A stretch of DNA of 64,000 nucleotides, taken from assembly GCA_934101595.1 (NCBI GenBank), contig CAKORR010000003.1, positions 36,479 to 100,478 on the forward strand. The letters run 5' to 3'. Of the stretch, positions 1 to 64,000 are shown one piece after another (within the stretch, counting starts at the first letter, position 1; the number at the start of each line of letters is the position of its first letter). The translations under genes and the position numbers were made by a program. Source of the DNA: an uncultured Bacilli bacterium. GTDB lineage: Bacteria > Bacillota_I > Bacilli_A > RF39 > UBA660. Below the pieces are notes generated by a model. That model was not told the DNA's origin. It saw only the letters and a program-made list of their open reading frames with translations, and ran no database searches.

Positions 1-1754
1 AATAGTATATAATCTAATATCAACACTATATTCTTTAGCCATTTCCTTAGTAATTGCACTTGGTGATACATTAAATCCTATAATGATTGCATTAGATGCA
101 TTTGCTAAGACAACATCAGATTCAGTAATTGTTCCAATGCCACTGCGAATTACCTTAACTCTTACATCTTCAACGGCAATTTTTTCTAATGCATTCTTAA
201 CTGCTTCTTCTGATCCTCTAACATCGGCTTTTAAAACAACATTAACTTCTTTTTGACCTTCATTAATCTTTGCAAATAAATCATCTAAAGAAACAATATC
301 TTTTTTATATTTGCTTTCTTTACTTTGATTTAAACGTTTTGCCGCTACGCTCTTAGCCTCTGCTTCAGTTTCGAAAGCCATAAATTTATCACCAGCAGAT
401 GGATTATCATTTAAACCTGTTATCTCAACTGGAGTGGATGGTCCAGCCTCAACAATATTTTCGCCCAAATCATTTTTCATAGTTCTTACTCTTCCATGAG
501 TTGTTCCAACTACAATTGGATCTCCTAATCTAAGAGTACCATTTAAAATTAATAAGCTTGCAATACCACCAATATTTTTATCAACTTTGGATTCAATTAC
601 AGAACCAATTGCATATCTATTTGGATTAGCTTTTAATTCATTTACTTCACTAATCGTTTGAATTGTCTCTAAAAGTAAATCAATTCCTTCGCCCGTTTTT
701 GCTGAAATATTAATAAATGGAATGTCACCGCCCCATGATTCAGGAGTAATATTAATTTCAGCCATTTCTGTATATACTCTTTCAATATTAGCATCTGGCA
801 TATCAATTTTATTTACAGCAACAATTATTGGTACATTTGCGCTTAAAGCATGATCAACAGCTTCTTTTGTTTGAGGCATTACCCCATCATTAGCTGCTAC
901 TATAATAATAACTATATCAGTAACACTTGCTCCTCTTGCCCTCATCTCTGTAAATGCCGCATGCCCTGGGGTATCAATAAATGTAATTTTGTCATCTTTA
1001 TATTTTATTTGGTAAGCTCCTATGTGTTGAGTTATCCCACCAAATTCTTTATCAACTACATGACTATTACGTATATAATCTAATAAGGTTGTTTTGCCAT
1101 GATCAACATGCCCCATAATTGTTACGATTGGAGGCCTTTTAACCAAATCTTCTTCATTATCTATGACTTCAAATTCTTCGAAATTAGCAACATCTTGTGT
1201 TTCTTCTTTTTTCAAAGTCTTATTATAATCTAAAACTACTATTTCAGCTGTTTCATAATCAATACTTTGATTTAGATTTAACATCATCCCTAAAGACATT
1301 AATTTTTTTATTATTTCAGCACCATTTATATCTAGTGCCGCAGCTAAATCATTAACCGTCATATTTTCTTTATATAATACAATATCTTTTTTTACTTCAT
1401 TTGATTTTAGCTTTTCTTTGTGCTTATACATTTCCTTCTTTAAATTTTTAAACTCTTTAGCACTATCTGATTTATTTTGCTTTTTTAATTTTTGCTTTTT
1501 AGTATGAGTATCCATGTGTTTTTCAATATTACCGCTTTCGATAATAGTTTCAACAACATCATCAATTTCATCTGCCTCATCAAATGTTACATCATCATCA
1601 GTACTAATAAGATTAATTGTATTATCAAGTAAAATAATATCATCATCAGTTAAAACGTCAGTTGCATCTTTTACCTCAATACCTAACTCTTGGCATTTTT
1701 TTAATATTTCAGCTGGTGTTAAATTCACATCAATCGCATATTCTTTAACAGTCA
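1..1754 (-). CDS. infB: translation initiation factor IF-2; N-terminal ~585 aa, C-terminus lies beyond window start
   Basis: Minus-strand frame is open from ATG at 1754-1752 (GGGTG RBS) to the window edge. N-terminus reads MTVKEYAIDVNLTPAEILKKCQELGIEVKDATDV (IF-2 N-domain). G-domain motifs GHVDHGKTTLLD, DTPGHAAFT and NKID are readable. The ORF track omits it because it runs off the window. Confidence 0.9.
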
Positions 1755-1770
1755 TATTTTCACCCTTTCT

Positions 1771-2025
1771 TTATTGTAATATATTTTTTAAATTTTCATA
1801 AAACTCATCGGGAACTTCGATATCCAAAGCTCTATCTAAAGCCTTAGATTTTTTTAGTTTCTCAATTATCGTTATATCTTTTTTTATATATGCCCCTTTA
1901 CCATTTTTTTTGCCAGTTTCATCAACTAAAATTTCTTTATCCGGAGTTCTAACAATCCTTAATAAATCACGCTTTTCAAGCTTTTCTTTGGTAACGATGC
2001 ATGTTCTTAACGGAATCTTTTTCAT
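1771..2025 (-). CDS. ylxR: YlxR/DUF448 family RNA-binding protein
   Basis: 84 aa with MKKIPLRTCIVTKEK...LLRIVRTP motif. Sits between nusA and infB as in the nusA-ylxR-infB operon. Confidence 0.8.
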   Translation of the reverse strand: MKKIPLRTCIVTKEKLEKRDLLRIVRTPDKEILVDETGKKNGKGAYIKKDITIIEKLKKSKALDRALDIEVPDEFYENLKNILQ

Positions 2026-2039
2026 GCGCCCTCCAAGTT

Positions 2040-3152
2040 TTATTTATTTCCTTCTTCATTAATTTGTTTTAATGTTTTTACAGAAATCTTATATTTAGTA
2101 AGTTTGCTAGCTAACACAACATTTGAGCCTTTTTTCCCAATAGCTAAGCTTAAATTATCATCACTTACAATTGCTAGCGCTTCTTTCTTTACTGGATCAG
2201 TAATACTTACAATCGCATCTTTAGCTGGGGAAAGAGCGTTCTTTATGAATTCTTCAGGAACTTCACTATATAGTACTAGATCTACTTTTTCACCATTTAA
2301 TTCTTTTAAAATACTTCCTATTCTTGATCCACGTTCACCAATACATGCTCCGATTGGATCAATTTTTTCATTGTTTGAAAATACTGCAACTTTACTACGA
2401 ACACCAGCTTCTCTAGCTACAGCATATAATTCAATTGTTCCATCTTGCAATTCTGGTATTTCAACTTCAAAAAGTCTTTTAACGAATCCATAATGTTTAC
2501 GTGATAAAAGAATAACTGGTCCCTTAGGTCCATTTTCAACTTTTGTTATATAAACTCTAATATTAGAACCCATTTTAATTTCTTCACCAGGAATTATTTC
2601 TGATTTTGGAAGAATTCCTCTTGTTCTACCTAAATCGATATAATAATTACGAGCATCTTCCATAGCTACCAACCCAAGCATCATTTCAAATTCTTTATCT
2701 TGAAATTCATTAATAATACTTTCTTTTTCAGCTTCTCTAATTTTTTGAGTAACTACTTGTTTAGCGGTTGCGGCTGCTACTCTACCAAAATCTTCAGGAG
2801 TTACTTCTTTTTCAATTGTTTCTCCAACCTTTATTCCTGGAACCATTTCCTCAGCTTGTTCTAATATAATTTGAGCATCTGGATTTATTTTAGGAGGAAT
2901 TTTAACAACATTTCCTTCCTCGTCTACTTCTTCTGTTCCAAAATCAACATCATCAACAACAATTAAATAAGAATATACTTTAATTTCACCAGTTTCTCTA
3001 TTAATGTCTACTCTAACATTGGTCTTAGAATCAAAATTCTTTTTATAAGCCGTTTGAAGAGCTAATTCTAACGCTTCAAAAATGACATCTTTACTAATAT
3101 TTTTTTCTTCAGCTAAATTATTTAAAGCTTTAATTAATTCTTTACTATTCAT
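2040..3152 (-). CDS. nusA: transcription termination/antitermination factor NusA
   Basis: 370 aa with N-terminal NusA domain, S1 and KH regions (VGETIEKEV..., GRTRGILPKSE, KH-like C-terminal part). Conserved position after rimP. Confidence 0.9.
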   Translation of the reverse strand: MNSKELIKALNNLAEEKNISKDVIFEALELALQTAYKKNFDSKTNVRVDINRETGEIKVYSYLIVVDDVDFGTEEVDEEGNVVKIPPKINPDAQIILEQAEEMVPGIKVGETIEKEVTPEDFGRVAAATAKQVVTQKIREAEKESIINEFQDKEFEMMLGLVAMEDARNYYIDLGRTRGILPKSEIIPGEEIKMGSNIRVYITKVENGPKGPVILLSRKHYGFVKRLFEVEIPELQDGTIELYAVAREAGVRSKVAVFSNNEKIDPIGACIGERGSRIGSILKELNGEKVDLVLYSEVPEEFIKNALSPAKDAIVSITDPVKKEALAIVSDDNLSLAIGKKGSNVVLASKLTKYKISVKTLKQINEEGNK

Positions 3153-3153
3153 A

Positions 3154-3399
3154 TTATCCTCTTTCCTTACTTATAACGTCCAAAATATAACTATCCTTAG
3201 TAGTTACTTCTTTATCCACTATAGGATTTATTATGTGGGTTGCATCTACAATAGTATCTATATCAATACCATTTACCTTGTCTAATTCCACTGTTAGAAA
3301 GTTATATTTACCATTTTTCTTGTATGTTACACTACATACGATAATATTCTTATCTTTTAGTGCCTCTGCTATTTTTTCTTTTAAACTATCTAAATTCAT
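3154..3399 (-). CDS. rimP: ribosome maturation factor RimP, N-terminal domain only (truncated)
   Basis: 81 aa whose C-terminus ends with YILDVISKERG, matching the RimP N-domain end (YLDVSSPGAERPL in B. subtilis YlxS). Stop abuts the nusA start. Confidence 0.6.
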   Translation of the reverse strand: MNLDSLKEKIAEALKDKNIIVCSVTYKKNGKYNFLTVELDKVNGIDIDTIVDATHIINPIVDKEVTTKDSYILDVISKERG

Positions 3400-3420
3400 A
3401 CCTCACCTCATTTAGTTAAT

Positions 3421-3444
3421 AATAAAAGTGGGTTTTTGCCCACT
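3421..3444 (-). terminator. rho-independent terminator downstream of ylbL-like gene
   Basis: Hairpin AGTGGGCAAAAACCCACT followed by T-rich run on the minus strand. Confidence 0.5.
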
Positions 3445-3498
3445 TAAATCTGTCATGAATACATTATATCATAATAAACACTTAAATAAAAGACTTTT

Positions 3499-4518
3499 TT
3501 AATCTAAGTTTTTTAATGCCTTTATAGTTCCTTCTAAAGTAGAAACTTTTATTACTTTTAACTTCTTATTTCCATTAAGAGCTTTAATCGCATCATCATA
3601 GTTTTCTTCCGGACATAAAAATACATCCGCATGTTTTTTTATAGCTCCTAAAACCTTATATTTAACTCCACCTATTTCTCCGACATTACCAGATGCATCT
3701 ATAGTTCCAGTCCCAGCAATAATTTTACCTTTTGTTATATCTTCTTTAGTTAATTTATTATAAATACTTAAAGCCATCATTAATCCTCCACTTGGACCTG
3801 ATTCACTTTCTTTAGTTTTTATCTTTACTTCTGGATTTGTCACATAATCATATGTTGTTATAACTGAGACACCTATTTTTAGTTCATTATCAACTTTAAA
3901 TACTTTACTCGTTGTTAAAACTTCTTTTTTTCCTCTTTTAACTAAAATATTTAAAACATCATTTTCTTTATGAGAATTAATTATTTTTTTCATTTCCGCA
4001 AGACTTTTAATCTCAATATCATCAATTGATATTATTTCATCATAATCTTTAATAGTAGTCTCTGCATCTTTAAGAACATATATTACATGATTATGATATC
4101 CTGTAATATCCAGCTTATGATCCGTTAATTTATAACTAGATATAATAGCATTATCTATAGATTCCTGAGTTTGAATCCGATCCTTTTTTAAAGTTTCTGA
4201 AACACTATCACCATCATAAGTTACATTTTCACTTTTTTCTAAGTCCCAATTAGGCATAATATATGATAACAACACAAATGGTATTTTTCCTTTAAGCATC
4301 GAAACATAACACATACCTATTTTTCCTTTTGTTTCATAGCCATTCTTAACATTTATACGATTATTTAAATTAACTAGCCCACCTGGTTTATAAATAACAA
4401 AAGGAAGCTCTATTGAAAATAAAGCCACTAAAACAGCTATTATTATTAATTCCTTTAAATTATTCTTGATAAATTCTTTTATTTTTTCATATATATTAGT
4501 AAACAATATCATCACCAT
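3499..4518 (-). CDS. ylbL: YlbL/SepM-like PDZ domain protein with Lon-type (S16) protease domain
   Basis: N-terminal TM, PDZ-like region, and C-terminal ...GPSGGLMMALSIYNKL... Lon catalytic-serine motif. Neighbours ylbJ as in B. subtilis. Confidence 0.7.
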   Translation of the reverse strand: MVMILFTNIYEKIKEFIKNNLKELIIIAVLVALFSIELPFVIYKPGGLVNLNNRINVKNGYETKGKIGMCYVSMLKGKIPFVLLSYIMPNWDLEKSENVTYDGDSVSETLKKDRIQTQESIDNAIISSYKLTDHKLDITGYHNHVIYVLKDAETTIKDYDEIISIDDIEIKSLAEMKKIINSHKENDVLNILVKRGKKEVLTTSKVFKVDNELKIGVSVITTYDYVTNPEVKIKTKESESGPSGGLMMALSIYNKLTKEDITKGKIIAGTGTIDASGNVGEIGGVKYKVLGAIKKHADVFLCPEENYDDAIKALNGNKKLKVIKVSTLEGTIKALKNLD

Positions 4519-4546
4519 AACAATTATAGCAAAAAATGGAGAGAAT

Positions 4547-5422
4547 ATGAAAAAGAATTATAAAGATTACTTAATAATCATTGGAAGTTTACTATTTTTA
4601 TACTTTTCACTAACTAATAATAAATTAATTAATTCATCAATTATTAATAGTATTAGTCTTTTTATAAAGAAAGTGTTTCCCTCTTTGTTTCCCATGATAA
4701 TGATAAACAATATTTTATTAGATTATAACTTTTCTTATTATATTTCTAAAATATTTAAAGAAAAAGGTATCAAATATTACACTATGTTATTAAGTATAAT
4801 AAGTGGCTCCCCAAGTAACGCCATTATAATAAAAGAACTTTATAAAAATAAGACAATCGATAATGTTATGGCAAATAATTTACTAACCTTCACATATTTT
4901 GCAAGTCCCATATTTCTAATTACTATGTTATCTACGATCTTTAATTATAAAACAACCATTAAATTAATATTAATAACTTACATATCTAATTTTATTATAA
5001 GTATTTTTATACCCTTTAATAAAATTAATCCCAATTTAAAAAAGAATGAAAACCCATCCCTTTCAATATCTATTTCTAAATGTATGAATACTTTATTAAT
5101 GATTTTAGGAACCATCACTTTTTTCATTCTTTTATCAACATTTTTAATAAATATATTTAACTTAGACCCAATTAATCAAGTATTCATAAAGGGATTTTTA
5201 GAACTAACACAAGGTTTAAATGCATTAACAATAATTAACAATATTAAATTAAAAGAGATAATAGCAGTTATGTTTATTTCCTTTGGTGGTTTATCAATAC
5301 ACATGCAAATAAAAAGTATCTTAAAAGATACTAATTTATCATATAAATACTTTTTATTTGGCAGGCTATTATCAATGATTATTAGTGTATTAATAACTAT
5401 AACTAGATCTAGCCTTTTCTAA
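4547..5422 (+). CDS. ylbJ: sporulation integral membrane protein YlbJ (nucleoside-recognition/Gate domain)
   Basis: ATG at 4547 with GGAGAG RBS. SLFIKKVFPSLFPM, MNTLLMILGTITFFILLSTFL and FISFGGLSIHMQ align to B. subtilis YlbJ motifs. Confidence 0.75.
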   Translation: MKKNYKDYLIIIGSLLFLYFSLTNNKLINSSIINSISLFIKKVFPSLFPMIMINNILLDYNFSYYISKIFKEKGIKYYTMLLSIISGSPSNAIIIKELYKNKTIDNVMANNLLTFTYFASPIFLITMLSTIFNYKTTIKLILITYISNFIISIFIPFNKINPNLKKNENPSLSISISKCMNTLLMILGTITFFILLSTFLINIFNLDPINQVFIKGFLELTQGLNALTIINNIKLKEIIAVMFISFGGLSIHMQIKSILKDTNLSYKYFLFGRLLSMIISVLITITRSSLF

Positions 5423-6241
5423 AGCAGTTCTGAAGTCGCTTGAATCACAGTTATTTTCGGGAATTATATCATAAATTCCATTTTTATCACAATTTTCCTT
5501 AAGTCGATATAATGGTTCACTGCCTAACGTATATTGCTCTTCACAAGTACCACCGTAAACTATGGCTTTGATGCTTGAAATTCTAAATGGAATTTCAATC
5601 ACACCAGCAATTTGGCTGTCTTTATTTATAATATAATATTTTCTAATGATTTGAATATCATTATTATTTTCTCGAATCGCTGAACTGCATCCCATAATTT
5701 TTTTTGTATTTTCAAACTTCCAAGTGTTCATTGTAGAAGTAGAATCTGTAGAAATATGATCATACCCATTTCTTTCATAAATATAATGATCACTAATATG
5801 AGCATTTTTCAATTGGATTATGCCACTATTATATGTTTTAATAATTATTCCATTACAATCTAATCTATCGCATTTATCCTTTATTAACAAAGGGCTCTGT
5901 TCAGATTTAGGCTCATGAATCCCATATGCAAATGCATCTTCTATCCGTCTATTTTCAATTGTGCTGCCGCCAAAGCCTTCTGCAAGTACTACGGAAGCAT
6001 TTCCGCCATTTTTAGAAAGAGCATTTATTTTGTTGATATAATCAGTAACCGTGTATTCTATTTCTTGAATTTTCATATAATTTGAGTACTTTGTATCTAT
6101 TTTTTTCTTTTGAAATTTAACATCACTGATCAATCTATACATAAAAACCATAACACCAGTTAAAAGAACAACTGAGACAAGTAATTCGACTAATGTCATT
6201 CCTTTATTATTTACTTTATTCAACGGATGAACAGCCTCCAT
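5390..6241 (-). CDS. type IV prepilin-like protein (minor pilin/pseudopilin candidate)
   Basis: Leader MEAVHPLNKVNNKG followed by MTLVELLVSVVLLTGV: a class III signal with G(-1) and E(+5). Start is uncertain; alternative ATGs are at 6304 and 6262. Confidence 0.6.
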   Translation of the reverse strand: MEAVHPLNKVNNKGMTLVELLVSVVLLTGVMVFMYRLISDVKFQKKKIDTKYSNYMKIQEIEYTVTDYINKINALSKNGGNASVVLAEGFGGSTIENRRIEDAFAYGIHEPKSEQSPLLIKDKCDRLDCNGIIIKTYNSGIIQLKNAHISDHYIYERNGYDHISTDSTSTMNTWKFENTKKIMGCSSAIRENNNDIQIIRKYYIINKDSQIAGVIEIPFRISSIKAIVYGGTCEEQYTLGSEPLYRLKENCDKNGIYDIIPENNCDSSDFRTALEKARSSYSY

Positions 6242-7820
6242 TCCCTCTAACTTTAATTGCATAAGGTGATGATTTAGAACCGTTTCCCGAACATAGTACA
6301 ACATCTTCTTTCAAATTAATTACTGGCCTTACACCATATGATAAATCCCCAGCAACAATCTTAAGTTCACCATTATTAGTTACTGCAAAATAATATGGTG
6401 CCATTTTTGTTCCACCGCCACTAAGTTTCGAGTCCTTTGTTTCAACAAATCCGGCTAAAAACTTATGTGCTGTTGTGTCATTAAAACCATTCATATCTGC
6501 CATCCCCTGCGTCATTGTCCAAAAACTATCTTGTGTTGTTATATTATCGCTAATTTTCTTCTCAGCATTAAATAGATAGAATTCTTTGTTAGCTTTTCCC
6601 GCAACTGCACCAGCCATAGCAACTTCGTCAGCTGATATTGTTCCCACTGGGTATTTTAATGATTTGTTTCCTTTATTGGTTGTAGCATTTTTGAATTCAT
6701 TATCGTCAGTAATATTATTGGTATTGCTTCCATATGAATAACAACTTAAATTATAAATTGAGTTTTCTTTAAAAATTGCAGCATCTGCGGAGCTCTCACA
6801 TTTAAGAGTTGGTTTTACAATACTAGAACCATTATTATTGTTATAATATAATAATCTACCAATGCCTTTATAATACCTTTGACCCCACTTAAATACGGCT
6901 AATTCATATTTTCTTTGTAGTTTCTTAAAAAAACTATCTTCATCCACATTTGAAATAAAATTTCCAAGCTCAAAATCATCGTTCTTACATCCATTATCAG
7001 CAGCTTTATCACACTCGTTAATAATGTTTTTATCTCCAACGAATAAGCTTCCCTCTTTTACGAAATCTTTCGGAGAATATGTTTCACCATTGGATAGCAC
7101 AAAATTTCCTTTTATTACTCTTTCATAAAAACGATCAGCCTTATTCTTAACTAAAGAATCATGATTATTAAGATATTTATTAATTCCAAAATTATTTCCC
7201 AAATCTCCTTTACCTTTTGCATACATGTAACCCATTTTAGAAGGATTCATATTAGTAAAATCATCTAAATATGTTGTGTAACAAGCATAACTATTGCAAA
7301 TACTTGTATCGTACCCTTCTAATATATCTTTTGAATATAATGAAGTGTTTAATATGATTCTTATGCTACCGTCTCCATTTATTCTTATAATACGCCATAA
7401 TCTTCCAGCAAAAACAACATAATTATCATCTTCAGCTCCACGATAATAGTAACTATTCCCAAGATCATCTACAGCCATAAACATTCCTTCCTCTGTTGTG
7501 GCCACCTCTAAAAAATCAGGCTTTTCTCTTTTGTTTAAAGCTTTTTTTATTTCTTCGATATCAAAGCTAACATCTTTAAATGTATCTCCGTATTTTGAAT
7601 TACCAGTTTTATATTCCTTATACTCAGCTTTTAAAAGACAATCTTTGAGAGTATCACCAACAGTGCAGTCGTACGCCATTGGATCTGGTATATTTGCAGT
7701 GTACCTCTTTTTCAAATAATATTTATTAGTTAATGACATAAGTGTTGCTATCATTAATAGAATAAATACTATAAAAAAACTATATATCATTGAAGTTGAA
7801 ATAAATCCATTTTTTTTCAT
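6216..7820 (-). CDS. large (534 aa) pilin-like secreted protein; minor pilin lacking Glu5 (GspK/ComGG-like position)
   Basis: N-terminus MKKNG followed by FISTSMIYSFFIVFILLMIA: a prepilin-like KKNG motif and hydrophobic segment with Ser at +5. Co-oriented and overlapping with flanking pilin genes. Confidence 0.5.
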   Translation of the reverse strand: MKKNGFISTSMIYSFFIVFILLMIATLMSLTNKYYLKKRYTANIPDPMAYDCTVGDTLKDCLLKAEYKEYKTGNSKYGDTFKDVSFDIEEIKKALNKREKPDFLEVATTEEGMFMAVDDLGNSYYYRGAEDDNYVVFAGRLWRIIRINGDGSIRIILNTSLYSKDILEGYDTSICNSYACYTTYLDDFTNMNPSKMGYMYAKGKGDLGNNFGINKYLNNHDSLVKNKADRFYERVIKGNFVLSNGETYSPKDFVKEGSLFVGDKNIINECDKAADNGCKNDDFELGNFISNVDEDSFFKKLQRKYELAVFKWGQRYYKGIGRLLYYNNNNGSSIVKPTLKCESSADAAIFKENSIYNLSCYSYGSNTNNITDDNEFKNATTNKGNKSLKYPVGTISADEVAMAGAVAGKANKEFYLFNAEKKISDNITTQDSFWTMTQGMADMNGFNDTTAHKFLAGFVETKDSKLSGGGTKMAPYYFAVTNNGELKIVAGDLSYGVRPVINLKEDVVLCSGNGSKSSPYAIKVRGNGGCSSVE

Positions 7821-7835
7821 GACTCACCTCATTTA

Positions 7836-8339
7836 TTATTTTTTTGGACACTCTAAAGTAGCCATTGTTTCTGTACCAGTAATTTTTTCTTTAAAATATG
7901 CAATAAACAAATAACGTTCTTTATCAGAGCAGCTTTTTATTTCGTCTTTATAACCATATTGATTTTTACATGTAATTACTTTTAAAGATTCTAGATTATT
8001 TATATTTTTAATTGTCGGATCAAGATTGATTGTTCCTTCTTTATTGTGCCACTCATTTCCTATAGGACCAGTTTTATTATATGTTTTAGTTATTAATTTC
8101 TTACCTAAATATGTCCCCTCGCCATATTCGCAACTAAAACCATCTACGTTTTCAAAAAGGTAATTTCTAATATTAATTATTTTTATTTCATCACTAACAC
8201 CTGTACTGTCTAATCTTCGTTCTTGAACGCCAATAGATGAAGTATATCCTTTATAAACCGAAAGCAATCCAATCATTAAAATTGCACACATTACAATAGT
8301 TTCAACAAAAGAAAAGCCCTTTTTACTCAGCATTAACAC
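7836..8339 (-). CDS. type IV prepilin-like pseudopilin
   Basis: MLMLSKKG followed by FSFVETIVMCAILMIGLL: a canonical G/FxxxE prepilin motif. Confidence 0.7.
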   Translation of the reverse strand: MLMLSKKGFSFVETIVMCAILMIGLLSVYKGYTSSIGVQERRLDSTGVSDEIKIINIRNYLFENVDGFSCEYGEGTYLGKKLITKTYNKTGPIGNEWHNKEGTINLDPTIKNINNLESLKVITCKNQYGYKDEIKSCSDKERYLFIAYFKEKITGTETMATLECPKK

Positions 8340-8818
8340 ACATCTCCTCCCGCTGCATTAAAAGCTTTTGCACTTCTTGCACCTGTGATTTTATTAATTG
8401 ATAAAACAATCCTTATACGCAAATATTCATTTGTTATTGGATTTTTAAATTCCTCACATTCACATTTATGTATTTGACTTTTAGTATCCCACGTATATGC
8501 ACTTTTTTGAGCTATTAAATTACATATACTCATAACATCATTATTCAAAAAGTTTATACTAGGTTTATAAAAAAAAGTTATGTCATAGGTTGTTTCTTCT
8601 GAATTACTTCCAGATGTTGGTGAGATATCATAAAATGCCTTTGGATTTTCATTCGCATATTCAATAGCTTTTTGTTCTATATATGCTACTTTTCTTTTGC
8701 ATTCTCTAACTTTGTTGTCTTTAATAACCTTAGAGTAAGATACTACCGCTATAGAAGAAATAATACCTAATACAGCTATTACAGCTAATAATTCAACTAA
8801 AGTAAAGCCCTTCTTCAT
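8333..8818 (-). CDS. type IV major pilin-like protein (PilA/ComGC-type)
   Basis: MKKG followed by FTLVELLAVIAVLGIISSIAV: a textbook N-methylation/prepilin motif. First gene of the pilin operon. Confidence 0.8.
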   Translation of the reverse strand: MKKGFTLVELLAVIAVLGIISSIAVVSYSKVIKDNKVRECKRKVAYIEQKAIEYANENPKAFYDISPTSGSNSEETTYDITFFYKPSINFLNNDVMSICNLIAQKSAYTWDTKSQIHKCECEEFKNPITNEYLRIRIVLSINKITGARSAKAFNAAGGDVC

Positions 8819-8872
8819 TTTACTCCTACTTTCCTAATATAACTTTAACATATTAATACTATTTTGTCCATT

Positions 8873-8896
8873 TAAAAAAGCCTATAAATAGGCTTA
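8873..8896 (-). terminator. rho-independent terminator after ysxE-like gene
   Basis: Hairpin AAGCCTAT..ATAGGCTT followed by T6 on the minus strand. Confidence 0.5.
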
Positions 8897-9093
8897 TCAA
8901 ATATACAAAAAAACATTTTATACATAATTTATAATAGGTGACTAAGATGAGACTAAGAGGTTGTAATAATGGTGGCTTTTTCACCATAGCAGGAATACTT
9001 TTCCTAAGTGTATTAATATTTTATCAAACACTTATAACTTTAATCTTTCCGTTTAGATTTAATATATTTATTTTATTAATTGAAGTGAGTTTA

Positions 9094-9987
9094 TTATTCT
9101 TCCTCTTCTTTAGAATAATATGGCCTCACTAATTCTTCTGTCTTAAATATATAGTCTAAATCGCATCTAATATTTTTACAATTTATAAAAACACTATCTT
9201 TAAACTCAATCTTGGGTGGTAGAGATATAACTATGAAAAATAGTTTTAATTCTGCCTCTGAAAGAGGATACTTTTTTAAGTATTCTTTTAGCAAAACAGA
9301 AAAATCATAATTAAAATATTCTTTCTTATAGAAATTTACTATATCTAGAATGGGAGTGTCTATTCTAGATTTATCCCAACTAATTAGATAATCTTTTTCA
9401 CCTTTAATAAAATGATCTGTTTCTAGATTATTATGAATTAAGCTTACCCTCTGCTTAGTTTCATCTTTCACCAAATCATACCAGTCATCTAAATTGTCTT
9501 GGCAAAACTTTAAAGCCAAAAATATTTTATAAGCATTTCTCATGAATAAGTACTTATCTGGACTTAGAGTACTTTCCATAAATAATGCTTCGTATGTATT
9601 ATTATAATATTCATTTAAATAATTAATGTTACTAATAATATTCTCATAAATTTCTTGATACTTGTCTTTGCTTACTTCTTTAAAATAACTGGTCTTATTA
9701 TGTAGTAAGCTAACAACATCTATTAAATCACTTGCTTTTTGTTCTCTAGGCATATCAGTATCTTTTATATATTCAAATACATTCACACTTCTTCTTGAAT
9801 GGTCTATTAACTTTGGAAAATAATTAAAATTTCTACTTTCTAAATATGAATACAATTCTTTTAAATCTTTTGTCTTTTCTTTTAAAACAAAGTCACCACT
9901 AGTCGTTTCAAGAATAGTAGCGTGACCTTTTATTGTATATTTAAGGGGCTTATAAATATCTTTTAGAACATCGAGACTTTTAGTCAT
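9094..9987 (-). CDS. ysxE: CotS-family spore coat protein (YsxE-like, kinase-like fold)
   Basis: 297 aa CotS/phosphotransferase-like protein immediately downstream of spoVID and overlapping its stop, as in the B. subtilis spoVID-ysxE operon. Confidence 0.6.
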   Translation of the reverse strand: MTKSLDVLKDIYKPLKYTIKGHATILETTSGDFVLKEKTKDLKELYSYLESRNFNYFPKLIDHSRRSVNVFEYIKDTDMPREQKASDLIDVVSLLHNKTSYFKEVSKDKYQEIYENIISNINYLNEYYNNTYEALFMESTLSPDKYLFMRNAYKIFLALKFCQDNLDDWYDLVKDETKQRVSLIHNNLETDHFIKGEKDYLISWDKSRIDTPILDIVNFYKKEYFNYDFSVLLKEYLKKYPLSEAELKLFFIVISLPPKIEFKDSVFINCKNIRCDLDYIFKTEELVRPYYSKEEEE

Positions 9988-19753: not shown

Positions 19754-20677
19754 TTAAAATTTATGACCACACATGAAGCACATAGCGTCACTTGCATTTA
19801 CCTTTGTTCCACATTGTGGGCAAAACTTTGTAGCTTCGGTATTAACTGGCTCGTTTGAAACTGGCGCTTCAACACTTTGGGTATTAACTACCGGCGTAGG
19901 ATTATCCTCTACTGGAGTTTCAATAGGCATCACACTTGGTGCTTGATTTTCTAATGCAGGTTGGTTAACATTCTCATTATTATTAGCCGGAAGAGAGTTT
20001 CCAACAGTACCACTGAAATTATTTGGTGTTACGCTACCACTAAAGTTGTTAGGTGTAACATTAAAACCAGATTCATTGTTAGTATTCATGCCAGGTGCAT
20101 TTAAATTATCACTTGATAATTCTGGTGCTGCAACACTAGCCCCAACTCCAGCGTTCACTTCATTAACTACTCCATTATTTAGGCCATTTTCATTTGTGAC
20201 AACATTTGAAGTATTAACAGTATTAGCATTAGTTGTATTAGCTACATTATTAACGTTGTTAGCATTTATATCACTATCCGAAAGATTACTATTATAAGTT
20301 GCTTTACCAAATGCTAATATTGGGTACATTACATAAGGGAACAATAACATTAAGATAGCCCCTTCAATGCCTTTTCCGAATTTTTTATTCAACTCTATAA
20401 TTGATTTTATTAAAGGATATATTTGTACTATTGGCACAAAACAAAGAATAAACATTCCAATACTCAAACCAGATATTTGTGTAACTAAAATATACAAATT
20501 ATAAACTGGGACAATTGCTTTCCAACCATCTTGATTAGCCTTAGTGAAAATCTTCCATAAACAAACAACCATAAATACCGCTACAGCAACGCTAAATATC
20601 ATCATACCACCTAGTGCAGCAAAAGATGTCCCTAATGCTGTACTAGCAGCGCCATAATCATAATCCATTCCATACAT
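19754..20677 (-). CDS. membrane protein with Asn-rich linker and C-terminal zinc ribbon
   Basis: 4 TM helices, low-complexity N/T/V-rich region with TPNNFSG repeats, C-terminal CPQCGTKV...CFMCG. Confidence 0.4.
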   Translation of the reverse strand: MYGMDYDYGAASTALGTSFAALGGMMIFSVAVAVFMVVCLWKIFTKANQDGWKAIVPVYNLYILVTQISGLSIGMFILCFVPIVQIYPLIKSIIELNKKFGKGIEGAILMLLFPYVMYPILAFGKATYNSNLSDSDINANNVNNVANTTNANTVNTSNVVTNENGLNNGVVNEVNAGVGASVAAPELSSDNLNAPGMNTNNESGFNVTPNNFSGSVTPNNFSGTVGNSLPANNNENVNQPALENQAPSVMPIETPVEDNPTPVVNTQSVEAPVSNEPVNTEATKFCPQCGTKVNASDAMCFMCGHKF

Positions 20678-20689
20678 ATATCATCACTC

Positions 20690-21163
20690 CTATAAATACA
20701 TTTTTACAAGGATAATAATTGCGATTATTGCTAATATAAACAATATTATCCTTGCCATATTAAATTTAGGATTAACATTGATAAACTCACTTACTTCTTT
20801 AACTTCTTTATTTTCTTCATTAATCCTTTTAATTCTTTCATTTAATGAAACATTTAAAGACTCATCTATTATTTTTTGTTCTTTTTTTACGTTCTTTTTT
20901 TCTTTTTTCGGTTTTGCTTCTTTATGATTTTTTCCCTTAGGCGTATTTGTCTCAGTAACATTAGGTAAAACTTCTAATGTATCTATTTTTTCTTCTGGTA
21001 AAGAAGTTTTAGGAATTACTTCTTTCTCTTCCTCTTTTAAATTATTTTCTTCTTCTTTTTTTTCAATTAAGATTTCTTCTTCTGGTGCCTTTAGCGGTTT
21101 ATCAATTTTATTCTCAACACTACGTCTAGGAATAAAGAAACGTGGCTTTTTTTCTTCACTCAT
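20690..21163 (-). CDS. Lys/Glu-rich protein with C-terminal membrane anchor
   Basis: 157 aa with charged low-complexity region then TM (ARIILFILAIIAIIILV). Confidence 0.35.
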   Translation of the reverse strand: MSEEKKPRFFIPRRSVENKIDKPLKAPEEEILIEKKEEENNLKEEEKEVIPKTSLPEEKIDTLEVLPNVTETNTPKGKNHKEAKPKKEKKNVKKEQKIIDESLNVSLNERIKRINEENKEVKEVSEFINVNPKFNMARIILFILAIIAIIILVKMYL

Positions 21164-21179
21164 ATGGCACCTCCATTAT

Positions 21180-22364
21180 TTATTCAACTTTTGTTCCGCA
21201 TTCACCACAGAATTTGCCACTAACTGGTTTTCCACAGTTTGTACAAAATTTAGGTTTTACTTCGGTATCACCAGATACTTGAGCAGCTACAACCGTAGCA
21301 TTTTCCATTGCTCCTTCTGCACTTGGTGTTACAGGAGTTTCTGATTGCATATTGCTTACAGTATTTAGCATACTATTTCCTTGCATTTGGCTCATGCCCA
21401 TTCCCATGAATCCCATCATAGCTCCATTTGGATTTCCAGCAGCACTTTTCATAGCTTCAGCACTAGCAGCAGCCATAGTTCCAGCCATGTTATTACTGTA
21501 TGCTTGACCCATACGAGTAGTTTTAGCTATATCAGCATCCATTTCTTGAATTAATTTTCTTGATGCTTCTGATGCATTTATTCTTAAAGCAACATCTGCT
21601 ACAACAATACCATATTTTTTGTACCAATCTTCATTTAAAAGTTCATTCATTTGATCAGTTACATCTGACTTATATGCTTGAATTCTGTTAAATGAAATAT
21701 TGTTTTTAAGCATAATATTAGAAATACCTTCACTAATCTTTTGAGCAAATCTGCTTTTTAAAATATTTTGACTACCTTCAGTTGTAAAAATATCATCAAA
21801 TGTTAGTGTATCATCAGGATGAGCTCCAACCATTTCATTTATTAAAATAACTGGATCCTCAACTTTGATACTAAATTCACCATTATAAGTTATTTCAACG
21901 CTTCCATACATAGGATCAAAAACAGTTTCAGGTTGACTTGATCCGAATGTACATGCAGGTATAGTTTTGATATTAACATAATATACTCTTTGATCCTTTG
22001 CTGTTTGTCCTCCAAAAGTTATACGTGAACCAATGGTTTTAATTGTATCAATTATGCCTTTTCCTAATCCACCAGTAAAGATACTAGGTTCTGATGAAGT
22101 ATCCCAAGTGAATGTTCCTGGCTCAGCAGTAAATTCTACAATTTTACCATTATCAACAATCATCATAGCCATACCTTGAGGAACAGCTATTGTACTTCCA
22201 TTAGAAATTACGCCTTCCGTAGCGTGCTTATTTCCTTCCCCATGATTTACAACTCCACGTTGAATAATCACGTTATTTTCAACTTGTGGACATTCCACAA
22301 ACTCTTTAAATTGATCTCCAAATCCAGAAGATATTGAATTTAGAGCAGCTTTAATTAATCCCAT
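21180..22364 (-). CDS. ydjI: SPFH/band-7 domain protein (YdjI-like, 'virion core protein-like') with C-terminal zinc ribbon
   Basis: Starts MGLIKAA..., SPFH-like core, Met/Gly-rich segment, C-terminal CTNCGKPVSGKFCGECG. Confidence 0.7.
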   Translation of the reverse strand: MGLIKAALNSISSGFGDQFKEFVECPQVENNVIIQRGVVNHGEGNKHATEGVISNGSTIAVPQGMAMMIVDNGKIVEFTAEPGTFTWDTSSEPSIFTGGLGKGIIDTIKTIGSRITFGGQTAKDQRVYYVNIKTIPACTFGSSQPETVFDPMYGSVEITYNGEFSIKVEDPVILINEMVGAHPDDTLTFDDIFTTEGSQNILKSRFAQKISEGISNIMLKNNISFNRIQAYKSDVTDQMNELLNEDWYKKYGIVVADVALRINASEASRKLIQEMDADIAKTTRMGQAYSNNMAGTMAAASAEAMKSAAGNPNGAMMGFMGMGMSQMQGNSMLNTVSNMQSETPVTPSAEGAMENATVVAAQVSGDTEVKPKFCTNCGKPVSGKFCGECGTKVE

Positions 22365-22380
22365 ATTTTCCTCTTTCTTT

Positions 22381-23088
22381 CTAATAATCTTTTATATTAT
22401 TTAATGTCCAAACTCTATCAACTAGTTCAGTAATTCCTGTTCCACAATATGTGCAATATTTTGCTCCCAATGTTTTAACAGGGGCTCCACAGTTCGGACA
22501 ATTAAGCCCAAGACTTTTTACATCATCAGACACTTTATCTACATCTATAACATAAATAAATTCAACTTTGTATCTATCTTGTACTTTTTCACCGATTCCA
22601 CCATTTTTTTCTAGCATATACTCTAAACTACTAGAAAACACAATCGTAGCTACTACACCATTTTTAGAATAGCCACTAAGTGATGTTTGATGAAATTTTA
22701 TAGAATTAAAGTGCACATTGTCTTTTTTATTTTTTTTAATCTTGCTGTTAATCCAAGCAATAATTTTGTAATTATAATCTAATCCTTCTGTAGAATTATC
22801 TTCTATCGCTTTTAAACTATCAATAATTAATCTCTCAGCTTCTTTTCTAAAGTAATTTATGTTTGTATCTGGAAAATCACGTGCTAGTTTTTCTTTTAAT
22901 ATTGGCTCCATACTAGAAATAGATTTGGGAGTCTCACTAGCTGTAATTTCACTTTTTTTAATTGCTTCTTTTAAATCACCCGTATTGAAATACTTTTGCA
23001 AAAAATTTTTAAACTTATACTTAAAGTAAAAGAAAAAGAAAACAATTATTATGATAACCATTATCAATAGTATCAATAAATTTTCCAT
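22381..23088 (-). CDS. membrane-anchored zinc-ribbon protein (YdjG/H-like module member)
   Basis: N-terminal TM, C-terminal CPNCGAPV...CTYCG. First gene of the SPFH cluster. Confidence 0.4.
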   Translation of the reverse strand: MENLLILLIMVIIIIVFFFFYFKYKFKNFLQKYFNTGDLKEAIKKSEITASETPKSISSMEPILKEKLARDFPDTNINYFRKEAERLIIDSLKAIEDNSTEGLDYNYKIIAWINSKIKKNKKDNVHFNSIKFHQTSLSGYSKNGVVATIVFSSSLEYMLEKNGGIGEKVQDRYKVEFIYVIDVDKVSDDVKSLGLNCPNCGAPVKTLGAKYCTYCGTGITELVDRVWTLNNIKDY

Positions 23089-23254
23089 TCAAATACTATT
23101 TAACTACCTCCCGTCTTAATAGACACATGCATATTATTCTATAAAAAATTATATCATATATTTCGTATAATTTAAAAAAATTATTAAAAAAAGTGTAAAC
23201 TAAAAAAGATTAGTTAACACATTAACTAACCTAAAAATTATTAAGCATAATCTT

Positions 23255-24352
23255 TTATGAAAGCTTTTTTAAATATAATCCATTTTTTGTGTCATTTGCT
23301 AACGATTCAATATATTCATTATAAAAATCAATATATTCCTTTATTATAGATCTATATGCTGGAAGATATAGAAGATATATATCATCTAAAACATGATACT
23401 CTTTTAGTAATTTATAATTTGCCAAGAAATTTAAATTGCTTAGGATTGAATATATTTCTGTAACTAAGGCCATTATAAAATTATAATCATCCCGAGATTT
23501 AATAACATTTAAATCTATCTTTTCTAAATTAAATATTCTAGTTTTGATATCTTCTGGAATTACAAATTTTTCAACTGGAATTCTATTTCTCGGAATATTT
23601 ATATAAAGATTTTTACATAAATCGCATGTAGAATTAACATCTTTAATATCACTTTTCCTTACTCCCCAATATTGAGCAGTTTTTTCTAAGCCCATATTTT
23701 TAACTTTCATATTAGTTTCGTAAGGAGCCACCTCACCTTTTTTTCTTTCAATCAGATGGTCAACTTTATCCACATCCCTTAAAAGCTGCAACGTTACCGA
23801 AATAATCTTTTTTTCAAATTCATTAAACGTATAGCTACCAGTTAATACTTTTAATGGATCACAATAAACAAAATTACTATCCATATGAAATTGATATTCT
23901 CTTGTATTATTGCTATCATTATGCTTTTTTATACAATCATATAAAAGCGGTCTAATATTTTCATCAATTAGAAAATAATCAAACCCACCATTTTTTAGCA
24001 TTTCTGCCCCTATTTCGCTATGGTTATTATATATATCTAAAAAAGAACTATTGCTAAGAGCTTGGTTAAATCTTCCTAAATCATGTAAAAGAGCCACAAT
24101 TTTAAAAATCTCTACAAAATTAACTGACATATTCATCTCATTAGCTAATTTTTTTATACTTTTAACAGTTCTAAGAGAATGGCGATATTTTTCACTAATC
24201 ATTGATAGTTTTTTACTATACTCACGCATATTATCTAAATTACCATTTTTTTGTAATTCATCAAAATTTATATTTAAATCACTACGTAATTTTTCTTCAC
24301 AAGTCCAAAAAAATTCATTAAATTTACTTTCTGTTTCTTTATAAATTGTCAT
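23255..24352 (-). CDS. HD-domain phosphohydrolase
   Basis: ...FKIVALLHDLGRF... HD motif, 365 aa. Confidence 0.6.
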   Translation of the reverse strand: MTIYKETESKFNEFFWTCEEKLRSDLNINFDELQKNGNLDNMREYSKKLSMISEKYRHSLRTVKSIKKLANEMNMSVNFVEIFKIVALLHDLGRFNQALSNSSFLDIYNNHSEIGAEMLKNGGFDYFLIDENIRPLLYDCIKKHNDSNNTREYQFHMDSNFVYCDPLKVLTGSYTFNEFEKKIISVTLQLLRDVDKVDHLIERKKGEVAPYETNMKVKNMGLEKTAQYWGVRKSDIKDVNSTCDLCKNLYINIPRNRIPVEKFVIPEDIKTRIFNLEKIDLNVIKSRDDYNFIMALVTEIYSILSNLNFLANYKLLKEYHVLDDIYLLYLPAYRSIIKEYIDFYNEYIESLANDTKNGLYLKKLS

Positions 24353-24396
24353 TTTAATCCCCTAAAAATTGTATCATAAAGAATATGTTTTGTCAC

Positions 24397-24903
24397 TTAT
24401 TTAATCCACCCATTACTTACATACTTTGTATCATTAACAATGATAAAGGCATTTTTATCGTATTTAATTATAATATTTTTTAGCTTTTCTAAATAATCTG
24501 ATTTTGTTTGAATGTATAACATTTTTTTATCGTCACCAGTTAATTTTATTTCTGATACACCAAAATTATGCTTTTTGATATTCTTAATTAATTCTTTAGT
24601 ATCTTTTGTTGTAATTATTTCAATGCCTACTATTCCTTTAATAAAATGATCTGATAAAATCATGCCAATATATGACCCTGTTGCGTAACCTAAAGAATAT
24701 GAAATAGGTATTAATATTGTATTTACGTTTGTTGTTAATGCGGTTCTTGCCGCAAAAAACCATATAAAAACTTCAATAAAAGCCAATATCGCATTAATAA
24801 TTTTTTCACCTCGAACCATTATCATAGTTCTAAAGGTACTAATAGAAACATCCAATATTCGTGCACTGAATATTTTAAGGCATAATAAAGCCATAATAAT
24901 CAC
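24397..24903 (-). CDS. UPF0316/DUF2179 family membrane protein
   Basis: Four TM helices followed by DUF2179-like C-domain (GVSEIKLTGDDKKMLYIQTK). Aligns to B. subtilis UPF0316 pattern. Confidence 0.6.
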   Translation of the reverse strand: MIIMALLCLKIFSARILDVSISTFRTMIMVRGEKIINAILAFIEVFIWFFAARTALTTNVNTILIPISYSLGYATGSYIGMILSDHFIKGIVGIEIITTKDTKELIKNIKKHNFGVSEIKLTGDDKKMLYIQTKSDYLEKLKNIIIKYDKNAFIIVNDTKYVSNGWIK

Positions 24904-25038
24904 CTGTATTATTATGGCTTTTATTCTTATAAATATTTACTTATTCGATTTTCTAACGCCTTCAATAATTTCTTGATAAGCCTCAGTATCAATAATCTTT
25001 ATTTTTTTATTAATTCAAAATATAGTTTTCATTAATTA

Positions 25039-25578
25039 TTAGTATCTACTCAATCCACCAATTCTTAAACTCATATTTTCAGTAATGCCACTTGCATATT
25101 GAAAATCGATAATTCCTTCTGAAACATAATAATTTGCTATATCTTTATTAAAATCTCTTACTTGCTCATAGCATCTGTTTAACATTTCTATACTTTCTAG
25201 AGCCTTTTCTTTTTCTATTACTGGTTGGACTATTATCTCCGCACCAGTTTCAAATTTTTTGCTAAGCATTGACTCAGCATATTTAAAACCAGTATTAGAT
25301 ATATATTTTATGTTATCAAATGCTGGATCACTTAATAATTCTGATAATTTAGCATCAGAATCTAAATCATGCCATTTTGACTTTTCTAAATCAGCAAACA
25401 AAATTGCTAATTCTTCTGGTTTTTTTCCGCCAATACTTAAATCAAAATTTAAATAATTATTTTTTAAATACCCCTTGTAAGCTAAACATAATTCATCACT
25501 ATATTTATAATCAATTCCATTTAATACATCATTAATAGTTTTATTATATATTTCTTCTACCATTTTTTCATTATTCAT
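25039..25578 (-). CDS. hypothetical cytoplasmic protein; candidate immunity protein for upstream toxin
   Basis: Immediately downstream of, and co-oriented with, the toxin gene (13-nt gap). No recognisable motif; role assigned by position only. Confidence 0.35.
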   Translation of the reverse strand: MNNEKMVEEIYNKTINDVLNGIDYKYSDELCLAYKGYLKNNYLNFDLSIGGKKPEELAILFADLEKSKWHDLDSDAKLSELLSDPAFDNIKYISNTGFKYAESMLSKKFETGAEIIVQPVIEKEKALESIEMLNRCYEQVRDFNKDIANYYVSEGIIDFQYASGITENMSLRIGGLSRY

Positions 25579-25590
25579 AACTTTCCTCCT

Positions 25591-28500
25591 TTAACTAGTT
25601 ATTACTTTTAACCCGCTAACTATTTTATCAAGATTAGATAAATTTCCCCCTATCGCTTCATCAAAAGCTGGCCCTAACTTGTTTGCAAAAAAATTTGGGA
25701 CTGTGATTTTATCTATGGGATTTGAAATGAGTGATATATCATTATTGATGTATGCACACTTAATTGTTTCGATGTCTAAACCCTCTATATTCATATTTAA
25801 AATTTGCTTCAATCTTCTTACTGCTGGTGTATAACCACAAAATTCTTTAGTTGGATAGGCTTTTCCCATTGCTAATTCATTTAAAAGTTCTGTAACAGTC
25901 TCATTTATGCCTGTGTTACTAATTGAACGACCATTTGAATCACAAATAATCACTCTTAATCCAGCCCTTATGTATGTAATTCCAGTAGACGGGTCAGTAT
26001 AAGCCCGTCTTGCAGAAAGCTGATGTAAACTTTCATGCGATATGGTACTTTTTATAATTTTATCCGAATAAGCTAAACTCATTACACTTTCTCTACCATT
26101 ATTGAAAGCCATCCATCTAGGGTTAGCAGTTGATTTAGCAAATTCTTCAGGTTCTAAAAATATAAACGTACCTTTAAGGTCAGAAAGATCCGATTCACTA
26201 GCTAAAGATGAAAACATCTTTCTAAAGTTATTTATCATAACTGTTTCTGCCCAATCATTAAGGCCCACCGCTCTTGGGGATAAATAAAATTTTTTAATGC
26301 TTTGCATTCTTTCTTGCACTCTGTTAAGTTTAAAATAATATCCATTACTTTTCATCATATCGTCAATTTGCTTTAAGCCATTTGCTATTTCATTTTTCGA
26401 TAAACCTTGAAACAATGTATTCATATTATTCTTAAAATCATATGCAAATGCGTTAAAAATTGATTCTGATTGTATGAGATTTAATAAATATGCTGTAGAA
26501 ACTTTTTTAGATGCATCACTCCTTCTTAATTTAACATCAACTGTTTCTTTTAATCCTCTAACGTATTTTCCTGATAGTATCAATTGTTCTATTTCTAAAT
26601 TATTTACTATGTTATGATAAGTAACACTGTCAATACTTTTATTTGATAATATCTTATTAAGTTGCTCCACATCTAAATTACTTGTTACTATACCCATATT
26701 AGCACTATCTAATTTGCTAATAGCATTAACAAGGGTAGTTTCATCGGCATTGCCAATAATTAATTTTAAATTATCACTATTGTATACATACGTTATTAAT
26801 TTTTCTAAAGTACTAGCATCCATACTTTTTAATGAACTAATAAGCTCATTTTTTTTCAACGATATTACTTCATCGAAATTAACGCCTGGATTATTTTTTC
26901 TTATTGTGACCAATTCTTCAAGGCTATATTTATTAACATAAAGTGTTTCACCTTCTTTTAATCTTATTGCCTCAATTTCTTTAATTCTTTGTGATTTAGC
27001 ATTATTTGTTCCTGTTTTTTCAACAACTTTAGATTTTTGAGGAGCATTATTTGCACCAACTTTATCAACAATTTTAGAGTTTGGTTGGATACCGCTAGCA
27101 CGTTTTCCTTTAACACTTGCTATTCCGCCCATTGCAGCACTAGCTACTGTTGAAGTTGCTTTATTATATCCATTTAAAACAAGAGTCGAAACTAGTGTTT
27201 GAGCAAAAGTATCTCCCATCTCCTCTTTTATATTATTAAATGCTTCGGTGTCTCCCTCAACAAGTGCTTTATAACCTTTATCCAAAAACAACTGCAATTC
27301 TTCTTCGGTTATTTCATTTACAACATTACCAAATAAGCCAAATTTTTGTTCAATAACTGAGAATCCAACACCTGATAAAAATAGTGATGTAACAGATTCG
27401 GATGCCGTTGAGAATACTGCATATTTAAATGCACCATCAAGGCTTTTACCTTCTTCTAAAGATTGATCAAAAGTGTTACCTAGTATTGAAGCACTCATAG
27501 CCACGTTACCAACTATACCACCAATTTTATTATTCTTTGTAAGTGCCGTTACAACAGTTGACAACGTTGCCGGAATTAACATATTACCAATGGATGAGGC
27601 AGTACTATATGTGAAATCCAAGCCAACTTTGTAATCGTCACTCGATAGTGCTTCAATTATGTACATGTTTTCATAATCATCAACATCAACTACAGAATCA
27701 GCAAATACTAAATTATAGTAACCACTTAAGAAATTTTGCAAACCATTTTTTACACCCTCACCAGCTGTTCTAACATAATCAACATTATTATTCTTAAGGC
27801 TGTTTAAAAATTCTAAAGCATTAGCTTCTCCTTCTCTTCGATTTAATTCGTCCTCCAAAAATGATAGATAATCGTCAGCGGCGTCAACTGATACTACTTT
27901 GTGTAAATAATTATACATAGCAATTTCGTCAGGTTCCATGAATAATTTTTGCTTGTCACTTAGATAATCTAGACTTCCATATTTTTCAATACGCCATTCA
28001 TTACCCTTTTCAATCAAAAATTGTTCAACACACGCCTCTTGATTAAAAGCTTTCCATGTTTCGTATGATAACTTGCTTCCAGAATTTTTATAAACGTTTT
28101 CCATGTATTCGCTTATTTCAGCTTCTGTATAATTAAAGCCTTCCAATGCACTTAGGCTATATGTTGCTGATTTTGAAGAAAAATTAATTTGCTTTAATTG
28201 ACCCATATATTCAGCTTTAAATGTTACATATGCATCGCGTTTTTTTTCTAAATCGCTTATTTTTGCGGAAAGGCTTTGCATTTCTGCAAATCTTTTATCA
28301 TCTTGGTTATTTACTTTGTTTTCAAGCATCTTAACCAGTGGCATGGTATCATCATTATTCGCATCATTTTGCTCATTTAGCAATTGTTCATACTGTTCTT
28401 TTAACTTTTTAATTTCACTGTTTAACTCATTTCCTCTAGAATCAATTTCTTTCATGACCTCTTCAATTGTATCATTTATAAATTTATTTCTTTCTTCAGA

Positions 28501-29544
28501 AAGAGTTTGTATTTTATTTTGAAGCTTATTTAGTTTCGCCCTAGTTTCTTCGTCAATATTATCAGATGCCAAAGCAAAATTGCCGCCTAAATTATTAAAT
28601 TCATCTAGTAAATTAAGAAGATCTTCATCATATTTTTCATATTTAGAACGAGTATCATCATCAATTAATTGCCAATCATCTACTCCCAACTCTTTTAAAG
28701 TTTTTTCAAATTCTGGCATATTTTGAAAAACTGCAGTATTAACTGAGTTTTCATAAACTTGTGAATTTCTATCAGAAATATCATTAATTCCTTTAGCAAA
28801 TTCACTTTTGATATAATCTACATTTTCGCTTTTAGCCATAATTTTGTTTAATAAATCTAACAATTTTCCCTGAAGCCAATTAATTATTCGATCCATAAAA
28901 CTTGAATTCTCATCAGAAAGCTCTTTAGTTTCATTGGCACCAGTCTTGCTGTTATCTACACTATCAACTTTTAAGATATTGTCTGCAACAGTTACAAGAT
29001 CATTAGTTTCTACAGCTTTTGTTGTTTCTTCAGTTTTAGAAACTTGGTTTGAAGAAGATGTATCAGTTGGCTTAACTGTTTCAATATTTGTAGTTTTATC
29101 TATTTCTTTTGTGGCTTTACTTACATTCTCTACTTTAACATCATTAGTAGTGTTTTCCTTTTTTACATCAACACTACTTTTTTCTTCTGGCTCACTAGTA
29201 GTATCACCTAAGTATTCAATATTATCAGCCTTATTACTACTTCTCGTGTTAGTTTTTGTTGGTCTATTACTATTCGTATCACGAACGATGCCTCTAATAG
29301 AGTTAACATTTCCTTTTTCGATACCGCCAATAATACTTATAGCGTCACTTATAGATTTGCTAGCTTCACTACTAATTCTTTGAACTTCTTTATATTTTTC
29401 TAAAATATTATTTATGTCACTAGAAAAATCACTAGAAAAAGAATTTCTAGATAAGAAATTTATAATTGCTTGGATTATATTACCAGCTAATCTTAAATCT
29501 GAGGATATAATCTCTTTTAATTTTGACAAATCCACATTAATCAT
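25591..29544 (-). CDS. large (1317 aa) polymorphic toxin-like protein, probable T7SSb substrate, C-terminal HExxH zincin-like domain
   Basis: Follows WXG100, DUF4176-like and small helical genes in one orientation. Helical N-terminus, long coiled-coil middle, Gly-rich hydrophobic segment (aa ~608-700), C-terminal ...ISHESLHQL... at aa 1170-1174. Confidence 0.6.
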   Translation of the reverse strand: MINVDLSKLKEIISSDLRLAGNIIQAIINFLSRNSFSSDFSSDINNILEKYKEVQRISSEASKSISDAISIIGGIEKGNVNSIRGIVRDTNSNRPTKTNTRSSNKADNIEYLGDTTSEPEEKSSVDVKKENTTNDVKVENVSKATKEIDKTTNIETVKPTDTSSSNQVSKTEETTKAVETNDLVTVADNILKVDSVDNSKTGANETKELSDENSSFMDRIINWLQGKLLDLLNKIMAKSENVDYIKSEFAKGINDISDRNSQVYENSVNTAVFQNMPEFEKTLKELGVDDWQLIDDDTRSKYEKYDEDLLNLLDEFNNLGGNFALASDNIDEETRAKLNKLQNKIQTLSEERNKFINDTIEEVMKEIDSRGNELNSEIKKLKEQYEQLLNEQNDANNDDTMPLVKMLENKVNNQDDKRFAEMQSLSAKISDLEKKRDAYVTFKAEYMGQLKQINFSSKSATYSLSALEGFNYTEAEISEYMENVYKNSGSKLSYETWKAFNQEACVEQFLIEKGNEWRIEKYGSLDYLSDKQKLFMEPDEIAMYNYLHKVVSVDAADDYLSFLEDELNRREGEANALEFLNSLKNNNVDYVRTAGEGVKNGLQNFLSGYYNLVFADSVVDVDDYENMYIIEALSSDDYKVGLDFTYSTASSIGNMLIPATLSTVVTALTKNNKIGGIVGNVAMSASILGNTFDQSLEEGKSLDGAFKYAVFSTASESVTSLFLSGVGFSVIEQKFGLFGNVVNEITEEELQLFLDKGYKALVEGDTEAFNNIKEEMGDTFAQTLVSTLVLNGYNKATSTVASAAMGGIASVKGKRASGIQPNSKIVDKVGANNAPQKSKVVEKTGTNNAKSQRIKEIEAIRLKEGETLYVNKYSLEELVTIRKNNPGVNFDEVISLKKNELISSLKSMDASTLEKLITYVYNSDNLKLIIGNADETTLVNAISKLDSANMGIVTSNLDVEQLNKILSNKSIDSVTYHNIVNNLEIEQLILSGKYVRGLKETVDVKLRRSDASKKVSTAYLLNLIQSESIFNAFAYDFKNNMNTLFQGLSKNEIANGLKQIDDMMKSNGYYFKLNRVQERMQSIKKFYLSPRAVGLNDWAETVMINNFRKMFSSLASESDLSDLKGTFIFLEPEEFAKSTANPRWMAFNNGRESVMSLAYSDKIIKSTISHESLHQLSARRAYTDPSTGITYIRAGLRVIICDSNGRSISNTGINETVTELLNELAMGKAYPTKEFCGYTPAVRRLKQILNMNIEGLDIETIKCAYINNDISLISNPIDKITVPNFFANKLGPAFDEAIGGNLSNLDKIVSGLKVITS

Positions 29545-29558
29545 AAAATCACATATTC

Positions 29559-29924
29559 CTAGCTTTCTGCGTTATAATACTCATACTTTAATTGTTCAAT
29601 TCTATTTCTATCATAAGTTATAGTGTTATTATTAGATGATATTTTATTATTAATTTTAGTTATAAGATTATTTGTATCATTCACAGCATCATTAATAATA
29701 GAAATACTATCTGAAACTTTACCCTTATCAGCACTAGATCCATTTATAATATTATTGGAGAGTTTGTCATTAGCTTCAGTAAAATCATCTATGGCATCCT
29801 TGCTTTTATTAAGAATAGTATTTAACATAGTTACATTACGTCCTAATTTATTGTTTTCCCTATTAAGACTATAGATTTCTTTTTGAAGGCGACTAATTTC
29901 ATTAAAAATTTCCGATCTTGTCAT
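29559..29924 (-). CDS. small alpha-helical protein; candidate LXG-associated (Lap/DUF5082-like) adaptor
   Basis: 121 aa predicted all-helical (MTRSEIFNEISRLQKEIYSLNREN...). Sits directly upstream of the toxin. Confidence 0.4.
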   Translation of the reverse strand: MTRSEIFNEISRLQKEIYSLNRENNKLGRNVTMLNTILNKSKDAIDDFTEANDKLSNNIINGSSADKGKVSDSISIINDAVNDTNNLITKINNKISSNNNTITYDRNRIEQLKYEYYNAES

Positions 29925-30178
29925 AATGTCTCCACATCAATACTTTTAGCTATTTCGTTAAATTCTTCATCCATGTATCCCTTATAAAAAACTTTATCAA
30001 TATCTTCACTATTAAACAAAAGATAACTTCTATCGACAGTTATCCCTTCTGGATATTTACAACCGACATAATCGTATTCTTTATCGGTGTTTTTATCTTT
30101 TACGCTATATCCAGTAATCATTATTTTTTTACTAGCATTTTTTAAAATAACCACACTGCCAATTGGTAAAAACAACAT
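29921..30178 (-). CDS. DUF4176-like small protein (T7SS-associated)
   Basis: MLFLPIGSVVILKNASKKIMITGY...YDYVGCKYPEG matches remembered DUF4176 signature. Overlaps next gene by 4 nt. Confidence 0.45.
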   Translation of the reverse strand: MLFLPIGSVVILKNASKKIMITGYSVKDKNTDKEYDYVGCKYPEGITVDRSYLLFNSEDIDKVFYKGYMDEEFNEIAKSIDVETL

Positions 30179-30258
30179 ATAACCACCTCTAGATATTCTT
30201 TTTTAATATTTACAAAAGCACGGTTCCATCGAATGATAGAACCCTGATTTCATAACTA

Positions 30259-30543
30259 TTAAACAATTTTTGATGCTGCAGCGTTTTCGATATCTTCGTA
30301 TCCTTTTTTTACTACATCAATCAAATATTTTCTACAATCATCAATTGCTTCTTTAAATGATTGGAAAGATCTTTGCATGTTTGCATGTGCATCATGCATT
30401 TCTTTAGCAGCTGGTGAATCGTATATAGAATCAACACGATTCATAATTCCTGCTAGTTCACTATTAATTATTTGATCTAATCTAGTAGATGAACTATTCA
30501 ACTCTTCAGCTGCTCTATCACATTCTGCTGAACTAAATTTCAT
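30259..30543 (-). CDS. WXG100-superfamily-like helical hairpin protein (EsxB/Lap-type)
   Basis: 94 aa, two helices around a ...SIYDSPAAKEM... loop; lacks W-x-G but has ESAT-6-like length and architecture. Confidence 0.45.
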   Translation of the reverse strand: MKFSSAECDRAAEELNSSSTRLDQIINSELAGIMNRVDSIYDSPAAKEMHDAHANMQRSFQSFKEAIDDCRKYLIDVVKKGYEDIENAAASKIV

Positions 30544-30560
30544 TATTTTATTCCTTTCTA

Positions 30561-30830
30561 TTATTCATTTTCAAAGTTTTGATAAGCTGAGCCTGTAGCT
30601 TTAATAAGCTCACCAAAGTTCTTTAAGTTTTCACCAAAATCTTCAAATTCTTTACGGCAATTATCCATTTTTGATTTAAAGTTTTGACTCTTTGTACCTG
30701 TCCAACTATTAGATAATTGATCTAATACTTGATATATTTTAGCTATTTGAGTACTATAGTCTTCTGCCTTATTAACAACTTCACCACCTAATTGTTGTAA
30801 TGTTGCAGGATCGTCGCATCTAATATTCAT
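30561..30830 (-). CDS. esxA: WXG100 family protein (EsxA-like)
   Basis: 89 aa with central ...LSNSWTGTKSQNF... WXG motif in a helix-turn-helix. GGGAGGTGA RBS. Confidence 0.7.
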   Translation of the reverse strand: MNIRCDDPATLQQLGGEVVNKAEDYSTQIAKIYQVLDQLSNSWTGTKSQNFKSKMDNCRKEFEDFGENLKNFGELIKATGSAYQNFENE

Positions 30831-30875
30831 AACTTCACCTCCCTTATACTATCTAATAAAATAATAACAAATACA

Positions 30876-30908
30876 AATAAAAATAGCAATTTATTTGCTA
30901 TTTTTTTA
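30876..30908. terminator. terminator separating zinc-ribbon membrane gene from WXG operon
   Basis: AAATAGCAA-TTTA-TTTGCTATTT followed by T7. Confidence 0.55.
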
Positions 30909-30946
30909 CGAAATAGTGTAACTGCAGGCGAAAAAAATTATGCCTT

Positions 30947-31678
30947 TTATTTACAAGTAAATCCTACACTTTCTAATTCTTTTTGAAAATCTCTAACATT
31001 ATTTTGATAAGAACTTATATCCAAATCAATAAAATCTTCCGTTAATGAGAAATTATTTTCTTTGAAATTATAAGTGAGAACATAGCTATTATTATTAAGC
31101 TTAGCTTTTACTACCTCATTAAATTTATTCTTTGTTTTAAGGCCTTCAAGCATTGTATTATATAAATCTTTAAATTCTTTCTTATTACTGTCCTTTAATT
31201 TGTTTTTAGTAATGTATGTAAATTCTTTTAAATTATCCTCATCATATTTCATTTTTACTATAATTGTATATAAAGAATTATTTGTTTTATTTTCACTTTT
31301 GCAAGTAATTGTATGAGACTCTTTATTAATAAGAACTATTAACAAAAGAGCTACTAAAACCATTAGAACATATATATATATTATTTTGTCTATTTTTTTA
31401 ATTTTCTTTATTAATTTTTTTAATTCTTTTTTTTCTTCATGAAATTCAATAATTGGTTCTTTTTTTTCTTCTTTTACAGTATTTACTTTTTTAGTGCTTT
31501 TAATTGCTGTCTTTGTGGAAACCTTTTTAGTATCAGCCTTTTTAGTTTCATTAGTAATATCTTGTGAAGTTTTCTTTTTAGTGTTAGCAGTTTTCTTTCT
31601 AACAATTAATTTGGCATTACAAAATTCGCAAGTTTTTGCCCCAGCTTTATTTTCCTTTTTGCATTTTGGACATTTCAT
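30947..31678 (-). CDS. zinc-ribbon / Lys-rich / single-TM protein with extracytoplasmic domain
   Basis: N-terminal CPKCKKEN...CEFCNAKL, KT-rich linker, TM, about 125-aa C-terminal domain. Confidence 0.4.
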   Translation of the reverse strand: MKCPKCKKENKAGAKTCEFCNAKLIVRKKTANTKKKTSQDITNETKKADTKKVSTKTAIKSTKKVNTVKEEKKEPIIEFHEEKKELKKLIKKIKKIDKIIYIYVLMVLVALLLIVLINKESHTITCKSENKTNNSLYTIIVKMKYDEDNLKEFTYITKNKLKDSNKKEFKDLYNTMLEGLKTKNKFNEVVKAKLNNNSYVLTYNFKENNFSLTEDFIDLDISSYQNNVRDFQKELESVGFTCK

Positions 31679-31799
31679 ATAACCACTCCATACTCTTTAC
31701 TTTAAGTAGTATAACATTAATTTGTACAAATTGCAATTTTTTAAAACTATAGCCCACTCTAGTAGGTATTTTTATCATACCATATTCTAGGAGGTAAAT

Positions 31800-32225
31800 A
31801 TGTTATTTGATGGTGATGACTTTAATGTAATTTCCTTTATGGAAATTCCTGGTAGTGATTTTAATAGAAAGATTACTACTGTAAAAGAAGGCTTTATGAG
31901 AGGAAATATGTTCAACAATGAATATAAACCTTATAAAAATTATAAAGTTAAAGAATTAGTTGCAACTAATGATAAAGAAGAACAACTTTTTAGAATTATG
32001 GCACTATCCTTTGCTATTAATGATTTAAATTTATTACTTGATCTAAATCCTAACGATAGAGAAAATTTTAATACTTTTAAATCATTAATTAAAGAAAAAA
32101 ATGCCTTAGAGCAAAAATATATTGAAAAATACGGACCATTAACGCTTGAAGAAACAACTAAAAATAGTTTTGATTGGGTATCAACATTCCCATGGGAAAA
32201 TGAAGGAGGTAGCAAATATGTTTAG
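31800..32225 (+). CDS. cotJB: spore coat protein CotJA-CotJB fusion
   Basis: N-terminal part has CotJA-like GFMRGNMFNNEYKPY. C-terminal part aligns to CotJB (LFRIMALSFAINDLNLLLDLNPND...FNTFKSL...KYGPLTLEETTK...FPWE). GGAGG RBS. Confidence 0.55.
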   Translation: MLFDGDDFNVISFMEIPGSDFNRKITTVKEGFMRGNMFNNEYKPYKNYKVKELVATNDKEEQLFRIMALSFAINDLNLLLDLNPNDRENFNTFKSLIKEKNALEQKYIEKYGPLTLEETTKNSFDWVSTFPWENEGGSKYV

Positions 32226-32778
32226 TTATATAAAACACACTAACTATCCAATTAACATCAAGAAAAAAGATTTAAGAATGGCAAAATATTTAATTACTCA
32301 ATTTGGAGGACCAAATGGAGAATTAGGAGCCGCTATGCGTTATTTTTCACAAAAATTTTCAATGCCAGATGATATAGGAAGAGCTTTACTTAATGATATT
32401 GCTACTGAAGAACTTGGCCACTGTGAAATGATTTGTACAATGGTACGTCAATTAACTAAAAACGCTACTGTAAAAGAAATGGAAGAAGCTGGTTTAAGTA
32501 GCTTATATGTTGAACATAACAAAGGAATTTATCCAATGGATTCAAATGGAATTCCATTTAATGCCGCTGCTTTCGCATCAACTGGAAATCCTATTGTAGA
32601 TTTAAGTGAAGATATGGCTGCTGAACAAAAAGCTCGTGCTACATACGAAAATTTAATTGACATTGCTAAAGATGAAGACGTAATACAAGTATTATTGTTT
32701 TTAAGGCAAAGAGAAATTATTCATTATAATCGCTTTAAAGAGTTATTCGATTATTATTTAGAAAAAGGTTATTATTAA
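32218..32778 (+). CDS. cotJC: spore coat protein CotJC (manganese catalase family)
   Basis: ATG at 32218 with GGAGG RBS, overlapping the cotJB stop. ...GELGAAMRYFSQ...EELGHCEM... dimetal motifs. Confidence 0.8.
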   Translation: MFSYIKHTNYPINIKKKDLRMAKYLITQFGGPNGELGAAMRYFSQKFSMPDDIGRALLNDIATEELGHCEMICTMVRQLTKNATVKEMEEAGLSSLYVEHNKGIYPMDSNGIPFNAAAFASTGNPIVDLSEDMAAEQKARATYENLIDIAKDEDVIQVLLFLRQREIIHYNRFKELFDYYLEKGYY

Positions 32779-32781
32779 ATT

Positions 32782-32800
32782 GTAGGCTTGCCTACTTTTT
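32782..32800 (+). terminator. rho-independent terminator after cotJ operon
   Basis: GTAGGC-TTG-CCTAC followed by T5. Confidence 0.55.
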
Positions 32801-32848
32801 ATTTTTGCAATATTCTCTATTTTAAGATATAATTGTTATGGTGATAAT

Positions 32849-35065
32849 ATGGCAAAACGTAAAAAAACAAAAGATTCAGAAAGTAAAGTCTCAGGATACA
32901 GTGTTGAACTCACCGGACTGATTTTAATATTAATTGGATTTATTGGCCTAGGATTTGGTATTGTCGGATCAATCATTAAAAAATTTGCTATGTTTTTAAC
33001 AGGGATATGGTGGATGATTCTTCTTATATTTTTAATGTTTATAGGTCTATATATGCTTATTAAAAGAAAAACTCCCAAATTCATTTCCGCAAAGCTTATA
33101 GGTTTGTATGTCGTATTTGCAGTTATTTTAGTTGCTAGCCATTATGGCTTTATAAACAATTGCAAAGACGCTAAAGAAATTATAACAACTACTTTAAATC
33201 AATATATGGAAAGAATTTCAACTATAGGAAATAACACAGCTTTATTAACAAGTGGAACAACCTCTATAGAGATTGGTGGTGGAATGATCGGAGCACTATT
33301 ATCCGCAGGATTATTCTTCTTATTTGGAGACGTCGGAACAAAAGTCGTTACCATAATAATGTTAATATTTGGCTTTATCTTACTATTTGATATTAACTTT
33401 GAAAAAATTATTAATAGTTGGAAAAACAAAATTGCTAATCTTAAACATTCTAATAAAGGAAATGTCCTAAAAGAAAAAGAATTTAATACCGATACTTTAA
33501 CTTATGAGGAAGAGAAAAAACCTAAAAATGACCGCATTGTAATAACAAGTGTAGAAGAATTGAAAATCAAAGATAATAAAGAAACTTTAGATGACGACCA
33601 TCCTAAAACTCGTCAAGATCTTGAAGAATATGTACTTCCCCCACTGTCATTACTTGAAAATCCTATTGTAAATAAAAGTAAAACATCAAATGATTTTACA
33701 AAAACAAATAAAGAAATTCTAGAAAATGTTTTAGCCGACTTTCAAATTAGTGGTAAAGTTGTTGCTATTCATATTGGACCTGCTGTTACTCAATATGAAG
33801 TTGTGGTTCCAAGTGGTACAAAAGTAAGTCGCATTTTAAGTATTAATAAAGAAATTGCTCTGGCTTTAGCTGCTAAAGATGTAAGAATTCAAGCTCCAAT
33901 TCCAGGAAAAAGCACTATCGGAGTTGAAATACCTAATCCAGAAATTAGTATGGTTAAAGTTAAAGAGATATTAGGCGCTGATTTTAAAGGAAAAGATGGA
34001 AAAATCGTAGCTGCCTTAGGTAAAGATATTATGGGTAATCCTAAAGTTATGGACATTGCTAAAACACCTCACTTATTAATTGCTGGTGCTACTGGTAGTG
34101 GTAAATCAGTATGTATTAACACAATATTAGCTTCAATATTAATGAGATATAGGCCAAATGAAGTCAAGCTTGTTTTAGTAGATCCTAAAAAGGTTGAACT
34201 TTCAAATTATAATGGAGTACCTCATTTACTAACTCCGGTAGTTACAGATCCTAAAAAAGCCTCGATTGCATTGCAAAAAATTGTAAGTGAAATGGAAAAA
34301 AGATATGATCAATTTGAAGAAGCTGGTGCAAAAAATATTACTTCTTATAACGAAATTATTATGAAAAACAATAAAAAACACCCTGATAGAATTGATCCTA
34401 TCATGCCGTATATTGTTGTTATTATTGATGAACTTGCAGATTTAATGCTAGTAGCTTCTAAGGAAGTTGAAGATTCTATAATGCGTATTACTCAAATGGC
34501 AAGAGCTGCTGGTATTCACTTAATTGTTGCCACTCAAAGGCCATCAACGGATGTAATTACAGGTGTTGTAAAAAGTAACATTCCTTCTCGTATAAGCTTT
34601 GCGGTTTCATCAAACATTGATTCCAGAACTATTCTAGATATGAGTGGTGCCGAGAAATTATTAGGTAAAGGTGATATGTTATACTTGCCAATGGGCGAAA
34701 ATACACCAATACGTATTCAAGGATGCTATATTTCCGATGATGAAATAAAACGTATTATCGACTATTGCGTCAACGCTCAAAAAGCTCAATATGATGAAAC
34801 TATGTTCCAATTAGATAGTAATTCTTTAAAAAGTGATAATAATGATGATAAAGAAGAATATGATGATCCAATGTATAATGAAGTTGTCGAATTTGCTATT
34901 CAAACCGGAAAAATAAGTGCTTCACTTCTTCAAAGAAGATTCAGATTCGGATATAATAGAGCCGCTAGAATTGTTGATTTGTTAGAAGAACGAGGTATAA
35001 TCGGTCCAGCTACAGGTACTAGTAAGCCAAGAGAAGTATTAGTTAAACTAAAAGAAGAAGATTAA
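32849..35065 (+). CDS. ftsK: DNA translocase FtsK/SpoIIIE
   Basis: N-terminal TM helices, linker, motor domain with LIAGATGSGKSVCINTIL (Walker A) and IVVIIDELADLM (Walker B), C-terminal gamma winged-helix. Confidence 0.85.
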   Translation: MAKRKKTKDSESKVSGYSVELTGLILILIGFIGLGFGIVGSIIKKFAMFLTGIWWMILLIFLMFIGLYMLIKRKTPKFISAKLIGLYVVFAVILVASHYGFINNCKDAKEIITTTLNQYMERISTIGNNTALLTSGTTSIEIGGGMIGALLSAGLFFLFGDVGTKVVTIIMLIFGFILLFDINFEKIINSWKNKIANLKHSNKGNVLKEKEFNTDTLTYEEEKKPKNDRIVITSVEELKIKDNKETLDDDHPKTRQDLEEYVLPPLSLLENPIVNKSKTSNDFTKTNKEILENVLADFQISGKVVAIHIGPAVTQYEVVVPSGTKVSRILSINKEIALALAAKDVRIQAPIPGKSTIGVEIPNPEISMVKVKEILGADFKGKDGKIVAALGKDIMGNPKVMDIAKTPHLLIAGATGSGKSVCINTILASILMRYRPNEVKLVLVDPKKVELSNYNGVPHLLTPVVTDPKKASIALQKIVSEMEKRYDQFEEAGAKNITSYNEIIMKNNKKHPDRIDPIMPYIVVIIDELADLMLVASKEVEDSIMRITQMARAAGIHLIVATQRPSTDVITGVVKSNIPSRISFAVSSNIDSRTILDMSGAEKLLGKGDMLYLPMGENTPIRIQGCYISDDEIKRIIDYCVNAQKAQYDETMFQLDSNSLKSDNNDDKEEYDDPMYNEVVEFAIQTGKISASLLQRRFRFGYNRAARIVDLLEERGIIGPATGTSKPREVLVKLKEED

Positions 35066-36996
35066 TTATTTATAATAAAATCTTCTTCTTTTAATTTGTC
35101 TAAATCAATAATTTCTTTATCTAATATATTACTTTCTTTTTCTTCTCTTATAAAACCTACACTACTTTTATTATTTGTACTATCCATAAAAATGAGGATG
35201 CTATTATTAAAATAAATATTTTCACCAGCCATATTTTTAAAACTACCATTCTTTATAATATTATTAAAAATAGCTTTTACTTTTTCGCTTGCTTCATCAT
35301 AATTATCAATGATTATTACGGAAAAAGTATTGTTTAGTAAGGGTTTAAATAAATAATCAATTGAATAAATATTACCCCCAAATAACTTTTCTTCAAAAAG
35401 ACTTGGTGATAAGTCTTTTATATCAATCATAAAAGTATTATATTTACTTTTATAGCATTTGATAAGGTTTTCTTTTATTTTAGCCTTTTCTTCTTTATCA
35501 CCCCTGATTCTTAAAACTGTTGGAGTTACGGATAAGGAATCATTGTTTATTGAGAGTGCCTTTAAAAACCTATTAATAAAGTTCTTGTTTTTTATTTGCT
35601 TATTTAATATATCTTCGTGCATTTTTAAACTTGGCACATTATTTTTCTTGTTAATAACTTGTAATATGTCTTCTTTAGAGACGGTATAGTTTTGAATTAA
35701 AGAATTATTTTTTAAAGCAAGCTCTTTTTTGGCACATAAAAAAGCTTTATTAAAATCATTTCTTTTCACAGCTTGCATTTTATCTTTTTTTATTTTTTCT
35801 ATAATATTTTTACTTTCTTTAGTACTTTTTGATTCGTTTTTGCATCTTACATACGCACATACAGTATCTAAAATATCTATACATTTATCGGGATTATATC
35901 TATTCTGAATGTATTTATTACTATAAAAAATAATATCATCAATATTTCTTTTTGTTACTATTACATTATGGTACTTTTCATATTCGCATTTAACTTGCAT
36001 TAATAAATTTTCAAGTTCCTCGTCGTTCGGTTCATTTAAATATATCTTTTCAAATCTTCTATCTAAAGCTTTATCATTTAAAATATATTTATCATATTCT
36101 TTTAATGTTGTTGCTCCGATACACTTTATTTGACCTCTAGCCAAATATGGTTTAATTATATCCGCGGCATTAATAGCACCTTCGGCACCTCCAGCATTTA
36201 CCATCGTATGAATTTCATCAATAAACAAAATTGTATTTTTATTAGCCACTAATTCATTTATTATTTTAGTAAGTTTTTCTTCAAATTCTCCTCGATATTT
36301 AGTTCCCGCTACTAATGAGCCCATTTCTAACATTACTATACTTTTATCCTTTAAAAATTTGGGACAGTTACCATTTTCAATTCTTCTTGCTATTTCCTCA
36401 ACTAAAGCAGTCTTTCCTACACCAGCTTCACCAATCAATAATGGATTATTTTTCTTTTTTCGCAAAAGCACTTCTATAATTCGATTTATTTCTTCTTCTC
36501 TTCCGATTATTTTTTCCGCCAAATCTACAGTTTTATTTAATGAAACGCCAACACTAAAAAGTAACGATGAGTTTGCTTTACCTTCATAAAAAAGATCCTT
36601 ATGAAGTTTTTCAACATCCACATCCATTGCTATTAGTAATCTATAGGCAATCCCCTCCTGTTCATCTAAAATTGCCAAAACATAGTGTATAGGTTTAATT
36701 ACCTGTTCATCATCCTTAGCAAATTCTTGTGCGGATAAAATGATTTTTTTTAATAGTGGTGTATATAAATTATCATTATGTTGATATTCTGAACATCCAA
36801 CAACTCTTAAAAGTTCTTTTTTAAAAGTGTTATATGTAACATTGTATTCTTTAAAAATATCGGATACTTCATTACTATTTTTTAAAATACTCAAAAAAAG
36901 ATGTTCACTTCCTACATAGGGATGATGAAGTTTTTTTCTTTCTTGTTCTGCGTCTCTTAATATAATACAGCCTTCCAAATTAAAATTATCAAACAT
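35062..36996 (-). CDS. ClpC/ClpB-like AAA+ ATPase with Clp_N domain, intact D1 and degenerate D2 lacking a Walker A motif
   Basis: HPYVGSEHLFLSIL (Clp_N), LIGEAGVGKTALVEEIARR (Walker A), ILFIDEIH (Walker B), DKALDRRFEKIY (sensor). C-terminal ~230 aa has no GxxGxGK[ST]; only SVIIIDNYDEA. Confidence 0.6.
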   Translation of the reverse strand: MFDNFNLEGCIILRDAEQERKKLHHPYVGSEHLFLSILKNSNEVSDIFKEYNVTYNTFKKELLRVVGCSEYQHNDNLYTPLLKKIILSAQEFAKDDEQVIKPIHYVLAILDEQEGIAYRLLIAMDVDVEKLHKDLFYEGKANSSLLFSVGVSLNKTVDLAEKIIGREEEINRIIEVLLRKKKNNPLLIGEAGVGKTALVEEIARRIENGNCPKFLKDKSIVMLEMGSLVAGTKYRGEFEEKLTKIINELVANKNTILFIDEIHTMVNAGGAEGAINAADIIKPYLARGQIKCIGATTLKEYDKYILNDKALDRRFEKIYLNEPNDEELENLLMQVKCEYEKYHNVIVTKRNIDDIIFYSNKYIQNRYNPDKCIDILDTVCAYVRCKNESKSTKESKNIIEKIKKDKMQAVKRNDFNKAFLCAKKELALKNNSLIQNYTVSKEDILQVINKKNNVPSLKMHEDILNKQIKNKNFINRFLKALSINNDSLSVTPTVLRIRGDKEEKAKIKENLIKCYKSKYNTFMIDIKDLSPSLFEEKLFGGNIYSIDYLFKPLLNNTFSVIIIDNYDEASEKVKAIFNNIIKNGSFKNMAGENIYFNNSILIFMDSTNNKSSVGFIREEKESNILDKEIIDLDKLKEEDFIINN

Positions 36997-37065
36997 AGGC
37001 CCTCCTAATATAAATCTATATTTATAATGTTAATTTTTAAAACCTCTTATTCAAAAAAAATAAGT

Positions 37066-38085
37066 CTAACTATTAGACTTATCAGATTTATTAAATCCCA
37101 TCTCGGTACGAATTTTATTTTCTAGTTCTTCCTTTAATGCTGGATTATCTCTTAAAAGTTGTTTTACATTCTCTTTACCTTGGCCAAGTTTTTCGCCATT
37201 GTATGAGTACCAAGCACCACTTTTTTCAATGATATTCATCTCGGAGGCCAAATCAACAATTTCACCTTCCCTAGAAATGCCTTCACCATACATAATCTCT
37301 ACATTTGCAGTTTTAAAAGGGGGAGCAACTTTATTTTTTACTACCTTAATAGTAGTTTTATTACCTATAACATTATCCCCATTTTTTATTTGTTCAGCTC
37401 TTCTAATATCAAGCCTAATTGTCGAATAAAATTTTAAAGCTCTTCCTCCAGGTGTAGTTTCTGGGTTTCCAAACATAATTCCTACTTTTTCACGAAGTTG
37501 ATTAATAAAGATAGCTGTTGTTTTAGTTTTGTTAATAGTACCCGACAGCTTTCTTAAAGCTTGCGACATCAATCTGGCTTGTAAACCGACATGTGAATCA
37601 CCCATCTCGCCATCTATCTCAGCTTGTGGAACCAAGGCGGCAACTGAGTCAATTACAACTATATTTACTGCTTCACTTCTAACTAAAGCCTCACAAATTT
37701 CTAAGGCTTGTTCTCCCGTATCCGGTTGAGAAAGAAGCAATTCATTTATATTAACTCCTAATTTTTTTGCATAAACTGGATCAAGGGCATGCTCTGCATC
37801 AATAAATGCCGCTGTACCGCCATTTTTTTGCACTTCAGCGATTGCTTGCAAAGCAACCGTTGTTTTACCACTTGATTCAGGTCCATATATTTCTATTATT
37901 CTTCCTTTAGGAAATCCCCCAACTCCTAATGCTCTATCAAGTTGTAATGAACCACTTGAGGTTACATCAACGTTTACATGTGAGTCTTCTCCTAATTTCA
38001 TTATGGCTCCAGATCCAAATTGTTTTTGAATATCTGCCAATACTTGTTCTAATGCCTTATTTTTATTCTTTTCTTCTTTTGCCAT
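37066..38085 (-). CDS. recA: recombinase RecA
   Basis: ...[14 protein letters not shown]..., ...[12 protein letters not shown]..., full-length 339 aa. Confidence 0.95.
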
Positions 38086-38114
38086 TTTAAAGCCTCCTTT
38101 TTTAATACATTCTC

Positions 38115-38166
38115 ATTGTAATACATATCAATTCTTTTGTCAATTATTTTTTCAAACATTTGTTTG
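38115..38166 (-). promoter_or_regulatory. recA promoter with upstream Cheo-like dyad
   Basis: On the minus strand: CAAACAAATGTTTG dyad (38166-38153), TTGACA (38143-38138), 17-nt spacer, TACAAT (38120-38115). Confidence 0.5.
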
Positions 38167-38189
38167 TGTATAATTTACGCATAAAAAAA

Positions 38190-38220
38190 GACTTTTTGCT
38201 TAGCAAAAAATCAATTTTTG
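38190..38220 (-). terminator. terminator after pgsA
   Basis: GACTTTTTGC-TTA-GCAAAAAGTC stem followed by T7 on the minus strand. Confidence 0.5.
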
Positions 38221-38234
38221 TTATTATCTTTTTA

Positions 38235-38834
38235 TTAATTCTTTTCTTTTGGAAATAAAAATTCTTTTGAATTATTAAAATACTGAATTCCTGAAATTAC
38301 TGATAATACAGTCGCAGCCAAAATTAATATTTCATCTAATCTTAAAGGAATAATCTCAAATGGCAAATTGCTAAACATAGCAAGAGTCATTCCCACCATC
38401 ATACAAATAGTTTTTATTTTTCCTAAAATACTCGCCGCTACAACCTTCCCCTTGTTACCAGAAACCATTTTGCATGAATCAACAACTGTATCTCTAGTAA
38501 TTATAATTACAGGTACAAAAAGCGGTATCATTCTATTATATGCCATAATTATAAGAACACCATTTACTAAAATCTTATCAGCAATGGCATCCATAACTTT
38601 TCCAAAATCTGTTACCATATTTCTGCTTCTAGCGATATACCCATCAACAAAATCAGTAACTGATGCCACAACAAACATTATACCAGTTATTATATATAAT
38701 AAACTAATTTGAACACCAAAGACTGTATAAACTGGAAAATAAACTCCCAACTCAGGCCATGGCATCAATAACATAATAATTAAAAGGACTCCTAAAAAAA
38801 TTCTTCCTAATGTAATTTTATTTGGTAAATTCAT
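38235..38834 (-). CDS. pgsA: CDP-diacylglycerol--glycerol-3-phosphate 3-phosphatidyltransferase
   Basis: ...DFVDGYIAR...DAIADKILV... CDP-alcohol phosphatidyltransferase motif. Sits in rodZ-pgsA-recA order. Confidence 0.85.
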   Translation of the reverse strand: MNLPNKITLGRIFLGVLLIIMLLMPWPELGVYFPVYTVFGVQISLLYIITGIMFVVASVTDFVDGYIARSRNMVTDFGKVMDAIADKILVNGVLIIMAYNRMIPLFVPVIIITRDTVVDSCKMVSGNKGKVVAASILGKIKTICMMVGMTLAMFSNLPFEIIPLRLDEILILAATVLSVISGIQYFNNSKEFLFPKEKN

Positions 38835-38842
38835 AATATCTC

Positions 38843-39313
38843 CTACTCCACATAACTTATAGTTGCCGCAACATGCTTATCAACTGTTATTTGCTTTACA
38901 GACCAAATTATAGTTAAAATAACAAGTAAAAAGATAAGTACATATACTAAAATAAAATATTTTTCTTTTTTATTAACCGCCTTAGTATATGGTGATAATA
39001 CTTTAACAGTTTCTTTTTCCTCTTTAGCTTGGTCTTTATAAGCCTTTTCAATTTCTTTTACAGGAATTTTTGAAGTATAATCATACATATAATCATTAAA
39101 TGTATTTATTACGTAATTTTCATCAATTCCCAAGTATTTCGCATAATCGCTTAAATTTCTTTTTAATTCAAAGATATCCTTAAAAGCTCCTATTTTACCG
39201 CTTTCAATGTTTTCTAATATAACATCTTTGATTTTTAAATCTTTGCTGGCTTCCTGCAATGATATACCAGAATCTATTCTAGTACTTTTCAGCAAATTGC
39301 CAATCTCGTCCAA
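38843..39313 (-). CDS. rodZ: RodZ-like HTH membrane protein
   Basis: N-terminal XRE-type HTH (LKSTRIDSGISLQEASKDLKIK), single TM. Position upstream of pgsA as B. subtilis ymfM. Confidence 0.6.
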   Translation of the reverse strand: MDEIGNLLKSTRIDSGISLQEASKDLKIKDVILENIESGKIGAFKDIFELKRNLSDYAKYLGIDENYVINTFNDYMYDYTSKIPVKEIEKAYKDQAKEEKETVKVLSPYTKAVNKKEKYFILVYVLIFLLVILTIIWSVKQITVDKHVAATISYVE

Positions 39314-39334
39314 GACATTTCACTCCTTCAATTT

Positions 39335-39685
39335 AAAAAAATAATATCCATATAAGCCATGTTCTGTCCTTTGTAAAAAGGGGCAAATATTTATCTACCA
39401 CATAAGCGGTCCCCTACTCTGTTTTATTCCTTTGTAGAAGCTCCCCTACCAAAATTTGGGTTTCTCGCTCGCGGGGTTTACCACGTTCCACTTACAAAGT
39501 TTCCCTTGTATCTCGTCTCTTTGGCACTTTTATATCTAATCTAACCATTTAAGGTTATTTCGAAGCCGTTAGTATACACTACCTTAGGTTATTTTTTCCC
39601 TAAGCACGAACACTACAACCATTTCAGGTTGTGCGAGCATGGACTTTCCTCTACATAAATAATTTATGCAGCATTTGCCTAGATA
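39335..39685 (-). ncRNA. rnpB: RNase P RNA, type B (Firmicutes)
   Basis: Minus-strand GAGGAAAGTCCATGCTCGCAC...GTTCGTGC...AGTGCCAAAG...GGAACGTGGTAAACCCCGCGAGCGAGAAACCCAAATTTTGGTAGGGG...GGACAGAACATGG matches B. subtilis rnpB universally conserved blocks. Ends are approximate. Confidence 0.85.
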
Positions 39686-40018
39686 TTATTCATCTTTTCC
39701 GTAAACAATTTTTTCAAGTTGACTAATTCTTCTAAGAACATCGATATTATTTATTGATCTTGTCTGATTGTTTCCTTCACCAGCAGCTTCAATAGTCGTT
39801 CTAAGTCTTCTTATTTCTTGTTTAAGTTTTATATTATCTTCTGTAAGATCTTTTATTTCTTTATCCTTGGATTTAATAATTGAAATAAATTCGGCATAAT
39901 CACGTATAACCATATCAAGATATTTATCAACCTCCTGAGGTCTATAGCCTCTCGCATCAACTTTAAATTCCTTTTCAAGTATTTCTTGAGGAGTTAAGTA
40001 AATTCTATCATTATACAT
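39686..40018 (-). CDS. gpsB: cell-cycle protein GpsB (DivIVA-domain)
   Basis: ...LTPQEILEKEFK...RGYRPQEVDKYLDMVIRDYAEF... DivIVA N-domain, about 110 aa. Adjacent to rnpB as in B. subtilis. Confidence 0.75.
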   Translation of the reverse strand: MYNDRIYLTPQEILEKEFKVDARGYRPQEVDKYLDMVIRDYAEFISIIKSKDKEIKDLTEDNIKLKQEIRRLRTTIEAAGEGNNQTRSINNIDVLRRISQLEKIVYGKDE

Positions 40019-40088
40019 TTTTCCACCTTCTTACGGTTACAATTATATAAATTTTGTCATCATTTGTCAATATGGGCTAAAAGAAAAA

Positions 40089-40196
40089 TCAAGACTTGTT
40101 ATCATCGTCTTGACTTTCTAGTGAAGCATCAAATAGCTTTAAACTTGCTAAAGAAACCTCTTTTATTAGCTCATCAAATACACTATCTATTCTCAT
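40089..40196 (-). CDS. unannotated 35-aa ORF (MRIDSVFDELIKEVSLASLKLFDASLESQDDDNKS)
   Basis: ATG with GGAGG RBS 5 nt upstream. Stop embedded in hairpin TCAAGAC..GTCTTGA followed by T-run. Below the ORF-track length cutoff. Confidence 0.3.
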   Translation of the reverse strand: MRIDSVFDELIKEVSLASLKLFDASLESQDDDNKS

Positions 40197-40333
40197 TTTT
40201 CCTCCACTTATTATTTTATGAATAAATATTTAAAAAACAAGATTTTCGACATTTTTAAACAAAAGATGTCAAATAAAAATACTAGAGTAGAAAATATTAT
40301 AAATGTGTAGTATAATTTATAAGGTGATTAAAG

Positions 40334-40891
40334 TTGAATTATCCAAACAAAATTAAAAAAAATAACAACAAATTTATCACTTATGCTAATAGAGGCATGA
40401 CTCTAGAAGAATTAGTTAATAAAACAAATGATTATTATATCGAAACCGATCAAGCTATAATTTATAAAAAGCCTACTCCAATTGGAATAGTTAAATCTGA
40501 TTATAAGAACATTACTAAAGCTTATTTTAAAGCCCCATCAACATTAGATTATAACGGAATTTATAAGGGCTGCTACATAGAGTTTGATGCTAAAGAAACA
40601 AAGCAAAAAACCTCTTTTCCACTTAAAAATATTCATGATCATCAATTAGTACACATGAGAAGAATTATTAATCATGGCGGAATATGTTTTTTGATAATTC
40701 TTATGAATAATGAGATATATTACTTAGATGGAAATGACCTATTTAGTTTTATTGATTCTGAAAAAAGAAAAAGTATTCCTTTTAGTTACTTTGAAGAAAA
40801 AGCAATTTTGCTAAAAGAAAATTATTTAAAAGGTATAAATTATTTAGAAGCTATAGATAAAATATATAAAGGAGAAAAATATGAAAATTAA
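40334..40891 (+). CDS. recU: Holliday junction resolvase RecU
   Basis: ...NRGMTLEELVNKTNDYY...IYKKPTPIGIV...YNGIYKGCYIEFDAKETKQKTSFPLKNIHDHQ... aligns to B. subtilis RecU. TTG start with AGGTGA RBS. Overlaps ponA. Confidence 0.85.
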   Translation: MNYPNKIKKNNNKFITYANRGMTLEELVNKTNDYYIETDQAIIYKKPTPIGIVKSDYKNITKAYFKAPSTLDYNGIYKGCYIEFDAKETKQKTSFPLKNIHDHQLVHMRRIINHGGICFLIILMNNEIYYLDGNDLFSFIDSEKRKSIPFSYFEEKAILLKENYLKGINYLEAIDKIYKGEKYEN

Positions 40892-43430
40892 AAAAGATAT
40901 CAAACAAAACAATAATAAAGATAATATAAAAGTTTTGAAAATTAAAAACAAGAAAAAACTTGGCAATTTCGTTCTAGGTTTTTTGGCTTTATGTGGAATT
41001 GGAATATCTTCGCTGGTACTAATTTTTGCATTATTCATTATAATATCTTCTCCAGATTTTGATCAAAACCTATTATATAGTAAAGAAGCTACAGTTTTAT
41101 ACGATATTAATAATAATGAAATGGCCCGTATTGGTTCAGAAAACCGCGAGCTTGTGACATATGACGATCTTCCTCAAGTTTTAATTGATGCTATTATTGC
41201 CACTGAAGATTCTAGATTTTTCCAACATAATGGACTAGATGGTGCTCGTTTTTTAATGGCTTCACTAAAGCAAGTAATGCGACTTAAAGGTGCTGGTGGT
41301 GCTTCAACTTTATCAATGCAAGTTATTAAAAATACATATACTGGAAATGAAGCTCATGGTATTAAAGGTATAATTCGTAAATTTACTGATATCTATATGG
41401 CCGTATTTAAGCTAGAAAGTAAATATACTAAAGAAGAAATAATAGAGTTCTATGTAAATTCTCAATGGCTTGGTTATGATGGTAATTTAAACTATAGCGG
41501 TATTTATGGCGTTGAGCAAGCTTGTCAATACTTTTTTGGCAAATCAGTTAAAGATATATCTCTAGCCGAAGCAGCAACAATCGCCGGAATGTTCCAAAAC
41601 CCAACACTTTATGATCCATATAAAAACCCTAACACAACTGGAAAAAGACGTGAAACGGTTTTAAAATTAATGGTAAGACATGGTTACATAACTGAAAAAG
41701 AAGCCGAAGAAGCTAACAAAATTTCTATTCCTTCACTTCTTAAAGAAAATAAATCAAATAACAATACACCTTACCAAGCATTTATAGACTACGTTATTAA
41801 TGAAGTACAAGAAAAAACTGGTAAAAATCCAACAAAAACACCTATGGCAATCTACACTACCCTTGACCCCGACGTTCAAAAGCATATTACTGCCATTGAA
41901 GATGGATCAGGATATAAATGGATAAATGATGTTTTACAATTTGGAACAGCTATAACTAGCGTTAAAAATGGCTCTATAGTTGGTATGTCAGGCGGAAGAA
42001 ATTATGCAGCTAAAGGATTAAACAGAGCAACTGATATTAATAGACAGCCTGGATCTACAGCAAAAATATTATTCGATTACGGTCCATATATTGAATATAA
42101 AAATGGTTCGACTTACTCACTATTTGTCGATGAACCTTACACATATTCAAATGGCCAAAAAATAACAAACTCTGATGATGGATATAGAGGCCTATTAACA
42201 TTAAGACAAGCCCTTTCATCTTCAAGAAACATTCCAGCTTTACAAGCTTTCCAAGCTGTTAATAATGATGATAAAGATATAATTCCTAATTTTGTTCACA
42301 GTTTAGGTATTGATTATGGCAAAGATTTATTTGAATCAGCAGCAATTGGTGGATTTAATGGAACTAATCCTCTTCAAATGAGTGCGGCGTATGCGGCTTT
42401 TGCAAGAGGCGGATATTATATTGCACCATATAGTTTCACAAAAGCTATTGATTTATCAACACAAAAAGAATATGAAAATAAATATACAAAAAATAAAGTC
42501 ATGAGTGAAGAAACTGCTTATATGATTACGAGCGTATTACAAACTGCACAATCAAATGGTGTCGGTGGTAGATTCTCTGTAAGCGGTACGGACATTGCAG
42601 CAAAAGGTGGTACAACAAACACAGATAAAAAAACTCGTGAACAAAAAGGACTTCCAAGTGGAGTAACACCAGACCATTGGAATATTACCTATTCACCAGA
42701 CTACGCAATAGCTCTATGGCTTGGTTATGATCAGCAAACTAAAGAATACTACTTAAAGTCTAATAATGGTGGTAGTATGCGTAAAACAATAATGAGCTAC
42801 CTTGGTTCACATATATATAAGAAAAACTCTAAGTTTACTAAACCAGCCGGCGTTATTTCTGTAGAAGTTGAAAAGGAAACCTTCCCTGCTCAATTGCCTA
42901 GTGAATATACACCAGCTAACATGAGAATCACTGAATTGTTCAAGAAAGGAACAGAGCCTTCCGAAGTTTCTACAAGATATAGTCAATTATCTAATCCTAG
43001 TAATGGTTCGTACACTTATGATGGATCAACAATTCGCATCACTTGGAATCCAATTAGTAATCCAGATGCTATAAATACTTCACTGCTTCAAGAACACTTT
43101 AATAAGTACTATTACAGCGCAGCTACAAATTATTACAATAAACGTATTAATTATAACAATTCAAGCATTGGTTCACTAGGATATCAAATTTATTTAAAAG
43201 ACAGTTCTGGCAATATGACCTCGCTTGGATTTACAAATAATACAAACTTTAGTTATCAAGCAACACCTGGAGTTAGTAATTATACTTTCATTATAAAAAG
43301 TGCTTATAGTATTTTTAAGGCAAATATGAGTAGTGGATTATCAATTCCCGTTTCAGTAAGTGTTGATTCAAACATCCAAGATATTGTGACACCAAACGAT
43401 AATACAAATAGCGAAACAACTGAAAATTAA
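40881..43430 (+). CDS. ponA: penicillin-binding protein 1A (bifunctional transglycosylase/transpeptidase)
   Basis: TM anchor, glycosyltransferase motifs (EDSRFFQHNGLD, ...GASTLSMQV...), transpeptidase SxxK (GSTAK) and KTG. Confidence 0.85.
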   Translation: MKIKKDIKQNNNKDNIKVLKIKNKKKLGNFVLGFLALCGIGISSLVLIFALFIIISSPDFDQNLLYSKEATVLYDINNNEMARIGSENRELVTYDDLPQVLIDAIIATEDSRFFQHNGLDGARFLMASLKQVMRLKGAGGASTLSMQVIKNTYTGNEAHGIKGIIRKFTDIYMAVFKLESKYTKEEIIEFYVNSQWLGYDGNLNYSGIYGVEQACQYFFGKSVKDISLAEAATIAGMFQNPTLYDPYKNPNTTGKRRETVLKLMVRHGYITEKEAEEANKISIPSLLKENKSNNNTPYQAFIDYVINEVQEKTGKNPTKTPMAIYTTLDPDVQKHITAIEDGSGYKWINDVLQFGTAITSVKNGSIVGMSGGRNYAAKGLNRATDINRQPGSTAKILFDYGPYIEYKNGSTYSLFVDEPYTYSNGQKITNSDDGYRGLLTLRQALSSSRNIPALQAFQAVNNDDKDIIPNFVHSLGIDYGKDLFESAAIGGFNGTNPLQMSAAYAAFARGGYYIAPYSFTKAIDLSTQKEYENKYTKNKVMSEETAYMITSVLQTAQSNGVGGRFSVSGTDIAAKGGTTNTDKKTREQKGLPSGVTPDHWNITYSPDYAIALWLGYDQQTKEYYLKSNNGGSMRKTIMSYLGSHIYKKNSKFTKPAGVISVEVEKETFPAQLPSEYTPANMRITELFKKGTEPSEVSTRYSQLSNPSNGSYTYDGSTIRITWNPISNPDAINTSLLQEHFNKYYYSAATNYYNKRINYNNSSIGSLGYQIYLKDSSGNMTSLGFTNNTNFSYQATPGVSNYTFIIKSAYSIFKANMSSGLSIPVSVSVDSNIQDIVTPNDNTNSETTEN

Positions 43431-43462
43431 TATAAAAAAAGTAAATCGTTTTAATTAATGAT

Positions 43463-44086
43463 CTACTTTTTTTGTTGTTTACAATAATCTTTTAATAAAC
43501 AGTTATCACATTTTGGATTTTTACTTGTGCAATAATATCTTCCAAACAAAACCAATTGTAGATGAACTCTACCCCAGTCTTCTTTCTTTAAAAACTTTTT
43601 TAATTTGTTTTCGACTTTTAAAACATCATCACTGGTTTTAGAAAGACCTAGTCTTTTAGAAACTCTAAACACATGAGTATCAACAGCAATTGCCGGGACG
43701 TTAAAAAGCTCCGATAACACAACATTGCAAGTCTTTCTTCCGACTCCTGGTAAGCTTTCAAGATAATCTCTATCATTAGGTACTATACCATTCCAGTCTT
43801 TTAATAAATGCTCTGCTATAGATTTTACGAAAAAAGCCTTTTTATGATAGGAGCCAACCGGTCTAATAATTTTTTCTATTTCTAATAAACTCATTTTAGA
43901 GATTTCTAGAAGACTTTTTTTGTAAAGGGTCCTAGTCACTTCGTTAACTCTTTTATCCGTGGATTGGGCACTTAATACAGTTGAAATAAGCAGCTCATAG
44001 TCATGATTATAGATTAGCTCACACCGAGGACTTGGAATTATTTCGTTTAATAAACTAGTTAACTTTTCATTCGTTATTTTCATCAT
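43463..44086 (-). CDS. nth: endonuclease III
   Basis: HhH-GPD (LPGVGRKTCNVVL), catalytic region, C-terminal CxxxxxxCxxCxxxxxC cluster (CTSKNPKCDNCLLKDYC). Confidence 0.85.
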   Translation of the reverse strand: MMKITNEKLTSLLNEIIPSPRCELIYNHDYELLISTVLSAQSTDKRVNEVTRTLYKKSLLEISKMSLLEIEKIIRPVGSYHKKAFFVKSIAEHLLKDWNGIVPNDRDYLESLPGVGRKTCNVVLSELFNVPAIAVDTHVFRVSKRLGLSKTSDDVLKVENKLKKFLKKEDWGRVHLQLVLFGRYYCTSKNPKCDNCLLKDYCKQQKK

Positions 44087-44702
44087 CTAACCAATTATAA
44101 TCAAATAGTTCTTTTTTAGGAGATTTACTACTACGATTTGATAAATAATTTTCAAGATCTTTTTGATTATTAAGTCCTTTTTTCTTCCATTCAAATAATA
44201 TCTTGTCTATATACCTTAAATTTCTAACCCCGTTATAAACGGCTTCTTTTAATGCGCCCAAAATCATTTCTTCCGAAAAATCTTTAGATATCCACGCTTT
44301 AATTATTTCGTACTCCATAGACGATAAAGGTCTTCCAAATTCTTTTTCAAATGTTGTATATATGTCATTTTTTTCTTTCTCATTTTCACAAACGGCACTA
44401 TCAATTTCCACATATAGTGGATCTAAATTAATAAAATCACATATTTTCCCAGAAGGATTCTTTTTAGATTCTAATAAAATGGCTTTCTTTTTAATTAAAG
44501 AGTTAAAAGCTTCTAAACAGGTATTTGGTTCGATTTTAATGACATTAGATATTTTTGCCACATCAAATTGACGATTATCATCATTAATAAAATAAAGTAA
44601 CAGTAAAAACTCATTAATCGATAAGTTAAATTTACTAATGCATGGTAATAATATAGAATTAATAACTAAATTTTTGCTTTCTAAAAAATTTTTAGTTTTC
44701 AC
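44067..44702 (-). CDS. dnaD: DnaD-domain replication initiation/membrane attachment protein
   Basis: ...MEYEIIKAWISKDFSEEMILGALKEAVYNGVRNLRYIDKILFEWKKKG (DnaD C-domain). Order dnaD-nth as in B. subtilis. Confidence 0.65.
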   Translation of the reverse strand: MKTKNFLESKNLVINSILLPCISKFNLSINEFLLLLYFINDDNRQFDVAKISNVIKIEPNTCLEAFNSLIKKKAILLESKKNPSGKICDFINLDPLYVEIDSAVCENEKEKNDIYTTFEKEFGRPLSSMEYEIIKAWISKDFSEEMILGALKEAVYNGVRNLRYIDKILFEWKKKGLNNQKDLENYLSNRSSKSPKKELFDYNWLDDENNE

Positions 44703-45777
44703 GATAAAAACCCTCCTCTTTCAAATAATTAGTAATAGACTTTCGGCCATTTTTCATAGTTCCCTCAAGTATTTTTTCTACTAGTATGTTGATTATATTG
44801 CCAAATTCTTTACCGGACGCTTTAGTCATCATCAATAATTTATTTGGAGTTATTGCAAGATCCTGTGGACTTTTAATGGCAAGTGACTTATACATTTTGT
44901 TTATTACCTTTAAGTCATTATTAAGTATTTGAGCTGCCACGGTACAAAGATATAATCCGTTTTCGTATAGGGATCTGTTGGTAATGCCATATTTGATAAT
45001 GGATTTAATTTTTATTATATGATTGTTTTCTTCCTTTGTAAACGGCAAATCACAATTAATATTCATTTGAGCATACATACCGCATAAATCTTCTACTTTT
45101 TTGATATTTTCACATTTAATATTTATAACCTCGAATATCCTTAGTTCATTTAATAAGTCAATGCCTTTTAAACAATTATCGCTTAAAAGGATCTTATCTA
45201 ACTCATTTTTTATTCTAGAATACGAAAGGGATTTTACTAATTCGGCATGATTATAAATGAAAGAAAAAATTTCATTGCTTAGCTCAAAATTTAATATAGT
45301 AGCAAATCTTATCGCTCTAAAAATACGTAAAGGATCCTCATTCATTTTTTTTGAAACATTACCAACCATTTCTATTCTTTTGAGATTTATATCGTTAGAG
45401 CCTTTAAATATATCTATAATTTGCCCTTTTTGGTTGATGCATATCGTATTCATAGTAAAATCGCGACGTTTTAAATCTTCAATAAGATTACTAACATATT
45501 TAACACTTTTTGGATGTCTATCTTTGTAATCTATTTCTTCACGATAAGTTGTTACTTCAAAGTTGTATTTTTTTAGTTTAAAAGATGCTGAACCATATAT
45601 ACCAGTTGATGCATAAGGAAATATCTTTTTCAAATCTTTAGGCAAGGCATTAGTGCATATATCAATATCATAACTATGTTTTCCTAAAAGGAAATCTCTA
45701 ACATAGCCTCCAATGACATACGCTTCGAAGCCATTTTTTTCTATCATAGAAAGGACTTTTTTTATTATTTTTTCCAT
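44692..45777 (-). CDS. cca: CCA-adding tRNA nucleotidyltransferase
   Basis: ...AYVIGGYVRDFLLGK...DIDICT... Pol-beta NT motif, ...TYREE.DY.DRHP.... Confidence 0.75.
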   Translation of the reverse strand: MEKIIKKVLSMIEKNGFEAYVIGGYVRDFLLGKHSYDIDICTNALPKDLKKIFPYASTGIYGSASFKLKKYNFEVTTYREEIDYKDRHPKSVKYVSNLIEDLKRRDFTMNTICINQKGQIIDIFKGSNDINLKRIEMVGNVSKKMNEDPLRIFRAIRFATILNFELSNEIFSFIYNHAELVKSLSYSRIKNELDKILLSDNCLKGIDLLNELRIFEVINIKCENIKKVEDLCGMYAQMNINCDLPFTKEENNHIIKIKSIIKYGITNRSLYENGLYLCTVAAQILNNDLKVINKMYKSLAIKSPQDLAITPNKLLMMTKASGKEFGNIINILVEKILEGTMKNGRKSITNYLKEEGFYREN

Positions 45778-46613
45778 TTTTTTCGGCCTTTCTTAGTTGT
45801 TTTAACCATCATGGATATAATTAGTGCTCCAACCAAAGCTATTAAATATTTATAATCTATAGAATACTCGGCTGTTAAAGTAAGATCTCCAGTTACTGGC
45901 TGAGAAAAGTCATATTTTTGTGAACCTAGATACCAGCCCTTGAAGATAAAGCCATCTTTTTTTGAAGGTGTCAAAGTTTTAATTTTTTCGTTTGCTTTAA
46001 CTTTCTTTACGACTTCTTTATCTTTACTTTTAAATGTAACAGTGTAGTATACTAAAGAAAGTAATTTTCCATCAGCATAATCAATAGTTGTGCAGTAGCC
46101 ATCAGTGTTTTTATTAATCGACCAAATACCTAATGAATTATCAATTGCATTTTTCTCTTCCTGACATAGATCATCTAAATAGCTATAGCTTCCATATATA
46201 TAGGCGACTTTAGCGTAACCGTTTTTTAGTAGTAACTGTTCTAATAAAACATCATCAACCCACACCCACGCTAGTAGTCTGCCATATTTGTCAGTCTGTT
46301 CACTATTGGCATCATATTGAATTTCAATTTTTTGAGCACTTTTCAAAGTTGAACAGGTAAAATCACTGGCTTCTTTGCCAAATGGTTCCTTTTTCTTCTT
46401 CGGATGAACACTTTCCGGGGTATCAATAGCAAGAAATCGCACTTTTTTCTCATCACCATTGACTGTAAAAGTCGCCGTATCACCATCAACACATTTGCTT
46501 AATTGAACTTCTATTTTTTCCGTTTGAATGGCCTTTTTTGTCTTGGCATTTACACATGGAAAATAAAATAATACAATAGAAATCAATAATAGTTTTGCAA
46601 AAGTTTTCTTCAT
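45765..46613 (-). CDS. secreted thermonuclease (SNase-like) with C-terminal extension and membrane anchor
   Basis: Signal peptide, ...CVDGDTATF...RFLAIDTPE...YGRLLAWVWVDD... SNase catalytic motifs, C-terminal TM plus KKGRKKWKK. Confidence 0.7.
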   Translation of the reverse strand: MKKTFAKLLLISIVLFYFPCVNAKTKKAIQTEKIEVQLSKCVDGDTATFTVNGDEKKVRFLAIDTPESVHPKKKKEPFGKEASDFTCSTLKSAQKIEIQYDANSEQTDKYGRLLAWVWVDDVLLEQLLLKNGYAKVAYIYGSYSYLDDLCQEEKNAIDNSLGIWSINKNTDGYCTTIDYADGKLLSLVYYTVTFKSKDKEVVKKVKANEKIKTLTPSKKDGFIFKGWYLGSQKYDFSQPVTGDLTLTAEYSIDYKYLIALVGALIISMMVKTTKKGRKKWKK

Positions 46614-46770
46614 ACAATCACCTTACTATATTTTAACACAAATAAAAGTAAAAATATTAAACAGATATATTTTTTTACATTTTTATGACAATTTTAAAAA
46701 GCATACTAATATGTGACAAATTTTTTCGAATTATTGTTATTTAATATTCAGTCAAAGAAAGGATTTGTAC

Positions 46771-47505
46771 ATGAAAAAAGAAATTAAAATTTTGTATCGC
46801 GAATTTTATAGAATAAGAAATATGGGATTGATAAAAAGTTTGCGAGGTGGCTCAACCGGAATTGGCTATACATTTGAAACACTACTTTCTAAAAAAGAAG
46901 ATCAAAGTTTCAAGCCTGACTATTTAGGAATAGAAATTAAAACACATTTGGGATATTCTAAATCACCGATAACTTTGTTTAATTTAACTCCTGAAAACAT
47001 AGATAAAAAGACCACAAAAGATCTTTTAAAAGAATATGGTTACAGGAAAAATGCTGACTTTATTTTTCGAAAAGAAATAAGATACAGCTTTAATGAGCTG
47101 AATCCGATAAAATACTATTTTAAACTTTATGTTAGTAAAGAAATGAAGAAGATTATATTGCAAGTTTATAATAGATACTTATATTTAATTGATGATAGCT
47201 ATTATTGGGAATTTAGAAAATTACAAGAACGTCTAAAAACAAAATTGTCCTACTTAGCTATTGTTACGGGTTATGACTACGTATATAGTGGTGTCACTTA
47301 TTACAAATACACAAGCATGAACGTTTTTAGTTTGAAACAATTTGAAAGCTTTTTAGACTTGGTTGAAAAAAATAAAATTTTTATAATATTTAATTTAAAG
47401 GCTATGAACTCTGAAGAATATGGTGAATACGTCAAGGATCACGGAACAGCTTTTAGAATCGAATTGTCTAGCATTGGCGATTTATTTGAAAAAGTTATTT
47501 TGTAA
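46771..47505 (+). CDS. MvaI/BcnI-like (MutH-fold) PD-(D/E)XK restriction endonuclease, orphan
   Basis: ATG at 46771 with AAAGGA RBS. ...LRGGSTGIGYTFETLL... then D50-x4-E55-x-K57 (PDYLGIEIK), same spacing as BcnI D55/E60/K62. 245 aa. Confidence 0.55.
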   Translation: MKKEIKILYREFYRIRNMGLIKSLRGGSTGIGYTFETLLSKKEDQSFKPDYLGIEIKTHLGYSKSPITLFNLTPENIDKKTTKDLLKEYGYRKNADFIFRKEIRYSFNELNPIKYYFKLYVSKEMKKIILQVYNRYLYLIDDSYYWEFRKLQERLKTKLSYLAIVTGYDYVYSGVTYYKYTSMNVFSLKQFESFLDLVEKNKIFIIFNLKAMNSEEYGEYVKDHGTAFRIELSSIGDLFEKVIL

Positions 47506-47556
47506 AGGACCTAGGGGCATAAAAAAACAGTACTTGGTGTACTGTATAAATTTAAC

Positions 47557-47633
47557 TGGTCGAGAAGACAGGATTTGAACCTGCAACCCCTAGGTCCCAA
47601 ACCTAGTGCACTACCAAATTGTGCTACTTCTCG
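47557..47633 (-). tRNA. tRNA-Pro (UGG)
   Basis: Cloverleaf read by hand: CGAGAAG acceptor, anticodon loop TTTGGGA, T-arm GGTTCAAATCC, CCA end. Confidence 0.85.
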
Positions 47634-47638
47634 ATACT

Positions 47639-47715
47639 TGGTACGCCCAGAGGGAGTCGAACCCCCAACCTTTAGATCCGTAGTCTAACGCTCTATCCAA
47701 TTGAGCTATGGGCGC
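47639..47715 (-). tRNA. tRNA-Arg (ACG)
   Basis: GCGCCCATAGCTCAATTGGATAGAGC..., anticodon loop CTACGGA, T-arm GGTTCGACTCC, CCA end. Confidence 0.85.
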
Positions 47716-47827
47716 ACAACACTCTGTGCATATCGAAAATGCATTTTAATTATATAACACTAATTCCAAAAAAGCAATCACTTTTTTTAAAATTTGATAA
47801 TTTTTAATAATTCACTATTTCAACAGT

Positions 47828-49060
47828 CTAACTAATTAAAACCCGCTTTCTTACAATTTCACTTATAAACTCGTTTTTTTCTAATGAGTTACAATAAAAC
47901 ATACGACGTTGTAGCACGTCTTTTAACAGTTTTAAAACAGTTTTGGATTTATCTGTCACGTTTTTAACATAATTAACTATACGGTCACCATCATCAAATT
48001 GCTTTAATCTATAATATTCTTTAGCAACAGCTAAAAGCACAATACACTTTTGTTCATTGCCTAAATTTAAATTGGCAAATCCGTTCATTAAACTTTCGCA
48101 GTCATCAGAGGATAGATATTCCAGTTGAGCATCCGAAATATTATATAAATCCAAAGAAGCATTATCATAGAAATCATTTTCTTGCATATAAAATTCCGGC
48201 TTAATTTCATCATAATTTTGAAATCGACATTTGTTCATCATGTCATTAGATAACGCATCAGGATTTATCGCCTTAGCAACTAAATAGTAATCGAGACTCT
48301 TTTTAAAATCTTTTAGCTTGAAATAAATGTTTCCCAACATTAAGTAAACATAATAACTATGTGAAATCTGCAGAAGCTTTTTATAGCAAGAAAGTGAACT
48401 GCCGTAATCTCCTATCTTAAAATAATTATCAGCTTTTTTTATCATTGATGAAAATTTTGACTTTGAATACTTTTCGTTTGATCTAGTTTTAAGCATTAAT
48501 TTCGTTCCCTCTAAAGTGTGAATTTTTATACAAAGCACTCCGCCAATGGTGTTCATATTAAGAATAGAATTTAACTTTTCTTCTGGATAGTTTGATATCA
48601 AAACTATATCACCAGTATCCAATGCTTGACGGGCAAAAGATTTAAATATATCCAAGTTCTCAGTTTGCTTTAATTCTAAGCGTTCTTCATATTTTTTTAT
48701 TAAATCTTTCTGACTAGTAAGGCCATATAGTTGAAACATATTTAGTAAATTTTTGTAGTATATCTTTGCCTCTTTGTAATTATCGGTTTCTAATGACGCG
48801 ACAGCTTCATTTAAAAGCACATTTTCAGGTTTAGTAAAATTTGAAAAAAATATCATTCTTAAACCAAGAGTGGTAAACGTGTAATCATAATCCTTTTTTA
48901 AGGTGTCAATCGCAAAATAAGCTTTGATTAAAGAATAGCAATTATCTTTGCGAAAATCATTTAAAAACCTTTTTAATTCTTCGTCAATCTTTTTATTCTT
49001 TTTTATATACTCTATTAAAGTATCAAATGCTGTATTACTAATCTGCGACAAAAAATTCAC
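47828..49060 (-). CDS. TPR-repeat protein (Rap/RNPP-like architecture without HTH)
   Basis: 410 aa, all-helical with multiple 34-residue TPR-like repeats (e.g. ...YVYLMLGNIYFKLKDFKKSLDYYLVAKAINP...). Inserted between tRNA genes. Confidence 0.5.
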   Translation of the reverse strand: MNFLSQISNTAFDTLIEYIKKNKKIDEELKRFLNDFRKDNCYSLIKAYFAIDTLKKDYDYTFTTLGLRMIFFSNFTKPENVLLNEAVASLETDNYKEAKIYYKNLLNMFQLYGLTSQKDLIKKYEERLELKQTENLDIFKSFARQALDTGDIVLISNYPEEKLNSILNMNTIGGVLCIKIHTLEGTKLMLKTRSNEKYSKSKFSSMIKKADNYFKIGDYGSSLSCYKKLLQISHSYYVYLMLGNIYFKLKDFKKSLDYYLVAKAINPDALSNDMMNKCRFQNYDEIKPEFYMQENDFYDNASLDLYNISDAQLEYLSSDDCESLMNGFANLNLGNEQKCIVLLAVAKEYYRLKQFDDGDRIVNYVKNVTDKSKTVLKLLKDVLQRRMFYCNSLEKNEFISEIVRKRVLIS

Positions 49061-49117
49061 CTCCTTAAATGTTTAGAATAAAAAAAATCTCATTCTGAGA
49101 CTTCTTGTTTTAATACT

Positions 49118-49193
<76 letters not shown>

Positions 49194-49196
49194 AAA

Positions 49197-49272
49197 TGGC
49201 GGTTCCGACGAGGTTCGAACTCGCGATCTTTTGCGTGACAGGCAAACGTGATAACCGCTACACTACGGAACC
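49197..49272 (-). tRNA. tRNA-Asp (GUC)
   Basis: GGTTCCGTAGTGTAGCGGTTATCACG..., anticodon loop CTGTCAC, GGTTCGAACC, CCA. Confidence 0.9.
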
Positions 49273-49275
49273 AAA

Positions 49276-49352
49276 TGGTTGCGGGAGAAGGATTTGAACC
49301 TTCGACCTTAGGGTTATGAGCCCCACGAGCTACCAAGCTGCTCCATCCCGCG
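49276..49352 (-). tRNA. initiator tRNA-fMet (CAU)
   Basis: CGCGGGATGGAGCAGCTTGGTAGCTCGTGGGGCTCATAACCC... with C1:A72 mismatch and GGG/CCC anticodon stem. Confidence 0.85.
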
Positions 49353-49363
49353 ATATAAATATT

Positions 49364-49455
49364 GGCGGAGGAAAAGGGATTCGAACCCCTGCGCCGCTTG
49401 CGCGACCTGTCGGTTTTCAAGACCGATCCCTTCAGCCGGACTTGGGTATTCCTCC
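49364..49455 (-). tRNA. tRNA-Ser (UGA)
   Basis: GGAGGAATACCCAAGTCCGGCTGAAGGGATCGGTCTTGAAAACCGACAGG... with long variable arm, CCA. Confidence 0.85.
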
Positions 49456-49475
49456 ACTTCTTCGACAACAAGATG

Positions 49476-49505
49476 ATTATAGCACATATTTTTTATAACT
49501 GTCAA
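49476..49505 (-). promoter_or_regulatory. sigma-A promoter of the Ser-fMet-Asp-Phe tRNA operon
   Basis: TTGACA (49505-49500), 18-nt spacer, TATAAT (49481-49476), about 20 nt upstream of tRNA-Ser. Confidence 0.7.
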
Positions 49506-49596
49506 TAAAAATATGCCAAATATAATTTCAATGTCCTTAGCATTTTTGAAGAATATTTCGAAAAATCAATTATTTTCAAAAGTTATTAAAAAATAC

Positions 49597-49625
49597 TTGC
49601 TATTTTTTTGTTTTAATATTATACT
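49597..49625 (+). promoter_or_regulatory. sigma-A-type promoter for tRNA-Leu
   Basis: TTGCTA, 17-nt spacer, TATACT; ends about 30 nt upstream of tRNA-Leu. Confidence 0.5.
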
Positions 49626-49655
49626 TAAATAGTCTTATCAATTAAGACAGTGCCT

Positions 49656-49744
49656 GCCCGAGTGGCGGAATAGGTAGACGCACAGGACTTAAAATCCTGC
49701 GGGTGTTAAAACCCGTGCCGGTTCAAGTCCGGCCTCGGGCACCA
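49656..49744 (+). tRNA. tRNA-Leu (UAA)
   Basis: GCCCGAGTGGCGGAATAGGTAGACGCACAGGACTTAAAATCC... with long variable arm, GGTTCAAGTCC, CCA. Confidence 0.9.
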
Positions 49745-49754
49745 TCGAATATTC

Positions 49755-49776
49755 AGCGAGTCAATCTCGCTTTTTA
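49755..49776 (+). terminator. rho-independent terminator after tRNA-Leu
   Basis: AGCGAG-TCAATC-TCGCT followed by T5. Confidence 0.65.
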
Positions 49777-50127
49777 TTTTGTATTCATTTCTGTTAATTT
49801 TTCCTCTGTCCAAACAGGAAGCATTTTTTTCAAAGGGTAAAATCCTTTTTTTGATTCTATTAATTTTTTTTCTTTCCCTGAAACTTTGTAATCCAAATTT
49901 CTTATTGATAATTTCAATTGAAGATTGTCTTCATCAACATCTACAACCCTGCAAAAAATTGTTTCACCTATTTTAAAATAATCTGAAACATTTTTTACAA
50001 ATCCATTTGCGATTTCTGAGATATGAATAAGACCATCATAATAGGGATCTACATTTACAAATGCCCCATATTTTTCAATTCCTGTTATCTGGCCTCTTAT
50101 GATATCCCCTACTTTATATTTTTCCAT
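49774..50127 (-). CDS. S1 RNA-binding domain protein (general stress protein 13/YugI-like)
   Basis: ...VGDIIRGQITGIEKYGAFVNV...GLIHISEI... S1 fold, 117 aa. Confidence 0.65.
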   Translation of the reverse strand: MEKYKVGDIIRGQITGIEKYGAFVNVDPYYDGLIHISEIANGFVKNVSDYFKIGETIFCRVVDVDEDNLQLKLSIRNLDYKVSGKEKKLIESKKGFYPLKKMLPVWTEEKLTEMNTK

Positions 50128-50192
50128 AAAATCCCTCTTCTTTTATTATAGCATAATCAGTAAATATAAGGTATAATTTTATTGGTGGTTTT

Positions 50193-50423
50193 ATGAAGCA
50201 GGAAGAAAAAATAAAAAAAGTTATAGATAATTTAAGACCTTATTTGAACCTTGATGGCGGCGACATAGAATTTATAAAATATGAGGATAAAACTTTATAT
50301 GTAAAATTATTTGGTAACTGTGTACATTGCTTAATGCAAGATGACACTTTAAATGATGGCATATTAAAAATGATTCAAGAAGAGGTTCCAGAAGTAGAAA
50401 ACATTATTAACGTTGAGTTATGA
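50193..50423 (+). CDS. nfu: NifU-like Fe-S assembly domain protein (Nfu/YutI-like)
   Basis: ...LRPYLNLDGGDIEFIKY...LFGNCVHC...EEVPEV... aligns to B. subtilis YutI. Confidence 0.7.
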   Translation: MKQEEKIKKVIDNLRPYLNLDGGDIEFIKYEDKTLYVKLFGNCVHCLMQDDTLNDGILKMIQEEVPEVENIINVEL

Positions 50424-51350
50424 TGTTTTTTTTAACCACACGATTTTTTCAAGTGGAGCATAGAGGTTTATTTGGTTAATAGTAAAATTCAAGAAGTCTT
50501 CATACTCATTTACTTTACTAATTATTTTTAAAAGTTTTTCTTCATTTTCTTTACTATTGGAGTCGAGATAGTCTTCAAACGCATCAAAATAATATGACGG
50601 ATATATTAGCCTTGCATAAAAAAGGCCATAATTAAACATACTAAATTTTTTCACTTTCAAAAATGATTTCAACTCATCATAAACAAAGTCGCTTGTAAAA
50701 AACAAAGATTTGAAGTATTCAGCATAATCGCGAACTTCATAATCAATTATAAATGACAAAGGATTTAAATAATTTAGTAAATAATTAGGTGAAAAAATTC
50801 TACGATGGCATATTGTCAAAAAGTTATTCTGTGAATCGTATCTGAAATGACTATCTACATAATTTAAGTATTCTATTGCATTTTCGGCCAAACCAATATA
50901 GTACGAAAAAGAATCTAAGATTATAGCTTTATCCTTTGCATATTCTCTAACCTGCTGCTCCAGATAATCATTTTTTTGCATCCATAAACTTTTCCAATTT
51001 AAATTGTCATATTTAACTTTTGTATCTGTTACTCTTGTTTTATTAGAAAACATAATCATATCAAAGCAATTTATTTCTTCTTTATCACGATTTGTACTTC
51101 TCAATAAAACATAATGTTTATCATTAAAAGTACATAAAACATCCCCAAATTTATTGATTATAATATCATGGCATGGTATGTTTTTTTCTTTTATGCTTCG
51201 ACTAACAGAAATAATATCTTGAATTGCTTTTTTATCTCTTAAATATGGAACAAAATAATAATTGGATTTATCATATAAAAAATAACCTATTTCTCCATTA
51301 TCTTCTATATCAACTGTAATATCAAAATAATATTTTAATGCTTGTTTCAT
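50418..51350 (-). CDS. yutH: CotS-family spore coat protein (YutH-like)
   Basis: Start MKQALKYY at 51350 with AGGAGAA RBS. CotS/phosphotransferase-like length and hydropathy. Adjacent to nfu/yutD as in the B. subtilis yut region. Paralogous to the ysxE-like gene. Confidence 0.5.
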   Translation of the reverse strand: MKQALKYYFDITVDIEDNGEIGYFLYDKSNYYFVPYLRDKKAIQDIISVSRSIKEKNIPCHDIIINKFGDVLCTFNDKHYVLLRSTNRDKEEINCFDMIMFSNKTRVTDTKVKYDNLNWKSLWMQKNDYLEQQVREYAKDKAIILDSFSYYIGLAENAIEYLNYVDSHFRYDSQNNFLTICHRRIFSPNYLLNYLNPLSFIIDYEVRDYAEYFKSLFFTSDFVYDELKSFLKVKKFSMFNYGLFYARLIYPSYYFDAFEDYLDSNSKENEEKLLKIISKVNEYEDFLNFTINQINLYAPLEKIVWLKKTS

Positions 51351-51399
51351 ATTTGTTCTCCTATTTAAAAATATGCGAAGTAAAAAAAATAACAACTAT

Positions 51400-52341
51400 T
51401 TAGTTGTTACTTTTTATCTTTGAGACAATTTCATCAAACATTTTTTCACAATTAAGCAAAAACTCTTTTTTCAATGTCTCTATATTATCATCGTTATCTT
51501 TTGGGGTTTCTACAACCGAGCTTGAATTTGATAGTCCTTGTGAATCTGGTGAAATATTATTTAAAACGTCTGTATTAGCCTGAGTGCTATTATTAATATC
51601 CTCAATTGGCATCATATTACTATTTGGAACATCCATATTATTAAGCGGTGAATTACTTTCCACAGCTATATTTGAAGGCTCTGGTGAAACACTATTAGGT
51701 AGAATATCACCAGTTGAGTCAGGCATTACAGTGTTATTAGTATTTTCAGTAGTTTGAACATTATTATTTATAGCTTGACTATTTTCTGCCGGCATGTCAG
51801 CCAATAATGGATTAACAACAGCATCAGTACTATTTTGCTCTGGCAATTCGTGTTGCTCATTCAAGACAGGTGCTGGGGCTTGCTCAACAGGGCTGTTAGA
51901 AACAACTACACTTTCAGATGGCACAGCTTCTTGGCTTGCATTGTTTTCAAACAATGTTTCACCTCCTACAGGCGCAGGATTCATTTCTACTTCCTGTGGC
52001 TTATAAGAATTCTTCAATACATCAAACGAAGCTAAAGGCAAAGTTAATTGGTTATAAAAAATTTCATCTGCGGTTAAACTTTGGGGAATATTTATATACT
52101 GTACATTACCACCTGATATTATGCTTTTTAAAGCTTCTTTAACACTTGTCCACTCATTTTGATCTAATATTTTTGATAACTTTTCGCCACTAAAAGCCGA
52201 AACTAAAATAATTGGTAATCCCATAGAGCCAACGCTCTCGGCATCCATAACTACATATTTTTTTTCTCCTACTGAAAAAGCACTTAGCAATGACTTTTCA
52301 ACACTATTACCTGTTGGTAAACTCAATTTAATCTTTGTCAC
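51400..52341 (-). CDS. hypothetical protein with ordered N-domain and Asn/Pro/Ser-rich low-complexity tail
   Basis: 313 aa, no recognised motif. Confidence 0.35.
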   Translation of the reverse strand: MTKIKLSLPTGNSVEKSLLSAFSVGEKKYVVMDAESVGSMGLPIILVSAFSGEKLSKILDQNEWTSVKEALKSIISGGNVQYINIPQSLTADEIFYNQLTLPLASFDVLKNSYKPQEVEMNPAPVGGETLFENNASQEAVPSESVVVSNSPVEQAPAPVLNEQHELPEQNSTDAVVNPLLADMPAENSQAINNNVQTTENTNNTVMPDSTGDILPNSVSPEPSNIAVESNSPLNNMDVPNSNMMPIEDINNSTQANTDVLNNISPDSQGLSNSSSVVETPKDNDDNIETLKKEFLLNCEKMFDEIVSKIKSNN

Positions 52342-52385
52342 TACAATCCCTCTCTATTCTAATAATTATTATAACAGAATGATTA

Positions 52386-52670
52386 TTACTTTTCAACGCT
52401 TATTTTCTTTAATATAAAATACTGGCATCCAAAAGCACAATAATCTTTTAAATAATTATCAATTAGCTTACAATCATTGATTTTTTTATAATTTTTATTA
52501 GTTTTTTCGTTAAAACCTTTAAGTCGCAACTTTCCATATGCCCAATCTCCGACGATATAGTCATAAGTTTTAAAGTAATCCGTTGCTCTTTTTAAAACTT
52601 CTTCTTTATCATAAGCATCTTTATAATTTTCCATTAACTCATATTTATTATCATTTAAAACTATTTCCAT
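52386..52670 (-). CDS. yutD: YutD/DUF1027 family protein
   Basis: ...YDYIVGDWAYGKLRLKGF... signature, 94 aa. Confidence 0.6.
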   Translation of the reverse strand: MEIVLNDNKYELMENYKDAYDKEEVLKRATDYFKTYDYIVGDWAYGKLRLKGFNEKTNKNYKKINDCKLIDNYLKDYCAFGCQYFILKKISVEK

Positions 52671-52673
52671 TTT

Positions 52674-53300
52674 CTACCCCACAAATATATTTACTAAAAT
52701 TAACCCAATGCAAATTGCTAAAATAACGCACAAAATTGCAATAATATTTACATATCCTCTAGCAGCACTCAGTCTGAAGTTATAACCATTGTTTAGTGAT
52801 TCTAAATTATTTTTTTCATCATCTATCTTAATTTCCGCATCCAATAATTCGATTTCTTCTTTTTTTTCGGGTACAACTAGTTTTTCTTTAAAATATTGTA
52901 ATAGTTCAGCATTTTCTAGTTTAGCTAAGTCTCTTGTAAAATTTAAAAGTTTATCCTGGCTTAGTAAAACCACTTTTCTTTTTTGGAAAAACATTTCTAC
53001 TAAATCAACACCCAATATGTAGAGATCATTGTTTTCATGAGACGTGTAATAATTGCTAAGTTTAGCAAAAAAGTTATAAACAAATTCTTCACTAGCTCCA
53101 TATTTCATCATATTGATAACCAGGGCTTTTTCATCCCGTGTAATATAGGGATTTATAAAATCTAAATCTCCAAATACTTGAAAGAGTAAATCGAATATAA
53201 CAAAATCTTTATCAATACTCTCATTTGTAAGTTTTTCATTTTTTGCTATTTTATCTAAAACATTAACAATTAGTTCATTCTTAAAAATAGTATTTTTCAT
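52674..53300 (-). CDS. hypothetical tail-anchored membrane protein
   Basis: 208 aa with C-terminal TM (IIAILCVILAICIGLILVNIFVG). Confidence 0.35.
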   Translation of the reverse strand: MKNTIFKNELIVNVLDKIAKNEKLTNESIDKDFVIFDLLFQVFGDLDFINPYITRDEKALVINMMKYGASEEFVYNFFAKLSNYYTSHENNDLYILGVDLVEMFFQKRKVVLLSQDKLLNFTRDLAKLENAELLQYFKEKLVVPEKKEEIELLDAEIKIDDEKNNLESLNNGYNFRLSAARGYVNIIAILCVILAICIGLILVNIFVG

Positions 53301-53329
53301 ACTCTCACCTAATATAAATTATATCACAA

Positions 53330-54013
53330 CTATTTTTCATTTGAAATATCAAATAATCTTGTTTCTTTTTCATATGTGCCTCCATAAAAACTTGGTACTT
53401 TTCCATTTATTATAGATGACATTATAAGAAAGTTATAAGATGTTTTTAACGAATCTTGCGCTACAGGTGTTAAAATTTGTTCATTTATCGTAATATTAAT
53501 ATAAATTTCTACCAAAGCGTTATTTAAGCCATAATCTGTTATTTTAGTTTTTAAGTTTGTTAAAGCATTTCCCACAATATTTATTTTTATAGGAATTTTT
53601 GGACCTAAATCATTTAAAAAAACATTATTAAACATGGCGCCAACAGGAACATTTACAACAATAATATCATTATTTATTGAGGATATTAAGTTAGACGTTA
53701 ATTCTTTCACAATTAAATAAGCATTTTCAAGATAAAAGTCAACCATTATTATTTCATCATTTTTGTTTTTATTAATTTTTAATATATCATTTACGGATTT
53801 TTTATTTTTAAAAAAAGTATTATTTATATTAGTATTAATACTTTTATATACAAAATCATTGACTTGATGAGAACTTATTTTATAAACTTTTGGGGTTAAT
53901 TTTTTTCCCATGACATATAGTATTATTATTGTATTAATAGCCACCATTAAAATTATTATAATAATAAAATTATATCCCCCATAATCTTTTTTGTTATTAT
54001 TAAAAATTTTCAT
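53330..54013 (-). CDS. yunB: sporulation protein YunB-like
   Basis: N-terminal TM, about 200-aa extracytoplasmic domain with ...PIKINIVGNALTNLKTKITDYGLNN... region reminiscent of YunB. Sits in the yut/yun neighbourhood. Confidence 0.45.
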   Translation of the reverse strand: MKIFNNNKKDYGGYNFIIIIILMVAINTIIILYVMGKKLTPKVYKISSHQVNDFVYKSINTNINNTFFKNKKSVNDILKINKNKNDEIIMVDFYLENAYLIVKELTSNLISSINNDIIVVNVPVGAMFNNVFLNDLGPKIPIKINIVGNALTNLKTKITDYGLNNALVEIYINITINEQILTPVAQDSLKTSYNFLIMSSIINGKVPSFYGGTYEKETRLFDISNEK

Positions 54014-54051
54014 ACTTAATTATATGAAAAAAAAAGAAATATATAAATTTC

Positions 54052-54873
54052 TTAAAATAAATTCCAGTTTAAAAAGTTATTAAGAAAGGCAACTAGACCA
54101 ATTACAAAACCCATTACTAGCAAAACAATAACAATAATAAGTAAAGTCTTGTGTGAATTAACCTCAGCCTTAAGATCATTAAAATCGTCAAAATCGCTAT
54201 CAGTAAATTGAACAGAATTGGTATAAAATGATGAATCAATACCTGTCATTTTATCAATTTCTTTTTCTGGTATTTTTGGAGTTTCTTCTTCTTTTTGGGT
54301 ATCTTCATTTGTTGGCTCAGTATTTTCTAAAGTGGATGATTCGCCAAAGTTTCCATCCAAAAGTCCTAGAGGATCAATCTCTTTTTCCCGATTTTGCATT
54401 TCTCTTTCAGTAATTGTGTTAATTAAATTTATTAATGTCTTTTCTTCCTCGGTTTCGCTGTCTTCCGAAGATTTAGAAAGGTTTAGGTTACTTAAAATAT
54501 TAAACTGTGTATCTCTAAGCTTTTTTGACCTTTCTTTTTCATAATTATCCTCTTTTTCTTCTTTTGCTTTTTCTAAAATAGCATTTATGTCATATTCCTT
54601 AGTTTCATCAAGGTCAATTTTTTCTTTTTCATCTTCAATATCAATTCTAATTGATTTTCTTTTAGGAGCTCTGTTATATTTTGTATCTAATATTTTTTTG
54701 ATTTTTTCAACATCAATGTTATTGTTAACATTTGAAAGAACTGTCGCATTATTAGAAATTTCAAATTTATCAATTTCGCTATTACTTATCTCTTTATATA
54801 AGTCAGCATTTTTCTTAGAACGTAATCCTAATTTTTCGTCTTCATGATAATATTTTTCCATTCTAGAAGCCAT
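54052..54873 (-). CDS. acidic hypothetical protein with C-terminal TM anchor
   Basis: Start chosen at MASRMEKYY. E/D/K-rich, C-terminal LLIIVIVLLVMGFVIGLVAFL. Confidence 0.35.
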   Translation of the reverse strand: MASRMEKYYHEDEKLGLRSKKNADLYKEISNSEIDKFEISNNATVLSNVNNNIDVEKIKKILDTKYNRAPKRKSIRIDIEDEKEKIDLDETKEYDINAILEKAKEEKEDNYEKERSKKLRDTQFNILSNLNLSKSSEDSETEEEKTLINLINTITEREMQNREKEIDPLGLLDGNFGESSTLENTEPTNEDTQKEEETPKIPEKEIDKMTGIDSSFYTNSVQFTDSDFDDFNDLKAEVNSHKTLLIIVIVLLVMGFVIGLVAFLNNFLNWNLF

Positions 54874-54980
54874 AAAACCACTCCTTATAGTAAAATCATA
54901 ACACAATATGACATTTTTTTAAACTAAAAAAATTGCTTTTTTTTAATTGTTTAATTATAATTAACTAAGGAGATGATTTT

Positions 54981-55232
54981 ATGAAAAAATTAGTAGTTGA
55001 TGAAAATTCTTGTATTGGATGTGGAGCTTGTATTTCACTAGATGAAAAACATTTTTCATTCTCCGATGATGGACTTTCAATGGCTATTTCAAATGATGAT
55101 CTTGAAAGCAGCGAATTAAAAAGTGCTATTGAGTGTTGTCCAACTAATGCTATTAAAATTGAAGAAAGTAAATGCTCATGTGATTCTAATAGTGAACATT
55201 GTGATTGTGAAAACTGTGATTGTAAACATTAA
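54981..55232 (+). CDS. fer: 4Fe-4S ferredoxin with Cys-rich C-terminal tail
   Basis: CIGCGAC...CP Bacillus-type single-cluster ferredoxin fold, plus ...CSCDSNSEHCDCENCDCKH tail. Confidence 0.75.
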   Translation: MKKLVVDENSCIGCGACISLDEKHFSFSDDGLSMAISNDDLESSELKSAIECCPTNAIKIEESKCSCDSNSEHCDCENCDCKH

Positions 55233-55258
55233 AAAAGGCTTAAGAAAAGCCTTTTTAT
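55231..55258. terminator. bidirectional terminator between ferredoxin and rluB
   Basis: A6-AAGGCTT-AAGAA-AAGCCTT-T5. Confidence 0.6.
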
Positions 55259-55968
55259 TTGTTTCGATATAACTTTTTAACTTCTTTTAAAGAAAGTGCA
55301 CGATATTCTCCTGGTTTTAGTCCATCAAGAGTTAGAAAATCATATGATATTCTACTCAACTTAATAACAGGATGATTAAGTAAATCAAAAAGCCTTTTTA
55401 CTATATGATTTCGCCCCTCAACAATCGTTATTTCAACCAACATATTTTGCTTTTCTTTATCTTTTTTTCTTACTTTAAAATGAGTAACATTAACCTTTCT
55501 ATTATCAACAGAAAGGCCTTTTTTTATTTTAAAAATTTCCTCAGAAGTTAGTAATCCCTCGATTTTAGCAATATAAGTTTTCTCAACATTATTTTTTGGA
55601 TGCATCAATAAATTTGCTAATTCACCATCATTTGTTAATAAAATCAAACCGGTAGTGTCATAATCCAGTCTACCAATAGGATAAATCCTATCCTGATTAT
55701 TGATTAAATCTACAACTGTCGTGCGTCCTAAATCATCATGCACGCTACAAATGGTTTTTCTTGGTTTGTACAGTAAATAGTAAACTTTAGGATTTTGAAA
55801 ATCTATTTTTTGGCCATCAATCGATATAATATCACTACTAGACACTTTAGTTCCAAGGGTGTTAATGACTTTATTATTTACTTTAACTTTGCCTTGTAAG
55901 ATAAGTTCTTCTGCTTTTCTACGAGATGTATATCCACTATTTGCAATTACTTTTTGAAGACGTTCCAT
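55255..55968 (-). CDS. rluB: 23S rRNA pseudouridine synthase RluB
   Basis: S4 domain (LQKVIANSGYTSRRKAEELI), catalytic ...GRLDYDTTGLILLTNDGELAN.... Confidence 0.8.
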   Translation of the reverse strand: MERLQKVIANSGYTSRRKAEELILQGKVKVNNKVINTLGTKVSSSDIISIDGQKIDFQNPKVYYLLYKPRKTICSVHDDLGRTTVVDLINNQDRIYPIGRLDYDTTGLILLTNDGELANLLMHPKNNVEKTYIAKIEGLLTSEEIFKIKKGLSVDNRKVNVTHFKVRKKDKEKQNMLVEITIVEGRNHIVKRLFDLLNHPVIKLSRISYDFLTLDGLKPGEYRALSLKEVKKLYRNK

Positions 55969-56016
55969 AAAATCACCACAAAAAGTATATCATGATTTTA
56001 AAAAAATACAATATTT

Positions 56017-56538
56017 TTATCCAAAAAAGACTCTAGTTAAAACAAAAGCCGATATTATTCCAACTAAATCTGCAAATAATCCAACTGGAACTGCATGTCT
56101 TGATTTTGAAATCTTAACACTACCAAAATATAATGCAATAACATATATGGTAGTATCGGTGCATCCTTGTAATATACTTGCTAATCTACCCACATAGCTA
56201 TCAGGTCCAAAGGACGCAAAAATATCATTCATTATTGCTAGTGATGCTGTTCCTGAAATTGGCCTTAATATTGCCATTGGCAAAATATTAAGAGGAATAT
56301 TAACGCTCTTTAATACTGGAGTAACTTTTTTTAACAAAAAATATATAACTCCACTATTCATGAAAATATTAATAGCAAATACCATTGCTAATATGGCTGG
56401 AAAAATATCAAAAGAAATCTGCAATCCTTCTTTTGCACCTTTTAAAAATGAATTATAAATATCAACTTTTTTTCTAAGACCATTTAAAATAACCGCTAAA
56501 ACAAATACCGGAATTATTATTTTAGAAAATGTATTCAT
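56017..56538 (-). CDS. spmB: spore maturation protein B
   Basis: Aligns to B. subtilis SpmB (...GAKEGLQ..., ...ILRPISGTASLA..., ...GPDSYVGRLASILQGCTDTTIYV...HAVPVGL...). Overlaps spmA stop. Confidence 0.8.
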   Translation of the reverse strand: MNTFSKIIIPVFVLAVILNGLRKKVDIYNSFLKGAKEGLQISFDIFPAILAMVFAINIFMNSGVIYFLLKKVTPVLKSVNIPLNILPMAILRPISGTASLAIMNDIFASFGPDSYVGRLASILQGCTDTTIYVIALYFGSVKISKSRHAVPVGLFADLVGIISAFVLTRVFFG

Positions 56539-57116
56539 GATTTTTTCCTCTTTCTAATTATATAATCTAACGTAAGTCCGGATACACAAGAAAGAGCCGT
56601 TGCAATTACCGCTGGAGGTATTATTTCAGCAGGATTGGAACTATTATACATGACTCTCATTGCTAAAATGGTTGTTGGAATAACGGTCACTCCTGCTGTA
56701 TTTAACACTAAAAATGTAACCATTGCTTCACTTGCTTTTGTTTTGTCAGTATTTTCTTTTTGGAGTTCTTGCATTGCTTTTAAACCCGCCGGCGTGGCAG
56801 CTGATCCAAGTCCCAAAGCATTGGCAGCAATATTGGATGATATATATCCAAGAGCTTTACTACCCTTTTTTACACTAGGAAATAATTTTTTTAAAAAAGG
56901 TTCCAAAATTTTGGCAAATTTATCAAGAACGCCGCTTTCTTCAGCAATTTTCATAATACCTGTCCATAACACTATAACCGGCATTAGTTCTAACATTAGA
57001 TCTAATGCTTTTTTTGCATTGGTCAATATTTCATTATTAAGAGCGTCGATATTACCAGTAAAAAAATAATAAATAATTCCTGCAGCTATTAAAAGAGCCC
57101 ATATTATGTTTATCAG
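56535..57116 (-). CDS. spmA: spore maturation protein A, apparent non-AUG (CTG/ATA) start coupled to dacB stop
   Basis: Frame open to the TAG at 57119-57117. Encoded N-terminus (L)INIIWALLIAAGIIYYFFTGNIDAL...LWTGIMKIAE matches B. subtilis SpmA MINLIWVCLFFVGIIAALFTGSFEAV...LWLGLMKIAE. No in-frame ATG/GTG/TTG exists before the track's internal TTG at 57026. AAAGGGG RBS sits 8 nt upstream of CTG. Confidence 0.65.
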   Translation of the reverse strand: MINIIWALLIAAGIIYYFFTGNIDALNNEILTNAKKALDLMLELMPVIVLWTGIMKIAEESGVLDKFAKILEPFLKKLFPSVKKGSKALGYISSNIAANALGLGSAATPAGLKAMQELQKENTDKTKASEAMVTFLVLNTAGVTVIPTTILAMRVMYNSSNPAEIIPPAVIATALSCVSGLTLDYIIRKRKKS

Positions 57117-58192
57117 CTAAACCACCCCTTTATTTTTTGCCAAAGGCTTTTTTTACCATTCTTTTTTTCTTTTGTGGCAAATATTTTTTCTTTATATAAT
57201 AATGTATCACCTAAATATATATCTGCACTACCAATATAAGTATCTTTAGTAATTTTAACATCATTTAAAATATTGTATTTAACACTTATTTTTTTTTCAT
57301 CACCGTTTTTTATTAAAGCGTAGTAGTCATTTTTCACATATGTTTTTACGTTTTTTTTGTTGTATTTTGTTAATATTTTAAAATTATTTTTGTCAATTAC
57401 CAAGACGGCATGATACATTTTAAAATACTTTTCACATAAATCTTTATGATCTTTAAAGTCATTCGGATCATTTAAAGTTACTATTACTAGGTTCATATTG
57501 TCTTTTTTGGCCGTTGTGACTAAAGTACGACGCGCCTTTTTAGTATAACCTGTCTTACCACCAGTAATATATGGATAACTATGCAAAAGCTTATTTTTAT
57601 TTGTCCAGACATACGTTTTAAAATTGGTTTTTACTGTATACTTTTTGGTTGATACTATTTCTCTAAATATATCTAATTTCATTGCTTCTCTCATTAAAAT
57701 TGCCATATCATACGCTGTTGACATATTGCCATCTCCATTTTCATCTTCTAGGCCATGATTATTTAAAAAAATAGTGTTTTTCATACCGATATTTGTAGCT
57801 TCTTTATTCATCAATTTAACAAATTCATCCATATTTTTTGAAATATTATTTGCAATTATTATCGCAGCATCATTTCCGCTTCTCAGCATGAGTCCATATA
57901 ATAAATCTATTAATTTAAGCTTTTCACCTACTTCTATATATATTGCCGATCCGTAGGCTTTTAAAACTTCCTTATCTACCACTACTACTTTATTAATATC
58001 ACCATACTTGATAGCTACATAAGCAGTCATGATTTTTGTAGTACTAGCAATAAGTTTTCTTTCACTAATATTTTGCGAAAATAGTATTTGGTCACTATTT
58101 AAATCCATAACGATTGCCGAAGAGGCACTAATAGCAAGCGTTTTCAAAGGTAATGCAAAAATAATTAAACCTAAAAATATAACTTTTTTCAT
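57113..58192 (-). CDS. dacB: D-alanyl-D-alanine carboxypeptidase (sporulation-specific PBP5*)
   Basis: Signal peptide, ...IASTTKIMTAYVA... (SxxK), SGN, KTG; dacB-spmA-spmB order. Confidence 0.8.
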   Translation of the reverse strand: MKKVIFLGLIIFALPLKTLAISASSAIVMDLNSDQILFSQNISERKLIASTTKIMTAYVAIKYGDINKVVVVDKEVLKAYGSAIYIEVGEKLKLIDLLYGLMLRSGNDAAIIIANNISKNMDEFVKLMNKEATNIGMKNTIFLNNHGLEDENGDGNMSTAYDMAILMREAMKLDIFREIVSTKKYTVKTNFKTYVWTNKNKLLHSYPYITGGKTGYTKKARRTLVTTAKKDNMNLVIVTLNDPNDFKDHKDLCEKYFKMYHAVLVIDKNNFKILTKYNKKNVKTYVKNDYYALIKNGDEKKISVKYNILNDVKITKDTYIGSADIYLGDTLLYKEKIFATKEKKNGKKSLWQKIKGWFS

Positions 58193-58213
58193 AATTCACC
58201 TATTAATTAATAT

Positions 58214-58241
58214 GAAAAAAAGGACTATTATAGTCCTTTTT
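58214..58241 (-). terminator. rho-independent terminator after 317-aa hypothetical gene
   Basis: AAAGGACT-ATAAT-AGTCCTTT followed by T6 on the minus strand. Confidence 0.55.
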
Positions 58242-59194
58242 TATCTGGGTGATCTAGATGATCTGCAAACTTCTGGAAAAGCTACGCTAATAATAGTCTT
58301 TATATCACCATATGATTGATTAAATGTCCTAGCGGTTTCTTCCAATGCCTCATCAACAGTTTTTCCCTGTTCAAGCAAAACTAAATAATAAGCATATATA
58401 TCATTATAATTTACCGAAAGATTAGTTTCATTTGGATCAAAAACAATTAATTCATCAACAGGAAGCTTATTAACATCCATATTTTTAATAAAATATTTAA
58501 CATGAGTTACATGGGTTTTCAAGTAATCAAGTAAATCCTTTATATAATTTGAATTGTTTTTTAATTCTACTCTCATTAAATACTTACAAGTTTTAACAAC
58601 CTCCGCAATATTTCCTCCACAAACTTTTGCATATTTAGCAAACGTTTGATAAATTTCAAATATTTCTGGGTCCTCAAGATATTCCGTTGCTGTTTTTTTA
58701 CTATATTTTTTAGTTGGAACATCACTTGTTAATAATTCTGCGGTTATTAAAGCTTGATTGTTTTGGGCAAATTCAAGCATTTCAAGTTTTGATCTAGTTT
58801 TTTCCATTAAATTCCTTATAAAATAGTGAACAGATAGTTCATCATATCCAGGCCAGGTCTTTTTTATAAAACTAATTAAAGAAGCTCCATATTTGTGATA
58901 TGCTTCATAAGCTTCCATAGAAATAGGTACACTACCATATTTAATAGAATTATCAAATTTCATAAGGCTTCTTTTTAACCAAAGCATTGTAGTATGATAA
59001 AACCTCCAACGTAATTGTCGATCTTCTAGCCCATTATTTAACACATCCATAAGTGTCTTATAGTAAGCTGGATGTGCTTCCGCTAGTGAAGAAACAGACC
59101 TATCAATTACCTCTTTGGGAACATTTGGAAAAAAACTATATAAATCTATTTTATCATTTGGCATGTTTAATAAATCCTTTCTAATATAATTCAC
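58241..59194 (-). CDS. hypothetical cytoplasmic alpha-helical protein
   Basis: 317 aa, no recognised motif. Overlaps upstream gene. Confidence 0.35.
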   Translation of the reverse strand: MNYIRKDLLNMPNDKIDLYSFFPNVPKEVIDRSVSSLAEAHPAYYKTLMDVLNNGLEDRQLRWRFYHTTMLWLKRSLMKFDNSIKYGSVPISMEAYEAYHKYGASLISFIKKTWPGYDELSVHYFIRNLMEKTRSKLEMLEFAQNNQALITAELLTSDVPTKKYSKKTATEYLEDPEIFEIYQTFAKYAKVCGGNIAEVVKTCKYLMRVELKNNSNYIKDLLDYLKTHVTHVKYFIKNMDVNKLPVDELIVFDPNETNLSVNYNDIYAYYLVLLEQGKTVDEALEETARTFNQSYGDIKTIISVAFPEVCRSSRSPR

Positions 59195-60281
59195 ATTTAT
59201 AGCCTATTTTGCTATAAAAGCTTTTAATACTTTCTATATCTTTTTTTGGCAAATAACTAATGCCATTTATATCTAAAATAACCATTAAAGTTATTCTATT
59301 ATCATCATAATAAGCTTTTCCTGTAATATTATTTATAGTTAAGTTACCACTATCATCTATTTCAGCAATTTTATTTTTATAATCCTCTTGGCTATTAAAC
59401 TCAAATATGTAATAATTAATTATATTTGTTGCAACGTTATTGGCAATAATATAATTATCAATCGAAATAAACGTTCCATTAAAAGAATCGGCTTTCAAAT
59501 CTTTAGCAACACAACTATAAACATTACTTGCTTCACTAGAGATAAAAACACTGCTAAAAGATTTGCTTACATTTTTTTTATCATCTCTTGCTTTGATGTA
59601 AGCATCAAATATTCCAGTATCGTTATTCACGATTTGTTCTTTCAACTGATCAAAGTTTTCTAATTCTAAATGACACTTTGTATCATCTGAGCATTCAATA
59701 ACAAAATCATTAACACTCAAATCACTATTTTTATTCTTAACTACGGGATGAGTTAATATTACTGGTGCTACAGTGTCAACTACCGTTATTTTACCACTAT
59801 ATTTATTTACACCACAAGATATCACAAATTCATATTTTCCTATCTTTGAAGTGTCAACATTTTTGGTATTTAGTATGCAGTTCGCTGGATTTACCTTTTT
59901 AAATGTGGCATAATCATCTAGTTTTAAAGATAATTTTTCATTTATGCCTATAGTTACATCTTTAGTCTTTACAGCATTTTCAGCAATTGTTCTAGTTTTA
60001 GACAAATAAAAATGAATTCCAAACCCAATTAAAGCAATTACTATAAAAACAATTAGAATAAACAATAGTCTTTTTAACTTGCGTTTTTCCTTGTCTGGAT
60101 CTTCAGTGGCCCCAGGAGGAACTTTTCCAATGTTAAAATATTCATTCTTTTTATTAAATACACTACTATCACTAGCTACCACATTACTAGTTGATTTATT
60201 TGTATAATTAATATTTTCTTGGCCAAATCTAGTTATATCATTATTTTGCAAATCTGTTGGCTTAACATTATCATCATTCAT
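59181..60281 (-). CDS. hypothetical bitopic membrane protein with large extracytoplasmic domain
   Basis: About 70-aa cytoplasmic N-terminus, TM (LLFILIVFIVIALIGFGI), about 270-aa external domain. Confidence 0.35.
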   Translation of the reverse strand: MNDDNVKPTDLQNNDITRFGQENINYTNKSTSNVVASDSSVFNKKNEYFNIGKVPPGATEDPDKEKRKLKRLLFILIVFIVIALIGFGIHFYLSKTRTIAENAVKTKDVTIGINEKLSLKLDDYATFKKVNPANCILNTKNVDTSKIGKYEFVISCGVNKYSGKITVVDTVAPVILTHPVVKNKNSDLSVNDFVIECSDDTKCHLELENFDQLKEQIVNNDTGIFDAYIKARDDKKNVSKSFSSVFISSEASNVYSCVAKDLKADSFNGTFISIDNYIIANNVATNIINYYIFEFNSQEDYKNKIAEIDDSGNLTINNITGKAYYDDNRITLMVILDINGISYLPKKDIESIKSFYSKIGYKCELY

Positions 60282-60344
60282 ATGGTCCTCCTTATTATAA
60301 TTATAATAGAATGGTTAACTAAAAATCAATATATAAAAAGAAAT

Positions 60345-60674
60345 CTACTTATTTTTAGACTTCTTCTTTGCAACCTTTTTACTACTTTTTTTAGTATTTT
60401 TTGTTTTCTTTTTAGTTTTTCGAGGTATATTATTAGTTCTCTTACTATTATTAGGGCCTTTGGGTGATGATTTCTTTGAAGTACCACCTTTTTTCTTGCT
60501 TACTTTTTTCTTTTTCGCATCAGGCATTTTCATTTCATTAACTTTAATATTTTCTTCTTTTTTATCTTTGATATACTTGTTAGCAACATAAAATAATATT
60601 GTAAAAAAAGCTATTAAATAACATGAAATTAATATTATAAAAAGTATATCGATTGGATCAAAATGCCTTATCAT
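60345..60674 (-). CDS. small membrane-anchored protein with highly basic Lys-rich tail
   Basis: 109 aa, N-terminal TM then KKKxSKK repeats. Confidence 0.3.
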   Translation of the reverse strand: MIRHFDPIDILFIILISCYLIAFFTILFYVANKYIKDKKEENIKVNEMKMPDAKKKKVSKKKGGTSKKSSPKGPNNSKRTNNIPRKTKKKTKNTKKSSKKVAKKKSKNK

Positions 60675-60683
60675 AACGTCCTC

Positions 60684-61313
60684 CTATATTTTATTATAAG
60701 AAACCACATATATCATATTATCGTCTTTAATAACGGTTACCTTTCCTTCTGTATCGTATCCTAAATCTTTCTTATAACTCCATTTCAAGTTAATATCATA
60801 AGCCAAATACTCTTTACTGTCAATTGTAACTGTTGTATTTTGTAGCGAAGTAATACTAATATCTTTTACTTCTGGTAATTCTTGCTTTCTTTTATCATTT
60901 TTAGTTTCTATATAACTATATAATGTATCACTCATGATATTTTTAAACTTTTCTTTTTCACTATCAAGAACAAAATCGACGCCACCTATATCATATTTAT
61001 TAATCTTATTGTCCAAAGTAAACACATCAACAATAAATATTTTAGAAAGAAGTTTAGCATATTCTTCGTAATTAACATCCTTACTTTTTAAAAGCTTTTC
61101 AAGCTCTTTAAAAATAGTTTTTTTAAGTTCAGTGTCATTTTCTTTAAGTTCATAAGAAAACCCATCTATAACATCTAACACCTTTATTTTAGAAGGTTCA
61201 TCTTTAGATTTTTTTAATATGAACATACCTCCAGCAACTAATAATATTAAAACAATTATAAAAATTATAACAAGAGGGAATTTAAATTTATTTTTCATTA
61301 CTTTCTTCCTCAC
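60684..61313 (-). CDS. hypothetical membrane-anchored extracytoplasmic protein
   Basis: 209 aa, N-terminal TM. Overlaps ltaS-like start. Confidence 0.35.
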   Translation of the reverse strand: MRKKVMKNKFKFPLVIIFIIVLILLVAGGMFILKKSKDEPSKIKVLDVIDGFSYELKENDTELKKTIFKELEKLLKSKDVNYEEYAKLLSKIFIVDVFTLDNKINKYDIGGVDFVLDSEKEKFKNIMSDTLYSYIETKNDKRKQELPEVKDISITSLQNTTVTIDSKEYLAYDINLKWSYKKDLGYDTEGKVTVIKDDNMIYVVSYNKI

Positions 61314-63324
61314 TATTAATCTTATTTAAATTTTCTTGACTAAGCAAATTATATACAACTATTGAGTTGGAAACACTTAGTTTATCATCAACAAGCTGTA
61401 AATGTTTAGTAATATAATCCTCAGGTATAACTGCACCAGTTTTAATGATTTTATATTCTTCAGTAGAATTATTATAATACATCTCATTAGTCAAGAAATT
61501 TCCGTTAGGGAACACTACCGTGTTATTTGATTTTATTGTAAAAATATCATTGCCTAATGCATATTTATTTTCAATTCCTAACATATTTCCAAGAGTTGGC
61601 ATTACGTCATACATTCCCATAACATCATTAACAACTTTTGGCAATTTACTTTGAACTTTTTTATTTTTTGACCAAATTATTAAAGGAGTTTTTTTATTTA
61701 ATTCATGATCAAATGAATCGTATAATCTATACCCTTCATCGCCTTCTTCCTTAAGCTTACCAGTCTTTGGATCATAATTATACAAATAATTAATATTAGC
61801 TTGAGATAGTTTTGCTTCATGATCACCATAAAATACAAAAACAGTATTATTAAATGAATCTGATTCGTTTATATAATTTATAAATTCTCCTAGAGCCACA
61901 TCAGCATAATGTACGCTATGGAAATAATTTCCAACAGCTTTTTTTTCTAAATAATCAACTTTTTCAATTGTCTTTTTGTGAGTAACTGGATCTATGTTTT
62001 CTACTTCAACCGAAAGATCATAATCACCATATTTATCTAAAAAAGTAAATGGTGAGTGATTTGATAAAGTAATTACAGTACCCATGTAATTAGTATTACT
62101 TTTTTCGATATTTTCTAAGATTGGCATTGCCTCTTTAAAAAACAACTTATCGTTTATTCCCAAATTAATAACATCATCTTCGCCAAAAGTAAACGATTCT
62201 TTAAAATACATATCTTGATATCCTAAACTCTTATGAGCTTTATTTCTATTCCACATAGTAGCCGCATTACCATGCATACTAAAAGTATAATAGCCTTTTT
62301 CTTGTAATAATTTAGGTATAGTAATATAATCTCTATCAAAATAACTTACAAATATAGTTCCACTAGCCGCAGGCATTAAACTGGATAATAAGGTAAACTC
62401 AGTATCACTTGATGTACCTGTTGATATTTGTGGATAAAAATTATTAAATAGCAAGCCTTCTTTGGCTAGTTTATTCAAATTTGGTGTTAACTCTTTACCA
62501 TTAAATTGTTCATTCATAACAAAAGATTGCATGCTTTCCATATGAACAAATATAACATTCATGCCTTCTAAAACGTTTGTATATTTATTATTACTCTTTT
62601 GATAAGGATATTTTTTATAATAATCTTTAAATACTTTAACTGCATCTTCATATCCAAATAGACTTCCAAGCTTTGGAGTTAGAGTTTGAAATAAGTCATT
62701 TCCCTGATATAATATGATTCCAAATCTTTCAACTACAGAAGAACGATTCCATTGCTTAGCAATACTTGCATAATCAGCTTCAGTAGCAAAAACAAATCTG
62801 ATAGCAATAAATGCTGAACCAACTAATAATGTTTTTAAAAAAGAAGACGCTCCTTTTTCAATTTTGGCAATATAATTATAATAAGGTGAATCTTTTAAGT
62901 TTTTATGTACTAAAGAAAAAATAATAGGCATCAACACAAATAATAGATCATGCCATTTAATCTTTTCAAAAACGGAATTAGTAACCGTTTCAACTTGCGA
63001 TAAACTTGCAATTTCACCAGCCGAAGCAAATGTATTATAAAATGTATAATAAATAGAGTTTATTGTAAATAAAGCCGCAAAAAAGCACACCAATGTCATA
63101 AAATAACGATATTGATTTTTAGGTTTTATTAAATATCCAAAAGAACCAATGATTAATACAAGACCAAATTCAACTACAACTGACCTGATACCTAAACCAT
63201 GACCAATTGTAAATGATTTAACTAAAATACAACCTAAAAAAGTAATTATCACATAAGATAAAAACAATCTATTAGTCAAAAAATATGAATAAACTTTTTT
63301 ATATAAAGATTTTATTTTTTTCAT
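61288..63324 (-). CDS. ltaS: LTA synthase family protein (sulfatase-like, LtaS/YflE-type)
   Basis: 5 N-terminal TM helices, extracellular sulfatase-like domain (...FVHMESMQSF..., ...NHSPF..., ...FVFYGDHE...). Confidence 0.7.
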   Translation of the reverse strand: MKKIKSLYKKVYSYFLTNRLFLSYVIITFLGCILVKSFTIGHGLGIRSVVVEFGLVLIIGSFGYLIKPKNQYRYFMTLVCFFAALFTINSIYYTFYNTFASAGEIASLSQVETVTNSVFEKIKWHDLLFVLMPIIFSLVHKNLKDSPYYNYIAKIEKGASSFLKTLLVGSAFIAIRFVFATEADYASIAKQWNRSSVVERFGIILYQGNDLFQTLTPKLGSLFGYEDAVKVFKDYYKKYPYQKSNNKYTNVLEGMNVIFVHMESMQSFVMNEQFNGKELTPNLNKLAKEGLLFNNFYPQISTGTSSDTEFTLLSSLMPAASGTIFVSYFDRDYITIPKLLQEKGYYTFSMHGNAATMWNRNKAHKSLGYQDMYFKESFTFGEDDVINLGINDKLFFKEAMPILENIEKSNTNYMGTVITLSNHSPFTFLDKYGDYDLSVEVENIDPVTHKKTIEKVDYLEKKAVGNYFHSVHYADVALGEFINYINESDSFNNTVFVFYGDHEAKLSQANINYLYNYDPKTGKLKEEGDEGYRLYDSFDHELNKKTPLIIWSKNKKVQSKLPKVVNDVMGMYDVMPTLGNMLGIENKYALGNDIFTIKSNNTVVFPNGNFLTNEMYYNNSTEEYKIIKTGAVIPEDYITKHLQLVDDKLSVSNSIVVYNLLSQENLNKINSEEESNEK

Positions 63325-63371
63325 TATTACCCTTCTTCTCTTATTATTTTAACACTTTTTTTAAAATAAAT

Positions 63372-63566
63372 CTACTTTAAGGGAAACGTCGCATAAAAAA
63401 TTAAAAATGCTACAAGGAGTGCTATAAAAAAGTACAACGTTTTAAATACTTTTTTTACCACAATTCTAAATTTTCCCTTTAAATGATTGTCTAAAAAATT
63501 ATTAACGGGCTCATAAAGAGTAGCACCAAGCCCCTCTTCATAAATTTGTCTTATATAACTTTTCAT
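63372..63566 (-). CDS. possible small membrane protein
   Basis: 64 aa with C-terminal TM. 4-nt overlap with upstream gene suggests coupling. Confidence 0.25.
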   Translation of the reverse strand: MKSYIRQIYEEGLGATLYEPVNNFLDNHLKGKFRIVVKKVFKTLYFFIALLVAFLIFYATFPLK

Positions 63567-64000
63567 CTTGCACCTTTTGAAGTATCAACTTCATCTATTG
63601 TAACTTTACTAGTGTGTGGAATTGGCTTCCATGTTACATTAACAAACATTGCCGCATACATTGTGTACCTTCCAATAATATCAAATGTTGGCCAAGTTAA
63701 AGTATATAAAACTTTCTTCAAAAAGCTAATCTTTTTAATACGCTTTTTTTCTACAATAAATATATATATAGCATTCCAGGTATTCACTAAGTATATACCT
63801 ATTCTATATAATATGCGAAGCCAAATAGCCAATAAAGCACTTATAAACATTGCCTTATAAGATGGAGGAATGTTTACATATTTTATACCAAATAACTTAG
63901 TTAACAATTTGCTAAGCCAGGTTCCTCCGGCAAAAAGTGAAAGATTGTTGATTCCATTTGTATAGCAAAAGCAAGAATATAAAATAACTGAAACTATTAA
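63563..64000 (-). CDS. membrane protein, C-terminal part (gene continues beyond window end); possibly a glycosyltransferase C-terminus
   Basis: Frame stays open upstream of the track's TTG through the window edge (...YTNGINNLSLFAGGTWLSKLLTKLFG...). Hydrophobic segments present. Confidence 0.3.
   Translation of the reverse strand, partial: LIVSVILYSCFCYTNGINNLSLFAGGTWLSKLLTKLFGIKYVNIPPSYKAMFISALLAIWLRILYRIGIYLVNTWNAIYIFIVEKKRIKKISFLKKVLYTLTWPTFDIIGRYTMYAAMFVNVTWKPIPHTSKVTIDEVDTSKGAR

Follow-up and report, generated by a model that had tools for sequence, protein, structure and literature searches.

A probable type VII-style polymorphic-toxin locus, with no EssC in the surrounding 64 kb, on the chromosome of an uncultured gut member of the Bacilli

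How might a toxin be deployed when the genes around it resemble the substrate side of a type VII secretion system and the motor of such a system is nowhere near? The locus that raises this question lies in a 64,000-nt sequence (GCA_934101595.1 CAKORR010000003.1:36479-100478; hereafter the window, in whose numbering all positions are given) from an uncultured bacterium, a low-G+C human-gut member of the class Bacilli. It had been read as a type VII effector island composed of helpers, a chaperone, a toxin and an immunity protein, and this core reading is upheld by matches to the WXG100 and DUF4176 models, by the swapping of cassettes between strains and by relatives adjacent to EssC. Judged from its sequence, the island genuinely belongs with the known type VII toxin loci, though not as a standard member, and we think it probable that this part of the chromosome encodes a polymorphic toxin of the type VII kind, deployed by the mechanism proposed below. 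ORF calling reproduced the coordinates and lengths of all six predicted genes (89, 94, 85, 121, 1317 and 179 aa; all on the minus strand, 25039-30830), which are given here with the gene directly upstream:

30561-30830, minus strand: WXG100 protein, 89 aa, above the Pfam WXG100 cutoff
30259-30543, minus strand: WXG100-like helical protein, 94 aa, with a sub-threshold WXG100 match
29921-30178, minus strand: DUF4176 protein, 85 aa, above the Pfam DUF4176 cutoff
29559-29924, minus strand: coiled-coil-like protein, 121 aa, without a known family
25591-29544, minus strand: polymorphic toxin, 1317 aa, as indicated by cassette swapping and relatives
25039-25578, minus strand: cytoplasmic immunity candidate, 179 aa, with homologs beside related toxin domains
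30947..31678, minus strand: 243-aa protein directly upstream of the island, with an N-terminal zinc ribbon, a lysine-rich linker, one hydrophobic segment and a C-terminal domain

The predicted 80-nt gap between the 94-aa and 85-aa genes is present at 30179-30258, the stop codon of the 85-aa gene overlaps the start of the 121-aa gene, and the 179-aa gene starts 12 nt past the toxin stop. The flanks are also as described, with a DUF5698/DUF2179 (UPF0316) gene on one side and cotJB/cotJC on the other (Pfam), and neighbourhood annotation of the window and of conspecific contigs placed no phage genes near the island. The 243-aa protein, whose zinc-ribbon matches are below the Pfam threshold, has an ortholog (45% identical) directly upstream of EssC in one sister-species locus (L031); a second such locus (L035) also carries one, and none was detected in L011/L012, relatives without the island, a distribution suggesting that this protein may travel with the island.

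The 89-aa protein, predicted to be a WXG protein because of its central SWTG (residues 42-45, with W-T-G at 43-45), passes the Pfam WXG100 model (PF06013; 47.2 bits vs a cutoff of 27.3, profile positions 5-85 of 86), scores 44.7 against a cutoff of 44.85 for TIGR03930 in NCBIfam and weakly matches solved EsxB (E 0.028). Its exact sequence occurs in 168 blocks of the assembly collection, where all contexts read are this same locus. Its 94-aa neighbour does lack the Trp motif, as had been noticed, but its likeness to WXG100 proteins stays below threshold (20.9 bits, E 4.5e-4, cutoff 27.3 in Pfam; ESAT6_2 in NCBIfam at 28.7 bits, E 1.2e-6, far under the cutoff of 100) and it has no relative among solved structures. 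The 121-aa protein, a candidate targeting factor or co-secretion partner, drew nothing beyond coiled-coil noise from Pfam, NCBIfam, PHROGs or PADLOC, and likewise has no solved relative. The idea that Lap-type helpers stand upstream of the toxin found no support: neither the 94-aa nor the 121-aa protein matches DUF3130/TIGR04197, DUF3958, DUF5082 or DUF5344 in Pfam or NCBIfam at E<=1, and near the C-terminal end, instead of FxxxD (the Lap1 motif, at the end of helix 2), both have Yxxx[DE]. Each of the three small helical proteins has such a motif in its final 16 residues (YQNFE at 83-87 of the 89-aa protein, YEDIE at 82-86 of the 94-aa protein and YYNAE at 116-120 of the 121-aa protein); as a terminal YxxxE has a chance of ~7% per protein by shuffling and is present in 12% of window ORFs, the coincidence is a modest one. 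There is precedent for an 'export arm' motif in type VII systems (PMC9600955). None of the three, the 121-aa protein included, has a homolog in any EssC locus fetched.

The assignment of the 85-aa protein to DUF4176 proved correct, with 95.3 bits against a cutoff of 25 (PF13780, profile positions 1-70 of 74) and a match to the solved DUF4176 structure 9dcs_A (E 2.5e-9), and it is 58% identical to the DUF4176 protein of a sister-species EssC locus. Experiments have established members of this family as chaperones (Ltc), specific to individual type VIIb toxins, that bind a disordered amphipathic region of the toxin (PMC12478183). In the 1317-aa protein, candidates for such a target are the linker of low complexity at residues 86-215 and a segment of amphipathic character at ~214-240.

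What kind of protein this is emerges from a comparison of conspecific gut-metagenome contigs (9 distinct places shown, from 23 contigs). The island is fixed at its site in every conspecific contig read, contrary to the suggestion that it is an accessory insertion, and is missing from more distant relatives. Only toxin residues 216 onward and the immunity gene vary between strains within it: sequence identity is 97-100% over the helpers and toxin residues 1-215 (98-100% for the helper genes) and ~86% over residues 216-812. Over residues 1-812/831, relatives of the toxin are 80-96% identical to it, and beyond that point they diverge. At this one fixed site the C-terminal domain is exchanged jointly with the gene or genes downstream, giving cassettes of three types (BLAST breakpoints at 28448, ~27050 and 25006-25015). 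The segments of the toxin and the cassette types are as follows:

28900..29544, minus strand: toxin residues 1-215, constant region, 97-100% nucleotide identity to strains with other cassettes
25016..28899, minus strand: strain-variable cassette, beginning at toxin residue 216 and ending ~25 nt beyond the immunity stop, by per-segment identities and BLAST
27055..28899, minus strand: toxin residues 216-830, carrier trunk, ~86% identity between cassette types
27145-27987, minus strand: glycine-rich central domain, residues ~520-800, conserved in carrier-family relatives
26833..27048, minus strand: toxin residues 833-904, short linker module, 47-56% identity in toxins P0003-P0009
25591..26502, minus strand: toxin domain, residues ~1015-1317, by alignment with 26-60% identical relatives
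Cassette of the window strain: HESxH domain and a 179-aa protein
Cassette of conspecific strains: ADP-ribosyltransferase (PF03496), a 70-aa protein and ADP-ribosylglycohydrolase (PF03747)
Cassette of conspecific strains: YHELGH domain and a 78-aa protein

With a conserved N-terminus, a variable C-terminus and a co-varying downstream immunity gene, the 1317-aa protein is, on these comparisons, a polymorphic toxin. Its ORF, of 1317-1885 aa, is intact across the contigs read, the single exception being a scaffold gap.

By composition and hydropathy, the constant region consists of an ~85-residue N-terminal segment and a linker rich in S/T/N/K/E and of low complexity (~86-215). It stays with the helper genes whichever cassette type follows and, having no match among 148 carrier-family relatives, is species-specific; we consider it a candidate targeting region. 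The toxin had been described as LXG-type, which is not what we find: PF04740 is absent from the whole protein at E<=1 and, even at E<=10, from the isolated N-terminus (residues 1-100 and 1-330), where WXG100 is also absent at E<=10, and an LXG match was obtained for 0 of 44 carrier-family relatives. Neither the toxin nor the 179-aa protein has a signal peptide or a strong transmembrane segment, and the toxin has no cell-wall anchor; the Sec route appears closed to both proteins.

The carrier trunk opens with an amphipathic SSFMDRIINWLQGKLLDLL segment, followed by a coiled coil and then by the all-alpha, glycine-rich central domain. At E<=1e-3, 328 representative proteins match toxin residues ~520-800, and the AlphaFold model of this domain is all-alpha (pLDDT 74), with no match to a solved fold; as no Pfam family was found for it in 44 relatives, the domain appears to define a carrier family that lacks Pfam annotation. 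The dN/dS ratio across residues 428-812 is 0.18-0.22, which indicates that the trunks are diverged alleles under purifying selection, and because of this ratio of ~0.2 in the carrier, together with long intact ORFs in many contigs, we infer that the toxin gene is functional. The linker module that follows the trunk is present in one or two copies in the other-cassette toxins P0003-P0009, just upstream of their toxin domains, and in some carrier relatives the C-terminus is a TNT, EndoU or transglutaminase toxin domain.

In the C-terminal domain, which is common to ~900-aa toxins of another organism, HESxH (residues 1170-1174; window 26023-26037) and NExxTE (residues 1214-1219; window 25888-25905) are invariant down to 26% identity. 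The AlphaFold model has pLDDT >90 over model residues 90-313, and the domain has no Foldseek match, no PDB sequence match and no Pfam family. The two motifs, the sole basis for the assignment, predict a zinc-dependent hydrolase or peptidase. Thermolysin-type gluzincins are characterized by HExxH ... NExxSD, and metallopeptidase toxin domains exist in polymorphic toxin systems. Like gluzincins, the domain has an invariant HExxH on a predicted helix preceded by a small beta-sheet, and N-E-x-x-T-E on the next long helix, but it differs in matching no peptidase by profile or fold and in a His-to-Glu spacing of 40 residues with a beta-hairpin insert.

The proposal that the 179-aa protein is an immunity candidate is borne out by its homologs, which follow related toxin domains, and by its exchange, together with the toxin C-terminus, between strains. 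It is 33% identical (E 2e-27) to a 171-aa protein directly downstream of P0010, a toxin with the same domain, and 26% identical (E 2.6e-11) to a 162-aa protein downstream of a sister-species toxin with a related C-terminus. As the P0010-type locus joins the toxin domain and the 179-aa homolog to a different carrier beside a 1528-aa EssC-like gene, so that the domain recurs with its partner in an EssC-adjacent locus elsewhere, the HESxH domain and the 179-aa protein are likely a toxin-immunity pair.

The secretion machinery is where the locus departs from expectation. EssC, EsaA, EssA, EssB and EsaB are all absent from the 64-kb window, just as was originally reported, and the largest ORF other than the toxin, at 849 aa, is not of EssC size. 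A 738-aa FtsK in the window is built like the housekeeping translocase, with alpha, motor and gamma domains. In the sister species, the same chromosomal site, with the same flanking genes, is occupied by a full EssC cluster (L031 and L035) in which an ~1525-aa EssC and five small genes (84, 98/104, ~250, 82 and ~200 aa) fill precisely the interval from the zinc-ribbon gene to DUF4176; all of these are missing from the window, which has the WXG100 pair at that place. The L031 ATPase has an FHA domain and three FtsK_SpoIIIE stretches, and relatives at 41-49% identity are named EssC at NCBI. Four components of the window have counterparts in these sister clusters: the DUF4176 protein, an ortholog, at 58% identity, and as homologs the carrier domain at 33%, the C-terminal domain of the toxin at 25% and the immunity protein at 26%. 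They and three further EssC clusters (L029, L034, L036) differ from the window in having EssC and the accompanying small genes, and EssC clusters of the sister species and related uncultured Bacilli lack the window's WXG100, 94-aa and 121-aa genes as well as the first ~215 residues of its toxin. Relatives of the carrier domain adjoin EssC and/or DUF4176 in L030, L031/L032, L034, L035 and L036. Of the five other carrier-family loci examined, four have one or both as neighbours, and L033 has neither within its 9-kb contig. No EssC-bearing contig could be tied to the window species, and, although that species is heavily sampled, at 65-90% identity to the sister EssC only the L035 cluster was found apart from the query's own. 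As the site lacks the ancestral EssC block of the sister species, we infer that the ATPase is encoded outside the window.

In the mechanism we propose, toxin residues 1-215 would assemble with the small helical proteins, whose YxxxE ends resemble the type VII 'export arm', into a pre-secretion complex recognised by an EssC-type ATPase, while the DUF4176 chaperone would bind the disordered or amphipathic toxin segment (the linker and the SSFMDRIINW... helix) and stabilise the toxin in the producer. Once exported, the toxin might be carried into the cytoplasm of a neighbouring Gram-positive cell by its glycine-rich all-alpha central domain, a role in cell entry that is pure conjecture on our part. 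In the target cell the HESxH...NExxTE domain would act as a zinc-dependent hydrolase, probably a peptidase, and the 179-aa protein would neutralise it in the producer and its kin.

It might instead be supposed that the type VII machine was lost with deletion of the EssC block, leaving a remnant that is no longer secreted or is kept for immunity against the toxins of neighbours. The EssC and five small genes at this site in L031 and L035, the solitary L035 hit to the sister EssC under deep sampling and the failure to tie an EssC contig to the window species all favour such an orphaning. A decaying locus fits poorly, however, with toxin ORFs intact in all but the gapped contig, a carrier dN/dS of ~0.2, helper genes 98-100% conserved and three complete toxin-immunity cassettes maintained, and the canonical WXG100 gene, absent from the sister clusters, was gained rather than lost. 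Moreover, in Bacillus subtilis it is common for toxin loci to lie far from the type VII core. We regard orphaning as unlikely. That the species has no EssC at all, a WXG100 pair having taken the place of the ancestral motor block, and deploys an effector complex with a selected, diversifying toxin-immunity module without the canonical ATPase, strikes us as decidedly unlikely. A further reading, in which the toxin leaves by mother-cell or other cell lysis or through a highly divergent ATPase and the WXG100 pair and helpers are stabilisers only, could draw on the same absence of EssC from the window and the site, on the lack of close relatives of the sister EssC outside L035, and on an 89/94/121-aa helper set unrelated to the helpers of all EssC loci examined; yet WXG100 and DUF4176 proteins are known only from type VII contexts, four of five other carrier-family loci sit beside EssC and/or DUF4176, and the window offers no positive sign of another exporter, which makes this reading very improbable.

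The large protein is also long, repeat-poor, largely helical and without a Pfam match, and the small helical proteins give weak tape-measure-like PHROG matches (E ~1e-3), as might be expected if it were a tape-measure, S-layer or adhesin protein with unrelated small genes beside it. Those matches are coiled-coil matches with no phage genes nearby, however, and the large protein itself matches no phage or defence family (PHROG, PADLOC) and has neither signal peptide nor cell-wall anchor. A phage or structural identity, which we find scarcely credible, is effectively refuted by conspecific alleles whose C-terminus is a genuine ADP-ribosyltransferase toxin domain, with an ADP-ribosylglycohydrolase downstream, and by distant carrier relatives with terminal TNT or EndoU toxin domains.

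The preferred reading, a type VII toxin locus with its motor elsewhere, invites comparison with characterized systems. Staphylococcus aureus EsaD, whose gene belongs to the core ess locus, is a non-LXG type VIIb nuclease toxin that depends on small helical proteins (EsxB/EsxC/EsxD) and on a chaperone, EsaE, that is not a DUF4176 protein, with EsaG as immunity protein. The window resembles it in combining WXG100-type and other small partners with a dedicated chaperone and downstream immunity, but there is no sequence relationship, the chaperone family is another one and EsaD lies within the core locus. More generally, small WXG100-related proteins accompany type VII substrates as additional partners (Garrett, Higginson and Palmer 2024, PMC11217815). 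The same survey describes T7SSb to T7SSj clusters that vary widely but keep an EssC-type ATPase, WXG100 proteins and usually a small ubiquitin-like protein, whereas the window holds the substrate side only; it makes no mention of DUF4176 or of Erysipelotrichia/Mollicutes-type lineages (PMC11217815). Gene order agrees with that of the type VIIb TelA/TelB loci of Streptococcus intermedius (PMC12478183), made up of lap targeting-factor genes, an ltc/DUF4176 chaperone gene, an LXG toxin gene and an immunity gene, which share the succession of small helical proteins, DUF4176, large polymorphic toxin and immunity gene, a disordered region after the N-terminal targeting part as in chaperone-dependent toxins, a cytoplasmic immunity protein and the joint exchange of C-terminal toxin and immunity. 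The window toxin, in contrast, has no detectable LXG domain and is much longer, with an ~600-residue carrier of an unannotated family and no EssC nearby; its helpers are WXG100, WXG100-like and an unclassified 121-aa protein rather than DUF3130/DUF3958; and its DUF4176 protein is of the 'small' class (85 aa) in the position reported for 'large' ones, with one helper gene between it and the toxin.

If our reading is right, the range of type VII polymorphic toxins is wider than the LXG family. The all-alpha, glycine-rich carrier, whose 328 representative clusters come mostly from uncultured gut Bacilli, is absent from Pfam but genetically tied to EssC/DUF4176 and could help to uncover many antibacterial toxins that now lie unannotated in gut metagenomes, and the HESxH/NExxTE domain with its ~170-180-aa partner is a new candidate toxin-immunity pair without a solved or annotated relative. 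Near species that share a locus with and without the EssC motor also amount to a natural experiment on the rewiring of effectors to a secretion machine, or on their survival after its loss.

Finally, two hairpins bear on how the island may be transcribed:

30879..30905, minus strand: A-tract, 11-bp hairpin and U-tract in the interval between the 243-aa and WXG100 genes, by RNA folding
30222..30243, minus strand: hairpin rich in G+C, with UUUUGU after it, inside the 80-nt gap past the WXG100 pair, by terminator scan and folding

The island had been thought to be bounded by terminators at 30876-30908. The hairpin is real, at 30879-30905 (-9.6 kcal/mol, z -3.06 against shuffles), and is likely the intrinsic terminator of the upstream 243-aa gene, but it bounds the upstream side only, as folding revealed no convincing terminator 3' of the 179-aa gene (z -0.45). 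Its 3' half is overlapped by a promoter-like TTGCTA-17-TATTAT with an extended TG (30889..30861). The hairpin at 30222-30243, absent from the original description, is the stronger of the two (-15.3 kcal/mol, z -4.04, with 0 of 200 shuffles as stable), and is a candidate partial terminator or attenuator that would split the WXG100 pair from the chaperone-toxin genes.

The six minus-strand genes at 25039-30830, which encode in order an 89-aa WXG100 protein, a 94-aa protein, an 85-aa DUF4176 protein, a 121-aa protein, a 1317-aa toxin and a 179-aa immunity candidate, occupy a site that is a type VII locus, one that in sister species holds the motor itself, the secretion ATPase EssC. An ORF check in the window returned all six with the coordinates and lengths of the original prediction, whose family assignments also held for the 89-aa protein (Pfam WXG100, 47.2 bits vs a cutoff of 27.3) and the 85-aa protein (Pfam DUF4176, 95.3 bits). 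The 94-aa protein does have the WXG100-like similarity ascribed to it but scores below threshold in Pfam and NCBIfam, and the 121-aa, 1317-aa and 179-aa proteins match no family in either. The island is tightly packed, with the DUF4176 stop overlapping the start of the 121-aa gene and gaps of 14 and 12 nt flanking the toxin gene. Terminators had been placed at 30876-30908 as its bounds; a hairpin was found there, but RNA folding found no terminator downstream of the 179-aa gene.

Hairpin elements of the island
30879-30905: A-tract, hairpin and U-tract; RNA fold -9.6 kcal/mol, z -3.06
30222-30243: hairpin followed by UUUUGU, in the 80-nt gap; -15.3 kcal/mol, z -4.04

The hairpin in the gap is the stronger of the two, and the other shares sequence with a promoter-like site carrying an extended TG. 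A compositional anomaly of the island was rejected, as its G+C and skew resemble those of the flanks, and phage and defence-system readings were excluded by PHROG and PADLOC searches.

The 1317-aa protein is a polymorphic toxin. Its nearest relatives match over the full length at 94-96% identity; seven others match only residues 1-812/831 (80-90%) and then run into different C-termini, in one case a PF03496 ADP-ribosyltransferase. In every contig with these relatives or with the identical WXG100 protein we find one chromosomal site, ordered recA, a clp-like gene, ftsK, cotJC, cotJB, a 243-aa zinc-ribbon gene, the island, DUF5698/DUF2179 and HD. The contigs come from human-gut metagenomes, Hadza samples among them, and the assembly collection has the exact WXG100 sequence in 168 blocks; a JGI metagenome scan with this protein gave matches only in the same species, and a toxin-trunk scan of species-representative genomes found nothing.

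Cassettes: toxin length, C-terminal domain, downstream product
Cassette 1: 1317/1334 aa; HESxH C-terminal domain; 179 aa
Cassette 2: 1636/1645 aa; ADP-ribosyltransferase (PF03496); 70 aa and a 320-aa ADP-ribosylglycohydrolase (PF03747)
Cassette 3: 1527-1885 aa; YHELGH domain; 78 aa

Nucleotide identity between the window and strains with other cassettes
Helper genes and toxin residues 1-215: 97-100%
Toxin residues 216-365 and 431-812: ~86%
Toxin residues 366-430: could not be aligned
Toxin from about residue 812-830 through the immunity gene: no identity
From 25006-25015 onward (~25 nt beyond the immunity stop): ~99%

The island stays at one fixed place; what varies in it is the stretch from toxin residue 216 up to and including the immunity gene, and the accessory insertion originally proposed does not hold at the strain level. 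The carrier region within the toxin is under purifying selection (dN/dS 0.18-0.22).

Several features of the exchanged segments deserve mention. The relatives' contigs L002:10001-16119 and L001:10001-15750 hold the alternative cassettes (2 and 3) at the same site. The toxins of both alternative types contain repeated internal blocks, which account for the lengths of 1527-1885 aa, and the YHELGH domain (YHELGHC), next to the 78-aa protein, is a second HExxH-type domain. A module of ~70 residues (toxin residues 833-904, window 26833-27048; consensus ...EA(I/L)RLK(E/D)GE(T)...NKY.L.EL.TIRKNNPGV...) recurs in one or two copies just before the toxin domains of the other cassettes' toxins and could be a linker acting as a recombination junction. 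In one related contig (L005, NCBI MAG GCA_977972295.1) no toxin gene is called because a 100-N scaffold gap at L005:14206-14305 interrupts it, an assembly artefact, and a pseudogene was rejected.

The C-terminal ~300 residues are common to a handful of proteins (26-60% identity), some of them ~900-aa toxins with a different N-terminus; a homology search with this domain alone added just two relatives. One sharer, P0010, lies 3' of a 1528-aa FtsK_SpoIIIE (EssC-like) gene, in a neighbourhood with DUF4176 genes and an ADP-ribosyltransferase/glycohydrolase pair, and is directly followed by a 171-aa protein 33% identical to the window's 179-aa protein (E 2e-27). The sister-species toxin P0016 has a C-terminus related to that of the window toxin (25%), and the protein downstream of it is 26% identical to the 179-aa protein (E 2.6e-11). 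Toxin domain and partner thus occur together on three different carriers, a hallmark of a cognate toxin-immunity pair, with the 179-aa protein as the candidate immunity. The relatives' alignment contains the invariant motifs HESxH (residues 1170-1174) and NExxTE (1214-1219), which an AlphaFold model of the domain (pLDDT >90 for the greater part of model residues 90-313) places on consecutive long helices preceded by a small sheet; from the motifs alone, we infer a gluzincin-like zinc hydrolase. The domain has no Pfam family, PDB sequence and profile searches gave nothing for the toxin, its two domains, or the 94-aa or 121-aa protein, and Foldseek against the PDB returned no match at E<1e-3 for either the C-terminal or the central model. 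No signal peptide or membrane segment was found in the 179-aa protein, which points to a cytoplasmic target for the toxin, consistent with the report that toxins dependent on DUF4176 act in the cytoplasm of the target cell (PMC12478183).

How the toxin is carried differs from what had been predicted. It was taken to be LXG-type, yet LXG was undetected even with the isolated N-terminus at E<=10, and neither a signal peptide nor a strong membrane segment was found in it. When 1.84 billion representatives were searched exhaustively by HMMER with residues 1-830, 328 proteins came up, all matching residues ~520-800 only; residues 1-330 are unique to the window's species. LXG is present in none of 44 carrier relatives, some of which end in TNT, EndoU or transglutaminase domains. 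The central domain is rich in invariant Gly, predicted to be all-alpha, and has no solved counterpart. Genomic contexts tie this carrier family to type VII secretion.

Contexts of carrier-family toxins in the loci fetched
L030: DUF4176 gene directly upstream
L031/L032 and L035: EssC, five small genes and DUF4176
L034: EssC and five small genes
L036: EssC cluster
L033: EssC and DUF4176 both absent within the 9-kb contig

The L031 ATPase combines an FHA domain with three FtsK_SpoIIIE stretches, and its 41-49% relatives are named 'type VII secretion protein EssC [Bacilli bacterium]' at NCBI. The core of the original prediction, a type VII toxin-immunity island, is accordingly supported by cassette exchange, partner co-occurrence and EssC/DUF4176 contexts; novel are the non-LXG carrier family, the unannotated toxin-immunity pair and a helper set rewired around the WXG100 pair.

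The window itself has no EssC, as had been noted: it contains no EssC-sized ORF within its 64 kb, and the adjacent 738-aa FtsK is of the housekeeping type (alpha, motor and gamma domains). L031 and L035 come from sister species of the window's species (RecA and NusA ~93%, IF-2 89%, FtsK ~86% amino-acid identity), and in both the interval from the zinc-ribbon gene to DUF2179 contains EssC, genes of 84, 98/104, ~253, 82 and ~200 aa, DUF4176, toxin and immunity. The window's species instead has the WXG100 and 94-aa genes ahead of DUF4176 and the 121-aa gene after it, and no homologs of the 89-, 94- and 121-aa proteins were found in any EssC locus fetched. In more distant relatives (FtsK 61%) cotJC and DUF2179 lie ~370 bp apart, with no island and a rearranged gene order. 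At 65-90% identity a search with the sister EssC, its own cluster aside, found only the L035 protein, and all other EssC clusters are at most 62% identical to it, though the window's species is heavily sampled; this pattern argues that the species has very probably lost the ancestral EssC. It is also possible that a more divergent EssC is encoded elsewhere in its genome. The best candidate found, the P0186/P0316 cluster after rpsF-ssb-rpsR, also encodes a carrier-family toxin and matches the species in G+C, but could not be linked to it: the abundant clusters P0186/P0316 and P0274 occur in other contexts and in samples without overlap with those of the window's species. Tetranucleotide similarity, at 0.79 for L036, 0.74-0.76 for the sister species and 0.87 within the same species, gave no clear separation, and an FtsK search of species-representative genomes reached only 53-61% identity, so the species has no close representative in that collection.

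The EssC clusters have some features of their own. Those at L031:2571-9904, L035:10001-17324, L034:2747-9959 and L029:1-6284, in related uncultured Bacilli, are compact and conserved, with an 84-99-aa gene overlapping the end of EssC and, in L031, L034 and L035, four more small genes (98-104, ~250, ~82 and 200-319 aa); the L029 pattern is similar. W-x-G or W-N-D motifs occur in several of the small proteins, which nevertheless fail WXG100, and Pfam found no EsaA, EssA or EssB homologs in the stretches read; the layout could represent a minimal type VII arrangement not yet described. In the P0186/P0316 cluster (L036/L039:16319-18187) a 601-622-aa protein with a Peptidase_M14 (carboxypeptidase) domain lies among the small type VII genes, followed by an 842-aa carrier-family toxin.

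DUF4176 proteins have been shown experimentally to act as chaperones of type VIIb toxins, in which they bind a disordered amphipathic segment (PMC12478183). In the window toxin a linker of this kind precedes an amphipathic SSFMDRIINW... segment, which SSFF-type segments near the N-termini of the relatives P0016, P0018 and P0019 resemble; the window's DUF4176 protein is small, yet sits in the position reported for large ones (PMC12478183). All three small helical proteins (89, 94 and 121 aa) have Yxxx[DE] within their last 16 residues, a motif expected by chance in ~7% of cases per protein (shuffling) and seen in 12% of window ORFs, and these ends recall the YxxxD/E export arm and the FxxxD motif of Lap1 (PMC9600955).

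The 243-aa protein (30947-31678) has a zinc ribbon at its N-terminus, then a linker rich in lysine, a single hydrophobic segment and a C-terminal domain. Its gene lies immediately upstream of the island in the window and of EssC in both sister species; no copy was detected in relatives without the island, and the protein may belong to the secretion locus. Beside the island, window 3499-23088 is a species-specific insertion or rearrangement: ~20 kb, including two LRR_5-type proteins, Band_7, DUF5684 and a MiaB-like radical SAM enzyme, separate the HD-domain gene from rimP-nusA, which comes almost directly after the HD gene in L035 and after the DUF2179 gene in L031. Comparison with 165-aa orthologs puts the DUF2179 start at the ATG at 24894, not the mechanically listed GTG at 24903, and a 14-bp perfect inverted repeat (24887-24921) that spans its ribosome-binding site and start codon could occlude translation initiation.

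Follow-up and report, generated by a model that had tools for sequence, protein, structure and literature searches.

A solitary MvaI-type endonuclease gene facing tRNA-Pro

The whole 64-kb stretch of DNA that was analysed, in the following called the window, contains a gene of the MvaI family of restriction endonucleases, with 46.7 kb of sequence upstream of it and 16.5 kb downstream, that converges on the minus-strand genes of tRNA-Pro(UGG) and tRNA-Arg(ACG), as an earlier note on this DNA had described (Table 1). While the program-listed open reading frame begins with a TTG codon at 46765, homologues support translation from the ATG codon at 46771, which follows a ribosome-binding site, and relatives carry strong AGGAGG-type sites at the equivalent position. 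A promoter-like site further upstream should be read as a consensus match only, and promoter-like sites in the region are no more numerous than in shuffled sequence. The hairpin that closes the tRNA operon ends in a run of seven Ts on the minus strand, and no comparable T-run follows it on the plus strand.

Table 1. Features at the nuclease locus and its tRNA flank (positions in the window)
Feature	Position	Strand	Remarks
Promoter-like site ATGACA-16-TAATAT	46685..46712	+	Upstream of the nuclease gene; consensus match only
Ribosome-binding site GAAAGGA	46757..46763	+	7 nt upstream of ATG 46771; read from sequence
Solitary MvaI-family endonuclease gene, tRNA-Pro-linked orphan-clade member	46771..47505	+	244 aa; PF15515, PDB, AF2, tree
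Catalytic codons E36 (46876-46878), D50 (46918-46920), E55 (46933-46935), K57 (46939-46941)	46876..46941	+	Alignment to MvaI E36/D50/E55/K57
Strain-variable patch in recognition lobe, residues 98-123	47062..47139	+	Compared with a 98%-identical homologue
Major-groove readout codons I206 (MvaI D207), N208 (R209), K222-D223-H224 (H223-D224-H225), R229 (R230)	47386..47457	+	Alignment
Inverted partial copy of tRNA-Pro positions 37-47 (GGACCTAGGGG)	47507..47517	+	3' spacer of the nuclease gene
Terminator-like hairpin with T7 run, closing the tRNA operon	47527..47545	-	Sequence
tRNA-Pro(UGG), final gene of the tRNA operon	47557..47633	-	3' end directed toward the nuclease stop codon at a distance of 52 bp
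Second inverted-repeat arm, inside the tRNA-Pro gene	47587-47597		
tRNA-Arg(ACG), partner of tRNA-Pro in a conserved pair	47639..47715	-	

The earlier note had proposed an MvaI/BcnI-like identity for the encoded protein, and a profile search confirmed it: the protein matches Pfam family PF15515 (MvaI_BcnI) with an E-value of 7.5e-33 and 114.9 bits (cutoff 25) across profile positions 3-227 of 227, and PADLOC matches it to REase_II PDLC03521 (E 8.4e-33). The top sequence match in the PDB is R.MvaI (2oa9; E 4.4e-32), and an AF2 model (pLDDT 91.3, pTM 0.87) aligns in Foldseek with the MvaI-DNA complex 2oaa at a TM-score of 0.90 (E 3.6e-22). The motifs GGSTGIGYTFETLL and PDYLGIEIK provide D50, E55, and K57 in the D-x4-E-x-K arrangement that had been pointed out before, with residue numbering identical to that of MvaI, whose catalytic residues are E36/D50/E55/K57 (PMC1874612); the numbering quoted for the BcnI triad, D55/E60/K62, is correct as well. 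Judged by these comparisons, the protein is a full-length MvaI/BcnI-family PD-(D/E)XK endonuclease whose active site is intact, and the structure model suggests a two-lobe clamp fold for which a monomeric state is predicted.

The nuclease is MvaI-like rather than BcnI-like. With R.MvaI (CC^WGG, a Type IIP monomer; 2oa9/2oaa) it shares, beyond the Pfam family and fold, the length, the catalytic residues and a nearly identical C-terminal readout loop (KDHGTAFRI versus HDHGTAFRI), though overall identity is only around 32%. R.BcnI (CC^SGG, also a monomer; 2odh/2odi) has the family, the fold, and the D-x4-E-x-K motif in common with the nuclease but is much more distant, with 17% identity in the structural alignment and TM-scores of 0.67-0.72, and was found from the nuclease by profile only (E 4e-14).

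A vertically inherited clade of orphan nucleases

The nuclease belongs to a group of ca. 117 sequences found in assemblies of low-GC gut Bacilli, here called the orphan clade, that is monophyletic with 96% bootstrap support in the tree of 117 sequences (68% in an earlier tree). MvaI and all methylase-linked sequences fall outside this clade, and MvaI is its nearest characterized relative on the tree. The great majority of clade members have a full-length open reading frame, truncated or split copies being found at loci L009, L028, and L039, and E36/D50/E55/K57 are invariant in 44 orphan sequences as well as in 14 homologues linked to an N4 and 18 linked to a C5 methyltransferase. The dN/dS of clade genes (0.07-0.2) lies in the range of flanking core genes. 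Locus L002 shows full synteny with the window, its protein being 46% identical, and the divergence of the nuclease tracks that of its neighbors PgsA, HTH_25, cl7, and Nth (Mantel r 0.69-0.81, P <= 0.02), while no correlation was seen with the neighbors S1, NifU, and YutH, which are short proteins with saturated distances. A single clade, synteny, co-divergence with neighbors, and core-like dN/dS thus point to long residence in these genomes rather than to a patchy, horizontally transferred distribution. A phage origin was considered and rejected, as no relatives of the nuclease were found on viral contigs.

Absence of linked methyltransferases

A Type II restriction enzyme is expected to kill the cell unless its methylase is present, and solitary ones are commonly written off as debris. 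In the 64-kb window, no DNA methyltransferase was detected by motif scan, with HMMs built on the N4 and C5 methyltransferases located next to distant homologues, by tblastn with those same methyltransferases, or by Pfam scans of ca. 40 window ORFs. This agrees with the earlier note, which had also rightly set aside the gene at 10864-11739 as an RNA-type methyltransferase (it matches Methyltrans_SAM / Cons_hypoth95). Nor did we find a linked methyltransferase when flanks of up to 10 kb were inspected at 53 low-GC genome loci, or in the metagenome loci of the clade; together these amount to ca. 100 clade loci with flanks of up to 6-10 kb. Searching all orphan loci for methyltransferase remnants by tblastn with 41 N4, C5, and Vsr proteins returned only an unrelated Type I HsdM at locus L049. 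Outside the clade, 29 of 32 homologues have an adjacent N4 (PF01555, SPPY) or C5 (PF00145) methyltransferase and the remaining three have Vsr only. Since N4 methyltransferases were detected alongside homologues in low-GC metagenomes, low GC content does not explain why none were found in the clade. No other protein-coding partner is conserved either: the upstream neighbor of the nuclease is different in nearly every locus, and the commonest protein-coding neighbor occurs in 15 of 53 loci.

The restriction-modification (R-M) homologues, either N4-linked or linked to C5 plus Vsr (ca. 400-aa fused proteins), share a homologous domain and identical catalytic residues with the nuclease but differ from the orphan clade in that they always have an adjacent methyltransferase and are spread over many phyla. 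R.MvaI itself is likewise set apart by its linked M.MvaI-type N4 methyltransferase, which the nuclease lacks, and by the vertically inherited core-genome position that the nuclease occupies beside tRNA-Pro. Because the nuclease is never found beside a protective methylase and is inherited vertically throughout its lineage, it is probably not an ordinary restriction enzyme. The earlier view that it must be non-classical is thus strengthened by an entire clade without linked methyltransferase that is vertically inherited and under purifying selection.

In a survey of REBASE genomes, 19 of 74 solitary Type II enzymes were predicted to have a distant methylase (PMC3488263). The surveyed cases resemble the nuclease in being full-length, Type II-like, and devoid of a neighboring methyltransferase, but they are scattered and were attributed to truncation, separated systems, or decayed methylases, without mention of the MvaI family, whereas the ca. 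117 orphan-clade sequences form a whole clade that is solitary, conserved, and fixed at one chromosomal position. Solitary enzymes frequently turn out to be silent or fragmentary (PMC3488263), which, together with the few truncated clade members, might suggest an inactive relic of a decayed R-M system that is tolerated because cutting has been lost. We find this barely credible, and inactivity as raised in the earlier note unlikely in general, given that most of the ca. 117 sequences are full-length with invariant catalytic residues, that dN/dS is as low as that of core genes, and that the fold prediction is confident and the ribosome-binding sites are good.

Rewritten DNA-readout residues

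MvaI reads its target in the major groove through T68, T102, D207, R209, H223, D224, H225, and R230 (contact list in PMC1874612). The nuclease keeps T68, D223, H224, and R229, but D207, R209, T102, and H223 of MvaI are changed to I206, N208, E, and K222, respectively. Methylase-linked MvaI-type homologues, metagenome ones included, carry the complete MvaI readout signature, as seen for the N4-linked R-M homologues, and the C5-linked ones keep a conserved signature of their own. Across the orphan clade, the major-groove contact positions are more variable than average (mean entropy 2.56 versus 1.90 for all sites; P 0.023), while the same positions are nearly frozen in N4-linked relatives (0.14 versus 1.06; P < 1e-4). 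Each sub-clade of the orphan clade nonetheless retains its own readout signature, which points to a specificity that changed rather than one that was lost. No variation is seen at R25, T29, and K159, which contact the minor groove and the backbone. Variation extends to close relatives: all four amino-acid differences to a 98%-identical homologue (I98V, Y105N, S106C, E109G) lie at residues 98-109, and nine of the 11 nucleotide differences fall within nt 292-369 of the gene, in a patch that aligns with the MvaI region of DNA contacts H100, T102, and R107.

As the residues that read CCWGG in MvaI are replaced in the nuclease and hypervariable in its clade, we assign it to the MvaI family, yet the label of a CCNGG-type cutter that it had received in the earlier note is unsupported by its sequence. 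MvaI has been described to nick C(m5C)GGG, i.e., to perform m5C-directed nicking of CCSGG (PMC3001055), and this precedent suggests by analogy that methyl-directed activity can be acquired in the MvaI family.

The combination of variable major-groove readout with invariant R25, T29, and K159 could also be understood if the nuclease were a domesticated repair or recombination nickase, in the manner of MutH and Sau3AI, that is triggered by a partner protein and not by sequence alone. MutH, the GATC nickase of methyl-directed mismatch repair, is like the nuclease a monomeric, two-lobed PD-(D/E)XK enzyme without a methylase of its own; its fold is common to MvaI and it is a conceptual precedent for the domestication of a restriction-enzyme fold (PMC1874612). 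The core-like gene with its vertical inheritance and a dN/dS similar to that of housekeeping neighbors would suit such a role. However, the likeness to MutH, which the earlier note had offered as an option, found no specific support, as MutH 2aoq matches the nuclease at superfamily level only (Foldseek TM 0.31, E 0.09) and MutH did not appear in PDB sequence searches with the nuclease. SOS control was rejected, with a LexA/Cheo box in none of 45 upstream regions. Also counting against a repair nickase are the lack of any conserved partner gene, the sub-clade-specific readout signatures and strain-level changes in a contact loop, which resemble a shifting specificity, and the truncated or split copies at three loci, which show that the gene is dispensable. 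Overall, we regard this role as distinctly unlikely.

Site avoidance in host DNA

The concern that a CCWGG cutter would endanger its own host is justified by 25 CCWGG and 2 CCSGG sites in the window. CCWGG, the target of MvaI, is barely avoided in host DNA: its observed/expected ratio (O/E) amounts to 0.67 within the window and to 0.73 across 784 kb of clade loci, compared with 0.38 in N4-linked loci. In the N4-linked loci, which served as positive control, CCWGG is the most avoided 5-bp pseudopalindrome (z -9.8). CCSGG has an O/E of 0.4-0.66 in the host lineage. The most avoided sites of orphan hosts are CASTG (O/E 0.56-0.62), CCSGG, and GATC. We considered CASTG as a target on these grounds and rejected it, because its avoidance does not follow the sub-clades defined by readout residues and so cannot be tied to the nuclease.

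The mild under-representation of both CCWGG (O/E 0.7) and CCSGG would be compatible with a separated R-M system, in which the nuclease is an orthodox Type IIP enzyme and its CCWGG or derivative sites are guarded by a cognate methyltransferase whose gene lies at another chromosomal locus. For a minority of solitary enzymes, such an arrangement has either been documented or is predicted (PMC3488263), and it would agree with an intact active site under strong selection. Nevertheless, it appears somewhat unlikely in view of ca. 100 clade loci without linked methylase when characterized-type relatives all keep theirs directly adjacent, and of a CCWGG avoidance that is far weaker than in N4-linked hosts. 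Moreover, as the readout residues vary among sub-clades, the specificity of an unlinked methylase would have to have shifted in parallel many times.

Linkage to tRNA-Pro and a co-varying inverted repeat

The tRNA neighbors received only a passing mention in the earlier note, and linkage to tRNA-Pro is the most conserved feature of the clade. At 41 of the 48 genome loci that could be assessed, the tRNA-Pro(UGG) gene faces the nuclease as it does in the window, and at 44 of the 48 it lies within 1-320 bp; most metagenome loci conform as well. Overall, in ca. 90% of assessable loci its 3' end is 1-320 bp from the nuclease stop codon; methylase-linked MvaI-type homologues are not found beside tRNA-Pro. 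Degenerate tRNA-Pro copies equivalent to the inverted one in the spacer of the window are present at ca. 32 of 40 related loci, where their sequence co-varies with the tRNA of the same locus (P 0.0002). The anticodon stem of tRNA-Pro is itself CCWGG-like, reading CCAGG, CCAAG, or CCTAG. Residue 209 tends to be N or Q with CCTAG, K with CCAAG, and Y with CCATG, but we rejected this as co-variation of nuclease and tRNA-Pro stem since phylogeny confounds the pattern and several sister groups depart from it; the residue changes despite a constant tRNA variant, and there is no convincing protein-tRNA co-variation.

A selfish nuclease tied to tRNA-Pro, be it a free-standing homing-type enzyme or a nickase with a target in cis on anticodon-arm DNA or its inverted copy, could account for much of this architecture. 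The gene sits next to a conserved candidate target gene, as homing endonucleases do, and keeps this link while nearly all upstream neighbors differ; the tRNA fragment in the spacer co-varies with the local tRNA, the anticodon stem resembles CCWGG, and the altered residues of the nuclease are those that read the +1 and central positions. On the other hand, homing genes seldom co-diverge with their host for long under purifying selection, viral contigs hold no relatives, residue 209 varies without a change of tRNA variant, and an enzyme reading 5 bp would have numerous targets on the chromosome, the window containing 117 CTWGG and CCWAG sites in total. The inverted repeat also has a passive explanation as an integration footprint homogenized by template switching, and we judge the selfish alternative unlikely.

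A proposed methylase-independent nuclease with shifted specificity

The explanation that we consider most likely from sequence comparisons, with a probability of roughly 0.45 for all of it taken together, is that the nuclease is active, independent of a methylase, and shifted in specificity away from MvaI. An ancestral MvaI-type gene would have reached the flank of tRNA-Pro, whose 3' end presumably serves as an integration site in this lineage, and the methylase would have been lost or never present while the host retained the nuclease. Predicted to be a catalytically competent, monomeric, two-lobed, and Mg2+-dependent PD-(D/E)XK enzyme, the nuclease may clamp DNA and cut the strands singly with its one active site, as MvaI does. 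It would read a different, lineage-specific sequence or DNA state of which the host chromosome offers no cleavable example. Modified or otherwise foreign DNA is the most likely candidate substrate, which would make the enzyme's activity a Type IIM/IV-like restriction or nicking, and the gene is indeed solitary and free of a methyltransferase like those of modification-dependent (Type IIM/IV) enzymes. Some observations speak against this explanation: some solitary Type II enzymes are predicted to be paired with a distant methylase (PMC3488263), PADLOC matches the nuclease to orthodox REase_II models only, it does not resemble any known Type IV or IIM family, defense genes rarely descend vertically for long at one fixed place on the chromosome, and a defense role leaves the tRNA-Pro linkage and the co-varying inverted repeat unexplained.

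It is conceivable, though doubtful, that domestication of the MvaI fold gave rise to a new kind of methylase-independent and tRNA-Pro-anchored nuclease with shifting readout, acting either as a fixed defense nuclease or as a site-specific nickase on anticodon-arm DNA and its inverted copy. If true, the defense nuclease or tRNA-Pro nickase would represent an undescribed functional class among the relatives of restriction enzymes.

We propose that the orphan clade is a previously undescribed solitary MvaI subfamily, in which an intact MvaI-type active site has long been retained across ca. 117 sequences without a linked methylase while the DNA-reading residues were rewritten. Should its members be active, they would offer enzyme engineering a naturally occurring set of nucleases or nickases built on the MvaI fold and differing from it in specificity, provide a test case for the escape of a restriction enzyme from its dependence on methylation, and possibly reveal a new role in defense or DNA processing in gut Bacilli that are uncultured and poorly studied. 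The linkage to tRNA-Pro with its co-varying inverted tRNA fragment is an unexplained feature of genome architecture in its own right.

Sequence words upstream of the nuclease genes

A sigma-H-like pattern, AAAGGAAA...AATAAT, was noticed by eye in one sub-clade and is absent from the window. We further note that the word TCGACA(A) is enriched upstream of the nuclease genes (8/45 versus 9/606), where it is probably a -35-like element of one related subgroup.

The window nuclease belongs to the MvaI/BcnI family

Profile, catalytic motif and fold alike assign the protein encoded beside tRNA-Pro and tRNA-Arg in the window to the MvaI/BcnI family. The open reading frame with a D50/E55/K57 motif described near tRNA genes in the earlier note is real, at 244 rather than 245 aa, and its product matches PF15515 (MvaI_BcnI) from one end of the profile to the other (E 7.5e-33, 114.9 bits at a cutoff of 25). 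Among solved structures, R.MvaI is its top match (E 4.4e-32) and BcnI, for which the numbering D55/E60/K62 in the earlier note is correct, is matched only via profile search (E 4e-14). PDYLGIEIK of the window protein aligns to PDFHDIEIK of MvaI, and its E36, D50, E55 and K57 have numbering identical to that of the MvaI active-site residues (PMC1874612). An AlphaFold model (pLDDT 91.3, pTM 0.87) overlays on MvaI bound to DNA in its closed form (2oaa) with a TM of 0.90 and is more distant from BcnI (TM 0.67-0.72); the match to MutH reaches only TM 0.31 in this model and lends the suggested MutH-like role no specific support. As modeled, the catalytic core and the clamp are of MvaI type and intact.

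Features of the window discussed in the text
Feature	Position	Strand	Remarks
Two ORFs (562 and 489 aa)	14092-17231	-	adjoin a MiaB-like gene; no Pfam match at E <= 1e-5
ORF (1317 aa)	25591-29544	-	no Pfam match at E <= 1e-5
RNase P RNA, class B	39348-39686	-	281 bits
Staphylococcal-nuclease-family gene	45765-46613	-	immediate upstream neighbor; Listeria-Bacteroides repeat domain, hydrophobic N-terminal segment
Ribosome-binding site GAAAGGA	7 nt upstream of ATG 46771	+	read from sequence
Nuclease ORF	46765/46771-47505	+	244 aa; ATG at 46771 is the start in homologues
Variable patch, residues 98-123	47062-47139		78 nt
Spacer tRNA-Pro copy GGACCTAGGGG	47507-47517	+	perfect inverted repeat of 47587-47597
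TPR-repeat protein gene	47828-49060	-	410 aa

A protein search retrieved one relative of 98% identity (locus L001), all others being at most 48% identical. A public metagenome contig of 77.7 kb (OIYS01000054.1, locus L089) encodes a protein 100% identical to the window nuclease and probably represents the same organism, which the class B RNase P RNA places among Firmicutes-type bacteria.

A solitary clade without linked methyltransferases

As the earlier note had stated, the window encodes no DNA methyltransferase detectable by motif scan ([DNS]PP[YFWH] or PCQ plus ENV), by HMMs built from the methyltransferases flanking distant homologues, by tblastn with the latter or by Pfam scans of around 40 ORFs. 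The SAM methyltransferase encoded at 10864 is of the RNA type. Since the window contains 25 CCWGG and 2 CCSGG sites, an unrestrained CCNGG cutter would harm its host.

We compared 80 homologue loci from a scan of species-representative genomes and 80 from a metagenome scan. Among the former, a methylase-linked group of 32 loci (25-32% identity, many phyla) has an adjoining methyltransferase in 29 cases and Vsr only in the remaining three; N4-type enzymes (SPPY, PF01555) usually lie directly downstream of the nuclease and C5-type enzymes (PF00145) usually occur with Vsr (PF03852). Nine metagenome homologues (30-34% identity, several of low GC) also adjoin an N4 methylase. The orphan group comprises 53 genome loci of 23-34% GC from gut and rumen assemblies titled "Bacilli / Erysipelotrichaceae / Tenericutes" in their records, with no linked methyltransferase in the flanking DNA read (up to 10 kb), nor in flanks of up to 6 kb at orphan-clade metagenome loci; the sole methylase in these flanks, a Type I HsdM at L049, is unrelated to the nuclease. 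The window nuclease thus stands outside any linked R-M system. A rival explanation is a separated R-M system with its methylase encoded elsewhere, an arrangement documented or predicted in a minority of solitary enzymes (PMC3488263); the orphan hosts are uncultured assemblies whose flanks were read to 6-10 kb.

In distance-based trees, orphan monophyly received 68% bootstrap support by neighbor joining of 82 sequences (98.5% for orphans plus MvaI) and 96% with around 160 sequences, where MvaI and every methylase-linked sequence fall outside the clade. Solitary restriction enzymes are an established phenomenon, and the MvaI family goes unmentioned in a survey of them (PMC3488263). Literature searches of incomplete coverage turned up no account of a solitary MvaI clade that is conserved, inherited vertically and linked to a tRNA, which is absence of evidence only.

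The C5- and Vsr-linked homologues (L052, L054, L059-L061, L069, L074, L076, L077, L079, L081 and L084) are proteins of around 400 aa with a C-terminal MvaI-like domain (PADLOC PDLC03584, positions 175-386 of 405) and a conserved readout signature of their own (N68, E207, R-N-H, R230).

A fixed position beside tRNA-Pro

At 41 of 48 assessable orphan genome loci, tRNA-Pro(UGG) lies on the opposite strand 1-320 bp (typically <140 bp) past the nuclease stop, usually with tRNA-Arg(ACG) and then the remainder of a 12-gene tRNA operon next to it; these are also the two tRNA genes on which the window gene had been seen to converge. At three loci the pair has the reverse orientation (Arg+, Pro+), at a distance of 117-168 bp, and one (L015) has a 1.1-kb insertion (ca. 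10741-11847) between nuclease gene and tRNA-Pro. Its boundary is marked by 17 bp that directly repeat the tRNA-Pro 3' end, TCCTGTCTTCCCGACCA, a classic integration footprint that identifies the tRNA-Pro 3' end as an attachment site in the lineage. The tRNA-Pro pattern recurs at metagenome loci and in the more divergent members P0063 and P0048, and an adjacent tRNA-Pro(UGG) is missing from all 32 methylase-linked genome loci.

Around 32 of 40 spacers between nuclease stop and tRNA-Pro (at loci including L002-L071) contain, on the nuclease-gene strand, a degenerate copy of the tRNA-Pro of the same locus that usually spans positions ca. 25-52, i.e., the anticodon arm, variable loop and start of the T-stem. 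In 22 of 31 loci, no other tRNA matches the copy better than that of the locus itself (permutation P 0.0002, phylogeny partly corrected). In read-through RNA of the window's + strand, the two repeat arms would pair (predicted MFE -41.4 kcal/mol, z -3.4), and the hairpin between them is predicted to be a terminator of the tRNA operon only. We infer that the nuclease gene entered beside the tRNA-Pro 3' end, an integration hot spot in this lineage, and that the repeat is the footprint of its entry, kept tRNA-like by short-range template switching or conversion, though the repeat might also function as a cis target or RNA structure. A tRNA-Pro-directed selfish or cis-acting nuclease is among the rival readings.

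In the window, the TPR-repeat protein gene interrupts the tRNA operon between Arg-Pro and Phe-Asp-Met-Ser; many relatives have all 12 tRNA genes in an unbroken row. A rabbit-gut assembly (L087) carries two MvaI-like paralogues (651-1382 and 2803-3540, 38% identical, 1.4 kb apart) with a DUF2130 gene in between; only the second adjoins tRNA-Pro, and the first has E36 replaced by N and a 4-residue deletion ahead of the IEIK motif.

Inheritance and selection

The gene order of the window is kept on a 225-kb contig encoding a 46% identical nuclease (L002), with RecA, PgsA, RecU, PBP, Nth, DnaD, CCA enzyme, nuclease, tRNAs, S1, NifU and YutH in common, and other orphan loci retain parts of it. Nuclease divergence correlates with that of the PgsA, HTH_25, cl7 and Nth neighbors (Mantel r 0.69-0.81, P 0.0005-0.02) and not with the short, saturated S1, NifU and YutH sets; no relatives were found in the viral contigs searched. 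Across ten genome pairs, dN/dS of the nuclease gene is 0.07-0.2, a range equal to that of flanking genes in the same pairs and indicative of strong purifying selection. A dead relic, the inactive enzyme envisaged in the earlier note, is therefore the least likely explanation. Truncated or split copies occur at a few loci (L009, L028 and L039), which shows that the gene can be dispensed with.

The upstream neighbor changes at nearly every orphan locus; that of the window is present only there and in L001 and thus lies outside the conserved unit. TCGACA(A) words are enriched upstream of the nuclease gene (8/45 versus 9/606 control upstream regions; L010-L014, L022, L030, L041 and L049, with three copies at ca. 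10-bp spacing in L041 and only GTGACA in the window) and may be a -35-like element or operator.

DNA readout and site avoidance

MvaI contacts the minor groove through R25, N28, T29 and N45 and the major groove through T68, T102, D207, R209, Y213, H223, D224, H225 and R230 (PMC1874612). Across the orphan clade, the catalytic residues and R25, T29 and K159 are invariant, and mean entropy at major-groove positions exceeds that of the average site (2.56 versus 1.90, P 0.023), whereas it is lower in N4-linked (0.14 versus 1.06, P < 1e-4) and C5-linked homologues (0.86 versus 1.52, P 0.026; phylogeny partly corrected throughout). Every N4-linked metagenome homologue has MvaI's exact signature T-T/S-D-R-Y-H-D-H-R. 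The window protein shares catalytic residues and fold with MvaI but not this full signature: it retains T68, D223, H224 and R229 and carries I206 at the D207 position, N208 at R209, E at T102 and K222 at H223. It can thus not be called a CCWGG or CCSGG enzyme, and the proposed CCNGG-type specificity is unsupported. Since sub-clades retain their own signatures (position 209 is N in the window's group and Y in the L007 group; another has S-L...N-S-H-S), specificity seems to have changed rather than been abolished. The four amino acid differences between the window protein and L001 are all confined to residues 98-109. Of the 11 nucleotide differences, 9 fall within the variable patch, which aligns to the MvaI loop with DNA contacts H100, T102 and R107 and resembles a recombination tract or a site of local (diversifying) selection.

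The orphan clade thus lacks a linked methylase, has diverged readout residues and sits at a fixed position beside tRNA-Pro. We rank first a methylase-independent restriction or nicking enzyme directed against modified or foreign DNA, ahead of a repair nickase as another rival, because readout is lineage-specific, the gene is dispensable in some lineages, the contact loop changes at strain level and the family has a known latent methyl-directed activity (PMC3001055). Such an enzyme would still cut one strand per binding event with a single active site, like MvaI, would no longer read CCWGG and would be compatible with an unmethylated host chromosome.

At N4-linked loci, our positive control, no other 5-bp pseudopalindrome is avoided as strongly as CCWGG (O/E 0.38, z -9.8). 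Across 784 kb of orphan loci it is mildly low (O/E 0.73; 334 sites across nearly all loci), and orphan-host DNA bears no trace of m5C-deamination products. The most under-represented short palindromic words of the orphan-carrying lineage (window plus 784 kb), for which we found no tie to the nuclease, are GATC (O/E 0.54) and CASTG (0.56-0.62), the latter being at ca. 1.0 in other groups.
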